Source: Naegleria gruberi | Lineage: Eukaryota | DNA: 64,000 bases | Reading direction: 5' to 3' (one strand) | Assembly: GCA_000004985.1 (NCBI GenBank) | Contig: GG738860.1 | Shown here: positions 1-64,000 of the stretch, in pieces | Numbering within the stretch: the first letter of the stretch is position 1 | How the letters are laid out: each line of letters opens with the position of its first letter | Made by a program: the position numbers and the translations under genes | Notes under the pieces: model-generated | The model's input: only the letters and a program-made list of their open reading frames with translations | Told to the model about the DNA's origin: nothing | Databases searched by the model: none

Positions 1-801
1 TCTGCTGACAATACACTCGATACTATGATTAGTGGAACCACCAATCCACAATTCTCCAGAAATGAAGTTGATGCACTCGTTAATATTGCTTCAAATATTG
101 TTACTGTTTCAAGCAGTAGTAAGACACTTACATTTGGTAATGCAATGGGATCAAAGCTTGTTGCACACATGTCCCTGGGAGATTTAGTTAGTAGTAGTGG
201 AGCCAATTTTGGAATTGCTGTTTCCAAGGGCGTGTCTTCATTGTCTCTTTCAAATGTATCGATCGCTTTATCACCAAATTCAAGATCTTTGGCTGGTATT
301 GAATGTTACTTCATTGTTGATATTAAGGACACACTTGGCTTCTTACAATGTTTGGCAAACAGCAACTGGGTAGCCAGAACAGGACCAAAATACGCACCAG
401 GTACTGAAAGAGCAATTGGTGGAGTCACATATTCTGTTGGTTCATTGATTTATGACATGACACCAATGTACGACAATGGAACCATTGTTTCTGGTAATGT
501 TACAAGTTTGAATGATATTCAAATTACAATTCCTTACACAGGATCATTGACACCAGTTTGTGGTATTCATAATAGTGATGACACTTACTCTGTCAATACC
601 AAAGCTACACTTATCAAAGGAAGTGGATCAGTAACTTGTAAAACAAAGGTCTTGAGAGGAAATGTTTTGCTTTTGGCAACCCAAACTACAACTGATGCCA
701 GTGTTACACCTAAGAAATCTACAGTTCTTGGCGGAGCTGAAACTAACAAGTTGAGTGCTTTCTTAATGTGTCTATTGTTACTTGCAATGTTACTTTTCTA
801 A
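1..801 (+). CDS. N-terminally truncated (window edge) Ser/Thr-rich cell-surface protein with a GPI-anchor-like C-terminus
   Basis: Frame 1 is open from nt 1, so the first ATG at 25 is not the true start. Stop TAA at 799-801. S/T/N-rich with N-x-S/T sequons. The C-terminus ...GGAETNKLSAFLMCLLLLAMLLF has a small-residue omega region plus a hydrophobic tail. Confidence 0.5.
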   Translation, partial: SADNTLDTMISGTTNPQFSRNEVDALVNIASNIVTVSSSSKTLTFGNAMGSKLVAHMSLGDLVSSSGANFGIAVSKGVSSLSLSNVSIALSPNSRSLAGIECYFIVDIKDTLGFLQCLANSNWVARTGPKYAPGTERAIGGVTYSVGSLIYDMTPMYDNGTIVSGNVTSLNDIQITIPYTGSLTPVCGIHNSDDTYSVNTKATLIKGSGSVTCKTKVLRGNVLLLATQTTTDASVTPKKSTVLGGAETNKLSAFLMCLLLLAMLLF

Positions 802-914
802 AATAAACTATTATAGTTTACATAAGAGGTGTCTGTTTCATTCAAGAAAACAAAATAAACTTATGGATCTTGCTTATCATTATCGTTGATTAAATTTATT
901 AAGAGGATCCTTTC

Positions 915-2281
915 TTAAATATTATTATTGGTTGGAGTTTCAAGTGGAGATTGGTTTGATTTGTCGCTCACAACAGGTGAATCCTCCAAATGTAAACTAT
1001 TTCTAGTGGAATTGGGGGTTCCTCCTGCAGATTTCCTTGTTCTATTTCTAGAAGATGAAATATTATTCGATTTCATGCTCAATGTTCCGCTATGATTATC
1101 GTAATCCTTTTTAAGGATGTGAATTGGTGAATATAGAGCTAGTGCAGTAAACGCAAACACTAAAATTCCAGCTGTATTTAGAGTTGAGTATCCAAGAGCT
1201 AAATGAGAAAGTTCAGGATCTTCCTGAGCTATTCCAAATCCGAAAGCTATTGCCTCAAAAATGAAACATCCGAATAATCCACATTGTAATATAAGAACTT
1301 TAATTACAGAATGTTTCTTCTTCTGCTTATCTTCTGACAATCGTGAAATAATTCTCAAAACAATTGTGGCAGCAGCCTTTCAAAATTATTAGAAACTACT
1401 CTTCTAGATTTTCAACTTACAATTAACATTGAAATTTGAATAGAGACTTGAACAACAAACATTAAAATACAAATTCCATAAATGTACATTGTCAAATCAT
1501 CCGAAACCATTCCCAATTTTTGTAAAATTGTCAATATTGTTCCTGTCAAGTTTACAACAATCAAGCCAACCGAGTTTACAATTGTTAAAATTGTAACAGA
1601 TTTTGTAAAGTAACGAATCTTTTTAGAGTTCAATAATCCACTCGATAATCGAAAGGTTTCAATGAAAACTAAAGTAACAAACCAAATAATTCCAATCATT
1701 ACTTGAACATCAATCAGGATGAAAAATAATTCAAAAGCAACACTAATGCTATAGACTACTAATTGCCCTGTTGTGATACCTACATCACTTGGGGTAATAT
1801 TCAGTGAATTGTTGTACCAGAGAAAGGTGTCGAAATTTGGAAAATTTGTCGAGTTTCGTTCAAAAGTTTCGGCATATTGTTGGAATCTTAATCCGAAATT
1901 AATATTTAAACTGTCGTAGAATATTCTACACAATAAAACAATGCATTCGATTGAGCAAAGAATCAACACACCAAAAATCATACGTTTCTGATTTTTCATC
2001 ATGACTTGTTTCTCTGTGTTTAATTTCGAATAAACAAAATATGATCCAATAATAATAACCAATCCAAAGGTAAGAAATAGAGATAGTACAGCAATTGATA
2101 TTTCAATATACGAAACAATTAATGGCTCTATCCTAAACACTGTCTTTAAAATATCATTGGTAGTCGAATTATTAGATTCTACTTGTGCTACAAGAAATAT
2201 GGAAGAGATAGAACTGCTAACCATTGAAGTTAGTGTTGTTCTTTTTTTTGATGTATTTAAAGTCAGCTGTTCAAATGTCAT
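915..2281 (-). CDS. Multi-pass (about 8-9 TM) membrane protein of unknown family; two exons
   Basis: Track ORFs 1412..2299 and 915..1358 are in the same frame and joined by a 44-nt intron 1377..1420 (minus GTAAGT...TTTGAAAG). Exon 1 is 1421..2281 and exon 2 is 915..1376. The track start at 2297-2299 is TTG. The first ATG is at 2279-2281 (MTFEQLT...). There are many hydrophobic helices and a Ser-rich cytosolic tail. Confidence 0.55.
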
Positions 2282-2654
2282 TGTTACGAATTTAGTCAAA
2301 AAATAGTCCTTTTACAACCGGGTAACCACAAATGGACTAATTTGTTCCTTATTGCATCTGGTGGGCTGATTAGAATAATTTTCAAATTATCCTTCTTTTG
2401 AAACAATTTTAATCTTCTATTGAACATCAAGACCTAGATTATCATTCGCAACAGACGAATATTTAGTTGAGTTAATTCATATTTCCAACCTAGGAGAAAA
2501 AACATTGGCAAAGTTATCAGCTATTACCCACCTAAAAGATAATACATTGGAAAAGTTATCAAGTCTTGATGGAAAGGATGTTCGTCGATTCAGAAATCAG
2601 AATTCATAATGTTACAATCAATTCATAATGTTAATCCTTATATGGAACAATGAA

Positions 2655-3956
2655 TTATTTTCTACAACAATAATCCCAAATATTCTCAATAAAAGAGTGA
2701 TATGGCTTATTTTGGAACTTTGATATGCATAGATCAATGTCCTGTTTAGTAGTAATGATAAGATCATGTAGATCATCTTGGAAAGGTTTTAGTCTATTTC
2801 TGTAATTATTTCTAATAAACTCAATCCCTGGTGGCTTCATAAAAGGGCATACCAACCACCTCAAACAACGTCTCTTTCTTAAGTTAAATTTCTGGGACAT
2901 GTGCTGAACATCCAAATCTATTTCTTGTTTGTAGCTGTTCTTATTCCTGCAAACACCAATGTTTTTAGGATCTGTTGTTTCATATAATCGTAAGGCTTCC
3001 TCTGGTTGATATTTGTCTGTAATGAGATCTGAAACGGTAGTCATTGCAGCCATAACAAGTATTGGTTTATCATTATTGTTAAGTGGCTTCAAGAAAAATA
3101 CTCCATCAGGACCCATACTATCATCTGGCTTTGAGAATGAATCTGCAAAAAAACTATCTAACATGGCATACCATAATCCTGGTATAAGAGAGGAATTACC
3201 AGTCTTTTTGTTGAGTGTTGGATCTCTAACGAATGTGTTTAGAGCTAGTGTGTAATTCTGGTAGGATTTCGGAAGTTCAGCAAATAAGGAAGTTGTTTTG
3301 ATTGAATTTTCCTTAGAATGATAGCTCTCCTCTAGCAAGAGCATCATAATAAATGTTTCAAACACACTTTCTATATTTTCTTTGTGTTCAGAGATATATT
3401 CCCACATTGGACCTCTGTATGCTTCAAACATAGTCTGAAAATATACTTTGAATAATATGGGGTCGACTAGGTCGAAAATAAAGCCATCGCCTCGTTTTAA
3501 AACGTGAGCAAAGGTTGTTTCCACTAGAGCGCAGCTTAGCTTTGAATCAATAAAAGTGCTGCTTTCCATGAGACATTCATGTCTGAATAGTAATTTGAAT
3601 ATGATATCGATTGCACCTTCTTGCTTGAGAAGAGATTTGATTCTCTTTTTTGCTGATTTTCTTTTGTTCTCAACCACCTTGTTCACAGCTTCAATCATGT
3701 CTATGTTAGGATATAATAGCATCATTCTATGAAATGAAACTACGTACTCAGGTGATCCAGAAAGGCTACTTGGAGCATCCTTTTTAGAACTCGTAACAAT
3801 AGCATCAACCAAGGTACCATCACACCCTAGGAAATACAAGAAGGCAAGGTGGTGCCTATTCTTTCGAGTTCCTTGTTTAAGGTGCATGTACAAGGAAACT
3901 ACCTCACTTGCAGTCCATGACGAATAATCAGCGTAGTGCAGAGTGTGTTTGAGCAT
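2655..3956 (-). CDS. Hypothetical protein (433 aa), no recognisable domain
   Basis: Single long ORF with ATG at 3954-3956 and stop at 2655-2657. Codon usage matches neighbouring genes. Confidence 0.5.
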   Translation of the reverse strand: MLKHTLHYADYSSWTASEVVSLYMHLKQGTRKNRHHLAFLYFLGCDGTLVDAIVTSSKKDAPSSLSGSPEYVVSFHRMMLLYPNIDMIEAVNKVVENKRKSAKKRIKSLLKQEGAIDIIFKLLFRHECLMESSTFIDSKLSCALVETTFAHVLKRGDGFIFDLVDPILFKVYFQTMFEAYRGPMWEYISEHKENIESVFETFIMMLLLEESYHSKENSIKTTSLFAELPKSYQNYTLALNTFVRDPTLNKKTGNSSLIPGLWYAMLDSFFADSFSKPDDSMGPDGVFFLKPLNNNDKPILVMAAMTTVSDLITDKYQPEEALRLYETTDPKNIGVCRNKNSYKQEIDLDVQHMSQKFNLRKRRCLRWLVCPFMKPPGIEFIRNNYRNRLKPFQDDLHDLIITTKQDIDLCISKFQNKPYHSFIENIWDYCCRK

Positions 3957-4091
3957 TTTTTTGCTGTATTGTGAGGTTTAATCCATCGCGACATTAACCC
4001 ATCCAATATATTTGTAGAATGGTCTTACCTCTGCACCCACTTCTATTATGATCAAATTTCTTATGGTACACCACTAAAAAATCCAGAAAAT

Positions 4092-5198
4092 TTAATCATC
4101 TGATTTTATCAGAAATCCAAGTTGAGAAATTACTGGCTTTCTTTTTTCTGAGCTATTAATGGTTTCAGAAATTAGATGTCCATTTTCATATTCTATAATT
4201 GTAAATGGTTCTCCATTAGCATAAAATGATTTACAAACTCCATGTATTTTTCCATCTTGATAATTAGATTCCCCTTTTAAATAGTAACTATTAGGATCAC
4301 CAGAGTAATGATAATGTTTGGAGATTCCGTGACGCTTTCCATTTTTGAAATTGGATATTTCAGTAATTGTACTATCTTTTCCTTCGTAGATAATCTTCTC
4401 ACCATGATATTTTCCATTCTCGTAGTGACATTCTACATCCTTGACGACCACTTTCTGATTTTTGGAATAAATTATCTTATTCTCTACCAATTTACCAAAT
4501 AGTTTGTCATTCTTATATGAGTAGGTTCTCTCCACAACGTATGGAGAATTGAAATACTTGATAAAATCTCCATGCTTTTTCCCATTCTCAAAGTGTCCAA
4601 TTTGCATAATCTGCCCTGTTTTGAAGTAATCGATAGTTTCTCCATGTTTCTTTCCATCTTTATATCCAACAATTGATTTGATACTTGTAGCGCCTAACTT
4701 TGAAATAATCGTATTATCAATAAATTTTGAACAATTAGGATCATTAACATGTTCATCAATTAAATCCTCAATAATAGAATGTTTACCCTTTTCAATATGA
4801 ATAATGAGCATATTCCCTTGTTTATATCCCAAATTAATCCTCACAATCGATAACTGCGTCTTTTTCTGTTCAATTTGCAAAATATCATGTTTTATATTCA
4901 ACCTAACAATATGATTCGTTACAAAATAATCACTCCTCTGAAAATTATACCAACAAGAACAGACCAATCGAATCCGATTCAAATCTTTCCCAGTCATGAA
5001 CGGAAAAACATTTTCCAAAAAGACATCTTGTAAATAAAAGGGAATTATTAATAATTCGGAATCATCCAATCTCTTCTTTCTTGATGGTTCCTCTGAATTG
5101 AAATCAGGAATTATTTCATCATCAAAGGCAATTTCTAATTTTCTCTTTTTTCCATCTTTATCATCAGGGTTGAAATTATTTAAATTGTTGTTAAGCAT
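4092..5198 (-). CDS. F-box-like / MORN-repeat protein
   Basis: The track ORF starts at GTG (5274-5276). The first ATG is at 5196-5198 (MLNNNLNNF...). An F-box-like segment (VFLENVFPFMTGKDLNRIRLVCSCWYNF) is followed by about 9 MORN repeats (YxDGKKHGxxIxYFxNG...). Confidence 0.6.
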   Translation of the reverse strand: MLNNNLNNFNPDDKDGKKRKLEIAFDDEIIPDFNSEEPSRKKRLDDSELLIIPFYLQDVFLENVFPFMTGKDLNRIRLVCSCWYNFQRSDYFVTNHIVRLNIKHDILQIEQKKTQLSIVRINLGYKQGNMLIIHIEKGKHSIIEDLIDEHVNDPNCSKFIDNTIISKLGATSIKSIVGYKDGKKHGETIDYFKTGQIMQIGHFENGKKHGDFIKYFNSPYVVERTYSYKNDKLFGKLVENKIIYSKNQKVVVKDVECHYENGKYHGEKIIYEGKDSTITEISNFKNGKRHGISKHYHYSGDPNSYYLKGESNYQDGKIHGVCKSFYANGEPFTIIEYENGHLISETINSSEKRKPVISQLGFLIKSDD

Positions 5199-5367
5199 TT
5201 TTTTTGAAATTACCAAAAATTTAGTAAGTTTACAATTTTTCAAACAAAGTGTGAATTTCGATCGAGTTCGTTCCACACAAATTTTTAATTATATTAAAAA
5301 AAAATGTCATCGATGACTGGCCCACCTTGATGATACACCTCTGCCACCTCTTCGATTACCAAGAGAT
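5199..5367. promoter_or_regulatory. Short divergent intergenic region between head-to-head F-box genes; putative bidirectional promoter
   Basis: 169 bp of AT-rich sequence between the ATG of the minus-strand MORN gene (5198) and the ATG of the plus-strand LRR gene (5368). Confidence 0.3.
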
Positions 5368-6705
5368 ATGTATTGTGAAATCATGTCATTTGTCGATTCA
5401 CATACAATTATTTTGACATGTTCATTGATTTCCAAAGAGTGGTACGAATTAATCACGGAGAGTATGAAATTATCGGTCAATTTTAGAAAATTAAAATTCA
5501 ATAATCAAACATTAGATTTGATAATCAAGAGTAAATTTAAGAATTGTGTTACAGATTTAAAATTAACACACACTGCTGACAATACGAAAATTACAGAATT
5601 TACAAAATGGGCAGCAAATATTGCCCAACTTGAACAGTTGAAAAGTCTGGAAATTTCATCCGATCACAAGGTTGGTTATGATGGTGCAAAAGTTATTGGT
5701 CAATTGAAGCAGTTAACCAAGCTCGATATTAGTTTTAATACGATTGGAGCTGAAGGTGCTAAATTTATTGGAGAAATGCAACAATTGACCTATCTAAATA
5801 TTTATGGGAATTCTCTTACAAGTGAAGGAATAAGATTCATTAGTCAATTGACCAATTTAACATATCTAAACGTGCGTTTTAATGAAGATTTTAGATTTGG
5901 AGGACATGATAAAGGTCTTGAAGGAGCTCAATATTTAAGAAATTTACAAAAACTAACAAGTCTTGACATTGGTTACAATCAAATTGGAAACGATGGAGCT
6001 AAATTTATTGGTGAAATACAGTCATTGACAGAGTTAACAATACGAAACAATAACTTGAAAGCTGAAGGTGTTCGCTGGCTAAGCAAATTGAAAAATCTGA
6101 GATTGCTCAGTATTAATAATAACCATATTAAGGATGAAGGAGTAGTGCACATTTGTAAACTGAAACAGTTAACTCATCTTGACTTGTGGAATACTGAAAT
6201 AACAGCTGAAGGTATTGAATTGGTTTCTAAACAATTACCGAAAGTTACACATCTCCATATCTCCATTAATGTAATTAGAGATGGTACCAAGTTCTTAGGT
6301 GAAATGAAACAGTTGACAACACTTGAAGCAGATGAAATTGAATTAGATGCTGAAGGGCTTAAATATTTAGTTGGTTTGAAAAAATTGAATTTTCTTTCCG
6401 TTAATAATAATTTATTTGGTGCTGAAGGTTGCAAAGTAGTTAGCGAAATGAAACAATTGGAAGAGTTATGTATGAATGACAATAATATTGGAGACAATGG
6501 TGTACAGTATTTATGTGAATTGAAATCATTGACCTCTTTGTGTTTGTGGAATAATAATATTGGAATTGAGGGTGTTAAATTGTTGTGTTCTGGAAATTTG
6601 AATAATTTAACAACACTTGATATCAGAGGTAATCAAATTACAAAATCTGATTCTCATTTATTTGAAAATATGAAACAGTTGACCGAACTTTTGATTGAAT
6701 GGTAA
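5368..6705 (+). CDS. F-box-like / leucine-rich-repeat (ribonuclease-inhibitor-type LRR) protein
   Basis: ATG at 5368. N-terminal F-box-like motif (EIMSFVDSHTIILTCSLISKEWYELI). About 12 repeats of the 24-28 aa LTxLxIxxNxIGxEGAKxIGEMKQ type. Confidence 0.65.
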   Translation: MYCEIMSFVDSHTIILTCSLISKEWYELITESMKLSVNFRKLKFNNQTLDLIIKSKFKNCVTDLKLTHTADNTKITEFTKWAANIAQLEQLKSLEISSDHKVGYDGAKVIGQLKQLTKLDISFNTIGAEGAKFIGEMQQLTYLNIYGNSLTSEGIRFISQLTNLTYLNVRFNEDFRFGGHDKGLEGAQYLRNLQKLTSLDIGYNQIGNDGAKFIGEIQSLTELTIRNNNLKAEGVRWLSKLKNLRLLSINNNHIKDEGVVHICKLKQLTHLDLWNTEITAEGIELVSKQLPKVTHLHISINVIRDGTKFLGEMKQLTTLEADEIELDAEGLKYLVGLKKLNFLSVNNNLFGAEGCKVVSEMKQLEELCMNDNNIGDNGVQYLCELKSLTSLCLWNNNIGIEGVKLLCSGNLNNLTTLDIRGNQITKSDSHLFENMKQLTELLIEW

Positions 6706-6796
6706 TTAAAAAATTCTTTGCTCTTCCAGAAGAATATATTAGAATTTTGAAAGATTACAATAAATATACAAGGTGGAAGAGATGTTTCACACTTCC

Positions 6797-8443
6797 TCAA
6801 TCATAGGAACCAAAGATAAACAGTAGGTTTGTTTCTGCATACTTATTTCCTTGAAGTTTGGATTTTTGATAGTATTCAATAGCTTTCTCTTTGGATTTTT
6901 CAGTGCCAATACCTTTTTCGAATAGAGTTCCCAAATAGTACTGAGCTTCTGCATGATTTTGGTGGGCTGCTTTACGTAACCATTCAAATGCTTTTGGGAA
7001 ATCTGGAAATTTCGTTCCATTCAAGTAGATCAAACCCAAATTGAATTGAGCATCTGCATCACATTGAGAAGCTGATTTCTCATACCATTGAACTGCTTTC
7101 CCGAATGATTGCTCTGTACCTTGTCCATACTCATACATTACAGCAAGATTATATTGAGCTTCTGAGTGACCTTGTTGAGCTGCCTTCAGATACCATTCAA
7201 AAGCCTTCTTAAATGACTGTTTAGTTCCTCTCCCACTTTCGTACAGTGATGCCAAATTATTTTGTGCATGGACATTCCCTTGGCTGGCTGATTTTTCATA
7301 CCATTTAAAGGCCTTCTCAAAAGACTTGGCAACTACCTTTCCATTCTCGTACAACAGAGCTAGATTATATTGAGCTACTGCATTACCTTGATTGGCTGAT
7401 TCACGGTACCATTTCACTGCCTTTTCCAAAGATAAAGAACCACCTTGTCCATTCTCGTACATGTTTGCTAAATTATTTTGAGCAGTGGCATTTCCAAGAA
7501 GAGCGGCTGCTTTGAATAAATTTCTTGCCTTCCCAAAGGATTTAGAAACTCCCAAACCATCTCTGTACATTAGGCCAAGATTACATAGGGTTATAGGATG
7601 TTCAGGTTGAGTTGCCTTCTCCATATAGTCCATGGTCTTTTCAAAAGAACTGAATTTCGTCTTATTATCCCTTATTAAAACATGTAAATTATTCATTGAA
7701 TTGTTTTGGCCTTGGTTTGATGAAATTTTTACTTGATTTTGCAAAGAGAGAATTTCTTCTTGTAATTGCCTATTCTTCTCCTCAAATTCTTCCATCAATT
7801 CTTTTCGTTTTCTTTCATAATCAGCAATCAGTTCCTCCTCTTTTTGTTTCAGATTTTTAATTCGATTCCTTTCCACTGTTTTCATTACATTTTCAATTTC
7901 CTCCTTCATTCTCGTTTTTAATCCTTCAACATTTTCTTCCAATTCTTCATCCTTCCCGCATTCATCCATCCAATTCGTTGTAATTTCGAGCATTGCCAAA
8001 ATCTCATACAAGTGTCTATAAGCATTCGAGCTTGGCAAAGTTTTTCCTCCTCTGAAATCTTCACCACACAATTCGCAATTTTGAATCTTTTTACAACAGC
8101 CAGAACAGAGCACTCCCTGATGAGGAGGAAATGATTTATATCTGATTGGATTCTTTCTTTCGGACGAACATGAATCATTTTGATCAATACTATTTTCACT
8201 ATTTTGATTTTGAATAATTGATGAAGTTATTAATAATGATTCATAATCATCATCATCATAGTCATGATTCGGAATGAGAATTAGAGGATCTGAATCGAGT
8301 AAATCATCTTGTTCTGTGGAGGGAAAAGTCTGTTTGCTTAATTCCGATTCTTGCTTTTCGATCATTTTTTTTGTTTGAAAACGAATTCCGAGAATGTGGT
8401 TGTTGTAAAACGAATTATTCGGAACTAAACTTTGATTTATCAT
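6797..8443 (-). CDS. Sel1-repeat protein with acidic N-terminus, Cys knuckle (CSGCCx5CxxC) and coiled-coil
   Basis: The track ORF starts at TTG (8474-8476). The first ATG is at 8441-8443. The C-terminal half has about 7 Sel1 repeats (A.AQ.NLG.MYE.G.GV.KS..KA..WY.KAA.QG). The middle is heptad-rich E/K coiled coil. Confidence 0.65.
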   Translation of the reverse strand: MINQSLVPNNSFYNNHILGIRFQTKKMIEKQESELSKQTFPSTEQDDLLDSDPLILIPNHDYDDDDYESLLITSSIIQNQNSENSIDQNDSCSSERKNPIRYKSFPPHQGVLCSGCCKKIQNCELCGEDFRGGKTLPSSNAYRHLYEILAMLEITTNWMDECGKDEELEENVEGLKTRMKEEIENVMKTVERNRIKNLKQKEEELIADYERKRKELMEEFEEKNRQLQEEILSLQNQVKISSNQGQNNSMNNLHVLIRDNKTKFSSFEKTMDYMEKATQPEHPITLCNLGLMYRDGLGVSKSFGKARNLFKAAALLGNATAQNNLANMYENGQGGSLSLEKAVKWYRESANQGNAVAQYNLALLYENGKVVAKSFEKAFKWYEKSASQGNVHAQNNLASLYESGRGTKQSFKKAFEWYLKAAQQGHSEAQYNLAVMYEYGQGTEQSFGKAVQWYEKSASQCDADAQFNLGLIYLNGTKFPDFPKAFEWLRKAAHQNHAEAQYYLGTLFEKGIGTEKSKEKAIEYYQKSKLQGNKYAETNLLFIFGSYD

Positions 8444-8567
8444 TTCAACATCCTTATTACTAGGAGAAGTATTCAACTAACCTTAAAGTGCCAATAAAAC
8501 ACTGGTAATCCAACAAGTGTTATTTAATGTAAAAGAGTATTACAATTAAATTGGGAGGTTAAGAAAC

Positions 8568-8571
8568 AAAA
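8568..8571 (-). terminator. Pol III T-run (TTTT) just 3' of tRNA-Glu
   Basis: Minus-strand GATAATTTTG immediately follows the discriminator base. Confidence 0.4.
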
Positions 8572-8576
8572 TTATC

Positions 8577-8648
8577 CTCCCATGCCGGGAATTGAACCCG
8601 GACCTCCTGGGTGAAAGCCAGGTATCCTAGCCATTGGACTACACGGGA
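8577..8648 (-). tRNA. tRNA-Glu (anticodon UUC)
   Basis: Minus-strand sequence is TCCCGTG TA GTCC AATGGCTA GGAT A CCTGG CTTTCAC CCAGG AGGT CCGGG TTCAATT CCCGG CATGGGA G. The cloverleaf is canonical, with a 7-bp acceptor stem (one G:U), T-loop TTCAATT and anticodon TTC. CCA is not encoded. Confidence 0.85.
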
Positions 8649-8947
8649 TCTCATTGGTTTTCAAAATAATTCCTTAATGAAGGGAATAGGCAATTCCTTA
8701 ATTTTGAATCTTCCTTTCAGTCCAACTTGCTCAACTTGCAGCTGAAACCACTTCCAAAATAAGCCTTACTGTTGTGAACTTTCAAAGAGGATGAAATGCA
8801 AACCATTTCTTGCGCAACTTCCACAAATCAATAAATAGTGCTCACGACAGCGGATACAGAATCCCATAAATGGCACGCTAATCTTAATGATTATGTATTT
8901 CCAATCACAAAAAAACAACTTTAACTGTATTATTAACAAACAACAAA

Positions 8948-9586
8948 ATGGTCTTCAAAATTTATGGTGCTGCTCAATCTACTTGTGTTCAACGTGTTTT
9001 GACCACAATCAAGGAGAAAGGTTTAGAATATGAACTTGTTCCTGTTGATTTAATGAAGGGAGAACACAAGTCACCATCCCACTTGGAAAAGCATCCATTT
9101 GGAGTCATTCCAGGCTTGGAAGATGACGGTTTCTTGATTTATGAATCTCGTGCTATCTGTCGTTATTTAGAAGCCAAACATAAGGGCCAAGGAACTGAAC
9201 TCATTCCAACCGAACTCAAAGCTTTGGGTCTATTCGAACAAGGCGCTTCCATTGAAACTGCTTACTTTGATTCAAATGCCTCTGGTTTAGTTTTTGAAAA
9301 GTTATTTAAGGGAATGATGGGATACGGAGCCGCAGACGAAGCTCGTGTCAAACAATTGAGTGAAAAGTTAGCTCTCAATTTGGATTCCTATGAAAGAGTG
9401 TTGGCTAAACAAGAATTCATTGGTGGAAATCAATTCACCTTAGCCGATTTGTATCACTTACCATATGGAAATTTGTTGTTCGCCATTGGATTGGGTAACT
9501 TATTGTTGGATCGTCCACATGTTAAAGCTTGGTGGGAAAAGATTTCATCAAGACCTTCATGGAAAGCTGTTTCAGGACAACATTAA
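8948..9586 (+). CDS. Glutathione S-transferase (phi/fungal-like cytosolic GST)
   Basis: ATG at 8948 and TAA at 9584-9586. The N-terminal thioredoxin-like fold signature is MVFKIYGAAQSTCVQRVLTTIKEKGLEYELVPVDLMKGEHKSP...FGVIPGLEDDGFLIYESRAICRYLEAKH. The C-terminal helical domain is LADLYHLP... Confidence 0.85.
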   Translation: MVFKIYGAAQSTCVQRVLTTIKEKGLEYELVPVDLMKGEHKSPSHLEKHPFGVIPGLEDDGFLIYESRAICRYLEAKHKGQGTELIPTELKALGLFEQGASIETAYFDSNASGLVFEKLFKGMMGYGAADEARVKQLSEKLALNLDSYERVLAKQEFIGGNQFTLADLYHLPYGNLLFAIGLGNLLLDRPHVKAWWEKISSRPSWKAVSGQH

Positions 9587-9661
9587 TTTTCTAATCTGAA
9601 TTCCAAATATTTCTCTTCCTCTCCTTATATCAATAAATTATTGTAATTATTTTCGAATGTG

Positions 9662-10550
9662 TTAATACTTGTTAAATGTTAAACTTCTTTTGATTCTTAT
9701 ACGAAAAGATAAAACATTTTGTGATTTAACAACAAGTGTTGTTTCAGATTCTTCAATTACTATTTCTTTTGGAATCTGGTTGTGATTGATGGTAAATTTT
9801 GATATTGCTTTAGATTTGTTGGAACGTCCCTTTCTACAAACTTTCTTCAAATCTTTCACAAGTGCCATCATTCGGGGCGTTCCTGTGAATTTATCCATTA
9901 AATCGAAAGCTGTTTGTCCCTCCGAGTTTCTTACAATATCAAGTTTCAATCCTCGAGCAATTAAGACTTGGAGGATTGAATGGTCTGTATATCTTCTAGG
10001 ATTTTTCTTAATTAAACTCAAATAATATCTCGTAACATAATGTGAAATATCGTCTCCATCAATACATCCATAGTATTTGATATTTCTTAATTGTTGTAAA
10101 GGGCTTTTCTCAATAGAAAAATGATAAAGACCGTTCAAATAATGGGTACACAATGATACAAGTTCAGGTTCACCTGAAGAGTAATCAAATCCAATTGTAT
10201 TGGCTTCTGTTACCAATAAGTGAGTATTAATGTTATACCCCATTAATAAATATAAATATCTACACATTCCAAAATTATCAGTATATGAAAAAAAGTTCAA
10301 TTTAGGCATATTCTCAATATGTCCTAAATGGTCCAAAGCTATAAGATAACTATTGTAAAAAGTTTGGATGGGCATTGTTTGATTATTATCTTTCAATTCT
10401 AAACCCAAATGTTGTATTGTTGTACTGAAACAATTGGTTGAATAGTGAACCAAATATCTTCCATTCTCATCTCTAAAGTTAATATCTCTGTATTCTTCAT
10501 ATTTTTTGATTTGTTGATCATTAATGAAAGCAAAATAGATTTTCATCACC
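9662..10550 (-). CDS. Hypothetical protein, 5' end lost in assembly gap; C-terminal ankyrin-like repeat
   Basis: The ORF runs from the N-run edge (10550) to the stop at 9662. The C-terminal SILQVLIARGLKLDIVRNSEGQTAFDLM resembles an ankyrin repeat. The track ORF continues through the N's into the retroelement in a nonsense frame. Confidence 0.4.
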
Positions 10551-10600
10551 NNNNNNNNNNNNNNNNNNNNNNNNNNNNNNNNNNNNNNNNNNNNNNNNNN
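10551..10600. other. Assembly gap (50 N)
   Basis: Run of n. Confidence 1.
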
Positions 10601-11998
10601 TGAGGATCCCCATCGTTGACCTTTCTTAGATCCAAAATGAATCTGAATTGGTCTGACCCTTTCTTTGGAACTACGTTTATAGGGTTGATAACGATGTTTG
10701 GGGAGTGAACAATTACTCCTTCTTTCAACATGGAACCAATCTCTTTTTGGATCCATTGTTTCTCTGTAGTAGAGAATTTCCTCTGATGGTAATTTTTCCA
10801 ACGATTCGAATCGGAATCTATTGGAATTCCGTTTTGAATCCAATCGTGAATCGTGTTGGAAACACCGAATTCTTGCCATCGGCTGTGAAAACGAGAGAGA
10901 CGACCACCAAGAGGAATGTTGGCATCATTTATTGTTGTTGTTTGAGTTGGAGGAATTTGAAGCGGTTCCACTTGCTTGGTGAGCATTGTTGAATCTTCTG
11001 AAGCCTTGATTGTTGGATTGGTAACTATTACCTTGTCCTTGGTTGAAGTTGTTGTTGTTGTAGTTGTTGTAACCAGCTTGTCTATTATCGTATCTAGTGG
11101 GGAACTTACGAAAATTAGGGGTTCTGCTTGCCCATTTGCTGACTTTTTCAATGGTTTCTGCTGCTTTTACTTTTTCAGCAGATTTAATCGCCTTCTCTTG
11201 TTGTTTGGAGGTGATTTGGTCAAGTGAACCTCCTGATTTGTAGCTGTTAGAGAAGTTTTCAGCTGCTTCAAAGCCATTTTTAATGCCCATTCGAATACAG
11301 ACTAGATTTAACTCAGAAATATTCTGAATAAATTCAAATCCTTGAAGAATAAGCGGTAAATCAAGGGTATCACTCTCTCTCAAACGCTTGCAGATTTGAG
11401 AGATGATAAAAGAGTTTGTTAAAAGTAAAGAATAACCTTTACTTTTAATATCTTTTATACCAGATGAATCTGGAATGGGAGTGTCTACTTCTTTTCTGAA
11501 CAACAATTCAAGAGCAGCCATTCTATTCTTGAATTCCAAGTTGTCAGCGTATGGAGCATTGGCTGTTTCGAATAGAAGAGAAACAGCTTCTTCCAACGGC
11601 AAATCTTCTTTCAATGACTCACCAAACATTCTTTGGTAAGAGTCGATGACGTGGTTTTTAAACCAATCATCTGGTTCATCAGCAACTCTTGCTCTTTTAC
11701 CAGAAACCTCTTCAGATGGGTTGGACTCAAACAATTCCATCGAAGAAGCGAGAGCAGAAGCACCTTGTGAACCAACCTTGGCGTTGTTTGAGTCTTTGCC
11801 AGGTGATATCTTTTGTTGATTGTTCTTCTTGTTCTTCTTTGTGTCTTGAACAGGAGGAGGTGAAGGCATAGCAGAACTATCAGATGAATTTGAGGTGGAA
11901 GGAGTTAGAACAATGACTCGTTGCTCGCTACCTGCAGAAGGTGAGCTAAGGTCTTTCGTTTTCTTGTTGTTCTTTGGTGTAGTTGGTGTTGGGGCCAT
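10601..11998 (-). mobile_element. DIRS-like (tyrosine-recombinase class) retrotransposon fragment: ORF1 (gag-like) plus the N-terminus of the RT, with its 3' part lost in the gap
   Basis: ORF1 is 10925..11998 (ATG at 11996-11998, S/P-rich N-terminus, N/Q/G/RF-rich C-terminus). An overlapping second frame (10601..11151) encodes ...LGGRLSRFHSRWQEFGVSNTIHDWIQNGIPID...VVPKKGSDQFRFILDLRKVN. This is the GGRL..F...W plus PKK-G..R.I.DLR.LN motif arrangement of DIRS/Ngaro RT N-termini. No protease lies between gag and RT, as in DIRS. Bases 10788..11102 recur at 29033..29347. Confidence 0.6.
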
Positions 11999-12033
11999 TG
12001 TGATAATTTTTTGAGCATGGAAAAATACTCAAC

Positions 12034-13008
12034 TTATATTTTATTAAGTTTACAATGAAAACAAGTCCATTCTTCACTTCGCTCAGAATTAGACACAGCA
12101 GAGAATTTGAAATTACCAAGTTTGGTAAAATCGATATTATAATCCCTAGATAGAGACTGAACATCCTCTATATCCATTCTCTCTAGAAATAGTTTGGTAA
12201 TATTTTTACCAACCTTAATATCTACAAATGGATATGATAAAATTAGTTTCAAGCATTCTATGCTGTATATTGGAATTCTGAATACTCTAAAAGAAGGATA
12301 TTTTTTGTAGAAATAGTGTAATGTGTCCATAATTTGTTTAAGATTATCATATTTGAGCTCTTTGTAAATTTCAGATCGGATATTCCATAAAAAGGAAAAT
12401 AAGTTAGTATTAAGTGTAAAATTATTGATGATATAGTTTGCCTCTTCAAAACGATATGATACTAGACTATTGTAGAGGAACATTTCAATATTTGTTGGAT
12501 AATTATTTGGAAACACGCTTTTCAATTTTTCCATTGGAACTACTGGGTTTCTTTCATAGTCCATAGATGAGAAGTACATATTCTGTTTATGTGCTAAAGC
12601 TGAAGGGTAATAACTTGATTTAGGTGTGTAAATAATTGTTAAAGAGTTGCTTCTTTCATAGTAAAATAATGGTGGCTTGAAATCGAATAGTGCATATTTA
12701 AGGTTAGGTGTTAGATCTATAATTTTGTGTAAATCAAATCCTGTTGGAAAAATGTGGTCATATGAAGAATAGTTTCTTCCAAAATTTGTTGAAAATGAAA
12801 TAAATTCCACTTTATACAACACATGACCACCACAAAGCTTTTTCATCTTATCAAATAGTTCACTAAATTTGTCAATCCACTCACTATTAGTTATGTAATA
12901 TGAAAAAAAGGATCTTTTAAACCAAGGTTTACGTTCCAATATTTCAAAATATGTATTGTCCAAATAATATCTACACAGTTTCCTTTCTGAAAATGTTGAC
13001 AAATTCAA
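12034..13008 (-). CDS. Hypothetical protein; 5' end uncertain (possible short upstream exon)
   Basis: Long ORF whose track start is TTG. The first in-frame ATG is 53 codons in (near 12849). A single in-frame TGA separates it from upstream ATGs at 13161 and 13152. A candidate intron (minus GTATGA ... TTTTCAG, about 133 nt) would join MIEMPSTLDEYERS to ERKLCRYYLDNTYFE.... Confidence 0.45.
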   Translation of the reverse strand: MNLSTFSERKLCRYYLDNTYFEILERKPWFKRSFFSYYITNSEWIDKFSELFDKMKKLCGGHVLYKVEFISFSTNFGRNYSSYDHIFPTGFDLHKIIDLTPNLKYALFDFKPPLFYYERSNSLTIIYTPKSSYYPSALAHKQNMYFSSMDYERNPVVPMEKLKSVFPNNYPTNIEMFLYNSLVSYRFEEANYIINNFTLNTNLFSFLWNIRSEIYKELKYDNLKQIMDTLHYFYKKYPSFRVFRIPIYSIECLKLILSYPFVDIKVGKNITKLFLERMDIEDVQSLSRDYNIDFTKLGNFKFSAVSNSERSEEWTCFHCKLNKI

Positions 13009-13303
13009 AATTGTTGGTCAAAACGCTTGCACAGATTTTAACGGTGTTTGACAAGTTAAAAAGAAAGGCACTCTACTAGGATGATCAAAATCAACAAATT
13101 CCTCCACATTATTCATACCACTCCGTTCATATTCGTCCAATGTTGATGGCATTTCTATCATCGTATCGTAACAACTGATCACAACAAATATCACGAATAT
13201 AATCGAGGTAGTAGAAGATAATAAAGTGAATTTCCGTGGGAAGATCTGCGAGGGTGTAAACTTGTTCACATTTTTATCAGGCAAATATAAATCCAAACAA
13301 ATC

Positions 13304-13308
13304 AAAAA
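13304..13308 (-). terminator. Pol III terminator (T5) of the 5S gene
   Basis: TTTTT on the minus strand directly after ...GCTGTAGTC. Confidence 0.5.
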
Positions 13309-13426
13309 GACTACAGCACCACAGGTTCCCAAGTTGTCTCCAACCTCAGTACTGATGTGGCTCGACGATGCTTAACTTCTCAAATCGGACGGGATGAGGT
13401 GCATTCATCGTGATATGGCCGTAGCC
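13309..13426 (-). rRNA. 5S ribosomal RNA gene (118 nt)
   Basis: Minus strand reads GGCTACGGCCATATCACGATGAATGCACCTCATCCCGTCCGATTTGAGAAGTTAAGCATCGTCGAGCCACATCAGTACTGAGGTTGGAGACAACTTGGGAACCTGTGGTGCTGTAGTC. It matches conserved 5S blocks (ACGGCCATA, CCCGTCCGAT.TG.GAAGTTAAGC, AGTACT, TGGAGAC, TGGGAA, GTGCTGTAG). Helix I pairs 5' GGCUACGGC with 3' GCUGUAGUC. A T5 run follows. Track ORF 13018..13332 overlaps it and is spurious. Confidence 0.9.
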
Positions 13427-13580
13427 ATTCAATTCTATAATTTCTGAATTATAAATCAACAAAGTCCCAAAGGGTTTATAAAGAGAATATGTAATATTTG
13501 GTTCTAAAAACATTTAAATATTAAATTGAAATTTTAAATAAATAATTTATAAATCTAGTTTGTTTTGTATACAAGGTCCC

Positions 13581-16199
13581 TTATTTTTTAGCATTGAGTT
13601 TGTTCTTAATCCAATTCAAAGCAGAACCAGCTCTGAACCATTCAATTTGCAAATCACTGAAAGTATGATTGAGTTCAACATCGAATGATTGACCATTTTG
13701 CTTCTTAACAGTCATTGTGACTGGCTTACCAATTTGGAATTTATCACCACCAATGTGCAAAGTGAGCTTATCAGTTGGGTCAACCTTATCGTAGTCCTTA
13801 GCATCCTTGAAAGTTAATGGCAACATTCCTTGCTTCTTCAAGTTAGTTTCGTGAATACGAGCGAATGAACGAGTAATGATAGCAACACCACCCAACCATC
13901 TTGGTTCCAAAGCAGCATGTTCACGAGATGAACCTTCACCATAGTTTTCATCACCAATAACAACCCAATTAACACCGTTAGCCTTATAATGTCTAGCAAC
14001 ATCTGGAACAGTACCGAATTCACCGGTCAATTGATTCTTAATTGAATTAGCCTTAGCATTTTCAATATTGACAGCACCAATCAACAAGTTGTTGGAGATA
14101 TTGTCCAAGTGACCTCTGTACTTCAACCATGGACCAGCCATAGAGATGTGGTCAGTAGTACACTTACCGACAACCTTAATCAAGACTGAACAGTCGTTAT
14201 AGTCCTTACCGTCCCAAGCAGAGAATGGTGACAACAATTGTAATCTGTCACTAGTTGGAGAAACATCAACAGAAATCTTAGAACCATCTTCTGGTGGAGC
14301 TTGGAAAGTATTTTCACCGGCATCGAAACCCTTAGCTGGCAATTCCATACCCTTTGGTGGAGAAAGCTTGAATTCCTTACCATCAGAACCAACCAAAGAA
14401 TCCTTCATTGGGTTGAACTTTAAGGAACCAGCAATTGACAAGGCAGTAACAATATCTGGAGAAGCAACGAAAGCATGAGTAGCAGCATTACCATCGTTAC
14501 GAGCAGTAAAGTTTCTATTGTATGAAGTAATGATAGAGTTTGATTCACCCTTCTTAGTATCCTTTCTGTCCCATTGACCAATACATGGACCACAGGCATT
14601 AGCCAAAACTTGACCACCAGCAGCTTCCAAATCAGTCAAAATATTATCACGAGAAATGGTAGCTCTGACTTGTTCGGAACCTGGAGTGATGAAGAAGTGA
14701 GCCTTACTCTTCAAACCATGTTCAGCAGCTTGTTTACAGATATCAGCAGATCTACTCATGTCTTCATATGATGAGTTGGTACAAGAACCAATCAAACCAG
14801 CACTGAGCTTTTCTGGCCAACCTTCCTTTTCAACTCTTTCAGCGAATTTTGACAATGGAGTACCAAGATCAGGAGTGAAAGGTCCGTTAATGTGTGGTTC
14901 CAAAGTATCCAAGTTAATTTCAATAATTTGATCGTAATCAGCATTCTTATCAGCCTTGAAAATATCCTTATGATCATTAATGACTTGAGCCATTTGAGTT
15001 CTCTTAGTAGAAACTAAATATCTTTCCATAGCTTCAGTATATGGGAACAAACTAGTGGTAGCTCCGATTTCAGCTCCCATATTACAAATAGTGGCCATAC
15101 CAGTACAAGAAAGAGATTCAACACCAGAACCGAAATATTCAACAATGGCACCAGTACCACCCTTAACAGTCAAAATATCAGCAACCTTCAAAATGACGTC
15201 CTTTGGAGTAGTCCAACCATTCAATTTACCAGTCAAATGAACACCAATAACCTTTGGTGTCTTTAATTCCCAAGGAATACCAGCCATAACATCAACAGCG
15301 TCAGCACCACCGACACCAATAGCAATCATACCCAAACCACCAGCATTTGGAGTGTGGGAATCAGTACCAATCATCAAACCACCTGGGAAAGCATAGTTTT
15401 CAAGGACAATTTGGTGAATAATACCACTACCTGGTTTCCAGAATCCAATATTGTGCTTAGCGGCAGCAGTAGCCAAAAAGTTATAAACTTCCTTGTTGAC
15501 ATCAACAGCCTTCTTCAAATCTTTTGTGGCACCATCTTCAGCTTGAATCAAGTGATCACAGTGAATGGTTGATGGAACTTGGACAACTGGAATTCCCGAA
15601 CTCATGAATTGGAGCATAGCCATTTGAGCAGTAGCATCTTGCATAGCCTAAATAATGTTATTAATAAGAGTATTAGTACCAAAAAATTGATGATGAATAA
15701 TTTGTTGTTGTTTTTGTTATTATTCAATTTTGATAAGAGAATGAGGTAATTGATGATTATTATAATCATAATAAACATTGTGTGATGTTCCAAATAACAA
15801 ATTGTTTCATCATTGTGTGATGAGGAGTATGTATTATTATTGTTGTATAAAACCAATAAGCCTTCAATAATCGTTTTGAATTCAACTACTTACAACTCTA
15901 TCTGGACGGAGCTTCAAATATGTCTTACCACGAACAATTTCTTGGTTTGCTGGGTCATCTAAATGGCCGTACAAAATCTTTTCAGAGAGAGTCAATGGTC
16001 TGCCGAGTCTTTGCTTGACAATATCCAAACGAGAAACAAGGCTTGAAATATCATATTCACCCTTTTCGACAAGGGAGAATGGAGCCTTGGTCTTCTTTTG
16101 TGTTGTTTGGGATTTACTAAAACGTCTGCTTTGATTGGTGGCAATTGATTGAGAAACAGAACAAGTCTTAGCTGAGTTTTGTTTAATGACTCTCTTCAT
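13581..16199 (-). CDS. Mitochondrial aconitate hydratase (aconitase), 2 exons, about 790 aa
   Basis: Exon 1 is 15894..16199; the track ORF starts at TTG 16226 and the ATG is at 16197-16199 ([12 protein letters not shown]...), presequence-like. It ends ...LRPDRV. The intron is 15648..15893 (246 nt, GTAAGT...TTTAG). Exon 2 is 13581..15647 and begins [14 protein letters not shown]. This gives the aconitase signature ...[16 protein letters not shown], and the rest of the ORF is aconitase-like throughout. Confidence 0.9.
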
Positions 16200-16854
16200 T
16201 TTTTTTACGTAATAACAGGATACCAATCCACTATGCCTTCGGGAGAATTAAAAATATTTGGTCATTGTAAACTTGAGTGACTTTGTGTTCCTCTTAATAT
16301 TAATTACCAGTACCAATAAAAGAACGAAAACTTACGAGAGTGGCATTTGGTAGTGGAGACTTGTAATAATAGCTCGTATTTTCGAAATTCGCCACAACAT
16401 TCAATCAACACAATACATCAAGGCGTTTTACTTGTTGAGGCGAATAGAAAAAGTAACAACGTTGAAGGATGGAACGTTATTAGCAGGCAGAGGAATGCAA
16501 AGATTGGTGATAATTTGGCGTTTAACTGTAGACTACAGCTTAAGAATCTTATTGATTGAATTTGCGGTACTAAGCAGAAAAAGGAAAAATCTCCACAATT
16601 ATTTAGTTGTTACCTATTATTAATTCGGAAACAAGGATTTATTGGTAAGCTTCCCAATGAATGATACTGTAAATCGGTGAAATGGATGTAATATGAAATT
16701 ATTGTAAAAGCTATTTCAATATTACATCTGTTTAAATATTGAATAGCTTACAATTAAAGGTTACAATAATTTATTGACAATATAAGTTATACAAATAAAA
16801 GGTTTGTTTGAGGGGAGAATTGTTGGGTGTTAAAGGAGGGTTGAATTTTAAAAT

Positions 16855-18535
16855 TTAATTTTTCAATCCATATTTCTTCAATAATTCATCTTCCAAATTC
16901 TTTTGTTGGAGTTCTTGCCATTCAGGAGAACTAGAGAAATTAAAGGTTAATTAAATTGAAAATAAAAACTTACTCAAAACCAACAAATGTCCAGAAATCT
17001 TCAGGACCAGCCTTGAAAAGTTTTGGTGTAAAGACCTGTCCTTGTTGTTCACGTTCCTTCTTTACATTTCTTTGCTCGGTTTCAACCTTATCCTTCTCTA
17101 TGGCAGCAAGTTGAACATCATTTTGCTTGATTGCCTTTGTAAGGTTATCCCACAACTTCCTGGATTCATTGTCCTTTTGAACTTCCATTGGAGGTACGTG
17201 TTTTGGAACAACTTCAGCAGACCTGACATCAAAGAATAATTCTTCACTATTCTTGTCGGAATCCTATTGTGTTTAATATGAATGTAATAATAATATTATT
17301 CCAAGATTATTGTTGTTGTGTTGTTATTATTGTCGTTATTGTTGTTATTGTTGTAAAAATGTTGATGATTGGATGGTTAAATAATGTTGGTGAAATTAAT
17401 CTACTACTAACCTTTCCTTTGATGTATAATTTTTCGTTCCATTTTCCACGTATTTGATAAATAGTCTTCTTCTTGTGTTTTATCTTTGCTGAGACAACAT
17501 TATATTCTCCTCCGAAGAATGGTTTGCTCTTAAATTCAATTTCTGCTAACATATTTGTTTTCTTACATTCAATCTTAGTTTTACCAGCCATTTCCATGAT
17601 AAGTTTACCAAAGATCACACCTCTGGCATAAACACTTGGCCAAGTGGCTGTATAAACTTCATTTCCACGAGAACCAAAAGTAATTTTGATATTACCTTCA
17701 GTAATAGAAGCTGCTGAGTTGCCCAAGAACTTTGATCTTGGATAGTACCATCCTTCAAGTAAAAGTTCCTTTTGTTTACATTCAGCATAGATGGCACTCT
17801 TTGGAGGGTGATGACTCACTTGTTCACCTATACAAGTCATTAAACCATTTTCTCTAAGTTCATAATTGCAACGGAATACTTCACCAAGAACTGGGTTGTA
17901 TGGTTTCTTTACACCTTTTGGCTTTACGTGCCATCCTGACAAATACCATCTAACAAGATGAACCATTCTTTGGATTGGGTCATCATCATCCATGGCTCTA
18001 AATTACAATAGTATTGTTCGATTTGGTGTAAAAATGTTGATGATATTAAAAAACATGATGTTTTGGTAATTGTGTCAAATATTCAATCATGGATAGATTC
18101 ATGTTAATACAATTAGAAAGGTAATGATGGTGATAATAGATTAATGACAACAAGAATGATTGGAAGAATAACAGCAATAATAACAATTAATCTATCATCT
18201 TGATACATTTAAAAAACAACAACTTACGTGGTGAGTAAATGGGCATGAGTATTAAAGTCGGTTAACTTTTCCAATAGAGAACGTGGTTCAAGGAAATCGC
18301 AAGGAATTGGAATTTTAGTCAAATCCATACCAATCTTCAATTGTCCCATAAATTGCATCAACATGCTCTTTGTATTTTCATTCAAAATTTCGATATCATC
18401 CTCGGATTGTCCTTTAAACATTTCACATTGTTCTTCTTCCTTTGAGAGTTCCCTTGGTGGAGCTTCTTCAGCGACCGATGAATCAGAATCAGAAATATCC
18501 TCAACACTTGTTGATTGTACGAGCTTATTAGACAT
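16855..18535 (-). CDS. Oxysterol-binding protein-related protein (short ORP, about 422 aa), 4 exons
   Basis: Exons are 18228..18535 (MSNKLVQ...), 17412..17997, 16974..17263 and 16855..16930. Introns are 17998..18227 (GTAAGT..TTTAG), 17264..17411 (GTTAGT..AATAG) and 16931..16973 (43 nt, GTAAGT..CTCTAG). All junctions keep frame. The OSBP fingerprint EQVSHHPP and KPYNPVLGEVF are present. The C-terminus is ...FVGFDSPEWQELQQKNLEDELLKKYGLKN. Confidence 0.75.
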
Positions 18536-19251
18536 TTTTTTGTTTTGCTGTGTGGCTTCTTTGGTGGGCAGCGAATATTATTCAACAAAAGATGCATTAA
18601 AAAAACCTGTTCAACTGGGCCTCTAAAATACTGTCATTCTAGAAGCAATTTGCGATTATCTTCTCTTTATGAATCGCACATCTTAGCTACCTATTGTTCG
18701 ATGGAATGATTGTGAATGAGATGATTGAAACACATGAGGTTTTGCATTGAGAAGAGTTGAAACTAGTTGGTTTGTGTTGAGGTGAAATTTTAACTGCAAC
18801 CGTTGAGATTAGATTCTTGACAGGTTTTGTTCCTGAGAGATGACAAGAGGAGCACTCAACCAAACATAGCTGTAGAAAGCATTGTAAACTGAGAGATTTT
18901 CCCTTACATTAATATTCAACTGCTTCATTAAAACAGTAAAACCATAACACTGGTTGTTTGCAATTTGGATAGTTCAAATCAAGGAACCTTGATTCAAGCA
19001 AATGAACTGCAATTCATCTCCCCAACTTAATGCACTATTTGGAATGTATTTCCAGACAAAAAAACATGCATTCTTAATTTGGGCTCAAATCTCAGATACC
19101 CCAATCACAACACTTTCATATTTCAGCTCAAATTTTTCCCTGAATATTTTTGAATCTTTCTTCAACAACATAATATTTACATTTCCATTCAATTATTCTT
19201 GTGTGGGTGTTGATGCATCACAACATATAATTCAAACTATCGAATCAAAAA

Positions 19252-21786
19252 ATGACCACAAAACGAGGACGTCAAACAACAAGGGAATCCAATTCAACCT
19301 TGTCATCAAACTCTGGAGGCTCCTCTTCTGATTCGGATGATTCATCATCTACTTCATCAGAAAAAAGTATGAAACAAAGGAAGAAAAATAGTAAATCGTT
19401 TAACATGGATGCTCCTTCACATGTTCCTGTTTTGATGGGTAATAATCCATCACCTCATCATTTACTACCTCCAGGAGCCTATCATCCTTCCATGATGGGA
19501 AAAAATCTTCATCAACAACAAACAATTCAGAGTAGTAGTAATAATCATCAACCAGTACAACAACCAGTAGTAGTTGTGAATAATCAAGTTCCGAATCAAC
19601 AGGCATTGAAATCAAGAATATCCAGTGAACAAGTAGCCTATTGTCCATCATGTTCTTTTATTGGAAATAAGTCACATTTGCCTCAATCGATATCGTCGGT
19701 GAGTGTGGAAACTAACTTTAATTCTCAAACTGTATCCATGAATGAATGTTATGAATCTATTTATCATCAATTTGTGATAAAAATTACCTCTGCAAGACCA
19801 TTTCAGAGAATGTGTTTTTATTTGAATAATGTAGGATCTGAAACTAATTCAAAAACAATTCAACTTTCACAAAATGATAGTCTAGAAGGACCCTTCTCTC
19901 AACTTCAAATAGTATTTGCATCAATTTATTTATCGAGTGCTCTATTAACAGAGCCTCTAATTTCCTCTCAAAATTTACCATTTCTCAATGAAAATTCAGC
20001 GAGACCTTTCATACAATTTGGAAATGTTGAATGTACGTTATTTCTTCAATAATTTTATGGATATATTCTCAAACATTTTCTCACTATTATTATTCCTAAT
20101 AATGATAATTATTTAGGTCGAGGAAACGAAATCCTAATCCCTCTCCAATTCTTATCTAATGATCCTGAGAAATACTTTCAACAACAATATCAAATTACAA
20201 ATCCAAACACTGAGATAGATTTTTCTAATACCAAAAGTGTGATTGGAGCTTTACTAGATATCCAATCAACAACTTTGAGCTCTACTACATTGAATAGTAC
20301 TGAGTGTGCATCACCAATTAGCACCCTCATCAGTAGCTCAACAGTTTCGTTAACCTTCCCTTACTCTGTGAATAGATCCAAAATAGTTGCTTCCATTCCA
20401 AGGTTAGTTTCTAAAAACCATTCCATAACAACTAACAATACCCTTAGTAATTTGATGCAAAGTGATTTACCTCTTATTTACCATGATATTAGGCAGCACG
20501 GAAAGGGAACCTTACTATGGTATCCAATTCATGTTCCTTTCCTTTCGAATGGCTTAAAATTATTATGTTTACTCGCTCACAATACATCAAATGATAAGCA
20601 TAAAGATTTATTCGGAAGATTTTCAAATGATAATGAATTGAGATATCTTAATGTGGGATCTCTGCTATTGGAATTTATTAATGGACTTATGAGTGAACAA
20701 AAGGTACGGTTAAAATTTTAAAAGCTCACATTTCTTAACATTTATATAGAAAAAATACTCCTATGTCTATGAAATGAAAAATCAATCAGTCTTCCCAATG
20801 AATGAGAAGAAGACTGTAAAGATATTAACCCACAGTAATTTACACAGACACAAAATTGGTGATGAGGCTTCTATAACGAATAATAGCTTTTGGATGGGAA
20901 ACTCTGACATTAATGTATACCAGAACAAGTGTATTGTTAAGGTACTACAATATGGAGTTTGTAAGAAAGCCATTGTAAATCACCCATACGATTCGTTTGC
21001 TTCAACTGAGGAGGATGATATTGAAATTGTTTATTTTATAGAGTATTCAACATCAAGAGGACCAAAGAATATGTTTGTCTCAGAGGGGGAGCTTCACACA
21101 CTTGCTGGATCAAATCCTGAACTCTCCAAAGAGGAAATTATCAAAAAAGAAAGTAATGACAAGTTATATAATGAGGCTCTTCAGCAAGTTTATAATATCA
21201 ATGCTCAAGATTTATTGAATTTGGAAAAGAAATATCAATTACAGCAACTCAATGAAGAGCAAGAATATCATCAAACCAATCACTTTAAAGGAGATTTACA
21301 TTTACATGGTAACCTGCTACTGAAAGGTCATTTGAAAATTCAAAAACAAGCATCTTGTGTTGAAAGAGTTATTATGAATGTAGATTTGAATAACATTGAT
21401 TACTACATGCTATTTGTCGATAGCATTCCATCTGACGTACCTATTAAGGTAATGCTTTGCCTCTGCACTAAATTTACTGATTCAACAGTGAGAGCTCAAC
21501 CAGTCACAATTTTAGAAACACCAAACTACTTTATCTATCCAAGGGTATTTAAGAGCGATGTAAGTATTTCAAATTGTTACATTCATTATTAACATAATGT
21601 TAATAGAATATGGTAGATATTTGGTTCGAATGTCGATCAATTGGGAGTCAAGAAAAATTAGAAAGTACAACACCTCTGCCTTTCAAACCAACAAATGAAA
21701 ATCCAAGCAATATTGAACCACTTGTTCCTCTTGCTTGGCAACATTTCTTTTTGAAGAAGGCATCATCATTTAATAAACAAGATTAA
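19252..21786 (+). CDS. Hypothetical S/T/Q-rich protein (about 785 aa), 4 exons
   Basis: Exons are 19252..20032, 20117..20703, 20750..21559 and 21607..21786. Introns are 84 nt (GTACGT..TTTAG), 46 nt (GTACGG..TATAG) and 47 nt (GTAAGT..AATAG). The reading frame is continuous through track ORFs 19252, 20239 and 20774 plus an untracked last exon ending TAA at 21784-21786. No domain recognised. Confidence 0.55.
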
Positions 21787-21888
21787 ACAGATATCTGTTT
21801 GTAATAATATATTCAAAAAGATTCTTCATCAAATAATTCAAATACAAAAAAATAGAACGATCACCATCCACACAATAATATTAACAAA

Positions 21889-24800
21889 ATGAGAGGAGGA
21901 AGAAGAGGTGGTGGAAACAGAGGAAGAGGAAACAGAAGACAAAGAGGTCCACCAAGAAGAGGAGGAAGACCACCACAAGATGGTAGACCTGCTATCGGAG
22001 GAGGAGGTGCTCTCATTGATTTGACTGTTGAAGATGATTATTTATTAGAAGATAATGGTGATGACGATTCATCATCGGAAGAAGAGGAAGAATTTGATTC
22101 AAATCAACCAAAAACATCCAATTCATCTGCATCGGATAAGAAGGTTGTTAAAACCTATGCATCAGGAAAACAACAATTTTATGAACAAAATAGACACAGA
22201 TTTGAGATGAATTCTGAAGTTTTAACATGGACATTAGAAGATTTGGAAACACCAATAGAGTTGGATCCAGTTCCTGATCATTTTAGAGATACGAAACATT
22301 ATTGTTCAAGTTTTTTGGATTATATTTTCGAAGAGACTAGAGCTTGTATTTATCAATCTTTGGAAACTAATAATCATGGTGATATGGCAAAATGCTCTAT
22401 TGTCAAATGGAAGAAGGGAAAGAATCGTGGAGAATCTGCTACTATTTATTTTGATATTATTCCGAGACCACCAAAAGATCCAAACATGACACCTTATATT
22501 CCAATGTTTCAAAAACATGATTATTGTGTAGTAACTACTGAACCATCCCTTCAAAATTTGGAATCACAAAATCATTTCTTTTGTATTATTGAAGAGGGTA
22601 ATCAAATTAGTTCAAACAAATTTCAACAACAAAGTCAACCATGGAGTCGTAGAAATGGTGGAAAAGGTGGAAGAAGAAGAAGAGGAGGAAAAGGAGGAAG
22701 AGGAGGTAGAGAAAGACCATCAAAGCCAATGTCTAATATCAAAACAAATTTCAAAGCTAAATTCCATGCCTCTAGTGTTACCAAGCATTTACTTAACATG
22801 GATGCTACTGCAAGAAAAGGAAAAAAACAAAAACAAAAGCGTCAATCAAATAATGGACAAAGACAAAATTGGTTTATTTTTCCAATCTTCACAATGGTTA
22901 CAAAACACAGAGAGTATGAAGCAATTCAAAAATCTGCTATTCCTGCTCCTCTTTTCAATGTATTGAAGGGTGAAAAGTCTTATCACAAAAAGTCTCAACC
23001 GGATGGACAAAATATTGCACCACCTTTAAGAGAATTCTTAATGAAGTCATACAATAGTTCACAATTTAGAGCTATTGATCAAGTTTTAAACTTGGATGAG
23101 AGAGTTCAATGTATTCATGGACCTCCAGGTACTGGTAAGGTATGTAAATAATTAACATAAGAATATCTTAATAATTTTCAAAATAGACAAGTGTACTTCT
23201 AGGATTAATCATGGCACTCTTGGCTAATAAGAAGAGAATTCTTGTTTGTTCAGGAACTAACGTAGCTGTCGATCACATTGTTGCCAAACTCTCTCAAAAT
23301 GGGTTGATAAATAGTAATGGTGAAAAGTATCAATTATCAATTAACAAAATGGCAAGAATTGGTAATGACGAAAAAATTGATGAGCTAAGTAAGAGAATAG
23401 ATCCTGCCACTCGTTTCAAACAACTTCAAAGAGCTGTCAAGGATATTATTCACTGTGTAGAATTGATTCGTAAGGAATTATTTGAAGTTATGGAGAAATC
23501 TAGGCAAAGTAATACAGCATTCAATGCAAGAAATTCTATCAAGGGAAGAACTGAGAAGGTTATCAAACTCATTAAGAATACAGAAGAAACCATTACAAAA
23601 CTTTTATTAACCAAGTTGATCAATCAGGAAATGGTAAATACTGTCAGTGAAAAATTCTCTAAGGTAACAGAACATATTCAAACATTCTTGGAATTTGGTA
23701 ACAATAATGAAGCCAAGAAAATAGATTTAAAAAATGGAGCTGAGGATATTTATCAAGAAATTGATTCCTTTTACAAGGAATTACAAGTCTATCTTGTTGT
23801 TGATAACAGAGATGTGGAAAAGAAGATTCTTGATAATTGTGATTTGGTATTTGCCACTCTAGCTATCACTGGTAGACATCTTATGAGATCATGCAAAGCT
23901 TTTGATATTATCATTATTGATGAAGCTGCTCAAGTTACAGAAAGTGAAAGTGTTATTCCACTCGATTTGGCAACAGAAAAGCTTGTCTTGATTGGTGACC
24001 CTAAACAGCTTCCTTCAACTGTTATTTCAAATGAAGCTGTTGAAAAGAATTACAATAGAAGTATGTTCGAGCGATTGATGAAATTGGCAAACACCAAAGG
24101 ATTCTCTATTCATAAGCCAGTTCTATTGGATACTCAATATCGTATGCACCCTAAAATTTCCAGATTCCCAGAACATCAATTCTATCATTCTGTCCTTAAA
24201 GATGGTGAAAATGTCAAAAAATACGATGTTCATCCAGAATGGCAACCTGTTTATGAACTTGGATTGGAACCTTGCCTATTCATGAATTGTCCAAAATCTG
24301 CTGAAACTTTCAATCCTAAACTCAAGAGTTACAATAATGAAGAAGAGGCTGATACCATTGTAAAAATTATTGATTTGTACATGAATAAGTATGGAATTTC
24401 GAGATCCAAGATTGCAGTCATTACTTTCTATCGTGCTCAAGTAGATTTGATTCGTGAAAAGTTGACAGAATATGAAAAGAAGAATCCACACCCAGTTAGA
24501 GTAGTAACTCCAGTTGCTACTCCTCAAGTTACAGCTGTTCCAAAGCAAGAAAACCCGACAACAGAACAAGAAAAGCCTGTTGAAAATGCTGGTGAAGGAA
24601 CCTCTGAAGAAATTTCTATTGAAGATTTACTTCCAATTGATGATTCATCAGATAGCGATGAAGAAGAGGAAATTGTTGAAGAGGAATGGTTCGATGTGAA
24701 CACTGTAGATTCTTACCAAGGAAGTGAAAAGCAAGTTATTATTCTCTCAACAGTTCGTGCCAATGATAGAAATAGTTTGGGTTTCTGTGTAGATCAGAGA

Positions 24801-26324
24801 CGTTTGAATGTAGCTATTACTAGAGCTCAATTTTCACTTGTTATTGTTGGTAATGGTGAAAATCTCTGTTCCAATGATTTGTATAGAGAATTTATTAAGA
24901 ATACAAAGGTTGTTGAACCAAGAGATTTCTTCCAATTAGAAAATGATGCACAAGAAACTGATAACATGCTGTTGAGAAATTTGAATAGAAATAGCTTGAA
25001 CTTAACATCTGCCTTGTTAAACAACAAGTCTATGGTCTCAGAATTGGGACAAGATTTGGAGACCATCTCTAATACTATTATTGATCTCAGTTTAGATAAG
25101 GACAACCACATTCTCTTATTCCAAGCTTTAAAAACTTTGAATATTAACTTCAAGAGAACATTCCAATATGGTAATAATTTATATCATAGAGCCATCTATT
25201 CTAGATCATATGATTGTGTTTTGGAGTTGCTCAAGAGTCCAAAATCTCATTCACTCCTCTTTGATTTGAATCAACAAAAGAATTTACCAATTCACTCATT
25301 GGTATTGGAATATGGTAAGAGAAAACCACAAGAAAAGGAAAAGATGAAGATTGCCTTTGAAAATATGATAACAGTGCTTCTTGAACATAAGCCAACTGCA
25401 ATTCAAAGACAAATTTTACAAATAGACTCTGATGATCCATATGAAGTTTTTGATGTGCCAAGCGGAATTGATCAAACTATTGATGTTACAATTTTAAAAC
25501 AGGATTTGGATGATTTAATGGAAATTGTGGTAAAGCATGATTTGTTGCCTGAGGATGAAAGTTTGGAATTGATGAGTAAGGGACTTAAATGTGAAAGATT
25601 TTTCAAGCCACCCCCACCAGTCATTAACAATATACAACAACAACAACAACAACAAGTCAACCAACCTCAACAAAAGAGACCACAACACAAGGCTCACCAA
25701 AACAATAACAATGCCAATAAGCAACAACCACAAGGCAATAATGGTAGACCTAGCTCTTCCAATCAAGTTCCTCCACAACCACAACACCAACAAGCAAACA
25801 ATAAGCATCAACATAATAACAGAGATAATAGACAAGCTCCACAGCAACAAAAGAACACTCAACCACAACAACATCAACAAAAACCACATTTTGTTAATAA
25901 GCAATCTCAATCTCAACCACAACAGCAACAGCAACAAGTGTTTGTGAAAAAGACTGACTCTACTACTAACCAACCACATCATAAACAAGCTCAATCCCAA
26001 CCACAACACAAGCAACAGCAACAACACTTTGTTAAAAAGGTAGAAACACCTCAACAGCCAAAACCACAGAGTCAACCATCTGCCTCCAATAACAATACTG
26101 GATATCAATCTCAATACGAACAATTTAAGCAATTAATGCAAGCCAAGTTTGCCACAGATTCTACTCAAACACCTCCTCCAACCAATTCAAACAACCCAAC
26201 CCAGCAACAAGCTCCATCCCAAAACAATCAAAAGCAAGTGAATCATCCTTTCAGAGATTACAAGAAACAAGGAGGAGGAAATAATCGATCATTCCATAAT
26301 AATCAATCCAATAATAACAAGTAA
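21889..26324 (+). CDS. SF1 Upf1-like helicase (Sen1/IGHMBP2-type) with RGG-rich N-terminus and Q/N-rich C-terminal tail; 2 exons, about 1462 aa
   Basis: Exon 1 is 21889..23139 and exon 2 is 23187..26324. The 47-nt intron (GTATGT...AAATAG) splits the Walker A motif, GPPGTGK|TSVLLGLI. Motif II is IIIDEAAQ. Motif III is LIGDPKQLP. Motif IV is VLLDTQYRMHPKI. Motifs V/VI are VDSYQGSEKQVIILSTVRAN...GFCVDQRRLNVAITRAQ. There is an acidic insert (SSDSDEEEEIVEEEW) and a poly-Q/N tail. Confidence 0.8.
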
Positions 26325-26404
26325 ATTATGAACACTTAATTATTTCAATTTTACCAAGCAGTATTACAAAGAAAATGAACAATAACATTTAAAAATAGAA
26401 AAAA

Positions 26405-27409
26405 ATGGAAGAACGAGTGATCGTGGAATTGTGTGATTTGCACTTTACATCATCAAAAGGTGTTGAATTTATGAATAATTCATCATCGGATCACAATTAT
26501 TTTTCAATGTTGAAAGGCAAATTGAGGGAACCTACGGAAATTCCCTTCTCGATGACATTTCATGCCATACATGAAATTCCAAAGATTGATATCGATGCCA
26601 GTACAAGCTATATGAGTATTTATGATGTTGAGATTGTAAATGATAGAGATTTGATGATATTTGGAACTAATTCTTACCTTCACTTTTACCATTTGACTAC
26701 AAGGTTAAAATTGAAATCAGTTCAGTTGACAGATTATGTTTCCGATGTTCATGAGCTTGTAGTAGATGGATGCTATCTCTATTTAACATCTGGATCTCGG
26801 TTATTTAAATATAATTTGGATTCATTATTGAATATTGATGACAATAAGGATACTAAAGAAGCATTGATTTGGGAAAGTCTCCCAAATGTTCTTTCAAATT
26901 GTTGGGGATTAGCTCTTTTGGAAATGGGTTTGAAAAAGTATGCTTTTGTAATGGATTATGGTGAAGGAATACTTGTGTTTGATACTGCAACTGGAAATCG
27001 AGTTGAAATGAAAATGCCAAGAATCACAACTGGATATGGAATTGCCTTCACAGATACGAAAGAAATGCTTATATCGACCTCAAATAATGCAGAGGGACCT
27101 ATTCAATTATTCACATACAATCCCTCTAATATGGAGTGGGAAAAAACTAGAGAGGTAAATAGAGATGCATCAATGAATTTCAATACTCCATATGGTATTT
27201 GTTATGAAAAACGAACTCAATTAATTTATCTAATGGATACATTTGCAAAGGCAGTTTTTGTGTTTAGAAAACAGGATATGGTTCTAGTACAAAAGTGGGA
27301 GCTGAATCAGTATTTATCTGCCCAAACATTGTATGGCATATCATTGAATCCAAAGAAAGGAGAATTATTTTTACCTGTTTGTGACCATTCAGTCATAATT
27401 ATGAAGTGA
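26405..27409 (+). CDS. Hypothetical protein, probably a beta-propeller (NHL/YWTD-like repeats)
   Basis: ATG at 26405, only about 80 bp after the helicase stop. Repeated YG[IV][AC][FY]xD/E...L[IY]xxD segments (YGIAFTD, YGICYEK, YGISLNP). Confidence 0.45.
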   Translation: MEERVIVELCDLHFTSSKGVEFMNNSSSDHNYFSMLKGKLREPTEIPFSMTFHAIHEIPKIDIDASTSYMSIYDVEIVNDRDLMIFGTNSYLHFYHLTTRLKLKSVQLTDYVSDVHELVVDGCYLYLTSGSRLFKYNLDSLLNIDDNKDTKEALIWESLPNVLSNCWGLALLEMGLKKYAFVMDYGEGILVFDTATGNRVEMKMPRITTGYGIAFTDTKEMLISTSNNAEGPIQLFTYNPSNMEWEKTREVNRDASMNFNTPYGICYEKRTQLIYLMDTFAKAVFVFRKQDMVLVQKWELNQYLSAQTLYGISLNPKKGELFLPVCDHSVIIMK

Positions 27410-27462
27410 TTAGTTTAATAATCTCGTTTATAAAAGTGAATGCAGTTTCAATTTTAAATATA

Positions 27463-28848
27463 TTACATAAATGTTACTTTTTCAAAGTAAACATTGACAA
27501 CCTTGTACTTTGGAGTCAGTTTCTTTTCTCTTTCGAATTGTCTCAAAATAACAAGAGGAGAAAATACTCGTTCTTGTTCTCTTCTTTCCTTTTCAGCTGC
27601 AATAACAGCAACTGATTCCATTCCTTTGTATTCTTCCGCAAGTTGACCAAGAATATTAACATGCTTTCCACCAAATGAAGAGAATGCACTTTCTCCATCA
27701 TCTGAATCTCCATCAGATTCTTCCTCTTCCTCCTTTTTCTTATGGTCATAATAGACCTTTTTCAACTTTTCAGTCAAGGTATTGAAACGATTTCTTCCAC
27801 CATTGACAGCATTTCCTATTGAAGTAGCTGCCATTGCTCCACCTCCGAGACTATTACTTGCTGCGTGAACTGATTGTTTTCTTGAACTAGTTGGTACATC
27901 ATCCTTCTTCTTTTCCTCTTCCCAATCCTGAAGGAAACTCAAAACATCCATCTCATCGTCCTTCTTCTTTTTCTTTTGTGCTTCTGATACAGCCCTTCCT
28001 CTAGTTGGAGTGGTAGCAGTTGCTCCACTAGTCGATGTTGATGTAAATGTATTAATACTTGCTTTTGGAACGCTACCTGATTCTGTAGAGTTCATTGTGG
28101 TTGGTGAAATTGATTTTGGAGAGGATGACATTGTATTCAATTGAGAAAGTTCCTTTTCAAATCCTTGAATACTATCCTTTAATTCCTTCAAATCATGATC
28201 TTCACTAATATCTGTTCCAACCTCTGACAAATCGTCCGTGTCAGAAAAATCACCAGTTCCAGATAATCCAGTTTCTGATATTTTAGAAGTAGAAGATGAT
28301 GTTTTTGATGGAAAAAGTAAATGTAGAGGTGTTTTCACAAGTGCAGATCCCAAACTTGAGTTTGAACTTTCTCTCGGTTTCATATTTAAAAGTGATGAAT
28401 TTTTATCATTTTCATGTTGTTCATTGTTCAATTGATGAGAAATATTAGAGGAAGATGAAGATAATTTCTTTGGAGTGAGCATACTTTTCAATGATGAAAG
28501 ACTTTTCTTTCTTTCTTTTAGGGTATTATTCGAAGAAGAGGAAGAATTAGACGAAATGTTGTTGGACGAATTAGTAGACGAAATGTTAGCAGCATTGGCT
28601 AAATTATTATTTAATTCAGTTAATAGTGCAGAACTACTGGTAATGGTGAGGGTTCCTCGCTTTGTTGTTGTTGTTGTTGTATTTGATTCTTGTGATGAGC
28701 TGTCAGTGTTGGCATTTGACATTGATGAAACGGATTGGGATCTACGATAGGCATCATTTTCGTTTGGTGATGGTGTTGTAGGTGATGTTGGTTTTTCTGG
28801 AATTGTTATTGGTTGAGAAGACGATGACAGCGACTTTCGTTTAAACAT
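27463..28848 (-). CDS. Ser-rich intrinsically disordered protein with a short conserved C-terminal module
   Basis: ATG at 28846-28848. About 60% S/T/N. The C-terminus reads FSSFGGKHVNILGQLAEEYKGMESVAVIAAEKERREQERVFSPLVILRQFEREKKLTPKYKVVNVYFEKVTFM. Its 5' 434 nt recur at 46417..46850. Confidence 0.5.
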   Translation of the reverse strand: MFKRKSLSSSSQPITIPEKPTSPTTPSPNENDAYRRSQSVSSMSNANTDSSSQESNTTTTTTKRGTLTITSSSALLTELNNNLANAANISSTNSSNNISSNSSSSSNNTLKERKKSLSSLKSMLTPKKLSSSSSNISHQLNNEQHENDKNSSLLNMKPRESSNSSLGSALVKTPLHLLFPSKTSSSTSKISETGLSGTGDFSDTDDLSEVGTDISEDHDLKELKDSIQGFEKELSQLNTMSSSPKSISPTTMNSTESGSVPKASINTFTSTSTSGATATTPTRGRAVSEAQKKKKKDDEMDVLSFLQDWEEEKKKDDVPTSSRKQSVHAASNSLGGGAMAATSIGNAVNGGRNRFNTLTEKLKKVYYDHKKKEEEEESDGDSDDGESAFSSFGGKHVNILGQLAEEYKGMESVAVIAAEKERREQERVFSPLVILRQFEREKKLTPKYKVVNVYFEKVTFM

Positions 28849-28982
28849 TTTTTTTATGAAATTTGACAGCTAATGGTTTTGACATTTTATGGATGCATGA
28901 ACTTGGTCATATTTACCAACATACCTTTCTTTCCAATAACAATTTTATTAGAAAATTGAACTAATGTTTTTTAAAATTTTGT

Positions 28983-29032
28983 NNNNNNNNNNNNNNNNNN
29001 NNNNNNNNNNNNNNNNNNNNNNNNNNNNNNNN
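28983..29032. other. Assembly gap (50 N)
   Basis: Run of n. Confidence 1.
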
Positions 29033-29347
29033 GGTAATTTTTCCAACGATTCGAATCGGAATCTATTGGAATTCCGTTTTGAATCCAATCGTGAATCGTG
29101 TTGGAAACACCGAATTCTTGCCATCGGCTGTGAAAACGAGAGAGACGACCACCAAGAGGAATGTTGGCATCATTTATTGTTGTTGTTTGAGTTGGAGGAA
29201 TTTGAAGCGGTTCCACTTGCTTGGTGAGCATTGTTGAATCTTCTGAAGCCTTGATTGTTGGATTGGTAACTATTACCTTGTCCTTGGTTGAAGTTGTTGT
29301 TGTTGTAGTTGTTGTAACCAGCTTGTCTATTATCGTGTCTAGTGGGG
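29033..29347 (-). mobile_element. Second copy of the DIRS-like retroelement fragment (ORF1 tail plus RT start), isolated between two gaps
   Basis: 315 bp, identical apart from 1 mismatch to 10788..11102, in the same orientation. Confidence 0.6.
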
Positions 29348-32300
29348 NNNNNNNNNNNNNNNNNNNNNNNNNNNNNNNNNNNNNNNNNNNNNNNNNNNNN
29401 NNNNNNNNNNNNNNNNNNNNNNNNNNNNNNNNNNNNNNNNNNNNNNNNNNNNNNNNNNNNNNNNNNNNNNNNNNNNNNNNNNNNNNNNNNNNNNNNNNNN
29501 NNNNNNNNNNNNNNNNNNNNNNNNNNNNNNNNNNNNNNNNNNNNNNNNNNNNNNNNNNNNNNNNNNNNNNNNNNNNNNNNNNNNNNNNNNNNNNNNNNNN
29601 NNNNNNNNNNNNNNNNNNNNNNNNNNNNNNNNNNNNNNNNNNNNNNNNNNNNNNNNNNNNNNNNNNNNNNNNNNNNNNNNNNNNNNNNNNNNNNNNNNNN
29701 NNNNNNNNNNNNNNNNNNNNNNNNNNNNNNNNNNNNNNNNNNNNNNNNNNNNNNNNNNNNNNNNNNNNNNNNNNNNNNNNNNNNNNNNNNNNNNNNNNNN
29801 NNNNNNNNNNNNNNNNNNNNNNNNNNNNNNNNNNNNNNNNNNNNNNNNNNNNNNNNNNNNNNNNNNNNNNNNNNNNNNNNNNNNNNNNNNNNNNNNNNNN
29901 NNNNNNNNNNNNNNNNNNNNNNNNNNNNNNNNNNNNNNNNNNNNNNNNNNNNNNNNNNNNNNNNNNNNNNNNNNNNNNNNNNNNNNNNNNNNNNNNNNNN
30001 NNNNNNNNNNNNNNNNNNNNNNNNNNNNNNNNNNNNNNNNNNNNNNNNNNNNNNNNNNNNNNNNNNNNNNNNNNNNNNNNNNNNNNNNNNNNNNNNNNNN
30101 NNNNNNNNNNNNNNNNNNNNNNNNNNNNNNNNNNNNNNNNNNNNNNNNNNNNNNNNNNNNNNNNNNNNNNNNNNNNNNNNNNNNNNNNNNNNNNNNNNNN
30201 NNNNNNNNNNNNNNNNNNNNNNNNNNNNNNNNNNNNNNNNNNNNNNNNNNNNNNNNNNNNNNNNNNNNNNNNNNNNNNNNNNNNNNNNNNNNNNNNNNNN
30301 NNNNNNNNNNNNNNNNNNNNNNNNNNNNNNNNNNNNNNNNNNNNNNNNNNNNNNNNNNNNNNNNNNNNNNNNNNNNNNNNNNNNNNNNNNNNNNNNNNNN
30401 NNNNNNNNNNNNNNNNNNNNNNNNNNNNNNNNNNNNNNNNNNNNNNNNNNNNNNNNNNNNNNNNNNNNNNNNNNNNNNNNNNNNNNNNNNNNNNNNNNNN
30501 NNNNNNNNNNNNNNNNNNNNNNNNNNNNNNNNNNNNNNNNNNNNNNNNNNNNNNNNNNNNNNNNNNNNNNNNNNNNNNNNNNNNNNNNNNNNNNNNNNNN
30601 NNNNNNNNNNNNNNNNNNNNNNNNNNNNNNNNNNNNNNNNNNNNNNNNNNNNNNNNNNNNNNNNNNNNNNNNNNNNNNNNNNNNNNNNNNNNNNNNNNNN
30701 NNNNNNNNNNNNNNNNNNNNNNNNNNNNNNNNNNNNNNNNNNNNNNNNNNNNNNNNNNNNNNNNNNNNNNNNNNNNNNNNNNNNNNNNNNNNNNNNNNNN
30801 NNNNNNNNNNNNNNNNNNNNNNNNNNNNNNNNNNNNNNNNNNNNNNNNNNNNNNNNNNNNNNNNNNNNNNNNNNNNNNNNNNNNNNNNNNNNNNNNNNNN
30901 NNNNNNNNNNNNNNNNNNNNNNNNNNNNNNNNNNNNNNNNNNNNNNNNNNNNNNNNNNNNNNNNNNNNNNNNNNNNNNNNNNNNNNNNNNNNNNNNNNNN
31001 NNNNNNNNNNNNNNNNNNNNNNNNNNNNNNNNNNNNNNNNNNNNNNNNNNNNNNNNNNNNNNNNNNNNNNNNNNNNNNNNNNNNNNNNNNNNNNNNNNNN
31101 NNNNNNNNNNNNNNNNNNNNNNNNNNNNNNNNNNNNNNNNNNNNNNNNNNNNNNNNNNNNNNNNNNNNNNNNNNNNNNNNNNNNNNNNNNNNNNNNNNNN
31201 NNNNNNNNNNNNNNNNNNNNNNNNNNNNNNNNNNNNNNNNNNNNNNNNNNNNNNNNNNNNNNNNNNNNNNNNNNNNNNNNNNNNNNNNNNNNNNNNNNNN
31301 NNNNNNNNNNNNNNNNNNNNNNNNNNNNNNNNNNNNNNNNNNNNNNNNNNNNNNNNNNNNNNNNNNNNNNNNNNNNNNNNNNNNNNNNNNNNNNNNNNNN
31401 NNNNNNNNNNNNNNNNNNNNNNNNNNNNNNNNNNNNNNNNNNNNNNNNNNNNNNNNNNNNNNNNNNNNNNNNNNNNNNNNNNNNNNNNNNNNNNNNNNNN
31501 NNNNNNNNNNNNNNNNNNNNNNNNNNNNNNNNNNNNNNNNNNNNNNNNNNNNNNNNNNNNNNNNNNNNNNNNNNNNNNNNNNNNNNNNNNNNNNNNNNNN
31601 NNNNNNNNNNNNNNNNNNNNNNNNNNNNNNNNNNNNNNNNNNNNNNNNNNNNNNNNNNNNNNNNNNNNNNNNNNNNNNNNNNNNNNNNNNNNNNNNNNNN
31701 NNNNNNNNNNNNNNNNNNNNNNNNNNNNNNNNNNNNNNNNNNNNNNNNNNNNNNNNNNNNNNNNNNNNNNNNNNNNNNNNNNNNNNNNNNNNNNNNNNNN
31801 NNNNNNNNNNNNNNNNNNNNNNNNNNNNNNNNNNNNNNNNNNNNNNNNNNNNNNNNNNNNNNNNNNNNNNNNNNNNNNNNNNNNNNNNNNNNNNNNNNNN
31901 NNNNNNNNNNNNNNNNNNNNNNNNNNNNNNNNNNNNNNNNNNNNNNNNNNNNNNNNNNNNNNNNNNNNNNNNNNNNNNNNNNNNNNNNNNNNNNNNNNNN
32001 NNNNNNNNNNNNNNNNNNNNNNNNNNNNNNNNNNNNNNNNNNNNNNNNNNNNNNNNNNNNNNNNNNNNNNNNNNNNNNNNNNNNNNNNNNNNNNNNNNNN
32101 NNNNNNNNNNNNNNNNNNNNNNNNNNNNNNNNNNNNNNNNNNNNNNNNNNNNNNNNNNNNNNNNNNNNNNNNNNNNNNNNNNNNNNNNNNNNNNNNNNNN
32201 NNNNNNNNNNNNNNNNNNNNNNNNNNNNNNNNNNNNNNNNNNNNNNNNNNNNNNNNNNNNNNNNNNNNNNNNNNNNNNNNNNNNNNNNNNNNNNNNNNNN

Positions 32301-35300
32301 NNNNNNNNNNNNNNNNNNNNNNNNNNNNNNNNNNNNNNNNNNNNNNNNNNNNNNNNNNNNNNNNNNNNNNNNNNNNNNNNNNNNNNNNNNNNNNNNNNNN
32401 NNNNNNNNNNNNNNNNNNNNNNNNNNNNNNNNNNNNNNNNNNNNNNNNNNNNNNNNNNNNNNNNNNNNNNNNNNNNNNNNNNNNNNNNNNNNNNNNNNNN
32501 NNNNNNNNNNNNNNNNNNNNNNNNNNNNNNNNNNNNNNNNNNNNNNNNNNNNNNNNNNNNNNNNNNNNNNNNNNNNNNNNNNNNNNNNNNNNNNNNNNNN
32601 NNNNNNNNNNNNNNNNNNNNNNNNNNNNNNNNNNNNNNNNNNNNNNNNNNNNNNNNNNNNNNNNNNNNNNNNNNNNNNNNNNNNNNNNNNNNNNNNNNNN
32701 NNNNNNNNNNNNNNNNNNNNNNNNNNNNNNNNNNNNNNNNNNNNNNNNNNNNNNNNNNNNNNNNNNNNNNNNNNNNNNNNNNNNNNNNNNNNNNNNNNNN
32801 NNNNNNNNNNNNNNNNNNNNNNNNNNNNNNNNNNNNNNNNNNNNNNNNNNNNNNNNNNNNNNNNNNNNNNNNNNNNNNNNNNNNNNNNNNNNNNNNNNNN
32901 NNNNNNNNNNNNNNNNNNNNNNNNNNNNNNNNNNNNNNNNNNNNNNNNNNNNNNNNNNNNNNNNNNNNNNNNNNNNNNNNNNNNNNNNNNNNNNNNNNNN
33001 NNNNNNNNNNNNNNNNNNNNNNNNNNNNNNNNNNNNNNNNNNNNNNNNNNNNNNNNNNNNNNNNNNNNNNNNNNNNNNNNNNNNNNNNNNNNNNNNNNNN
33101 NNNNNNNNNNNNNNNNNNNNNNNNNNNNNNNNNNNNNNNNNNNNNNNNNNNNNNNNNNNNNNNNNNNNNNNNNNNNNNNNNNNNNNNNNNNNNNNNNNNN
33201 NNNNNNNNNNNNNNNNNNNNNNNNNNNNNNNNNNNNNNNNNNNNNNNNNNNNNNNNNNNNNNNNNNNNNNNNNNNNNNNNNNNNNNNNNNNNNNNNNNNN
33301 NNNNNNNNNNNNNNNNNNNNNNNNNNNNNNNNNNNNNNNNNNNNNNNNNNNNNNNNNNNNNNNNNNNNNNNNNNNNNNNNNNNNNNNNNNNNNNNNNNNN
33401 NNNNNNNNNNNNNNNNNNNNNNNNNNNNNNNNNNNNNNNNNNNNNNNNNNNNNNNNNNNNNNNNNNNNNNNNNNNNNNNNNNNNNNNNNNNNNNNNNNNN
33501 NNNNNNNNNNNNNNNNNNNNNNNNNNNNNNNNNNNNNNNNNNNNNNNNNNNNNNNNNNNNNNNNNNNNNNNNNNNNNNNNNNNNNNNNNNNNNNNNNNNN
33601 NNNNNNNNNNNNNNNNNNNNNNNNNNNNNNNNNNNNNNNNNNNNNNNNNNNNNNNNNNNNNNNNNNNNNNNNNNNNNNNNNNNNNNNNNNNNNNNNNNNN
33701 NNNNNNNNNNNNNNNNNNNNNNNNNNNNNNNNNNNNNNNNNNNNNNNNNNNNNNNNNNNNNNNNNNNNNNNNNNNNNNNNNNNNNNNNNNNNNNNNNNNN
33801 NNNNNNNNNNNNNNNNNNNNNNNNNNNNNNNNNNNNNNNNNNNNNNNNNNNNNNNNNNNNNNNNNNNNNNNNNNNNNNNNNNNNNNNNNNNNNNNNNNNN
33901 NNNNNNNNNNNNNNNNNNNNNNNNNNNNNNNNNNNNNNNNNNNNNNNNNNNNNNNNNNNNNNNNNNNNNNNNNNNNNNNNNNNNNNNNNNNNNNNNNNNN
34001 NNNNNNNNNNNNNNNNNNNNNNNNNNNNNNNNNNNNNNNNNNNNNNNNNNNNNNNNNNNNNNNNNNNNNNNNNNNNNNNNNNNNNNNNNNNNNNNNNNNN
34101 NNNNNNNNNNNNNNNNNNNNNNNNNNNNNNNNNNNNNNNNNNNNNNNNNNNNNNNNNNNNNNNNNNNNNNNNNNNNNNNNNNNNNNNNNNNNNNNNNNNN
34201 NNNNNNNNNNNNNNNNNNNNNNNNNNNNNNNNNNNNNNNNNNNNNNNNNNNNNNNNNNNNNNNNNNNNNNNNNNNNNNNNNNNNNNNNNNNNNNNNNNNN
34301 NNNNNNNNNNNNNNNNNNNNNNNNNNNNNNNNNNNNNNNNNNNNNNNNNNNNNNNNNNNNNNNNNNNNNNNNNNNNNNNNNNNNNNNNNNNNNNNNNNNN
34401 NNNNNNNNNNNNNNNNNNNNNNNNNNNNNNNNNNNNNNNNNNNNNNNNNNNNNNNNNNNNNNNNNNNNNNNNNNNNNNNNNNNNNNNNNNNNNNNNNNNN
34501 NNNNNNNNNNNNNNNNNNNNNNNNNNNNNNNNNNNNNNNNNNNNNNNNNNNNNNNNNNNNNNNNNNNNNNNNNNNNNNNNNNNNNNNNNNNNNNNNNNNN
34601 NNNNNNNNNNNNNNNNNNNNNNNNNNNNNNNNNNNNNNNNNNNNNNNNNNNNNNNNNNNNNNNNNNNNNNNNNNNNNNNNNNNNNNNNNNNNNNNNNNNN
34701 NNNNNNNNNNNNNNNNNNNNNNNNNNNNNNNNNNNNNNNNNNNNNNNNNNNNNNNNNNNNNNNNNNNNNNNNNNNNNNNNNNNNNNNNNNNNNNNNNNNN
34801 NNNNNNNNNNNNNNNNNNNNNNNNNNNNNNNNNNNNNNNNNNNNNNNNNNNNNNNNNNNNNNNNNNNNNNNNNNNNNNNNNNNNNNNNNNNNNNNNNNNN
34901 NNNNNNNNNNNNNNNNNNNNNNNNNNNNNNNNNNNNNNNNNNNNNNNNNNNNNNNNNNNNNNNNNNNNNNNNNNNNNNNNNNNNNNNNNNNNNNNNNNNN
35001 NNNNNNNNNNNNNNNNNNNNNNNNNNNNNNNNNNNNNNNNNNNNNNNNNNNNNNNNNNNNNNNNNNNNNNNNNNNNNNNNNNNNNNNNNNNNNNNNNNNN
35101 NNNNNNNNNNNNNNNNNNNNNNNNNNNNNNNNNNNNNNNNNNNNNNNNNNNNNNNNNNNNNNNNNNNNNNNNNNNNNNNNNNNNNNNNNNNNNNNNNNNN
35201 NNNNNNNNNNNNNNNNNNNNNNNNNNNNNNNNNNNNNNNNNNNNNNNNNNNNNNNNNNNNNNNNNNNNNNNNNNNNNNNNNNNNNNNNNNNNNNNNNNNN

Positions 35301-38300
35301 NNNNNNNNNNNNNNNNNNNNNNNNNNNNNNNNNNNNNNNNNNNNNNNNNNNNNNNNNNNNNNNNNNNNNNNNNNNNNNNNNNNNNNNNNNNNNNNNNNNN
35401 NNNNNNNNNNNNNNNNNNNNNNNNNNNNNNNNNNNNNNNNNNNNNNNNNNNNNNNNNNNNNNNNNNNNNNNNNNNNNNNNNNNNNNNNNNNNNNNNNNNN
35501 NNNNNNNNNNNNNNNNNNNNNNNNNNNNNNNNNNNNNNNNNNNNNNNNNNNNNNNNNNNNNNNNNNNNNNNNNNNNNNNNNNNNNNNNNNNNNNNNNNNN
35601 NNNNNNNNNNNNNNNNNNNNNNNNNNNNNNNNNNNNNNNNNNNNNNNNNNNNNNNNNNNNNNNNNNNNNNNNNNNNNNNNNNNNNNNNNNNNNNNNNNNN
35701 NNNNNNNNNNNNNNNNNNNNNNNNNNNNNNNNNNNNNNNNNNNNNNNNNNNNNNNNNNNNNNNNNNNNNNNNNNNNNNNNNNNNNNNNNNNNNNNNNNNN
35801 NNNNNNNNNNNNNNNNNNNNNNNNNNNNNNNNNNNNNNNNNNNNNNNNNNNNNNNNNNNNNNNNNNNNNNNNNNNNNNNNNNNNNNNNNNNNNNNNNNNN
35901 NNNNNNNNNNNNNNNNNNNNNNNNNNNNNNNNNNNNNNNNNNNNNNNNNNNNNNNNNNNNNNNNNNNNNNNNNNNNNNNNNNNNNNNNNNNNNNNNNNNN
36001 NNNNNNNNNNNNNNNNNNNNNNNNNNNNNNNNNNNNNNNNNNNNNNNNNNNNNNNNNNNNNNNNNNNNNNNNNNNNNNNNNNNNNNNNNNNNNNNNNNNN
36101 NNNNNNNNNNNNNNNNNNNNNNNNNNNNNNNNNNNNNNNNNNNNNNNNNNNNNNNNNNNNNNNNNNNNNNNNNNNNNNNNNNNNNNNNNNNNNNNNNNNN
36201 NNNNNNNNNNNNNNNNNNNNNNNNNNNNNNNNNNNNNNNNNNNNNNNNNNNNNNNNNNNNNNNNNNNNNNNNNNNNNNNNNNNNNNNNNNNNNNNNNNNN
36301 NNNNNNNNNNNNNNNNNNNNNNNNNNNNNNNNNNNNNNNNNNNNNNNNNNNNNNNNNNNNNNNNNNNNNNNNNNNNNNNNNNNNNNNNNNNNNNNNNNNN
36401 NNNNNNNNNNNNNNNNNNNNNNNNNNNNNNNNNNNNNNNNNNNNNNNNNNNNNNNNNNNNNNNNNNNNNNNNNNNNNNNNNNNNNNNNNNNNNNNNNNNN
36501 NNNNNNNNNNNNNNNNNNNNNNNNNNNNNNNNNNNNNNNNNNNNNNNNNNNNNNNNNNNNNNNNNNNNNNNNNNNNNNNNNNNNNNNNNNNNNNNNNNNN
36601 NNNNNNNNNNNNNNNNNNNNNNNNNNNNNNNNNNNNNNNNNNNNNNNNNNNNNNNNNNNNNNNNNNNNNNNNNNNNNNNNNNNNNNNNNNNNNNNNNNNN
36701 NNNNNNNNNNNNNNNNNNNNNNNNNNNNNNNNNNNNNNNNNNNNNNNNNNNNNNNNNNNNNNNNNNNNNNNNNNNNNNNNNNNNNNNNNNNNNNNNNNNN
36801 NNNNNNNNNNNNNNNNNNNNNNNNNNNNNNNNNNNNNNNNNNNNNNNNNNNNNNNNNNNNNNNNNNNNNNNNNNNNNNNNNNNNNNNNNNNNNNNNNNNN
36901 NNNNNNNNNNNNNNNNNNNNNNNNNNNNNNNNNNNNNNNNNNNNNNNNNNNNNNNNNNNNNNNNNNNNNNNNNNNNNNNNNNNNNNNNNNNNNNNNNNNN
37001 NNNNNNNNNNNNNNNNNNNNNNNNNNNNNNNNNNNNNNNNNNNNNNNNNNNNNNNNNNNNNNNNNNNNNNNNNNNNNNNNNNNNNNNNNNNNNNNNNNNN
37101 NNNNNNNNNNNNNNNNNNNNNNNNNNNNNNNNNNNNNNNNNNNNNNNNNNNNNNNNNNNNNNNNNNNNNNNNNNNNNNNNNNNNNNNNNNNNNNNNNNNN
37201 NNNNNNNNNNNNNNNNNNNNNNNNNNNNNNNNNNNNNNNNNNNNNNNNNNNNNNNNNNNNNNNNNNNNNNNNNNNNNNNNNNNNNNNNNNNNNNNNNNNN
37301 NNNNNNNNNNNNNNNNNNNNNNNNNNNNNNNNNNNNNNNNNNNNNNNNNNNNNNNNNNNNNNNNNNNNNNNNNNNNNNNNNNNNNNNNNNNNNNNNNNNN
37401 NNNNNNNNNNNNNNNNNNNNNNNNNNNNNNNNNNNNNNNNNNNNNNNNNNNNNNNNNNNNNNNNNNNNNNNNNNNNNNNNNNNNNNNNNNNNNNNNNNNN
37501 NNNNNNNNNNNNNNNNNNNNNNNNNNNNNNNNNNNNNNNNNNNNNNNNNNNNNNNNNNNNNNNNNNNNNNNNNNNNNNNNNNNNNNNNNNNNNNNNNNNN
37601 NNNNNNNNNNNNNNNNNNNNNNNNNNNNNNNNNNNNNNNNNNNNNNNNNNNNNNNNNNNNNNNNNNNNNNNNNNNNNNNNNNNNNNNNNNNNNNNNNNNN
37701 NNNNNNNNNNNNNNNNNNNNNNNNNNNNNNNNNNNNNNNNNNNNNNNNNNNNNNNNNNNNNNNNNNNNNNNNNNNNNNNNNNNNNNNNNNNNNNNNNNNN
37801 NNNNNNNNNNNNNNNNNNNNNNNNNNNNNNNNNNNNNNNNNNNNNNNNNNNNNNNNNNNNNNNNNNNNNNNNNNNNNNNNNNNNNNNNNNNNNNNNNNNN
37901 NNNNNNNNNNNNNNNNNNNNNNNNNNNNNNNNNNNNNNNNNNNNNNNNNNNNNNNNNNNNNNNNNNNNNNNNNNNNNNNNNNNNNNNNNNNNNNNNNNNN
38001 NNNNNNNNNNNNNNNNNNNNNNNNNNNNNNNNNNNNNNNNNNNNNNNNNNNNNNNNNNNNNNNNNNNNNNNNNNNNNNNNNNNNNNNNNNNNNNNNNNNN
38101 NNNNNNNNNNNNNNNNNNNNNNNNNNNNNNNNNNNNNNNNNNNNNNNNNNNNNNNNNNNNNNNNNNNNNNNNNNNNNNNNNNNNNNNNNNNNNNNNNNNN
38201 NNNNNNNNNNNNNNNNNNNNNNNNNNNNNNNNNNNNNNNNNNNNNNNNNNNNNNNNNNNNNNNNNNNNNNNNNNNNNNNNNNNNNNNNNNNNNNNNNNNN

Positions 38301-41300
38301 NNNNNNNNNNNNNNNNNNNNNNNNNNNNNNNNNNNNNNNNNNNNNNNNNNNNNNNNNNNNNNNNNNNNNNNNNNNNNNNNNNNNNNNNNNNNNNNNNNNN
38401 NNNNNNNNNNNNNNNNNNNNNNNNNNNNNNNNNNNNNNNNNNNNNNNNNNNNNNNNNNNNNNNNNNNNNNNNNNNNNNNNNNNNNNNNNNNNNNNNNNNN
38501 NNNNNNNNNNNNNNNNNNNNNNNNNNNNNNNNNNNNNNNNNNNNNNNNNNNNNNNNNNNNNNNNNNNNNNNNNNNNNNNNNNNNNNNNNNNNNNNNNNNN
38601 NNNNNNNNNNNNNNNNNNNNNNNNNNNNNNNNNNNNNNNNNNNNNNNNNNNNNNNNNNNNNNNNNNNNNNNNNNNNNNNNNNNNNNNNNNNNNNNNNNNN
38701 NNNNNNNNNNNNNNNNNNNNNNNNNNNNNNNNNNNNNNNNNNNNNNNNNNNNNNNNNNNNNNNNNNNNNNNNNNNNNNNNNNNNNNNNNNNNNNNNNNNN
38801 NNNNNNNNNNNNNNNNNNNNNNNNNNNNNNNNNNNNNNNNNNNNNNNNNNNNNNNNNNNNNNNNNNNNNNNNNNNNNNNNNNNNNNNNNNNNNNNNNNNN
38901 NNNNNNNNNNNNNNNNNNNNNNNNNNNNNNNNNNNNNNNNNNNNNNNNNNNNNNNNNNNNNNNNNNNNNNNNNNNNNNNNNNNNNNNNNNNNNNNNNNNN
39001 NNNNNNNNNNNNNNNNNNNNNNNNNNNNNNNNNNNNNNNNNNNNNNNNNNNNNNNNNNNNNNNNNNNNNNNNNNNNNNNNNNNNNNNNNNNNNNNNNNNN
39101 NNNNNNNNNNNNNNNNNNNNNNNNNNNNNNNNNNNNNNNNNNNNNNNNNNNNNNNNNNNNNNNNNNNNNNNNNNNNNNNNNNNNNNNNNNNNNNNNNNNN
39201 NNNNNNNNNNNNNNNNNNNNNNNNNNNNNNNNNNNNNNNNNNNNNNNNNNNNNNNNNNNNNNNNNNNNNNNNNNNNNNNNNNNNNNNNNNNNNNNNNNNN
39301 NNNNNNNNNNNNNNNNNNNNNNNNNNNNNNNNNNNNNNNNNNNNNNNNNNNNNNNNNNNNNNNNNNNNNNNNNNNNNNNNNNNNNNNNNNNNNNNNNNNN
39401 NNNNNNNNNNNNNNNNNNNNNNNNNNNNNNNNNNNNNNNNNNNNNNNNNNNNNNNNNNNNNNNNNNNNNNNNNNNNNNNNNNNNNNNNNNNNNNNNNNNN
39501 NNNNNNNNNNNNNNNNNNNNNNNNNNNNNNNNNNNNNNNNNNNNNNNNNNNNNNNNNNNNNNNNNNNNNNNNNNNNNNNNNNNNNNNNNNNNNNNNNNNN
39601 NNNNNNNNNNNNNNNNNNNNNNNNNNNNNNNNNNNNNNNNNNNNNNNNNNNNNNNNNNNNNNNNNNNNNNNNNNNNNNNNNNNNNNNNNNNNNNNNNNNN
39701 NNNNNNNNNNNNNNNNNNNNNNNNNNNNNNNNNNNNNNNNNNNNNNNNNNNNNNNNNNNNNNNNNNNNNNNNNNNNNNNNNNNNNNNNNNNNNNNNNNNN
39801 NNNNNNNNNNNNNNNNNNNNNNNNNNNNNNNNNNNNNNNNNNNNNNNNNNNNNNNNNNNNNNNNNNNNNNNNNNNNNNNNNNNNNNNNNNNNNNNNNNNN
39901 NNNNNNNNNNNNNNNNNNNNNNNNNNNNNNNNNNNNNNNNNNNNNNNNNNNNNNNNNNNNNNNNNNNNNNNNNNNNNNNNNNNNNNNNNNNNNNNNNNNN
40001 NNNNNNNNNNNNNNNNNNNNNNNNNNNNNNNNNNNNNNNNNNNNNNNNNNNNNNNNNNNNNNNNNNNNNNNNNNNNNNNNNNNNNNNNNNNNNNNNNNNN
40101 NNNNNNNNNNNNNNNNNNNNNNNNNNNNNNNNNNNNNNNNNNNNNNNNNNNNNNNNNNNNNNNNNNNNNNNNNNNNNNNNNNNNNNNNNNNNNNNNNNNN
40201 NNNNNNNNNNNNNNNNNNNNNNNNNNNNNNNNNNNNNNNNNNNNNNNNNNNNNNNNNNNNNNNNNNNNNNNNNNNNNNNNNNNNNNNNNNNNNNNNNNNN
40301 NNNNNNNNNNNNNNNNNNNNNNNNNNNNNNNNNNNNNNNNNNNNNNNNNNNNNNNNNNNNNNNNNNNNNNNNNNNNNNNNNNNNNNNNNNNNNNNNNNNN
40401 NNNNNNNNNNNNNNNNNNNNNNNNNNNNNNNNNNNNNNNNNNNNNNNNNNNNNNNNNNNNNNNNNNNNNNNNNNNNNNNNNNNNNNNNNNNNNNNNNNNN
40501 NNNNNNNNNNNNNNNNNNNNNNNNNNNNNNNNNNNNNNNNNNNNNNNNNNNNNNNNNNNNNNNNNNNNNNNNNNNNNNNNNNNNNNNNNNNNNNNNNNNN
40601 NNNNNNNNNNNNNNNNNNNNNNNNNNNNNNNNNNNNNNNNNNNNNNNNNNNNNNNNNNNNNNNNNNNNNNNNNNNNNNNNNNNNNNNNNNNNNNNNNNNN
40701 NNNNNNNNNNNNNNNNNNNNNNNNNNNNNNNNNNNNNNNNNNNNNNNNNNNNNNNNNNNNNNNNNNNNNNNNNNNNNNNNNNNNNNNNNNNNNNNNNNNN
40801 NNNNNNNNNNNNNNNNNNNNNNNNNNNNNNNNNNNNNNNNNNNNNNNNNNNNNNNNNNNNNNNNNNNNNNNNNNNNNNNNNNNNNNNNNNNNNNNNNNNN
40901 NNNNNNNNNNNNNNNNNNNNNNNNNNNNNNNNNNNNNNNNNNNNNNNNNNNNNNNNNNNNNNNNNNNNNNNNNNNNNNNNNNNNNNNNNNNNNNNNNNNN
41001 NNNNNNNNNNNNNNNNNNNNNNNNNNNNNNNNNNNNNNNNNNNNNNNNNNNNNNNNNNNNNNNNNNNNNNNNNNNNNNNNNNNNNNNNNNNNNNNNNNNN
41101 NNNNNNNNNNNNNNNNNNNNNNNNNNNNNNNNNNNNNNNNNNNNNNNNNNNNNNNNNNNNNNNNNNNNNNNNNNNNNNNNNNNNNNNNNNNNNNNNNNNN
41201 NNNNNNNNNNNNNNNNNNNNNNNNNNNNNNNNNNNNNNNNNNNNNNNNNNNNNNNNNNNNNNNNNNNNNNNNNNNNNNNNNNNNNNNNNNNNNNNNNNNN

Positions 41301-44300
41301 NNNNNNNNNNNNNNNNNNNNNNNNNNNNNNNNNNNNNNNNNNNNNNNNNNNNNNNNNNNNNNNNNNNNNNNNNNNNNNNNNNNNNNNNNNNNNNNNNNNN
41401 NNNNNNNNNNNNNNNNNNNNNNNNNNNNNNNNNNNNNNNNNNNNNNNNNNNNNNNNNNNNNNNNNNNNNNNNNNNNNNNNNNNNNNNNNNNNNNNNNNNN
41501 NNNNNNNNNNNNNNNNNNNNNNNNNNNNNNNNNNNNNNNNNNNNNNNNNNNNNNNNNNNNNNNNNNNNNNNNNNNNNNNNNNNNNNNNNNNNNNNNNNNN
41601 NNNNNNNNNNNNNNNNNNNNNNNNNNNNNNNNNNNNNNNNNNNNNNNNNNNNNNNNNNNNNNNNNNNNNNNNNNNNNNNNNNNNNNNNNNNNNNNNNNNN
41701 NNNNNNNNNNNNNNNNNNNNNNNNNNNNNNNNNNNNNNNNNNNNNNNNNNNNNNNNNNNNNNNNNNNNNNNNNNNNNNNNNNNNNNNNNNNNNNNNNNNN
41801 NNNNNNNNNNNNNNNNNNNNNNNNNNNNNNNNNNNNNNNNNNNNNNNNNNNNNNNNNNNNNNNNNNNNNNNNNNNNNNNNNNNNNNNNNNNNNNNNNNNN
41901 NNNNNNNNNNNNNNNNNNNNNNNNNNNNNNNNNNNNNNNNNNNNNNNNNNNNNNNNNNNNNNNNNNNNNNNNNNNNNNNNNNNNNNNNNNNNNNNNNNNN
42001 NNNNNNNNNNNNNNNNNNNNNNNNNNNNNNNNNNNNNNNNNNNNNNNNNNNNNNNNNNNNNNNNNNNNNNNNNNNNNNNNNNNNNNNNNNNNNNNNNNNN
42101 NNNNNNNNNNNNNNNNNNNNNNNNNNNNNNNNNNNNNNNNNNNNNNNNNNNNNNNNNNNNNNNNNNNNNNNNNNNNNNNNNNNNNNNNNNNNNNNNNNNN
42201 NNNNNNNNNNNNNNNNNNNNNNNNNNNNNNNNNNNNNNNNNNNNNNNNNNNNNNNNNNNNNNNNNNNNNNNNNNNNNNNNNNNNNNNNNNNNNNNNNNNN
42301 NNNNNNNNNNNNNNNNNNNNNNNNNNNNNNNNNNNNNNNNNNNNNNNNNNNNNNNNNNNNNNNNNNNNNNNNNNNNNNNNNNNNNNNNNNNNNNNNNNNN
42401 NNNNNNNNNNNNNNNNNNNNNNNNNNNNNNNNNNNNNNNNNNNNNNNNNNNNNNNNNNNNNNNNNNNNNNNNNNNNNNNNNNNNNNNNNNNNNNNNNNNN
42501 NNNNNNNNNNNNNNNNNNNNNNNNNNNNNNNNNNNNNNNNNNNNNNNNNNNNNNNNNNNNNNNNNNNNNNNNNNNNNNNNNNNNNNNNNNNNNNNNNNNN
42601 NNNNNNNNNNNNNNNNNNNNNNNNNNNNNNNNNNNNNNNNNNNNNNNNNNNNNNNNNNNNNNNNNNNNNNNNNNNNNNNNNNNNNNNNNNNNNNNNNNNN
42701 NNNNNNNNNNNNNNNNNNNNNNNNNNNNNNNNNNNNNNNNNNNNNNNNNNNNNNNNNNNNNNNNNNNNNNNNNNNNNNNNNNNNNNNNNNNNNNNNNNNN
42801 NNNNNNNNNNNNNNNNNNNNNNNNNNNNNNNNNNNNNNNNNNNNNNNNNNNNNNNNNNNNNNNNNNNNNNNNNNNNNNNNNNNNNNNNNNNNNNNNNNNN
42901 NNNNNNNNNNNNNNNNNNNNNNNNNNNNNNNNNNNNNNNNNNNNNNNNNNNNNNNNNNNNNNNNNNNNNNNNNNNNNNNNNNNNNNNNNNNNNNNNNNNN
43001 NNNNNNNNNNNNNNNNNNNNNNNNNNNNNNNNNNNNNNNNNNNNNNNNNNNNNNNNNNNNNNNNNNNNNNNNNNNNNNNNNNNNNNNNNNNNNNNNNNNN
43101 NNNNNNNNNNNNNNNNNNNNNNNNNNNNNNNNNNNNNNNNNNNNNNNNNNNNNNNNNNNNNNNNNNNNNNNNNNNNNNNNNNNNNNNNNNNNNNNNNNNN
43201 NNNNNNNNNNNNNNNNNNNNNNNNNNNNNNNNNNNNNNNNNNNNNNNNNNNNNNNNNNNNNNNNNNNNNNNNNNNNNNNNNNNNNNNNNNNNNNNNNNNN
43301 NNNNNNNNNNNNNNNNNNNNNNNNNNNNNNNNNNNNNNNNNNNNNNNNNNNNNNNNNNNNNNNNNNNNNNNNNNNNNNNNNNNNNNNNNNNNNNNNNNNN
43401 NNNNNNNNNNNNNNNNNNNNNNNNNNNNNNNNNNNNNNNNNNNNNNNNNNNNNNNNNNNNNNNNNNNNNNNNNNNNNNNNNNNNNNNNNNNNNNNNNNNN
43501 NNNNNNNNNNNNNNNNNNNNNNNNNNNNNNNNNNNNNNNNNNNNNNNNNNNNNNNNNNNNNNNNNNNNNNNNNNNNNNNNNNNNNNNNNNNNNNNNNNNN
43601 NNNNNNNNNNNNNNNNNNNNNNNNNNNNNNNNNNNNNNNNNNNNNNNNNNNNNNNNNNNNNNNNNNNNNNNNNNNNNNNNNNNNNNNNNNNNNNNNNNNN
43701 NNNNNNNNNNNNNNNNNNNNNNNNNNNNNNNNNNNNNNNNNNNNNNNNNNNNNNNNNNNNNNNNNNNNNNNNNNNNNNNNNNNNNNNNNNNNNNNNNNNN
43801 NNNNNNNNNNNNNNNNNNNNNNNNNNNNNNNNNNNNNNNNNNNNNNNNNNNNNNNNNNNNNNNNNNNNNNNNNNNNNNNNNNNNNNNNNNNNNNNNNNNN
43901 NNNNNNNNNNNNNNNNNNNNNNNNNNNNNNNNNNNNNNNNNNNNNNNNNNNNNNNNNNNNNNNNNNNNNNNNNNNNNNNNNNNNNNNNNNNNNNNNNNNN
44001 NNNNNNNNNNNNNNNNNNNNNNNNNNNNNNNNNNNNNNNNNNNNNNNNNNNNNNNNNNNNNNNNNNNNNNNNNNNNNNNNNNNNNNNNNNNNNNNNNNNN
44101 NNNNNNNNNNNNNNNNNNNNNNNNNNNNNNNNNNNNNNNNNNNNNNNNNNNNNNNNNNNNNNNNNNNNNNNNNNNNNNNNNNNNNNNNNNNNNNNNNNNN
44201 NNNNNNNNNNNNNNNNNNNNNNNNNNNNNNNNNNNNNNNNNNNNNNNNNNNNNNNNNNNNNNNNNNNNNNNNNNNNNNNNNNNNNNNNNNNNNNNNNNNN

Positions 44301-46416
44301 NNNNNNNNNNNNNNNNNNNNNNNNNNNNNNNNNNNNNNNNNNNNNNNNNNNNNNNNNNNNNNNNNNNNNNNNNNNNNNNNNNNNNNNNNNNNNNNNNNNN
44401 NNNNNNNNNNNNNNNNNNNNNNNNNNNNNNNNNNNNNNNNNNNNNNNNNNNNNNNNNNNNNNNNNNNNNNNNNNNNNNNNNNNNNNNNNNNNNNNNNNNN
44501 NNNNNNNNNNNNNNNNNNNNNNNNNNNNNNNNNNNNNNNNNNNNNNNNNNNNNNNNNNNNNNNNNNNNNNNNNNNNNNNNNNNNNNNNNNNNNNNNNNNN
44601 NNNNNNNNNNNNNNNNNNNNNNNNNNNNNNNNNNNNNNNNNNNNNNNNNNNNNNNNNNNNNNNNNNNNNNNNNNNNNNNNNNNNNNNNNNNNNNNNNNNN
44701 NNNNNNNNNNNNNNNNNNNNNNNNNNNNNNNNNNNNNNNNNNNNNNNNNNNNNNNNNNNNNNNNNNNNNNNNNNNNNNNNNNNNNNNNNNNNNNNNNNNN
44801 NNNNNNNNNNNNNNNNNNNNNNNNNNNNNNNNNNNNNNNNNNNNNNNNNNNNNNNNNNNNNNNNNNNNNNNNNNNNNNNNNNNNNNNNNNNNNNNNNNNN
44901 NNNNNNNNNNNNNNNNNNNNNNNNNNNNNNNNNNNNNNNNNNNNNNNNNNNNNNNNNNNNNNNNNNNNNNNNNNNNNNNNNNNNNNNNNNNNNNNNNNNN
45001 NNNNNNNNNNNNNNNNNNNNNNNNNNNNNNNNNNNNNNNNNNNNNNNNNNNNNNNNNNNNNNNNNNNNNNNNNNNNNNNNNNNNNNNNNNNNNNNNNNNN
45101 NNNNNNNNNNNNNNNNNNNNNNNNNNNNNNNNNNNNNNNNNNNNNNNNNNNNNNNNNNNNNNNNNNNNNNNNNNNNNNNNNNNNNNNNNNNNNNNNNNNN
45201 NNNNNNNNNNNNNNNNNNNNNNNNNNNNNNNNNNNNNNNNNNNNNNNNNNNNNNNNNNNNNNNNNNNNNNNNNNNNNNNNNNNNNNNNNNNNNNNNNNNN
45301 NNNNNNNNNNNNNNNNNNNNNNNNNNNNNNNNNNNNNNNNNNNNNNNNNNNNNNNNNNNNNNNNNNNNNNNNNNNNNNNNNNNNNNNNNNNNNNNNNNNN
45401 NNNNNNNNNNNNNNNNNNNNNNNNNNNNNNNNNNNNNNNNNNNNNNNNNNNNNNNNNNNNNNNNNNNNNNNNNNNNNNNNNNNNNNNNNNNNNNNNNNNN
45501 NNNNNNNNNNNNNNNNNNNNNNNNNNNNNNNNNNNNNNNNNNNNNNNNNNNNNNNNNNNNNNNNNNNNNNNNNNNNNNNNNNNNNNNNNNNNNNNNNNNN
45601 NNNNNNNNNNNNNNNNNNNNNNNNNNNNNNNNNNNNNNNNNNNNNNNNNNNNNNNNNNNNNNNNNNNNNNNNNNNNNNNNNNNNNNNNNNNNNNNNNNNN
45701 NNNNNNNNNNNNNNNNNNNNNNNNNNNNNNNNNNNNNNNNNNNNNNNNNNNNNNNNNNNNNNNNNNNNNNNNNNNNNNNNNNNNNNNNNNNNNNNNNNNN
45801 NNNNNNNNNNNNNNNNNNNNNNNNNNNNNNNNNNNNNNNNNNNNNNNNNNNNNNNNNNNNNNNNNNNNNNNNNNNNNNNNNNNNNNNNNNNNNNNNNNNN
45901 NNNNNNNNNNNNNNNNNNNNNNNNNNNNNNNNNNNNNNNNNNNNNNNNNNNNNNNNNNNNNNNNNNNNNNNNNNNNNNNNNNNNNNNNNNNNNNNNNNNN
46001 NNNNNNNNNNNNNNNNNNNNNNNNNNNNNNNNNNNNNNNNNNNNNNNNNNNNNNNNNNNNNNNNNNNNNNNNNNNNNNNNNNNNNNNNNNNNNNNNNNNN
46101 NNNNNNNNNNNNNNNNNNNNNNNNNNNNNNNNNNNNNNNNNNNNNNNNNNNNNNNNNNNNNNNNNNNNNNNNNNNNNNNNNNNNNNNNNNNNNNNNNNNN
46201 NNNNNNNNNNNNNNNNNNNNNNNNNNNNNNNNNNNNNNNNNNNNNNNNNNNNNNNNNNNNNNNNNNNNNNNNNNNNNNNNNNNNNNNNNNNNNNNNNNNN
46301 NNNNNNNNNNNNNNNNNNNNNNNNNNNNNNNNNNNNNNNNNNNNNNNNNNNNNNNNNNNNNNNNNNNNNNNNNNNNNNNNNNNNNNNNNNNNNNNNNNNN
46401 NNNNNNNNNNNNNNNN
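29348..46416. other. Assembly gap (17,069 N)
   Basis: Run of n. All very long track ORFs across it are artefacts. Confidence 1.
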
Positions 46417-46995
46417 TGTTGTTCATTGTTCAATTGATGAGAAATATTAGAGGAAGATGAAGATAATTTCTTTGGAGTGAGCATACTTTTCAATGATGAA
46501 AGACTTTTCTTTCTTTCTTTTAGGGTATTATTCGAAGAAGAGGAAGAATTGGACGAATTGTTGTTGGACGAATTACTAGACGAAATGTTAGCAGCATTGG
46601 CTAAATTATTATTTAATTCAGTTAATAGTGCAGAACTACTGGTAATGGTGAGGGTTCCTCGCTTTGTTGTTGTTGTTGTTGTATTTGATTCTTGTGATGA
46701 GCTGTCAGTGTTGGCATTTGACATTGATGAAACGGATTGGGATCTACGATAGGCATCATTTTCGTTTGGTGATGGTGTTGTAGGTGATGTTGGTTTTTCT
46801 GGAATTGTTATTGGTTGAGAAGACGATGACAGCGACTTTCGTTTAAACATTTTTTTTTATGAAATTTGACAGCTAATGGTTTTGACATTTTATGAATGCA
46901 TAAAGAGATGAACTTGGTCATTCTTCCAAATATTTACCAACAGGCCTTTCTTCTTCTTTCTAATAAAAATTGAACTAGTGTTTTTTTAAAATTTT
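46417..46995 (-). repeat. Diverged duplicate of 28415..28982 (5' part of the Ser-rich gene plus its upstream region); partial CDS 46437..46850 (ATG at 46848-46850) with the body in the gap
   Basis: Coding part is about 99% identical (a few SNPs, e.g. the product reads ...ISSSNSSNNNSS... against ...ISSTNSSNNISS... in copy 1). The upstream non-coding part has an 8-bp indel and several substitutions. Confidence 0.6.
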
Positions 46996-47153
46996 GTAAA
47001 GTTTTACAACAGATTTGTTTTCCTTCATGTTCGTTCAACAAATATGTTCAAATATAATTGAAAACTATTTCTCCAAATTGATTCTTCAACTATTTGTAAA
47101 AAATTATAATTCTTTGATTTTAAATTTTAAAAAAAAATTCAAAACACTTCAAA

Positions 47154-50100
47154 ATGCAACAAAAGGAGGAATTTATTCATCATTTGGATGGCTTGATGAA
47201 TGTGCAGAATTTGCACGATCAGGGAATGACTCCACAAGATGTTGATTTATTATTGTGGAAGAGAGGTAAAAAATCAAGTGAATTGGTGCATGGCAAGTTG
47301 GAGGAGATGAAGATGGGTGAACAAGAGATTGGGCAATTGATTGATCAATTGTTGGAATCCAAGTCCGATGATCAAGTTAGGGAGAATAGAATTGGTGTTA
47401 TTTTGGCAATTGTTTATGAATTGAGAAGTGAAAAGTTGATTCAATTAATTACTGATAGAAATACTCCTATTATGATTGTTGATTTGATTGTTAAGAATTT
47501 GACAAGAATTTTGAAAGATCAAGATGAATTTATGAAATTTTTCAATGAGAAATATGATAAATTGAATGATCATGTTAGAATTAGAATTGAAAGATGTGTC
47601 AGAAAGACGAAACCAAAGTGGATTCCACAATTGTTGAGTACATTGTTGGAAAGAAAGGCTCCTTCAAGAGAATGCATGTGTACTTTGGGACATTTAGAAT
47701 CAAATCCAGAAAATGACATTTTAATTGTTAAGGTTCTTAAAGATCTTAAAATAGAATTAAATGACATGATGTTCAGTCCATTATTTAGAAAACATACAAA
47801 GGCAATGAGTACTTTTTTGAAAGATAGAATTGAAGAAATATGTGGAAACAATCCTCAGAAAGCAGCTCAATACTTTAACTCGCAAAAATTACCAGTGTTT
47901 CTACTCAAACAGTTTCCTAACTTTGCCTGGGAATTGATTTCAAAGTATTTGGTCAACCCATTCTTGGAAAACAAGTGTCAGAAATTGTATTTGAACAAGT
48001 TTTGGTACATTCCAACATTTTACACTCATCCATCTTTTGTAGAGACGACTGAAAAAATTATTTCACTCACCAAAGATCCTTCCCTCATTCATGCACGTCA
48101 ATTGGTTAACAGACTAACTATCAAACAATTAGCCAAAATATTGTTTGCAATTATTGAAAGTTTTGGATATTCTAGATCAACCCATGCCAAACACTTTATT
48201 GGGATTCTACTCTTTAACAAAGCAAAGCATTATGCCAATAGAAATGTTCTATTCGAAAATATGTATTCACTTGGTTTGAATAAGGAAAAATTCATTAATT
48301 GGATTGTCAATAATTGCCAAACAGATCAAATACCAATGATTTTGAATATTCTACCATGGGATATTGCATCTGCAGTTGCTGAAAGAATATATCAATTGAG
48401 AAAGAAAGAGGTTTTCAAAAATTCTTCTGAGGAGAGTATTTATTGGAAATACTTTTTCAATTTGGATGATAATGATCAAAGAAACCAATTCAAAAATGCA
48501 TGCTCGAATCCAGTTGGTGAAGTAAGAGCTTGTGTTTTGAGAGATTTACTCTTGTGTTCGCTCATGTCTGGAAAGCAAGTGAGAGAAACTTTAGAATTTA
48601 TTGAAACCAGAATGAAAAACGATACAGAGGTTCAATCCAGATTATTCAATCAATATAATAGAGACAACTCAATCGATAGCTTTTTGGGCATTCATTTCAA
48701 AGATCATTCTGAACTAATTCTCAATATTTTAAGCAAGGTAAACTCGTACTCTGCTTCTTCAATTTATCAGGCTCTTATTTCTCAAAATATGACTAATGTA
48801 GAAATTTTGAAGAGAATTATTATTTCAATGGAGAAGACTTCGAATTCTTCGTCTAGAGCAGTTAGTTTCAGAAAGGAAGTTCACCAAGAGTTGATGAATC
48901 ATTTCAAGCCAACTTTGGAGGAAATGGCAAGAAATGGCTCATATGAATTGATTAGTTTCTTATTCGAGTCAATTGAAAATCCAGTTAAATATGATTATAT
49001 CAACGAGTTTGTTGCTAATTACATTGAGAATGTAATCCCTGAAACCACTTCTAATATTCCTCCAAAGCTTCTCAAAGGACTTGTTGAGGTTTATCTCAAA
49101 TCGGATCCAAAGAATATTTCCAAGAGAGTTAAAGTCATTCTTGACAAGTATCCTCTTTCATTTCAATTATCTGTTGTACAGAGAGCACTCTTAGATAAGA
49201 GAAATATTCCAGATCCAGAACTTGTCTCCAAATTCTTACCAGATCACGTTCTCGAATTTGAAGAGTTGAACTTGTCATTGAGTAGTCAATCTCCACTTGT
49301 ATGGAAACCTGAAGTATTGAGTTCTCTCCATCTCGAAACATTTGCTCCTAAACAATTGTTACAATCCTTCTCTACCTATTACAAGGATTATCTGTTTAAG
49401 GTTTGTAGAACTGGAGAAATTAGTAATTTCTACTGTTCTAGGTATTCAGAGTTTTCAGAGAGGAAACAAACTCTACTAATCCTTCCAAAGCTTCTCTATG
49501 AAAGACCAATGTTGGATGACTTGGTTCAATTCATTGATGAGAAGATTCTCTCTAACATTTCCTTGGAGAATGTGGTTCCAACCATGGGTAGAGGAAGAGG
49601 CAGAGGCAGAGGCAGAGGAGGAGGTAGAATGAGTGCACCAAGAAGTGTACCAAGACAACCTCGTGCTATTGAATTGAATGTAGAAGATGCTGCTGTTAAA
49701 TCTTTGGCCAAACTTGTGAGAACTAATTCTCAACATCCACTTGAACATTTAGATTGGATTCTCGAAAATATTACCTCTGAAAATGTAATGTATTTCTACT
49801 CGGCTCTGAACAGATTATCAAAACATGAACCAGGATTCGTAAGGAAATTTATTGAAATTTTAAAAGGAAAGTTTAGTTCAGGACCAAAGGAGAATTTCAC
49901 AATTTCAATTCAAAAGGTTTTCATTTGCTTTTTCAAGCAACATGCAGAATTTTCTGGTAACCATCCTCTCGTCAATGAAATTGCTGACTTTTTGTTACAT
50001 CTTTGGGATTTGAAACTTCATAAGGATGTTCAAGTTGCAATTGTTCAAACAGCCAAAAAAATCATTTCCAAAGCAAAAGAATATGATCTCTATGCAAAAC

Positions 50101-51110
50101 TTGAAAGATTGTTCAAGGATGCTGCCACTCATGAATATCAAGCCGTTGTGGAAGAGCTGGCATTGTATGTTCCAACTTTGAATGAGAAAATAGCTCAAGA
50201 CTTTTTCACATTGAGTTTGCAAGCATTGCAACATAAGGATTCTGGTAATTCTCAATCAAAAGTATGGCACCGTATCTCTCAAGCAGTTCTTAGTCTTGAT
50301 ATGAGAGCTTTTAGTAATTCATTTGATGCAATGTCTCTTTTCAATTCCTATCTCATTGATGCCTTGCTTTTATTCGGTGCTTCTAAGGACACTTCCGTTA
50401 CTGATATTGCTATTGCTACTATTACAACTCAATTATTGGAAAACACAAAGCAAGTGAGCGAACTGTTATTGGAAAAGATTGTAAAACCACTGTTCACAGA
50501 TGACAAACTCAAGACACTTAATCTAGAATTTGATAGACCAATTTCTACAAGATTACAATATTTGGCAAAGCAAATTGCAACAACAATAACTGGAACTTAT
50601 TCAACCATTTCAGAAGAAACCTTGAACGATATTCAACAGTTAATCTTGGATTGGATTGGATTGACTAAAACATTGGAAGAAAGAATTTCACACGCCTGCC
50701 TTGTTTCCAGTATTACAAATTGGTCAAATAAGGATTCGATTATCGAAAACAGTATCAAGAGAGTCGCTAATTTATTTGTTGACATGCCAGATTTGAAAAT
50801 TGCTGGTTTGACAACTTTATGTCACAATTCCAGTCTTTTCATTCTCACAAATGAACACTCTGACAGCACCACCCAAGCTGTTTCTCATATTCTCCAAAAC
50901 CATAGTCAATACTCTCAAGATGAATTAATTCTAGCAGTCGCTCTTCTTAAATTAATTCCAGTCAATCCAGATATTGAAAATCTAATGAAAATCATCAACA
51001 ATCTTACACCAACCTATCCACTTCTTGCCATCACATACTTTATCAAAACTGAAAGTGATCAAGATAAAGGAAAGAATCAACGATTCCCTTTCAGAAGACA
51101 TGGTTATTAA
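47154..51110 (+). CDS. Large (1318 aa) predominantly alpha-helical protein, unknown function; internal (RG)5GGGR motif
   Basis: Single uninterrupted ORF with ATG at 47154. It is divergent from the Ser-rich gene copy and shares about 300 bp of upstream sequence with it. The GRGRGRGRGRGGGR tract is at about 49590-49630. Confidence 0.55.
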   Translation: MQQKEEFIHHLDGLMNVQNLHDQGMTPQDVDLLLWKRGKKSSELVHGKLEEMKMGEQEIGQLIDQLLESKSDDQVRENRIGVILAIVYELRSEKLIQLITDRNTPIMIVDLIVKNLTRILKDQDEFMKFFNEKYDKLNDHVRIRIERCVRKTKPKWIPQLLSTLLERKAPSRECMCTLGHLESNPENDILIVKVLKDLKIELNDMMFSPLFRKHTKAMSTFLKDRIEEICGNNPQKAAQYFNSQKLPVFLLKQFPNFAWELISKYLVNPFLENKCQKLYLNKFWYIPTFYTHPSFVETTEKIISLTKDPSLIHARQLVNRLTIKQLAKILFAIIESFGYSRSTHAKHFIGILLFNKAKHYANRNVLFENMYSLGLNKEKFINWIVNNCQTDQIPMILNILPWDIASAVAERIYQLRKKEVFKNSSEESIYWKYFFNLDDNDQRNQFKNACSNPVGEVRACVLRDLLLCSLMSGKQVRETLEFIETRMKNDTEVQSRLFNQYNRDNSIDSFLGIHFKDHSELILNILSKVNSYSASSIYQALISQNMTNVEILKRIIISMEKTSNSSSRAVSFRKEVHQELMNHFKPTLEEMARNGSYELISFLFESIENPVKYDYINEFVANYIENVIPETTSNIPPKLLKGLVEVYLKSDPKNISKRVKVILDKYPLSFQLSVVQRALLDKRNIPDPELVSKFLPDHVLEFEELNLSLSSQSPLVWKPEVLSSLHLETFAPKQLLQSFSTYYKDYLFKVCRTGEISNFYCSRYSEFSERKQTLLILPKLLYERPMLDDLVQFIDEKILSNISLENVVPTMGRGRGRGRGRGGGRMSAPRSVPRQPRAIELNVEDAAVKSLAKLVRTNSQHPLEHLDWILENITSENVMYFYSALNRLSKHEPGFVRKFIEILKGKFSSGPKENFTISIQKVFICFFKQHAEFSGNHPLVNEIADFLLHLWDLKLHKDVQVAIVQTAKKIISKAKEYDLYAKLERLFKDAATHEYQAVVEELALYVPTLNEKIAQDFFTLSLQALQHKDSGNSQSKVWHRISQAVLSLDMRAFSNSFDAMSLFNSYLIDALLLFGASKDTSVTDIAIATITTQLLENTKQVSELLLEKIVKPLFTDDKLKTLNLEFDRPISTRLQYLAKQIATTITGTYSTISEETLNDIQQLILDWIGLTKTLEERISHACLVSSITNWSNKDSIIENSIKRVANLFVDMPDLKIAGLTTLCHNSSLFILTNEHSDSTTQAVSHILQNHSQYSQDELILAVALLKLIPVNPDIENLMKIINNLTPTYPLLAITYFIKTESDQDKGKNQRFPFRRHGY

Positions 51111-51556
51111 ATAAACAATGTAGCGAATCAGTTTACAATGTAATTAAGTTGCGAATTGTGGCTCTTTCCAAAGAAGCAATTAAATTATTCTGGTCAATTA
51201 CCTATTATGAAAAGAACCTATTTTTCAATGAATGTTTGAATCGTTTATTACTTAGTTATTAACAGTCCTACGTACAACGGAAAATGTGAAAATACCAAAT
51301 TAAAATGTTTATTGGGCTCTCCCTTTATCCTATTAACCATTTGTTATTTATCCATGCTACATACGAAAATAATGGTCAGCGTAATAGATGAATTTCAACA
51401 ACTTTGACATCATACCCATTCCACTTTCCTATTCACTGTTGTGTAGGAACAATCGTATACAATTCGTACAGTGGCTAGTTGGTCAAAAATGAACAAGAAT
51501 CAAAACATGATGAATCTTCTCTTACCTGAATTTAAATAAATTTAACTAATGCAATT

Positions 51557-52951
51557 TTACAAGTTTTTGGAGATGATTTCTTGTAATTCCTCAGGTACAA
51601 ATCTAAGTGCTTCTCTGTTTTGTTTTACAGCTTCCAAAGCAATTTCACTATCTAATTTCAATTCCTGAGAGGCAAAACGAATTGCTTCACCATCATTTTT
51701 CACAGCAGCCATAACTAGGTCTCTATCATTCCTGAACGTTTCAGATGCAAAAAATAGTAAATCACCTTCATGAGCAACAGCTTCCAATAGGAAATCCTTG
51801 TTATTGAGAAACTCATCAAGAAATTCGAGTGCATCACCATTTTGTTTGACCGCTGCCATTGCAATTTCTCTATCTTTTTTGAAATGATCTGCAATTTTTT
51901 GAATCATCATACCATTTTGCTTAACAGCTGTCAAAACTACTTGTCTGTCATGTTTTAATTCCTGAGCAGCAAATTCAATAGATCTTCCATCTATTGAAAC
52001 AGCAACAAGAACTATTTCCATATCTTCTTGGAGTGAATAATCAGCATAGTAAAATGCTTGTCCATTTTGTTTGACAGCTGCCAAAATTAATTCTCTATCC
52101 TTTAGTAATTCCTTTGGGACATCTCCATCTGATAATACTTTCCAATTTTGTGATACTGCAGCTATGGCTATTTCTCTATCTTGTTGTAGCTCTTCTTCCA
52201 ATATTGAATAAACTTTTCCATTTTGAGAAACTGCAGCTAAAACTATTTCTCTATCGTTTTTTAATTGTTGATCTACGTATTTGATTGCCTTTCCATTATT
52301 TTTCACAGCTTCCAATACTAGCTCTCTATCTTGTTTTAATTCTTCTGCAGCATGTTTGATACAAGTTCCTGCACATTTTACAATTTCCATCATGAATTCC
52401 CTGTCAGTTTTCAAATTTTTGGAAGCATAGCAAAATGATTTATGGTAATGTTCGACAGCATGCTTTACAACCTCCTTATTATTCCTTAATTTTTTAGATG
52501 CATAAAGCAATGGAGCATAATCTACAGATTCTTTAATTTTCTCCTCCTCAAGCATCATTTTGACATATGGCACATAATCCCACAAGCCAAACAACTGACC
52601 AAGGTAAACTGCATGATACGCTTCATACATGTGCACAGCTTGAAAAACATCATCCACAAAAAAGCTTCTCCACTGAACTAAATCAATACCTTTCTTTGCA
52701 ATATAATTCTTTACTTCCTCCTCCTCATTCATATCTGAAATTATTTTCTCCACTTGCTTTATAATTTTCTTTTGGTTGACCTTGTGCTGAGTGAGTCTTA
52801 GTTTGGTGAGGAGAATTTTGGAGGAAATATTCACATCTAGAATAATAGTGGTTGTAATTTTGTCCTTCAATGATGATGGATTGTGTGGTGGGAGTTTTGG
52901 TTTTTTCTCTGGTGTTGTTGCTTTGATTGAATTGTGTTGTTGTCTTTTCAT
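51557..52951 (-). CDS. DUF4116-type repeat protein (about 8 tandem 36-40 aa repeats)
   Basis: ATG at 52949-52951. Repeats have the form [ED]L[KQ]xDREIVLAAVKQNGxALxFA[SA]. This is from my memory of the DUF4116 consensus, not from a database search. Confidence 0.55.
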   Translation of the reverse strand: MKRQQHNSIKATTPEKKPKLPPHNPSSLKDKITTTIILDVNISSKILLTKLRLTQHKVNQKKIIKQVEKIISDMNEEEEVKNYIAKKGIDLVQWRSFFVDDVFQAVHMYEAYHAVYLGQLFGLWDYVPYVKMMLEEEKIKESVDYAPLLYASKKLRNNKEVVKHAVEHYHKSFCYASKNLKTDREFMMEIVKCAGTCIKHAAEELKQDRELVLEAVKNNGKAIKYVDQQLKNDREIVLAAVSQNGKVYSILEEELQQDREIAIAAVSQNWKVLSDGDVPKELLKDRELILAAVKQNGQAFYYADYSLQEDMEIVLVAVSIDGRSIEFAAQELKHDRQVVLTAVKQNGMMIQKIADHFKKDREIAMAAVKQNGDALEFLDEFLNNKDFLLEAVAHEGDLLFFASETFRNDRDLVMAAVKNDGEAIRFASQELKLDSEIALEAVKQNREALRFVPEELQEIISKNL

Positions 52952-53055
52952 TATTTTTTTTGTTTTGGTGATCGAATCGGGAAAATGGAGTTATTGGCAA
53001 GAAGCTGTTCCCTGTGTGACTATTCAAAACTAATATGTTTGAATATTAATCACCA

Positions 53056-53138
53056 GCCCGCGTAGCAGAGTGGTCAAATGCGTAAGACTTAAGATCTTAT
53101 CCCGAATGGGTTCGTGGGTTCGAACCCCACCGCTGGCA
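53056..53138 (+). tRNA. tRNA-Leu (anticodon UAA), type II with long variable arm
   Basis: GCCCGCG TA GCA GAGTGGTCAAA TGC G TAAGA CTTAAGA TCTTA TCCCGAATGGGTTC GTGGG TTCGAAC CCCAC CGCTGGC A. It closely resembles eukaryotic tRNA-Leu-TAA (...GAGTGGT.AA.GCG...ACTTAAGAT...GTGGGTTCGAACCCCAC...). There is one C4:U69 mismatch in the acceptor stem. Confidence 0.75.
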
Positions 53139-53142
53139 TTCC

Positions 53143-53148
53143 TTTTTT
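53143..53148 (+). terminator. Pol III terminator (T6) after tRNA-Leu
   Basis: ccTTTTTTgc lies 4 nt past the discriminator. Confidence 0.5.
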
Positions 53149-54273
53149 GCTCTCATTTTTTCTCGCTTTTGTACCATTGTGGTTGACTGCTGAAGCACAA
53201 CTCAAGTAATTCCAAGTACTGCTTGTTCTTTTTTCTAAAAGCTTACAGTTAGTTTTTAGCTCACTACTGTTCAAGTAACTTCCTGTAAACCATTGTAATT
53301 TTCATACATTCCATTACAATAGTGTGATCTACGTATGGCGACTCTCTTTAAAAAAATAGTGCACAGATCCTCAACACCATTTTGTGGGTATCAAACCATA
53401 AAAGACTACAAACTATAAAAAAGGCAATATCGGAGTCAATGAACCTTAATAGGAGGAATAAATTCAGAAATGCAACTCTGTTGCTTGCTTAGTTGTGTCA
53501 GAAACTTCATGGCAAGATAATAAGGAAAGAATTTGTGTTTATCTATTTCGGAACAATTGTTTAACATTACCAAATTTTACTGCATTTCGAATAAAAGATG
53601 AGAAACATCTCATGGAGCAAAGAGCCTAAAAAATAGAAATTGATATTTATACAACTGAATTCAATAATCTTCATTCAAGCGGAAGGATTATCGTTTTTTA
53701 TGGTTTGGTTTTGGTTGTGAACTGATTATTAGAAAGTTGTGTGAATTTCAGTTTTTGGAAAGTGTGTTTTATCTTTCAGTTTGTTTGCATTCAATAATCA
53801 AACAATCCAAGTAATTGGATTGCATGGATGACAATTAGCCTACGATCTATTAACTAAATGCTATAGGTAGATTATATACGAAACTATTTCAATTCTCTCT
53901 CTCTTAATCCCAACCATTTAAATCTTAACAGCCCATGTCGCATTTATAGATTTAAACCAGCGCGTTTTGCTTTGTTTTGGTTTGTCAGTGAAACTGTTTC
54001 GAATAATTCAAGCATCATGTCAATTACCCTAGGGTCTCAACACGCTTATATCAACAAATACCCATAAGTATTCAACTTTAAACCCTTTCAATTTGTCCTG
54101 TTACGACGAAAGGCCTCTGGAACCAATTAGAAAAAAACCAGCTTGTGGTGTTTCTTCACTTTTTCGTCTGGTTTAGTTTACTTTAAAAAAACAAGTGAAC
54201 ACTACTACATGTTTAAAGTGAGACAGCAGTGAGAAAGAGTGAGAAACAGTTTAATGTTTATGCAATTCAAAGA

Positions 54274-56075
54274 ATGAACAAACCAACTGAAAGTGTTTCG
54301 AATAATTCTAATAATTATCACTTTACTAATGAAAGTAGTAGTAGTGGAAATACTCCTTTGAATCCTCTTTCAATATCAGCCGAAATACCAAATTCGTACC
54401 ATGTTGAACGGCACAAACTTTCGAATAATAATTCAACAAGTATACGAAATATAATTACTTCATCAGTTGGTGCTAATTCTAATCATCCTACCATGATTGC
54501 ATCTCATAACTATTCTGCTAATGGAATTGATGAACATTCTTCCATCCTACCTTCCATACATAATACTCCTTTCCAATCCAATGAGAATGTTTACTATTCG
54601 AAACCAATCTATTCCAATTTACAATCAAATTCTCCATTTCCCTCATCTTTAGCAATAACAACGATCCATGCTAACAACAACATGCAGAAAGAAAGACTTC
54701 CATCAATTAATCATGTTGTAAATTCTTCATCATCAACTATTCGAAACTCAACATCTCCTCCAACACCATTTATCTCCTCACAAGTTTCACATTCACAACA
54801 CTTTAATCAACACCTTTATGTTGAGGATCATCAGCATTCACAGTACATGATACCATCCAACCAAAATAATCAACTTTCGAATAATAATCAATTACATCCT
54901 TTTGGTGATTCCAACAAGATTTCAGTATCACCATCAGCAGGAAGTCTCGTTTCTTATCAATCACCACCACCGACACAACATGTACCATCAAACTCCATGA
55001 TTAGAAACAATTCGAAACCAAATTTGCATGTCATGAACAATAGCCACAGTAATAACAATCTTTCAAATTTTGATCAAACCAATACTTCAACTACTACCTT
55101 AATTCATCATCACCATCATCAACAACAACAATCACCAATACATGCCACACCTATCATCAATACCCAACAACAGCAACAACAAACACAACAGCAGGATAAT
55201 TATTATCACGATTTTTATGTACCCATTAAAAAGACCAACAAGTTAATGATGAACAACAATTTAAATAATCCAAATTCCCAAAATGCAACTCAAAGTGCAT
55301 CATCATCTTCATCTGCTTCTTTAATAATGAATTCTTCTTCCAATGCTCATAATAATACAACTTCTTCAAATGGAGTGCCCCTAAAATGTTCATTGTGTGA
55401 TCGTGGCATTACGAAACGATATTGGGTAAGAGATTGTAATGTGGATGTGATGAAAACATTTTCAAAGAATGAAGGTATGTTATTGTTGTGAATTTTGTGG
55501 ATGGCTTACTTGTTTTTAATATTGTTTTTTTGTAATGCCGTTGTAATGTGTGAAAAAAATGAATTTTAGCACTTGTTGGAAATTCATGTTGTAAAGCATG
55601 TTATACAAAAGCAAGAAAAATTATCAAAGCTCAAAAACCACCCTCCTCAACCTCAACCTCAACCTCAACAAATATTGATAATTCATCAGTAACAACCAAT
55701 ATAGTAGCAGCAGCAGTAGATAATAGTAATAACATCGTGAATAATTCCTCCTCTGGTGAGAATGATTCCTCATCAAATAATGTAAATAATAATGTTTCAA
55801 TTCAAACAACGACTAGTTCTGTGATGAGTGGAAATTCCACTCCAGAATCACAACAGAGTTTCAATTATCTTAATCTAGGAAGAAATTTGGAGAATTCATT
55901 GATTTCAGGTGAAGTTTTGGAAGAATTGGGTCTTGTCTTGACAAGATCAGATAGTTCAAGCTATTCATCGAGTAAGATTGGAAAAGATAAGAAAAAGTAC
56001 AATCTTCAAGTGGATAGAACTGAGGAAGAGAATGAAATTGTATTCAATATCAAGTTAAAAGTTAATAAGAAATGA
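54274..56075 (+). CDS. N/Q/S-rich low-complexity protein with a C-terminal Cys4 zinc-binding motif (putative transcription factor); 2 exons
   Basis: The track ORF starts at GTG 54229. The first in-frame ATG is at 54274. Exon 1 ends at 55474, followed by a GTATGT...TTTTAG intron (55475..55569, 95 nt). Exon 2 (55570..56075) is in frame with track ORF 55737. The spliced product has CSLCDRGITKRYWVRDCNVDVMKTFSKNE|ALVGNSCCKACY. A (CAACCT)4 microsatellite is inside the CDS. Confidence 0.5.
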
Positions 56076-56076
56076 T

Positions 56077-57909
56077 TTATAATTTACTTCTCTTTTCTGC
56101 TGGAGTTTTGTAACCATCACTTTCGTTACCAATGAGATAATCAGTGGCATTGATTTGCTTGATGAGTTCAATCTTTTCCTTCGAAGGGAGAAGATTGAGT
56201 GGGTGATCTTCAACGAAAATCTTGAGAATTGAAACATTTCTGTTTGAATTCTTTGACATGCAATGTTCCAAAAGGAGAACGGCAACTTGAATGTGAGCAA
56301 TTGTGAAGGCCAAATCTCTTGCAAAGGTTGTCAATACAGCTTGATTCTTTTGGTTGGTTTTGAGATAGTCGACAACATCGTGAACTGCCTTGGTAATTCC
56401 CTTTGAAATGTGAGATACATTGGAAGATGAAGGTGAATTAGCAACACTAACAGCACGGTCAACCCAACTCTTCAAAGTATCTTGACCAGATTCAGGATGT
56501 AACAAAACTCTCAATACATCCAATGAGAGAATATTTGTTGTTCCTTCCCAAATACTCAAAACTTGAGCATCTCTTAATAAACGAGGCATTCCAGAGTCTT
56601 CAGTATAGCCAACACCTCCCAACATTTCCAATCCTTCACTCACAACTTGGAGAGATTTCTTACCAGTGTACAATTTAATGATTGGAATACACAATCTGAG
56701 AATTTGCCTTTCATTTTGATTGGCAATTCCACATTCCTCCTTACCAAGTATTCTGACACAATCCATAACAAAATGCAAACTACCAGTAGTTTCTGCTACC
56801 ATCTTTGAGAGCCATCTCAAATGGAGAGTATTGTGTGCCAAGATTTGTCCCTTATTTACAATTCTTTTTGATGCAAAATCTTGAGCAATATTTACAGCTC
56901 TTCTCATTTTGGCAACAGCACAAATTGAGTTGTAAATTCTAGTTACATTAATCATGGTTGCAATGAATTTAACACCTTGTCCACGAGGACTGATAAGAGT
57001 GGCCTTTGCATTTTTGAGTTCAATTTCAGATGTTGGCATGGCCTTGGTTCCCAACTTGTTCTTGAATTTGTGGAACAAGAGGCCATTCCAATTTTGTCCA
57101 GTTTCATCTTTGGTCTTTAAGAGGAATAGAGAAACCTTATCATCAACTTTTCCAGTCTTTTCATCTTTGATTTTAGCAAGCAAAAGAGCCATTGCAGAGT
57201 CAGAACTACCAAACCACTTGAAACCATTGAGAAGATAATCGAAATCTTTAACTTGAGTGGCAATAGTTTCACATCCAGAAACATCAGATCCACCACTCTT
57301 TTCTGTCATCCACTGATTACTAGTCCAGAATTGTTCAGGATCTCTTGATGTTAAATGTTGTCTACACTCAATCATTAATTGTTCTCTCTTCTTTTCAGCA
57401 TCAGTTAAATTAGTTTTCTTTCTTTCAGAATTGAGAACAGTTTCCAATAATTTAGAAGCTCCATCACCCATAGAAAGAGGACAAGTCTGAACAGCACAAC
57501 TTGGATCATACAAATACAATTTGGCAAATTGATAAACTCTAGCAAATTGACGAAACCTGTCACGCTCGTATCCCAAAGCAATAAGTCCTTCTCTTGCACT
57601 AGTATCATACAATTCCTTCCAAGAAGAATGCATCTCAATTCTGTCAACTCTGTTATGCCAAGCATCATAATGAATTAATTTTGGTTCATTTCTCTCAGCC
57701 AAATCAGACCATTTCCAAATAGTTGATGAAACTTTATCACCAAAAGCAGTCAAATCCTTCATAATATCATCTCGGATTGTGTTATTCTTCTTATCCAGAG
57801 AAAATATGTAACGATCGAGAATTTCCAACAAGGCTTGATCTTCAAGGAATGTATTTCCCAATGTTGGTGCTTCCAATTTGAAACTCTTTTCAAGTGAGAA
57901 AGAAGACAT
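56077..57909 (-). CDS. Acyl-CoA dehydrogenase family protein (AidB-like)
   Basis: The track start is TTG at 57957. The ATG is at 57907-57909 (MSSFSLEK...). The C-terminal ACAD-like region has WEGTTNILSLDVLRVL (compare AidB WEGSGNxMCLDVLR) and LGGVGYTEDSGMPRLLRDAQV. The stop codon lies 1 nt from the stop of the convergent upstream gene. Confidence 0.7.
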   Translation of the reverse strand: MSSFSLEKSFKLEAPTLGNTFLEDQALLEILDRYIFSLDKKNNTIRDDIMKDLTAFGDKVSSTIWKWSDLAERNEPKLIHYDAWHNRVDRIEMHSSWKELYDTSAREGLIALGYERDRFRQFARVYQFAKLYLYDPSCAVQTCPLSMGDGASKLLETVLNSERKKTNLTDAEKKREQLMIECRQHLTSRDPEQFWTSNQWMTEKSGGSDVSGCETIATQVKDFDYLLNGFKWFGSSDSAMALLLAKIKDEKTGKVDDKVSLFLLKTKDETGQNWNGLLFHKFKNKLGTKAMPTSEIELKNAKATLISPRGQGVKFIATMINVTRIYNSICAVAKMRRAVNIAQDFASKRIVNKGQILAHNTLHLRWLSKMVAETTGSLHFVMDCVRILGKEECGIANQNERQILRLCIPIIKLYTGKKSLQVVSEGLEMLGGVGYTEDSGMPRLLRDAQVLSIWEGTTNILSLDVLRVLLHPESGQDTLKSWVDRAVSVANSPSSSNVSHISKGITKAVHDVVDYLKTNQKNQAVLTTFARDLAFTIAHIQVAVLLLEHCMSKNSNRNVSILKIFVEDHPLNLLPSKEKIELIKQINATDYLIGNESDGYKTPAEKRSKL

Positions 57910-58195
57910 TTTCAATAAATTAATAAATAATAATATATATACAGTTATTAATAGCAATACAAAGAGAGAAATCTTTTGAGAGATGAAGATGTGAGAGGAT
58001 CCAACAAGAGAGAGATGTTTTGCTATTTTTTTTTACTATTGTAATCAAAGAGGAAGACTGGAAAAATAATGTCATTACAAAATTTGACCAAGCTTAGGTC
58101 TGGACTTGTTATTAGAAATGTTACTCCATAAATTGATGATTTCTTTAGTGATGGAGAAAAGAATTAACATGAATGGTAGATATTAGACGAAACTT

Positions 58196-58945
58196 TTAAT
58201 GAAGATTACTTTCCAATGCTTCAAAATAAATTTCATCATATAAATCCTCAACAAAAACTCTCATATGATCAACTCTCTTCTTTGCCAATTTCTTTCCAGT
58301 TTCTGTTTTCATCATTGACTCCAAGTGGAATAATTTATCATAGAAATGTTGAATGGCAGAATCGTCAGTGGTAGAAACAGTTGGTTTTGGTGTTTCCGTA
58401 ATTTTCCAATCAACCATTTCAGAAGGTGATTTGAATTGACTTGTAGGTTCATTGAGATAAATTGCTCTTCCCTTAGATCCACTAAAAACAAGACAACGAG
58501 CAACTCCAACAGCTCCAATGGCATCCAATCGATCACTATCTTGAACAACCTTCAATTCAATTGGTAATTCATTAATGTCCAATACTGTATTCTCCTTCAA
58601 TCGTTTAACTTCCTTTGAGAATGAAATATTATCAACAACAAATTGAACTCTTTCAATTAATTGATTTGGAACTTCGAGTGATGATAAATGTTCTTCGATG
58701 GCTCTCTTTGGTGTCAATGCAGTATCGGATTTTTCAACATATTTATGATCGTGAACATCATGCAAATAGGCAGCCAATTCAATAACTTGTAATTTATCTT
58801 CATCAATTACATTTTCACATTTAGCAATGTGTTTGGCTAAATTGACAACTCTTTCCACATGATTAAAATCATGAGATGCATCATACTTGGACATGATTGA
58901 TGCAACCATTTCACGGGTTTTGACAATAATACGAGTCCAATTCAT
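58196..58945 (-). CDS. HD-domain metal-dependent phosphohydrolase
   Basis: ATG at 58943-58945. The H..H...D ... HD....D motif is SHDFNHVERV...AAYLHDVHDHKY. Confidence 0.65.
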   Translation of the reverse strand: MNWTRIIVKTREMVASIMSKYDASHDFNHVERVVNLAKHIAKCENVIDEDKLQVIELAAYLHDVHDHKYVEKSDTALTPKRAIEEHLSSLEVPNQLIERVQFVVDNISFSKEVKRLKENTVLDINELPIELKVVQDSDRLDAIGAVGVARCLVFSGSKGRAIYLNEPTSQFKSPSEMVDWKITETPKPTVSTTDDSAIQHFYDKLFHLESMMKTETGKKLAKKRVDHMRVFVEDLYDEIYFEALESNLH

Positions 58946-59469
58946 TTTCTTCTTCTTTTTGAATAGATATAATTTGCTTGAGGATCTACAACACAGTGTT
59001 GAGAGATTTGTTTGATTTTTTTTTTGAGATTTTCAATAATTATGAATTGGCCATTTATAGGGCAAAGAACTTCGACGGTGAGATGGAAGCTGCAACAATT
59101 TTTTGATTTTTAGTTCGTTACGAGTCGTGGATTGCCTTTGCTATTAATACGCACGCATCCTTTAGATTAGGTTACATGTTTTATTGTATGAATAATACTT
59201 TTAATACATTTAATTATTTAATATTCCGAATAAATTCAATTAAATTCAAATTAAATATTAAAGGAAATATTTAAATAATAATTTTTTAATTTTTATGTGA
59301 GTTTAAATCCTATTGTTGTTGTTGGAAATAACCAATTGATACGAGTGTTTAAATTGTGAGAGAGAGGGAATGATGATGTAAGAATGGAAAACTAGAGACT
59401 TGTTCGTGTGAAAAGCAAAAAGGGGAGTGTAGCATGATATATTCATATAGCAGTAGCATGGTTACTAAT

Positions 59470-59916
59470 TTACTTTTCCTTTGGTGTTTCTTCTGTTTGT
59501 TCGGAAACTTCTTCTTCTTCGATTATTTCTTCTCCTTCTTCTTGTTCACCTTCTTCGTCTTCGGAAGCTCTGACCAGAGACTTATCTTGTTCCTTTTGCT
59601 TTAACAATAATCTCTTCTTTTCTTGAATGGCAATCTTCATTTCTGGTGATAAACTATCATTCAATTCCTTCAAATTAGATTCAGTAGCATAGATAGCAAT
59701 TTTGTTTGGATACAGGAAATTTCTCATATATCCAGCCTTTACTTTAACTACTTCTCCTTCCACTAAAAATTTAAAATCCTTTTTAATAATAACATCGGTA
59801 TTAGCAACACTTCTCACGAATCGTACTTGTTGTGATTCAACAGCAACAAGGGAAGCAACAACATTGTTCTTTCTAAATGATGATGGCACTGTGGCAATTG
59901 AGAAAAGTCTCTTCAT
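59470..59916 (-). CDS. Mitochondrial ribosomal protein L9 (bL9m)-like
   Basis: DVIIKKDFKFLVEGEVVKVKAGYMRNFLYPNKIAIYATESNLKEL matches the bL9 N-domain (V.L..V..LG..GD.V.VK.GYARNFL.P...A..AT..N). It has a presequence-like N-terminus and an acidic tail. Confidence 0.6.
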   Translation of the reverse strand: MKRLFSIATVPSSFRKNNVVASLVAVESQQVRFVRSVANTDVIIKKDFKFLVEGEVVKVKAGYMRNFLYPNKIAIYATESNLKELNDSLSPEMKIAIQEKKRLLLKQKEQDKSLVRASEDEEGEQEEGEEIIEEEEVSEQTEETPKEK

Positions 59917-60083
59917 TTTTTATTTCATTAAAAAAACAAAAATTCTCAAAGCCTTGGTTCCTTTCTTTCGTTTCTTAAGAAAATAAATATAAAGTCATTT
60001 CGGAAGGCTTTAAAGATTACATATTAATATTAAATAATTATTAAATAGAAGAAGGAGGAGAAATTAGAGGAATTTTTGAAAGG

Positions 60084-62117
60084 ATGGAAAATTCTCAACA
60101 ACAATTTAAAATTGATGTTTTTATTAGTATTAAATCATCATCGAGTCAATATATTAAGAATCATCCACTCTTGTTGAGTTATATATTAATACAATTGGTA
60201 GAACAATCAGAGAAAAAGACACTTGTCTTTACAAATTTCAATCATGTTTTGAAAACTAGTATTTCTCTTCAACAAGAAAGTGTACCAATTGAATTATCAT
60301 TCCGAAGTTTAATTGATAATATTCCAGTATCATCATTTGATTATTTATTCCCGTATACATTGACTCTGGATTCGCCATTGATATATCACTTCAAAGTTTT
60401 GGATGAACACAATGAAGGAAATAATGAATCAACAAATTCGTCATCATCACAAAAGAGAAAGAAATTCTCATGTGGAGGTCTTCAAAAAGAATATGAACAA
60501 TTGAAGAAAACATTGAAACAAATGATTGATTTACGAGAGAATAATGTCAGTGCTGGTGTATTGATACATGGTTTGTCTGGTGTAGGAAAATCACTTCTAG
60601 TTAATACAGTTTTACAAGATTTATTCCAAGAATCGTGTCAACAATCGAATAGTGAAGAAGAAGAACCAAGCATTTTCACAATACACGCATCAATGTTTTC
60701 TAGTAAGGTCTATGGTCAAAACGAAGCCAAAATGAAACAATTCTTCCAAAACCCAAACGAAGAAGGGCATTCTCAATTAATTTATTCATACAAATTTATT
60801 ATACTGGAAGATTTGGAGCAATTAGCTCCATCCAATCAAGTTATACAGGAGAGTTCACTAATGTCAAAGGGTGGTAAAAGATTGGTGAGCACTTTACTTC
60901 ATTGCTTGGATGATTGTCCAAAAAAGAGAATAATTGTAATAGGCATTACAAACCAATTCTCAAAGATTGATTCATCCATAAAGAGGTCAGGAAGATTGGA
61001 TCAAACAGTTATCGAGTGTCCAATTCCAGGAGAAGCAGAGAGACTCAGCATTTTAAAATGTATTTTTGAACAATGTAGTTTGGTAGCTGATGAAAAAGTT
61101 GTAAATAAGGTTGCTGCTGTCACACATGGTTTTGTTGGATCGGATCTGAAATCGTTATGTAATGAGGCTATTCTCCAATATTTCATGAAAACAGAGCCAG
61201 TAGCTCTCGAAGAAGAACAATCAATGATATCTTTAGATTATGAATTTTTCGAGAATGCTCTTGTTCATGTGAGGCCAAGTGCTATCAGACACATCCTTGT
61301 TGAAGTACCAAAAGTTTACTGGGATGATATTGGAGGTCAGGACAATGTCAAACAAGCTCTCAAAGAATCGATCGAATGGCCTTTCAAACACTCTGAGCAC
61401 TTTAAACGAATGAAAATAAGAGCACCAAGAGGTGTGCTTCTTTATGGACCTCCAGGTTGTTCAAAAACGCTGATGGCTAAAGCTTTAGCTACTGAGGCTA
61501 AATTGAACTTTTTGGCTGTGAGAGGTCCTGAGCTGTTCAGCAAATGGGTTGGTGAAAGTGAAAGAGCAGTCCAACAAATTTTCTCAAAGGCAAGACAAGC
61601 TGCTCCAAGCATTATCTTCTTTGATGAGATTGATGGCTTGGGAGTGGAAAGAGGAAGTGGAGGTAACTCTGTTGGTGATAGAGTTCTGTCACAATTACTC
61701 CAAGAATTGGATGGTATTGATCCTTTACAAGGAGTAACGGTAATTGCTGCTACAAATAGACCTGATTTATTGGATAAGGCTCTGCTTAGACCTGGCAGAA
61801 TTGATAGAATGCTCTACGTATCACCACCAGATGAAGCTGCAAGAAGAGAAATTGTGAAAATCCAATTGAAGAAAATGGCAAATATTGTCTCACCAGAGGA
61901 AGTGGAAAAGATTGTTCAATCGACAACTAATTACAGTGGTGCTGAAATGACAGCTCTCTGCAGAGAAGCAGCTTACATTGCACTCCAAGAAGATATCCAC
62001 GCTCAACATGTAGAGTTCAGGCATTTTGAGGAAGCTGTCAAATCAGTTCTTCCAAGAATTACTAAGGATATGCTTGAATTTTACAAGGAGTTTGCCAATA
62101 AAAACAGAGCAGATTAA
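60084..62117 (+). CDS. Type-II AAA+ ATPase (two AAA modules; D2 canonical, D1 divergent)
   Basis: D1 has GLSGVGKS ... IILED. D2 has GPPGCSKT, IIFFDEIDGL and the second region of homology AATNRPDLLDKALLRPGRIDR. A roughly 150-aa N-domain precedes them. The family (Pex6/AFG2/NVL-like) is not resolved. Confidence 0.75.
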   Translation: MENSQQQFKIDVFISIKSSSSQYIKNHPLLLSYILIQLVEQSEKKTLVFTNFNHVLKTSISLQQESVPIELSFRSLIDNIPVSSFDYLFPYTLTLDSPLIYHFKVLDEHNEGNNESTNSSSSQKRKKFSCGGLQKEYEQLKKTLKQMIDLRENNVSAGVLIHGLSGVGKSLLVNTVLQDLFQESCQQSNSEEEEPSIFTIHASMFSSKVYGQNEAKMKQFFQNPNEEGHSQLIYSYKFIILEDLEQLAPSNQVIQESSLMSKGGKRLVSTLLHCLDDCPKKRIIVIGITNQFSKIDSSIKRSGRLDQTVIECPIPGEAERLSILKCIFEQCSLVADEKVVNKVAAVTHGFVGSDLKSLCNEAILQYFMKTEPVALEEEQSMISLDYEFFENALVHVRPSAIRHILVEVPKVYWDDIGGQDNVKQALKESIEWPFKHSEHFKRMKIRAPRGVLLYGPPGCSKTLMAKALATEAKLNFLAVRGPELFSKWVGESERAVQQIFSKARQAAPSIIFFDEIDGLGVERGSGGNSVGDRVLSQLLQELDGIDPLQGVTVIAATNRPDLLDKALLRPGRIDRMLYVSPPDEAARREIVKIQLKKMANIVSPEEVEKIVQSTTNYSGAEMTALCREAAYIALQEDIHAQHVEFRHFEEAVKSVLPRITKDMLEFYKEFANKNRAD

Positions 62118-62133
62118 TATCCAAAATTGTTTT

Positions 62134-63558
62134 TTAATAGCTTTGTGGATTCCATTTTGATTTTCCAGAAATAATATCTTCAACATTGTGAGCAAATTCA
62201 TGAGGAACTTCACCATATTGAATTGACAAAATTCTGTCCCATAATTTCATAGCCAATGATTCTTCTTTTGGAGGCACTGGAATTGGATATTCCTTTCCTT
62301 GATAACTGATAGCATTGATTGGAGCAACAACACAAGCAGTACCAGCTCCGAAAGATTCAAGAATTCGTCCATTTTCGACATCCTTGATAAAATCTTCCAT
62401 AGTATAAGTAACTTCTCTAGCAGGTTGTTTGAATTCATTCTTAACAATATGAAGGACAGATGAACGTGTGACACCTGGTAAAATGACTTCTCCCAATGGT
62501 GGTGTAATCAATTCCTTTTCACCATTATCTGCAATTCTATAGAAGAAAATGTTCATTGTACCAACTTCAGTAATTTGATGGTCAGCTCCGAAAAGCCAGA
62601 GTACTTGACTGTATCCCTTTTCAATGGCTTCTAATTGTGGCATGATTGTAGGACCATAATTAGCACCAACTTTAGCATTACCAGTACCACCTGGGAAAGC
62701 TCTCACATATTTTGGATCAGCAAGTAATTTGACTGGAGCAAAACCAGACTTGAAATATGGACCAACTGGAGAACAAATCACAAATAATTTAGCATTATTT
62801 GGTGGCAAGACTCCCAAAGTACGTTCAGTACTAATCACTGTTGGACGAATGTAGAGAGAGTAACCCTTCTTAGCTGGAACCCAATCCTTTTCAACCTTGA
62901 CCAACTCAGCCATGCATTTTATGAATTCTTCTCCTTGGAAATTCTTCATAAATATATTCCGAAAGTGTTTTTATCATTTGTATCATTGTATTGTTTTTGG
63001 AGGTTGGGTAGTGTCAAGTAATTATCATCAGCACAATGATATTAAAATTAAATTAGAAAAATTGTTAGATTATTTGAAAATTCCGAAATTAAAACATACT
63101 GGTAAACCCAATCTTGCACAAGATCTATTGAGTCTGTTTGAATTCATTTCTGGTCTGAACAAAAAGACGTCTTCTCCATTCTTGTAAGCCTTCAAACCTT
63201 CAAAGCATTGAATAGCATAGTGCAGAGATGAACAAGATGGTGGAAGAGTTAAATCATGATATGGAACAATCTTTGGATTACTCCAACCCTTTTCTGAATT
63301 CCAATCAACTTCAAGCATATGATCTGTAAATTGTTTACCAAAGACAAGACCTTCCCAGGCAGGTTTTGTAAGTGGATTTGTTGTTTTTTCAATAGTCAAT
63401 GATGTATGAAGAAAATCACCATATGGACCCTTTCTAATCGAACATTTATCGTCCTTCAATTCATCAACTTGTGTCTTATGGAATGACCTAGAACAGTTGA
63501 ACAAAATTCGTTGTTGGTTAACTCTATTACAAGTGGAAGTAATCGATTTTTTGAGCAT
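62134..63558 (-). CDS. Branched-chain amino acid aminotransferase (mitochondrial-type), 2 exons, about 422 aa
   Basis: Exon 1 is 63100..63558 (ATG at 63556-63558; ...FTDHMLEVDW...LHYAIQCFEGLKAY...RLGLP). The intron is 62944..63099 (156 nt, GTATGT...ATGAAG). Exon 2 is 62134..62943. The junction gives ...RLGLP|NFQGEEFIKCMAELVKVEKDWVP, which matches the BCAT consensus RLxLPSFDxEEL..C...L..VDKDWVP. Downstream motifs include EVGTMNIFFY, GVTRSSVL and GTACVV. Confidence 0.85.
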
Positions 63559-64000
63559 CTTTTGTGTTATTGTTTGTATTCTCTCTTTTTCAAAAACGTG
63601 GATGTTTACCCGACAATGCAGAGAAAATCTTTCGAGTCTGGAGTTGTTTTTTTAATGTTGGTTTTGGTGTTTGCGCACTCAAAGCATAACAATTAATTGG
63701 CCAGAATACTAACAAAGAGTTGTGGCCTCATCACCATAAACAACATGTCGAGTTTAGGAGTCTTATTTGTGCATTGGTGATGATGGTATTATAATTGTAA
63801 TATTGTGTTGAGTTAATATTTGGACACGGTTTTAATTATTGTTATTGGCGATTAGGTTTGTTGTGTGGCTTCAACGACAAGAATGAGCACCAAAGTGACT
63901 GGACTAGAGTTTACAAAAAGTTCTTGAAGAATCTCCATTTCTATTGGCGGGAATTTTGCTCCGGTTACGAACCAAGCAACGGAACAAACATGTGCTAGAC

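What the first reader, a model, noticed from the sequence alone, without database searches (positions are those of the whole stretch)
13018..13426. A 5S rRNA gene sits under a spurious ORF between two protein genes
The 104-aa track ORF 13018..13332 looks like a small membrane protein, but its 5' part is the reverse strand of a complete 118-nt 5S rRNA (13309..13426, minus) followed by a T5 terminator. The 5S gene is a single dispersed copy squeezed between the aconitase 3' end and the next gene. It should be annotated as rRNA, and the ORF discarded.
Basis: partly seen in the sequence, partly recalled or inferred. Interest (0 to 1): 0.55.

Follow-up and report, generated by a model that had tools for sequence, protein, structure and literature searches.

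The report
Ordinary dispersed 5S rRNA gene, Naegleria
This is a genuine, intact 5S ribosomal RNA gene lying alone between two protein genes on a Naegleria amoeba chromosome; such scattered 5S genes were already catalogued in this organism, so it fills an annotation gap rather than revealing anything new.

Summary
The 5S rRNA call is correct. Rfam 5S_rRNA (RF00001) matches window 13308..13426 (minus) end to end at 105.4 bits against a gathering score of 38 (E 4e-22). All 34 consensus base pairs are canonical, and a T5 run (13304..13308) follows the gene. Related 5S genes show compensatory changes in helices I, II, IV and V. It is the only 5S in the roughly 47 kb of real sequence.

The window is a Naegleria nuclear scaffold, most likely N. 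gruberi. Feng et al. 2012 already listed 279 putative 5S genes on 117 N. gruberi scaffolds, so a lone dispersed copy is the published norm.

- ORF 13018..13332 is on the same strand as the 5S and overlaps only its last 25 nt.
- Its first ~57 codons (TTG start, 5S tail, terminator, spacer) are an artefact.
- Its last ~47 codons are the real N-terminus of the next gene. They are homologous to an annotated N. gruberi protein, and the alignment runs through an in-frame TGA into ORF 12034..13008.

Verdict: a real feature of an already known kind, worth annotating, of low interest.

The parts
13308..13426 (-). 5S rRNA gene (119 nt including the first U of the terminator run; +1 = G at 13426)
   Evidence: Rfam RF00001 at 105.4 bits, E 4e-22, full model 1-120. 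All 34 consensus pairs are canonical. Covariation across 9 related 5S genes: 98.7% of cells paired, 13 pairs with double changes. 118/119 identical to an independent environmental copy, L006.
13304..13308 (-). T5 run, the expected RNA polymerase III terminator
   Evidence: Read directly from the sequence...GTAGTC TTTTT G on the minus strand. Related loci end in T4-T5 runs at the same place. Its function is inferred from established Pol III biology.
13370..13377 (-). Box A-like internal control element (AGTTAAGC, 5S nt +50..+57)
   Evidence: Exact match to the box A core consensus used by Feng et al. 2012, at the canonical position. The consensus is weak: it turns up in 18% of shuffles.
13330..13347 (-). 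Box C-like internal control element (5S nt +80..+97, 2 mismatches)
   Evidence: Regex match with 2 mismatches at the canonical +80..+97 position; 2.3% of shuffles reach this.
13448..13455 (-). TATA-like element TTTATAAT at -29..-22 relative to 5S +1
   Evidence: Read directly from the sequence. Feng et al. 2012 (PMC3369914) report a TATA box upstream of N. gruberi 5S genes. Its function is inferred.
13431..13444 (-). 14-nt motif GAAATTATAGAATT at -18..-5, shared with the otherwise unrelated upstream flank of the L006 5S copy (there at -27..-14)
   Evidence: It is the only alignable flank segment between the two loci. There is no exact second copy in the window. Its role is unknown (candidate upstream promoter element).
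13162..13332 (-). Artefactual 5' part of the 104-aa ORF (TTG start inside the 5S, then terminator, then spacer)
   Evidence: for coordinates and strand, for the translation. No Pfam hit. The paralog alignment starts only at the Met at 13152.
13018..13161 (-). Real 5' coding end of the neighbouring gene (ATG 13161 or 13152), ending at an in-frame TGA at 13018..13020
   Evidence: BLASTP to P0121 (N. gruberi predicted protein): query residue 4 aligns to subject residue 1 and the alignment runs through the stop, where the paralog has Arg. P0121 was the only hit among 5.8e9 proteins.
12034..13017 (-). Remainder of the neighbouring Naegleria-specific gene, in the same frame as the piece above
   Evidence: No Pfam domain.
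13581..15644 (-). Last (large) exon of mitochondrial aconitase; stop codon 13581..13583, 154 nt upstream of the 5S start
   Evidence: Pfam Aconitase 3.6e-142 and Aconitase_C 4.6e-45. 88% identical to N. fowleri aconitase P0001. An upstream exon matches at about 15885..16154.

Best explanation
Window 13308..13426 (minus) is a functional nuclear 5S rRNA gene on a Naegleria chromosome, probably N. gruberi, and is one of a few hundred copies scattered singly through the genome. The inferred mechanism is standard. RNA polymerase III starts at G13426, directed by the internal control region (box A at +50, box C at +80) together with an upstream TATA-like element at about -29..-22. It terminates in the T5 run at 13308..13304. 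The roughly 119-nt RNA folds into the five-helix three-way junction, binds ribosomal protein uL18 (L5) and enters the central protuberance of the 60S subunit. The 18S, 5.8S and 28S rRNAs of Naegleria come from the multicopy extrachromosomal rDNA circle (CERE), so 5S is the one rRNA supplied by chromosomal genes. The 104-aa ORF is a six-frame artefact fused to the true N-terminus of the next gene. Shown here: gene identity, structure, terminator sequence, single-copy status in the window, and homology of the ORF's 3' part. Inferred: transcription, promoter usage and ribosome incorporation.
For: Rfam hit at 105.4 bits against a gathering score of 38, full length. The MFE fold is the canonical Y shape. 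All 34 consensus pairs are canonical in this copy. On 9 related 5S genes, 98.7% of cells are paired against 27-41% with slid partners; 13 pairs show compensatory double changes and 0/500 shuffles reach this. An independent contig, L006, carries a 5S differing at 1 of 119 nt while its flanks are unalignable, so conservation is confined to the gene. Box A is exact at +50 and box C has 2 mismatches at +80. The T5 run directly follows the gene. Organism: aconitase is 88% identical to N. fowleri; three genes are collinear with N. fowleri contig VFQX01000043; and the neighbouring gene's only homolog is an N. gruberi protein. Literature: 279 putative 5S genes in N. gruberi, unlinked to the rDNA unit, with ICR and TATA box (PMC3369914). 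They lie on 117 scaffolds with a median spacing of 34 kb. The CERE carries only 18S, 5.8S and 28S (PMC5805870).
Against: No expression data could be consulted, so an intact but silent copy cannot be excluded. TFIIIA was not found in N. gruberi by BLAST (PMC3369914), so classical ICR/TFIIIA-driven initiation is not assured. The box A and IE consensus patterns are weak: box A occurs in 18% of shuffles. The species assignment is indirect, because the source genome itself could not be retrieved.
Confidence: 0.9

Rival explanations
1. It is an intact-looking but transcriptionally silent 5S copy (a young pseudogene or orphon) among the roughly 279 copies, and contributes no RNA to ribosomes.
For: Multi-copy dispersed families usually include inactive members. 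Feng et al.'s table contains truncated and low-similarity entries. The gene sits only 154 nt downstream of a Pol II gene on the same strand, which could cause transcriptional interference. The 14-nt upstream motif lies 9 nt closer to +1 than in L006.
Against: No pair-breaking substitution in any of 34 pairs. It is full length with an intact T5 run, and 118/119 identical to an independent copy. A TATA-like element sits at -29..-22 and box A and box C are in place.
Confidence: 0.07
2. ORF 13018..13332 is a real 104-aa small membrane protein gene, and the 5S-like sequence merely overlaps its start.
For: An uninterrupted 104-codon frame exists with two hydrophobic stretches. Its 3' third is genuinely coding.
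Against: The start is TTG, an artefact of the bacterial code in a eukaryote. The first 57 codons read through the 5S tail and the Pol III terminator. There is no Pfam hit, and the homolog begins only at the internal Met at 13152. The paralog alignment continues past the ORF's stop into the next ORF, so the coding unit is the neighbouring gene.
Confidence: 0.01
3. The copy is a 5S-derived mobile element (a SINE-like or retroposed 5S) inserted downstream of aconitase.
For: There are hundreds of dispersed copies. The locus is absent at the orthologous N. fowleri position, and synteny ends exactly at the aconitase stop.
Against: No target-site duplication or flanking repeat was found. The only flanking 15-mer pair, 13088/13453, would enclose the conserved start of the neighbouring gene. 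There is no tRNA- or LINE-like tail after the T-run. The sequence is a full canonical 5S with no extra body. Flanks are unrelated between copies.
Confidence: 0.02

Closest known systems
Nuclear 5S rRNA genes of Naegleria gruberi (279 putative copies; Feng et al. 2012, PLoS One 7:e36878, Table S1)
   Same: Same gene family and probably the same genome. The length of about 117-119 nt matches. The genes are unlinked to the rDNA unit and have internal control elements, an upstream TATA-like element and a T-run terminator, and they are scattered over many scaffolds.
   Different: Nothing substantive. That paper scores 'tandem arrangement: yes', but its own table shows copies on 117 scaffolds with a median spacing of 34 kb and the closest full-length pairs 1-3 kb apart. 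This window has a lone copy. I could not map this copy to a row of the table because the scaffold name is not given.
Dispersed 5S gene organisation of Neurospora crassa, Schizosaccharomyces pombe and Acanthamoeba castellanii (reviewed in Haeusler & Engelke 2006, PMC1635290)
   Same: Individual 5S genes are scattered among protein-coding genes rather than held in tandem arrays or inside the rDNA repeat.
   Different: A different lineage (Heterolobosea). Here the large rRNA genes are not chromosomal at all: they lie on an extrachromosomal circle of roughly 3,000-5,000 copies (PMC5805870).
Dicistronic tRNA-5S genes of Yarrowia lipolytica (PMC2566860)
   Same: Scattered 5S genes in a genome where TFIIIA-independent expression has been discussed. 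TFIIIA was likewise not found in N. gruberi.
   Different: No tRNA is fused or adjacent here. The nearest tRNA (Glu, 8577..8648) is 4.7 kb away. This 5S has its own upstream TATA-like element.

Membership tests
5S rRNA (Rfam RF00001) | Covariance-model score above the curated gathering threshold over the full model | tested here: met
   105.4 bits against 38, model positions 1-120, E 4.4e-22.
5S rRNA (Rfam RF00001) | Helices I-V forming a three-way junction, with pairs maintained by covariation | tested here: met
   34/34 consensus pairs are canonical. The MFE fold gives the same architecture. 13 pairs show compensatory changes, with 98.7% of cells paired against 27-41% for slid controls. Helix III and helix V pairs 76-79/98-101 are invariant; for helix III this is partly because the relatives were retrieved with a 27-mer from that region.
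Eukaryotic Pol III type 1 gene | Oligo-T terminator immediately after the gene | tested here: met
   T5 at 13304..13308 on the minus strand; T4-T5 in all related loci.
Eukaryotic Pol III type 1 gene | Internal control region (box A, intermediate element, box C) at about +50 to +97 | tested here: inconclusive
   Box A core is exact at +50..57 and box C has 2 mismatches at +80..97, both at canonical positions. The consensus patterns are degenerate (18% and 2.3% of shuffles), and TFIIIA was not found in N. gruberi.
Functional 5S rRNA gene | Transcribed and incorporated into the 60S subunit | not testable with these tools
   No RNA-seq or ribosome data are available here.
Dispersed (non-tandem, rDNA-unlinked) 5S organisation | No neighbouring 5S copy and no 18S, 5.8S or 28S gene nearby | tested here: met
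   It is the only 5S at E<=1 in both sequenced parts of the window, and there are no SSU or LSU hits. A 17-kb N gap (29348..46416) is unseen.
Dispersed (non-tandem, rDNA-unlinked) 5S organisation | Many copies spread across the genome | not tested
The only support is the literature: 279 hits on 117 scaffolds.
tRNA-5S dicistronic genes (Yarrowia type) | A tRNA gene directly upstream of the 5S on the same strand | tested here: not met
   The nearest tRNA is 4.7 kb away. The upstream 154 nt is AT-rich spacer.
5S-derived SINE or retroposed copy | Target-site duplications and a non-5S 3' body or tail | tested here: not met
   No flanking direct repeat is compatible with an insertion. The gene ends in the T-run, and flanks are unrelated to those of L006.

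The most novel reading that the evidence does not exclude
The 14-nt upstream motif GAAATTATAGAATT is the only flank sequence shared by two otherwise unrelated Naegleria 5S loci (window -18..-5; L006 -27..-14). It could be a lineage-specific upstream promoter element that lets Naegleria express its scattered 5S genes without a recognisable TFIIIA. A second possibility is that dispersed 5S genes mark rearrangement breakpoints, since synteny with N. fowleri ends exactly at this locus.
Probability: 0.12. Interest if true: 0.4.

Novelty: already known. Interest (0 to 1): 0.1.

Why it matters
Mainly for annotation. The locus should carry an rRNA feature. The 104-aa and 55-aa ORFs over it should not be called as proteins. 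The neighbouring gene should be modelled from ATG 13152 or 13161, with its in-frame TGA flagged. There is also a small point for the Naegleria literature. [quoted passage not shown] That holds for 18S, 5.8S and 28S but not for 5S, which is chromosomal and scattered. The cell must therefore coordinate roughly 4,000 episomal Pol I units with a few hundred chromosomal Pol III genes. None of this is new in kind.

Tried and rejected
1. A second or degenerate 5S copy in the window: none at E<=1.
2. 5S at the orthologous N. fowleri locus: none in 22.7 kb.
3. Retrieving the source genome by exact protein: neither the 357-aa ORF nor P0121 is on record.
4. Further Naegleria 5S copies in viral contigs and genome contigs: 0 hits. 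The metagenome scan gave one near-identical copy and 12 more distant ones, two of them incomplete (L004, L010).
5. Target-site duplications or a mobile-element signature: nothing compatible.
6. An intron that would remove the in-frame TGA of the neighbouring gene: by eye, the GT...AG candidates are 46 or 56 nt (frame-shifting) or 66 nt (creates TAA), so this was rejected (my own reading).
7. A codon-usage score to separate the coding and non-coding parts of the 104-aa ORF: uninformative, because the neighbouring gene itself scores as low as the artefact.
8. The 14-nt upstream motif as a general Pol III element: absent upstream of both tRNAs and not enriched in the window.
9. Pfam on the small ORFs and the neighbouring genes: no domains except aconitase.

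Full report
**Observation.** A gathering-threshold Rfam scan of all 64 kb gave three hits. One was 5S_rRNA (RF00001) at 13308..13426 on the minus strand, covering model positions 1-120 at 105.4 bits (gathering 38), E 4.4e-22. The other two were tRNAs. The minus strand reads ...GCTGTAGTC TTTTT GATTTG, so a T5 run occupies 13304..13308. The RNA folds on its own into the three-way junction (-41.5 kcal/mol, z = -2.6). When the Rfam consensus structure is threaded onto the sequence, all 34 pairs are G-C, A-U or G-U. Permissive scans (E<=1) of both sequenced parts of the window found no other 5S, intact or degenerate. Note that 29348..46416 is a 17-kb run of N.

**What organism this is.** The window is eukaryotic nuclear DNA.
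- It has about 34% G+C and scaffold-style N gaps, and a tRNA-Leu(UAA) carries an intron.
- The 687-aa ORF 13581..15644 (minus) is the large exon of mitochondrial aconitase (Pfam Aconitase 3.6e-142, Aconitase_C 4.6e-45). Its best match among 5.8e9 proteins is Naegleria fowleri aconitase at 88% identity; the next named organisms are fungi at about 73%.
- tblastx against the N. fowleri contig carrying that gene (L001, VFQX01000043) shows three collinear genes, window 21765..13584 against L001 4884..12724.
- The only homolog of the gene downstream of the 5S is a 'predicted protein [Naegleria gruberi]'.
- N. gruberi proteins are therefore in the database, yet no N. gruberi aconitase appeared. I infer that the window is N. 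gruberi with its own proteins withheld. This is inference, not a direct test.

**Relatives and structure test.** A 27-mer from helix III/loop C retrieved 13 metagenome contigs, and every one carries a 5S above threshold.
- L006 differs from the window copy at 1 of 119 positions. Its flanks cannot be aligned to the window except for a 14-nt upstream motif, GAAATTATAGAATT.
- The ten other full-length copies differ at 26-32 positions and come from at least one other eukaryote. L004 and L010 are incomplete and were not compared.
- On a 9-sequence alignment the Rfam structure has 98.7% of cells paired, against 27-41% when 3' partners are slid by 1-3 columns. Thirteen pairs carry changes on both sides, in helices I, II, IV and V, and 0/500 shuffles reach the observed covariation.
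- Helix III is invariant, partly by construction, since it supplied the search word.

**The ORF.**
- The ORF listing places ORF 13018..13332 on the minus strand, the same strand as the 5S. It starts at a TTG inside the 5S 3' end and shares only 25 nt (13308..13332) with the gene. It is not the reverse strand of the whole 5S. The ORF that actually lies over most of the 5S is another mechanical one, 13346..13513 (minus, 55 aa).
- The 104-aa ORF is in the same frame as the next ORF, 12034..13008, separated by a single TGA at 13020..13018.
- I searched the concatenated translation from the first ATG (13161), with the stop replaced by X. The single hit was P0121, a 271-aa N. gruberi predicted protein.
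- BLASTP aligns P0121 residue 1 (MPSTLDEFERNG...) with the window's second Met (ATG 13152, MPSTLDEYERSG...). The alignment runs for 263 residues at 44% identity (E 3e-69), straight through the stop: window SVQAF*PTILNL against paralog SVKTFRPTIVNL.
- So the last ~47 codons of the 'spurious' ORF are the true N-terminus of the neighbouring Naegleria-specific gene. Only the first ~57 codons (5S tail, terminator and 142-151 nt of spacer) are artefact.
- The TGA where the paralog has Arg suggests a nonsense mutation (possibly CGA to TGA; the paralog's codon was not seen), a pseudogene or an assembly error. I found no intron that would remove it in frame.

**How it most likely works.** Established knowledge of eukaryotic type 1 Pol III genes gives the mechanism.
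- Initiation is at G13426 and termination in the T5 run.
- The box A core AGTTAAGC is exact at +50..57, and a box C-like element with 2 mismatches sits at +80..97, both at canonical positions. These consensus patterns are loose.
- TTTATAAT lies at -29..-22 (13455..13448).
- Feng et al. 2012 report an ICR and a TATA box for N. gruberi 5S genes but could not find TFIIIA. Upstream TFIIIB-recruiting elements may therefore matter more than in animals; this is inference.
- Near-identity of the gene with L006, against unrelated flanks, argues for selection or homogenisation acting on the gene alone, and hence for function. Transcription of this particular copy is not shown.

**Comparison with what is known.** Feng et al. 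found 279 putative 5S genes in the JGI N. gruberi assembly, unlinked to rDNA.
- Parsing their Table S1 gives 117 scaffolds, a median same-scaffold spacing of 34 kb, a minimum of 462 nt, and 22 spacings under 3 kb. The genes are dispersed with some loose clusters, despite the paper's 'tandem: yes' entry.
- One copy in about 47 kb of window sequence fits that density.
- Scattered 5S genes are also classic in Neurospora, S. pombe and Acanthamoeba (PMC1635290).
- Naegleria carries 18S, 5.8S and 28S only on an extrachromosomal circle of about 3,000-5,000 copies. [quoted passage not shown] 5S is the unstated exception.
- A Yarrowia-type tRNA-5S fusion is excluded: the nearest tRNA is 4.7 kb away.
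- A retroposed or SINE origin has no support: there are no target-site duplications.

**Position relative to N. fowleri.** The orthologous N. fowleri interval has no 5S. Collinearity ends exactly at the aconitase stop codon. The N. fowleri downstream genes (DNA ligase, Nse1, UNC-93, ceramidase) have no counterpart in the window. The 5S and the stop-interrupted orphan gene therefore sit at a synteny breakpoint. With a single locus this may be coincidence.

**Verdict.** It is of a kind already described for this organism. The account of the ORF needs correction on strand, extent of overlap, and the fact that part of the ORF is genuine coding sequence of the next gene. Interest is low (0.1). The only mildly novel leads are the shared upstream 14-mer and the breakpoint location, and each rests on a single comparison.

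Noticed in passing
window 13018..13020 (minus strand), within gene 12034..13161: The Naegleria-specific gene downstream of the 5S has an in-frame TGA where its N. gruberi paralog P0121 has Arg, and homology continues on both sides of it. This points to a pseudogene, a nonsense allele or an assembly error; no in-frame intron removes it.
   Followed up: partly
window 13346..13513 (minus): A second mechanical ORF (55 aa, ATG start) reads through 5S nt 1-81 plus 87 nt of upstream spacer. It has no Pfam hit.
   Followed up: partly
window 13584..21765 versus L001 4884..12724: Three genes (an 817-aa protein, an oxysterol-binding protein and aconitase) are collinear with N. fowleri. Synteny stops exactly at the aconitase stop codon, where the window has the 5S gene; the N. 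fowleri downstream genes are absent from the window.
   Followed up: partly
window 13431..13444 and L006 671..684 (both minus): The 14-nt motif GAAATTATAGAATT is the only flank sequence shared between two near-identical 5S genes, at -18..-5 and -27..-14 respectively. It is not found upstream of the window's tRNA genes.
   Followed up: partly
window 29348..46416 (also 10551..10600 and 28983..29032): A 17,069-nt run of N and two 50-N gaps mean that about 27% of the window is unsequenced scaffold gap. Statements such as 'only one 5S' apply to the remaining roughly 47 kb.
   Followed up: yes
window 53056..53138 (+) and 8577..8648 (-): There are two nuclear tRNA genes: tRNA-Leu(UAA), with an intron of about 12 nt after the anticodon and followed by T-runs, and tRNA-Glu(UUC). 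They are further lone Pol III genes in the same region.
   Followed up: no
window about 15650..16154 (minus): The aconitase N-terminus lies on a separate upstream exon (tblastx match at 15885..16154 to N. fowleri exon 1). The 687-aa ORF is therefore not the whole gene, and at least one intron lies around 15650..15880.
   Followed up: partly
L002-L005, L007-L013 (metagenome contigs VFQM01..., VFQO01...): Eleven contigs from an unidentified, moderately AT-rich eukaryote each carry a single 5S gene (26-30 differences from the window copy in the nine full-length genes). Their flanks are all different, with a pyrimidine-rich -10..-1 and usually an AT-rich patch near -30. This is another organism with dispersed 5S genes.
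   Followed up: no
Literature: PMC3369914 Table 1 versus its Table S1: The paper scores N. gruberi 5S genes as tandemly arranged. Its own coordinates show 279 hits on 117 scaffolds with a median spacing of 34 kb and no short-period arrays.
   Followed up: yes

What the first reader, a model, noticed from the sequence alone, without database searches (positions are those of the whole stretch)
28415..46995. Near-identical sequence on both sides of the 17-kb gap: tandem paralog or uncollapsed haplotype
The last 568 nt before the gap (28415..28982) reappear immediately after it (46417..46995). That is the 5' 434 nt of the Ser-rich CDS plus its upstream region. Coding divergence is about 1%, while upstream divergence is higher and includes an 8-bp indel. 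After the gap the sequence runs on into the 1318-aa gene. Before the gap it is cut off by N's and followed by a 315-bp retroelement island. Either the locus carries two copies of the Ser-rich gene with a retroelement-rich spacer, or the scaffolder placed two alleles in tandem and the gap is fictitious.
Basis: seen in the sequence. Interest (0 to 1): 0.6.

Follow-up and report, generated by a model that had tools for sequence, protein, structure and literature searches.

The report
False duplication from overlapping contig ends
The repeated 570 bases on either side of the 17-kb gap are real sequence, but they are most likely two alleles of one Naegleria gruberi locus that the scaffolder laid out one after the other, so the gap and the "second gene copy" are probably assembly artefacts.

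Summary
Window 28415-28982 re-appears at 46417-46997. The 434 coding bases differ at 3 positions, and the upstream part is rich in indels.

The window is Naegleria gruberi, which the literature describes as a heterozygous diploid. The Ser-rich gene is NAEGRDRAFT_48015.

It copies window 10788-11102 at 314/315 identity. The 17,069-N gap also nearly equals the 17,312 bases that separate the two matching anchor points inside the contig 10601-28982.

So 29033-46997 is a shadow of 10788-28982 that holds only 896 real bases. Both repeats stop exactly at contig ends. This layout is a contained stray contig plus overlapping contig ends, the signature of false segmental duplication described by Kelley and Salzberg (2010).

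- **Best reading (about 0.68):** one locus. The gap is the footprint of a contig already in the scaffold, and the two versions are alleles.
- **Main rival (about 0.2):** a real 18.2-kb near-identical tandem duplication whose interior was collapsed by the assembler.

Only reads and mate pairs, long reads or PCR can decide between them. Interest is low.

The parts
10551..10600 (.). Gap 1, exactly 50 N, between contig c1 (1-10550) and contig c2 (10601-28982). It is a placeholder-sized gap.
   Evidence: c2 starts inside an RT-adjacent ORF, while c1 ends in an unrelated ORF. So 50 N does not measure the missing sequence.
10788..11102 (.). The segment of c2 that the 315-bp island duplicates. It lies in a retroelement-like ORF on the minus strand.
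   Evidence: 314/315 identical to 29033-29347. The only difference is 11092 A against 29337 G.
10603..11166 (-). Retroelement-like ORF of 188 aa that ends in the start of a reverse-transcriptase region (PKKGSDQFRFILDLRKVN). It is cut by gap 1.
   Evidence: One search gives the ORF. Searches show 75% identity to P0004, which carries PF00078 (RVT_1). Pfam itself gave no hit on this short piece.
27463..28848 (-). Complete Ser-rich gene, 461 aa plus stop codon, identical to N. gruberi NAEGRDRAFT_48015 (XP_002678865.1).
28415..28982 (-). Repeat copy A, the last 568 nt of contig c2. It holds the first 434 nt of the CDS (28415-28848) plus 134 nt of upstream sequence.
28983..29032 (.). Gap 2, exactly 50 N, between c2 and the island c3. 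The supposed junction of a tandem duplication would lie here and is not sequenced.
29033..29347 (.). Contig c3, the 315-bp 'island'. It is a duplicated contained contig, wholly contained in c2 at 99.7% identity.
29348..46416 (.). Gap 3, 17,069 N. In c2 the distance between the island's homologue and the start of repeat copy A (11103-28414) is 17,312 nt.
46417..46997 (-). Repeat copy B, the first 581 nt of contig c4. It holds the first 434 nt of the CDS (46417-46850) plus 147 nt of upstream sequence. The reading frame is intact.
46851..47153 (.). 303-nt intergenic region between the Ser-rich ATG (copy B) and the ATG of the divergent 1318-aa gene. It is contiguous sequence within c4.
47154..51107 (+). 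1318-aa ORF with no Pfam match. It is the right-hand neighbour of the Ser-rich gene.

Best explanation
This is a false duplication made during scaffolding of a Sanger-era draft of a heterozygous diploid, Naegleria gruberi. The genome most likely has one locus: helicase, 334-aa gene, Ser-rich gene (minus strand), about 300 nt of intergenic DNA, then the 1318-aa gene (plus strand).

Contig c2 (10601-28982) ends in one allele of the Ser-rich 5' end and promoter region. Contig c4 (46417 onwards) begins with the other allele of the same 570 nt. The two were not merged because the intergenic part differs by several indels.

A 315-nt stray contig, c3, is a near-identical re-assembly of 10788-11102. 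That stretch lies in retroelement-like (possibly repeated) sequence, where stray contigs might be expected.

Inferred step: the scaffolder ordered contigs by their estimated start positions (c2 at about 10.6 kb, c3 at about 10.8-11.0 kb, c4 at about 28.4 kb). It wrote the negative c2-to-c3 distance as its floor of 50 N. It wrote the c3-to-c4 distance, about 17.3 kb and estimated as 17,069, as a run of N.

On this reading the 17-kb gap is the footprint of c2 itself, and the scaffold is inflated by about 18 kb.

Shown: the sequence relationships and the arithmetic. Inferred: the allelic origin and the ordering mechanism.
For: 1. The homology starts at the first base after the N run (46417) and ends at the last base before an N run (28982). 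No biological boundary of a duplication is visible.
2. c3 is contained in c2 over 100% of its length at 99.7% identity. It lies in the same orientation and order as the c2/c4 overlap. The offsets are 18,245 and 18,002.
3. Gap 3 is 17,069 N, against 17,312 nt between the two anchor points inside c2, a difference of 1.4%. If the gap size were unrelated and could be anywhere from 0 to 40 kb, a match this close would have roughly a 1% chance (my estimate).
4. No other inter-contig repeat exists in the window.
5. The layout is the one Kelley and Salzberg screen for: duplicated overlapping contigs with one duplicated contained contig in between. In their survey, mate pairs judged 96% (chicken), 97% (chimpanzee) and 80% (cow) of such overlaps to be mis-assemblies.
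6. The organism is N. gruberi. The literature calls it mainly a heterozygous diploid with mosaic heterozygosity. Two real sequence versions of one locus are therefore expected.
7. The junction that a tandem duplication would require (28982 joined to retroelement sequence) is not sequenced; 50 N sit there.
8. Only one ortholog was found in N. lovaniensis and one in Willaertia, and no second N. gruberi protein was found.
Against: No reads, depth or mate pairs could be examined, so copy number is untested.

A real, young 18.2-kb tandem duplication with a collapsed interior predicts the same sequence picture and the same gap arithmetic.

If c2 and c4 truly overlap, many short-insert mate pairs must be stretched by 18 kb in the published scaffold. 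That is a gross error for a scaffolder to accept.

c2 stops only 16 nt after the last allelic difference, while c4 reaches 433 nt beyond the first indel. This asymmetry is not explained. It would also fit c2 ending at a repeat boundary.

Gap 1 shows that a 50-N gap can hide kilobases, so gap 2 could hide the rest of a retroelement.

The assembler's rule for negative gaps is inferred from the window, not documented here.
Confidence: 0.68

Rival explanations
1. A real, recent tandem duplication of an 18.2-kb (or larger) unit, roughly 10788-28982 (retroelement 5' part through the Ser-rich promoter). The assembler collapsed the near-identical interior of copy 2 onto c2. Only the ends of copy 2 (c3 and the head of c4) were assembled separately.
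For: The two offsets are equal (18,245 and 18,002), and the gap size matches the interior length. c3 sits directly after c2, as expected if short-insert clones link the end of copy 1 to the start of copy 2. c2 ends abruptly at 28982, as it would at the edge of repeat sequence. The two versions are clean, clearly different sequences, so both exist in the DNA.
Against: The junction is unsequenced, although a junction between unique sequences should assemble. No boundary of the duplication is visible, because every homology end is a contig end. The interior would have to be close enough to collapse over 17 kb, while the promoter region differs by 8 indel events in about 140 nt. In other draft assemblies, this same layout was a mis-assembly in 80-97% of cases in three genomes and 8 of 22 in dog. 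Relatives have one copy.
Confidence: 0.2
2. One locus, but with a heterozygous (or real) retroelement insertion at about 28982 in the haplotype represented by c2. The island would be part of that inserted element. The c4 head comes from the haplotype without the insertion. The gap would be partly real, though much shorter than 17 kb.
For: c2 ends abruptly and is followed by retroelement-like sequence. The island's only known match is to an element of the same kind in the window. Heterozygosity is documented for the species.
Against: The agreement of 17,069 N with the 17,312-nt span inside c2 would be a coincidence. The island is 99.7% identical to one particular copy, 10788-11102, and no other near-identical copy is seen. 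The next best protein match is 75%. No junction sequence exists.
Confidence: 0.07
3. Two paralogous copies, full or partial, of the Ser-rich gene separated by an unrelated, retroelement-rich 17-kb spacer.
For: Two distinct sequence versions exist, and a retroelement-like fragment lies between them.
Against: The only spacer sequence available is a copy of 10788-11102, not novel DNA. The gap length mirrors c2. No second protein was found in the N. gruberi proteome or in relatives.
Confidence: 0.05

Closest known systems
False segmental duplications from haplotype mis-assembly: 'duplicated overlapping contigs' (DOC) and 'duplicated contained contigs' (DCC) of Kelley and Salzberg, Genome Biol 2010 (PMC2864568)
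   Same: The tail of c2 and the head of c4 overlap by more than 300 bp, starting at the very first base of c4 and ending at the last base of c2. A single small contig lies between them and is fully contained in the neighbouring contig at over 95% identity. The organism is a heterozygous diploid sequenced with Sanger reads. The differences are SNPs and small indels of the kind that paper harvests as missed polymorphisms.
   Different: The defining mate-pair test could not be run. Whole-overlap identity (93%) is below their 95% cut-off. Only the 482-column part that ends 87 nt from the end of c2 passes, at 99.0%. The displacement is large (18 kb) and the written gap is large, whereas most of their cases are small local shifts. 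The assembler here is not one of the three they studied.
Collapsed recent tandem segmental duplication in a draft assembly
   Same: Two direct copies with an equal offset of about 18 kb. Only the ends of the second copy are assembled. The gap is about as long as the interior of the first copy.
   Different: There is no junction sequence, no visible duplication boundary and no depth evidence. The promoter region is much more diverged than a collapsible interior would be.
False gene gains from duplication errors in assemblies (Ko et al., Genome Biol 2022, PMC9516828; seen only in the search list)
   Same: A spurious partial second copy of a gene appears next to a gap in an older assembly of a diploid.
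   Different: I did not read that paper. It concerns vertebrate assemblies.

Membership tests
Duplicated overlapping contigs (DOC; Kelley and Salzberg 2010) | Alignment of more than 300 bp at more than 95% identity between the ends of two nearby contigs, lying within 300 bp of both contig ends and consistent with an end-to-end layout. | tested here: met
   28415-28895 against 46417-46898 has 5 differences in 482 columns (99.0%). It starts at base 1 of c4 and ends 87 nt from the end of c2. The full 591-column alignment reaches both ends but is only 93% identical.
Duplicated overlapping contigs (DOC; Kelley and Salzberg 2010) | The contigs are adjacent, or separated by a single contig that is itself a duplicated contained contig. 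| tested here: met
   Only c3 (29033-29347) lies between c2 and c4, and it is contained in c2.
Duplicated overlapping contigs (DOC; Kelley and Salzberg 2010) | Mate-pair distances fit the library insert sizes better when the contigs are merged than in the published layout. | not testable with these tools
   No reads or read placements are available. The only proxy is that the written gap (17,069) matches the distance implied by superimposing c3 and c4 on c2 (17,312).
Duplicated contained contig (DCC; Kelley and Salzberg 2010) | More than 93% of the contig's length aligns at more than 95% identity to a nearby contig. | tested here: met
   315/315 nt aligned, 314 identical, to 10788-11102 in c2, 18.2 kb away on the same strand.
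True tandem segmental duplication | A sequenced junction joining the end of copy 1 to the start of copy 2. | tested here: not met
   The position where the junction should be is 50 N (28983-29032). c2 aligns to c4 up to its last base, and c3 aligns to c2 from its first base.
True tandem segmental duplication | Doubled read depth over the collapsed unit, or two fully assembled copies. | not testable with these tools
   No read data. The second copy is 95% N.
True tandem segmental duplication | A homology boundary inside contiguous sequence, where similarity ends while the sequence continues. | tested here: not met
   All four homology ends coincide with contig ends.
Retroelement (the identity claimed for the 315-bp island) | Encodes, or is contiguous with, a reverse-transcriptase domain. 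| tested here: inconclusive
   Pfam gives no hit on the island or on the 188-aa ORF. The ORF 10603-11166 is 75% identical to P0004, whose precomputed annotation is PF00078 RVT_1, and it ends in a PKKG...FR..D.R.LN-type motif. The RT domain itself is lost in gap 1.
Allelic pair in a heterozygous diploid | The organism is diploid and heterozygous. | tested here: met
   Organism identified as N. gruberi. The literature says 'mainly a heterozygous diploid' (PMC9928731) and 'mosaic heterozygosity ... in Naegleria gruberi' (PMC6201504). This is taken from the literature, not measured here.
Allelic pair in a heterozygous diploid | Each version has about half the genomic read depth and the same flanks on both sides. 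| not testable with these tools
   No reads. The right flank of the c2 version and the left flank of the c4 version are not assembled.

The most novel reading that the evidence does not exclude
N. gruberi NEG-M really carries a young tandem duplication of about 18.2 kb, possibly heterozygous. It would span a retroelement fragment, several housekeeping genes (including the helicase) and the Ser-rich gene, and the assembler collapsed it. The 17-kb gap would then hide a full second gene set.
Probability: 0.2. Interest if true: 0.25.

Novelty: not a real feature. Interest (0 to 1): 0.1.

Why it matters
This matters mainly for data hygiene. If the duplication is false, this N. gruberi scaffold is about 18 kb too long. 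It also carries a phantom truncated copy of NAEGRDRAFT_48015 and hides a true gene adjacency. The Ser-rich gene and the 1318-aa gene would share a bidirectional intergenic region of about 300 nt.

Paralog counts, synteny comparisons and read mapping would all be affected, because reads would split between the two versions. The two versions do give a small, clean sample of allelic variation in strain NEG-M: 0.7% in coding sequence and many indels in the promoter region.

The case also gives a practical rule for a scan of this kind. Before interpreting a repeat that touches a gap, check whether the other small contigs in the gap are copies of nearby sequence, and whether the gap length equals the length of a neighbouring contig.

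Tried and rejected
- **Exact-protein look-ups.** I looked up the Ser-rich protein, the 334-aa neighbour, P0001 and P0004 to find other assemblies of the locus. None is on record.
- **Metagenome scans.** One scan used a gapped DNA pattern that matches both promoter variants. A second used the protein. Neither found anything. No independent assembly of this locus could be obtained.
- **Synteny with N. lovaniensis (L001).** The ortholog sits next to the same helicase. Its upstream neighbour is a proteasome gene, with no match anywhere in the window. Synteny therefore cannot say what lies upstream in N. gruberi, and it does not discriminate between the models.
- **Overlap test at gap 1.** The contig ends there do not overlap.
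- **Sequencing error in a read tail** as the source of the differences. Rejected, because the differences include clean 8-, 9- and 10-nt indels in otherwise normal sequence.
Withdrawn, because the '1318-aa gene' is a separate plus-strand gene.
- **The Cell 2010 genome paper and a 2011 review.** Neither is held in the library. The assembler, the libraries and the gap convention are therefore from memory or inference.
- **Newer long-read N. gruberi assembly.** A literature search found none.
- **Pfam.** No domain on the island, the Ser-rich protein or the 1318-aa protein.
Full report
**What is in the sequence.** The window consists of four contigs separated by three N runs:
- c1: 1-10550
- 50 N
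- c2: 10601-28982
- 50 N
- c3: 29033-29347
- 17,069 N
- c4: 46417-64000

The last 568 nt of c2 (28415-28982) align with the first 581 nt of c4 (46417-46997). 550 of 591 columns are identical, and BLAST gives 93.4% with E = 0.

The shared block holds the first 434 nt of a minus-strand ORF plus its upstream region. The ATG is at 28848 in c2 and at 46850 in c4.

The coding part differs at three clustered positions (28549, 28556, 28574), two of them non-synonymous. The frame is intact in both versions.

The upstream 134/147 nt differ by 5 substitutions and 8 indel events of 1, 8, 10, 2, 9, 1, 1 and 1 nt.

The left version continues leftwards into the complete 461-aa gene (27463-28848). The right version continues rightwards, through 303 nt of intergenic DNA, into a divergent 1318-aa ORF (47154-51107).

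**Whose genome it is.** The 461-aa product is 100% identical to Naegleria gruberi NAEGRDRAFT_48015 (XP_002678865.1, EFC46121.1), on a record of 536,960 bp.

Only two other relatives exist among about 5.8 billion proteins. One is in N. lovaniensis (43% identity) and one is in Willaertia magna. No second N. gruberi protein was found.

The N. gruberi assembly has 1,977 contigs in 784 scaffolds (PMC6125883). From memory, not verified here, it is a JGI Sanger shotgun assembly.

Naegleria is described as 'mainly a heterozygous diploid' (PMC9928731). 'Mosaic heterozygosity' is attributed to the N. gruberi genome paper (PMC6201504). Two real versions of a single locus are therefore expected in this data set.

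**The key new observation.** The 315-bp island between the two gaps is not independent spacer sequence. It matches window 10788-11102, inside c2, over its full length with one mismatch (11092 A against 29337 G). It lies on the same strand at an offset of 18,245.

The Ser-rich repeat has an offset of 18,002. Inside c2, the distance from the end of the island's homologue to the start of the Ser-rich repeat (11103-28414) is 17,312 nt. The gap between c3 and c4 is 17,069 N, a difference of 1.4%.

The stretch 29033-46997 is thus a shadow of 10788-28982 in which only 896 bases are real sequence. All four homology ends coincide with contig ends. A self-comparison of the window finds no other inter-contig repeat.

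**What the island is.** On the minus strand, 10603-11166 is an ORF. It runs from a Thr-rich linker into a motif typical of the start of a reverse transcriptase (PKKGSDQFRFILDLRKVN).

Pfam finds nothing on this short piece. However, it is 75% identical to a database protein whose remaining part is annotated PF00078 RVT_1. 'Retroelement-like' is therefore reasonable.

The ORF is cut at 10601 by the first 50-N gap, and the sequence left of that gap is an unrelated ORF. A 50-N gap in this assembly therefore does not measure what is missing. I take 50 N to be a floor or placeholder value, which is an inference.

**Most likely explanation.** The picture follows without any coincidence under three assumptions:
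- c3 and the head of c4 belong on top of c2.
- The scaffolder ordered contigs by their estimated start positions (c2 at about 10.6 kb, c3 at about 10.8-11.0 kb, c4 at about 28.4 kb).
- The scaffolder then wrote gaps between consecutive contigs. The negative c2-to-c3 distance became 50 N, and the c3-to-c4 distance became about 17 kb of N.

The c2 tail and the c4 head would then be the two alleles of one promoter-proximal region, kept apart by the indels. c3 would be a stray contig shorter than a typical Sanger read (possibly a single read) from retroelement-like sequence.

This is the configuration that Kelley and Salzberg (2010) screen for as false segmental duplication. They look for 'duplicated overlapping contigs' separated at most by one 'duplicated contained contig'. 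Their sequence criteria are met here by c3 (100% contained, 99.7% identical). They are also met by the 482-column part of the overlap (99.0% identical, within 87 nt of the end of c2).

In their survey, mate pairs judged 96%, 97% and 80% of such overlaps to be mis-assemblies in chicken, chimpanzee and cow, and 8 of 22 in dog. I give this reading about 0.68.

**Main rival.** The rival is a real, young tandem duplication of 18.2 kb or more, whose near-identical interior was collapsed onto c2. It predicts the same offsets and the same gap arithmetic. It also explains naturally why c3 follows c2.

Four points count against it:
- The junction is unsequenced (50 N).
- No duplication boundary lies inside contiguous sequence.
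- A 17-kb interior similar enough to collapse contrasts with a promoter region carrying 8 indel events in about 140 nt.
- Relatives have a single copy.

I give it about 0.2. Two further variants get about 0.07 and 0.05. One is a heterozygous retroelement insertion at 28982. Both must treat the match between the gap length and the c2 span as chance.

**Weak points of the favoured reading.** No reads, depth or mate pairs were available.

An 18-kb stretch of many mate pairs would be a gross error for a scaffolder to accept.

c2 ends only 16 nt beyond the last difference, whereas c4 reaches 433 nt beyond the first indel. I cannot explain this asymmetry, and it would also fit c2 ending at a repeat edge.

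The gap convention is inferred from three gaps in one window.

**Comparative context.** In N. lovaniensis the ortholog lies next to the same helicase, but its upstream neighbour is a proteasome subunit gene. Nothing from that side matches the window. Synteny does not help to decide between the models.

Attempts to find any other assembly of the locus failed.

**Verdict.** Its most probable cause is an assembly and scaffolding artefact of a well-described kind, not biology. It is worth fixing in the assembly but is of low scientific interest. The decisive tests are simple: read depth and mate pairs, two PCRs, or a single long read.

Noticed in passing
window 10551-11166: The first 50-N gap cuts a retroelement-like ORF just as its reverse-transcriptase region begins. 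The contig on the other side (ORF 9665-10549, minus strand) is unrelated. Either kilobases of element are hidden behind '50 N', or the c1-c2 join is itself doubtful.
   Followed up: partly
window 26405-27409 (+) versus L001 11569-11767: N. gruberi has a 334-aa ORF between the helicase and the Ser-rich gene, with a weak sub-threshold Arylesterase hit. In N. lovaniensis the two orthologs are only about 200 nt apart, and tblastx finds nothing matching this ORF. This is a lineage-specific gene gain or loss.
   Followed up: partly
window 27460-27690 (-) and L001 11342-11572: The Ser-rich protein is conserved only at its C-terminal end, about 77 aa at 73% identity with N. lovaniensis by tblastx. The Ser/Asn-rich N-terminal two thirds are poorly conserved. 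The family seems restricted to Naegleria and Willaertia and has no Pfam domain.
   Followed up: partly
window 46851-47153 versus L001 8776-10000: There is a synteny break upstream of the Ser-rich gene. N. lovaniensis has a proteasome subunit gene there. N. gruberi has a 1318-aa ORF with no Pfam match.
   Followed up: partly
window 6930-7495 (within ORF 6800-8476, minus strand): Degenerate internal tandem repeats, 65-67% identical at offsets of about 105 and 213 nt. This suggests a repeat-domain protein.
   Followed up: no
window 21889-26324 (+): The helicase gene is orthologous to the AAA_11/AAA_12 protein of N. lovaniensis. It is split into two ORFs, 21889-23151 and 23211-26324, probably by a short intron of about 60 nt. 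Its C-terminal third is a Gln/Asn-rich low-complexity tail.
   Followed up: no
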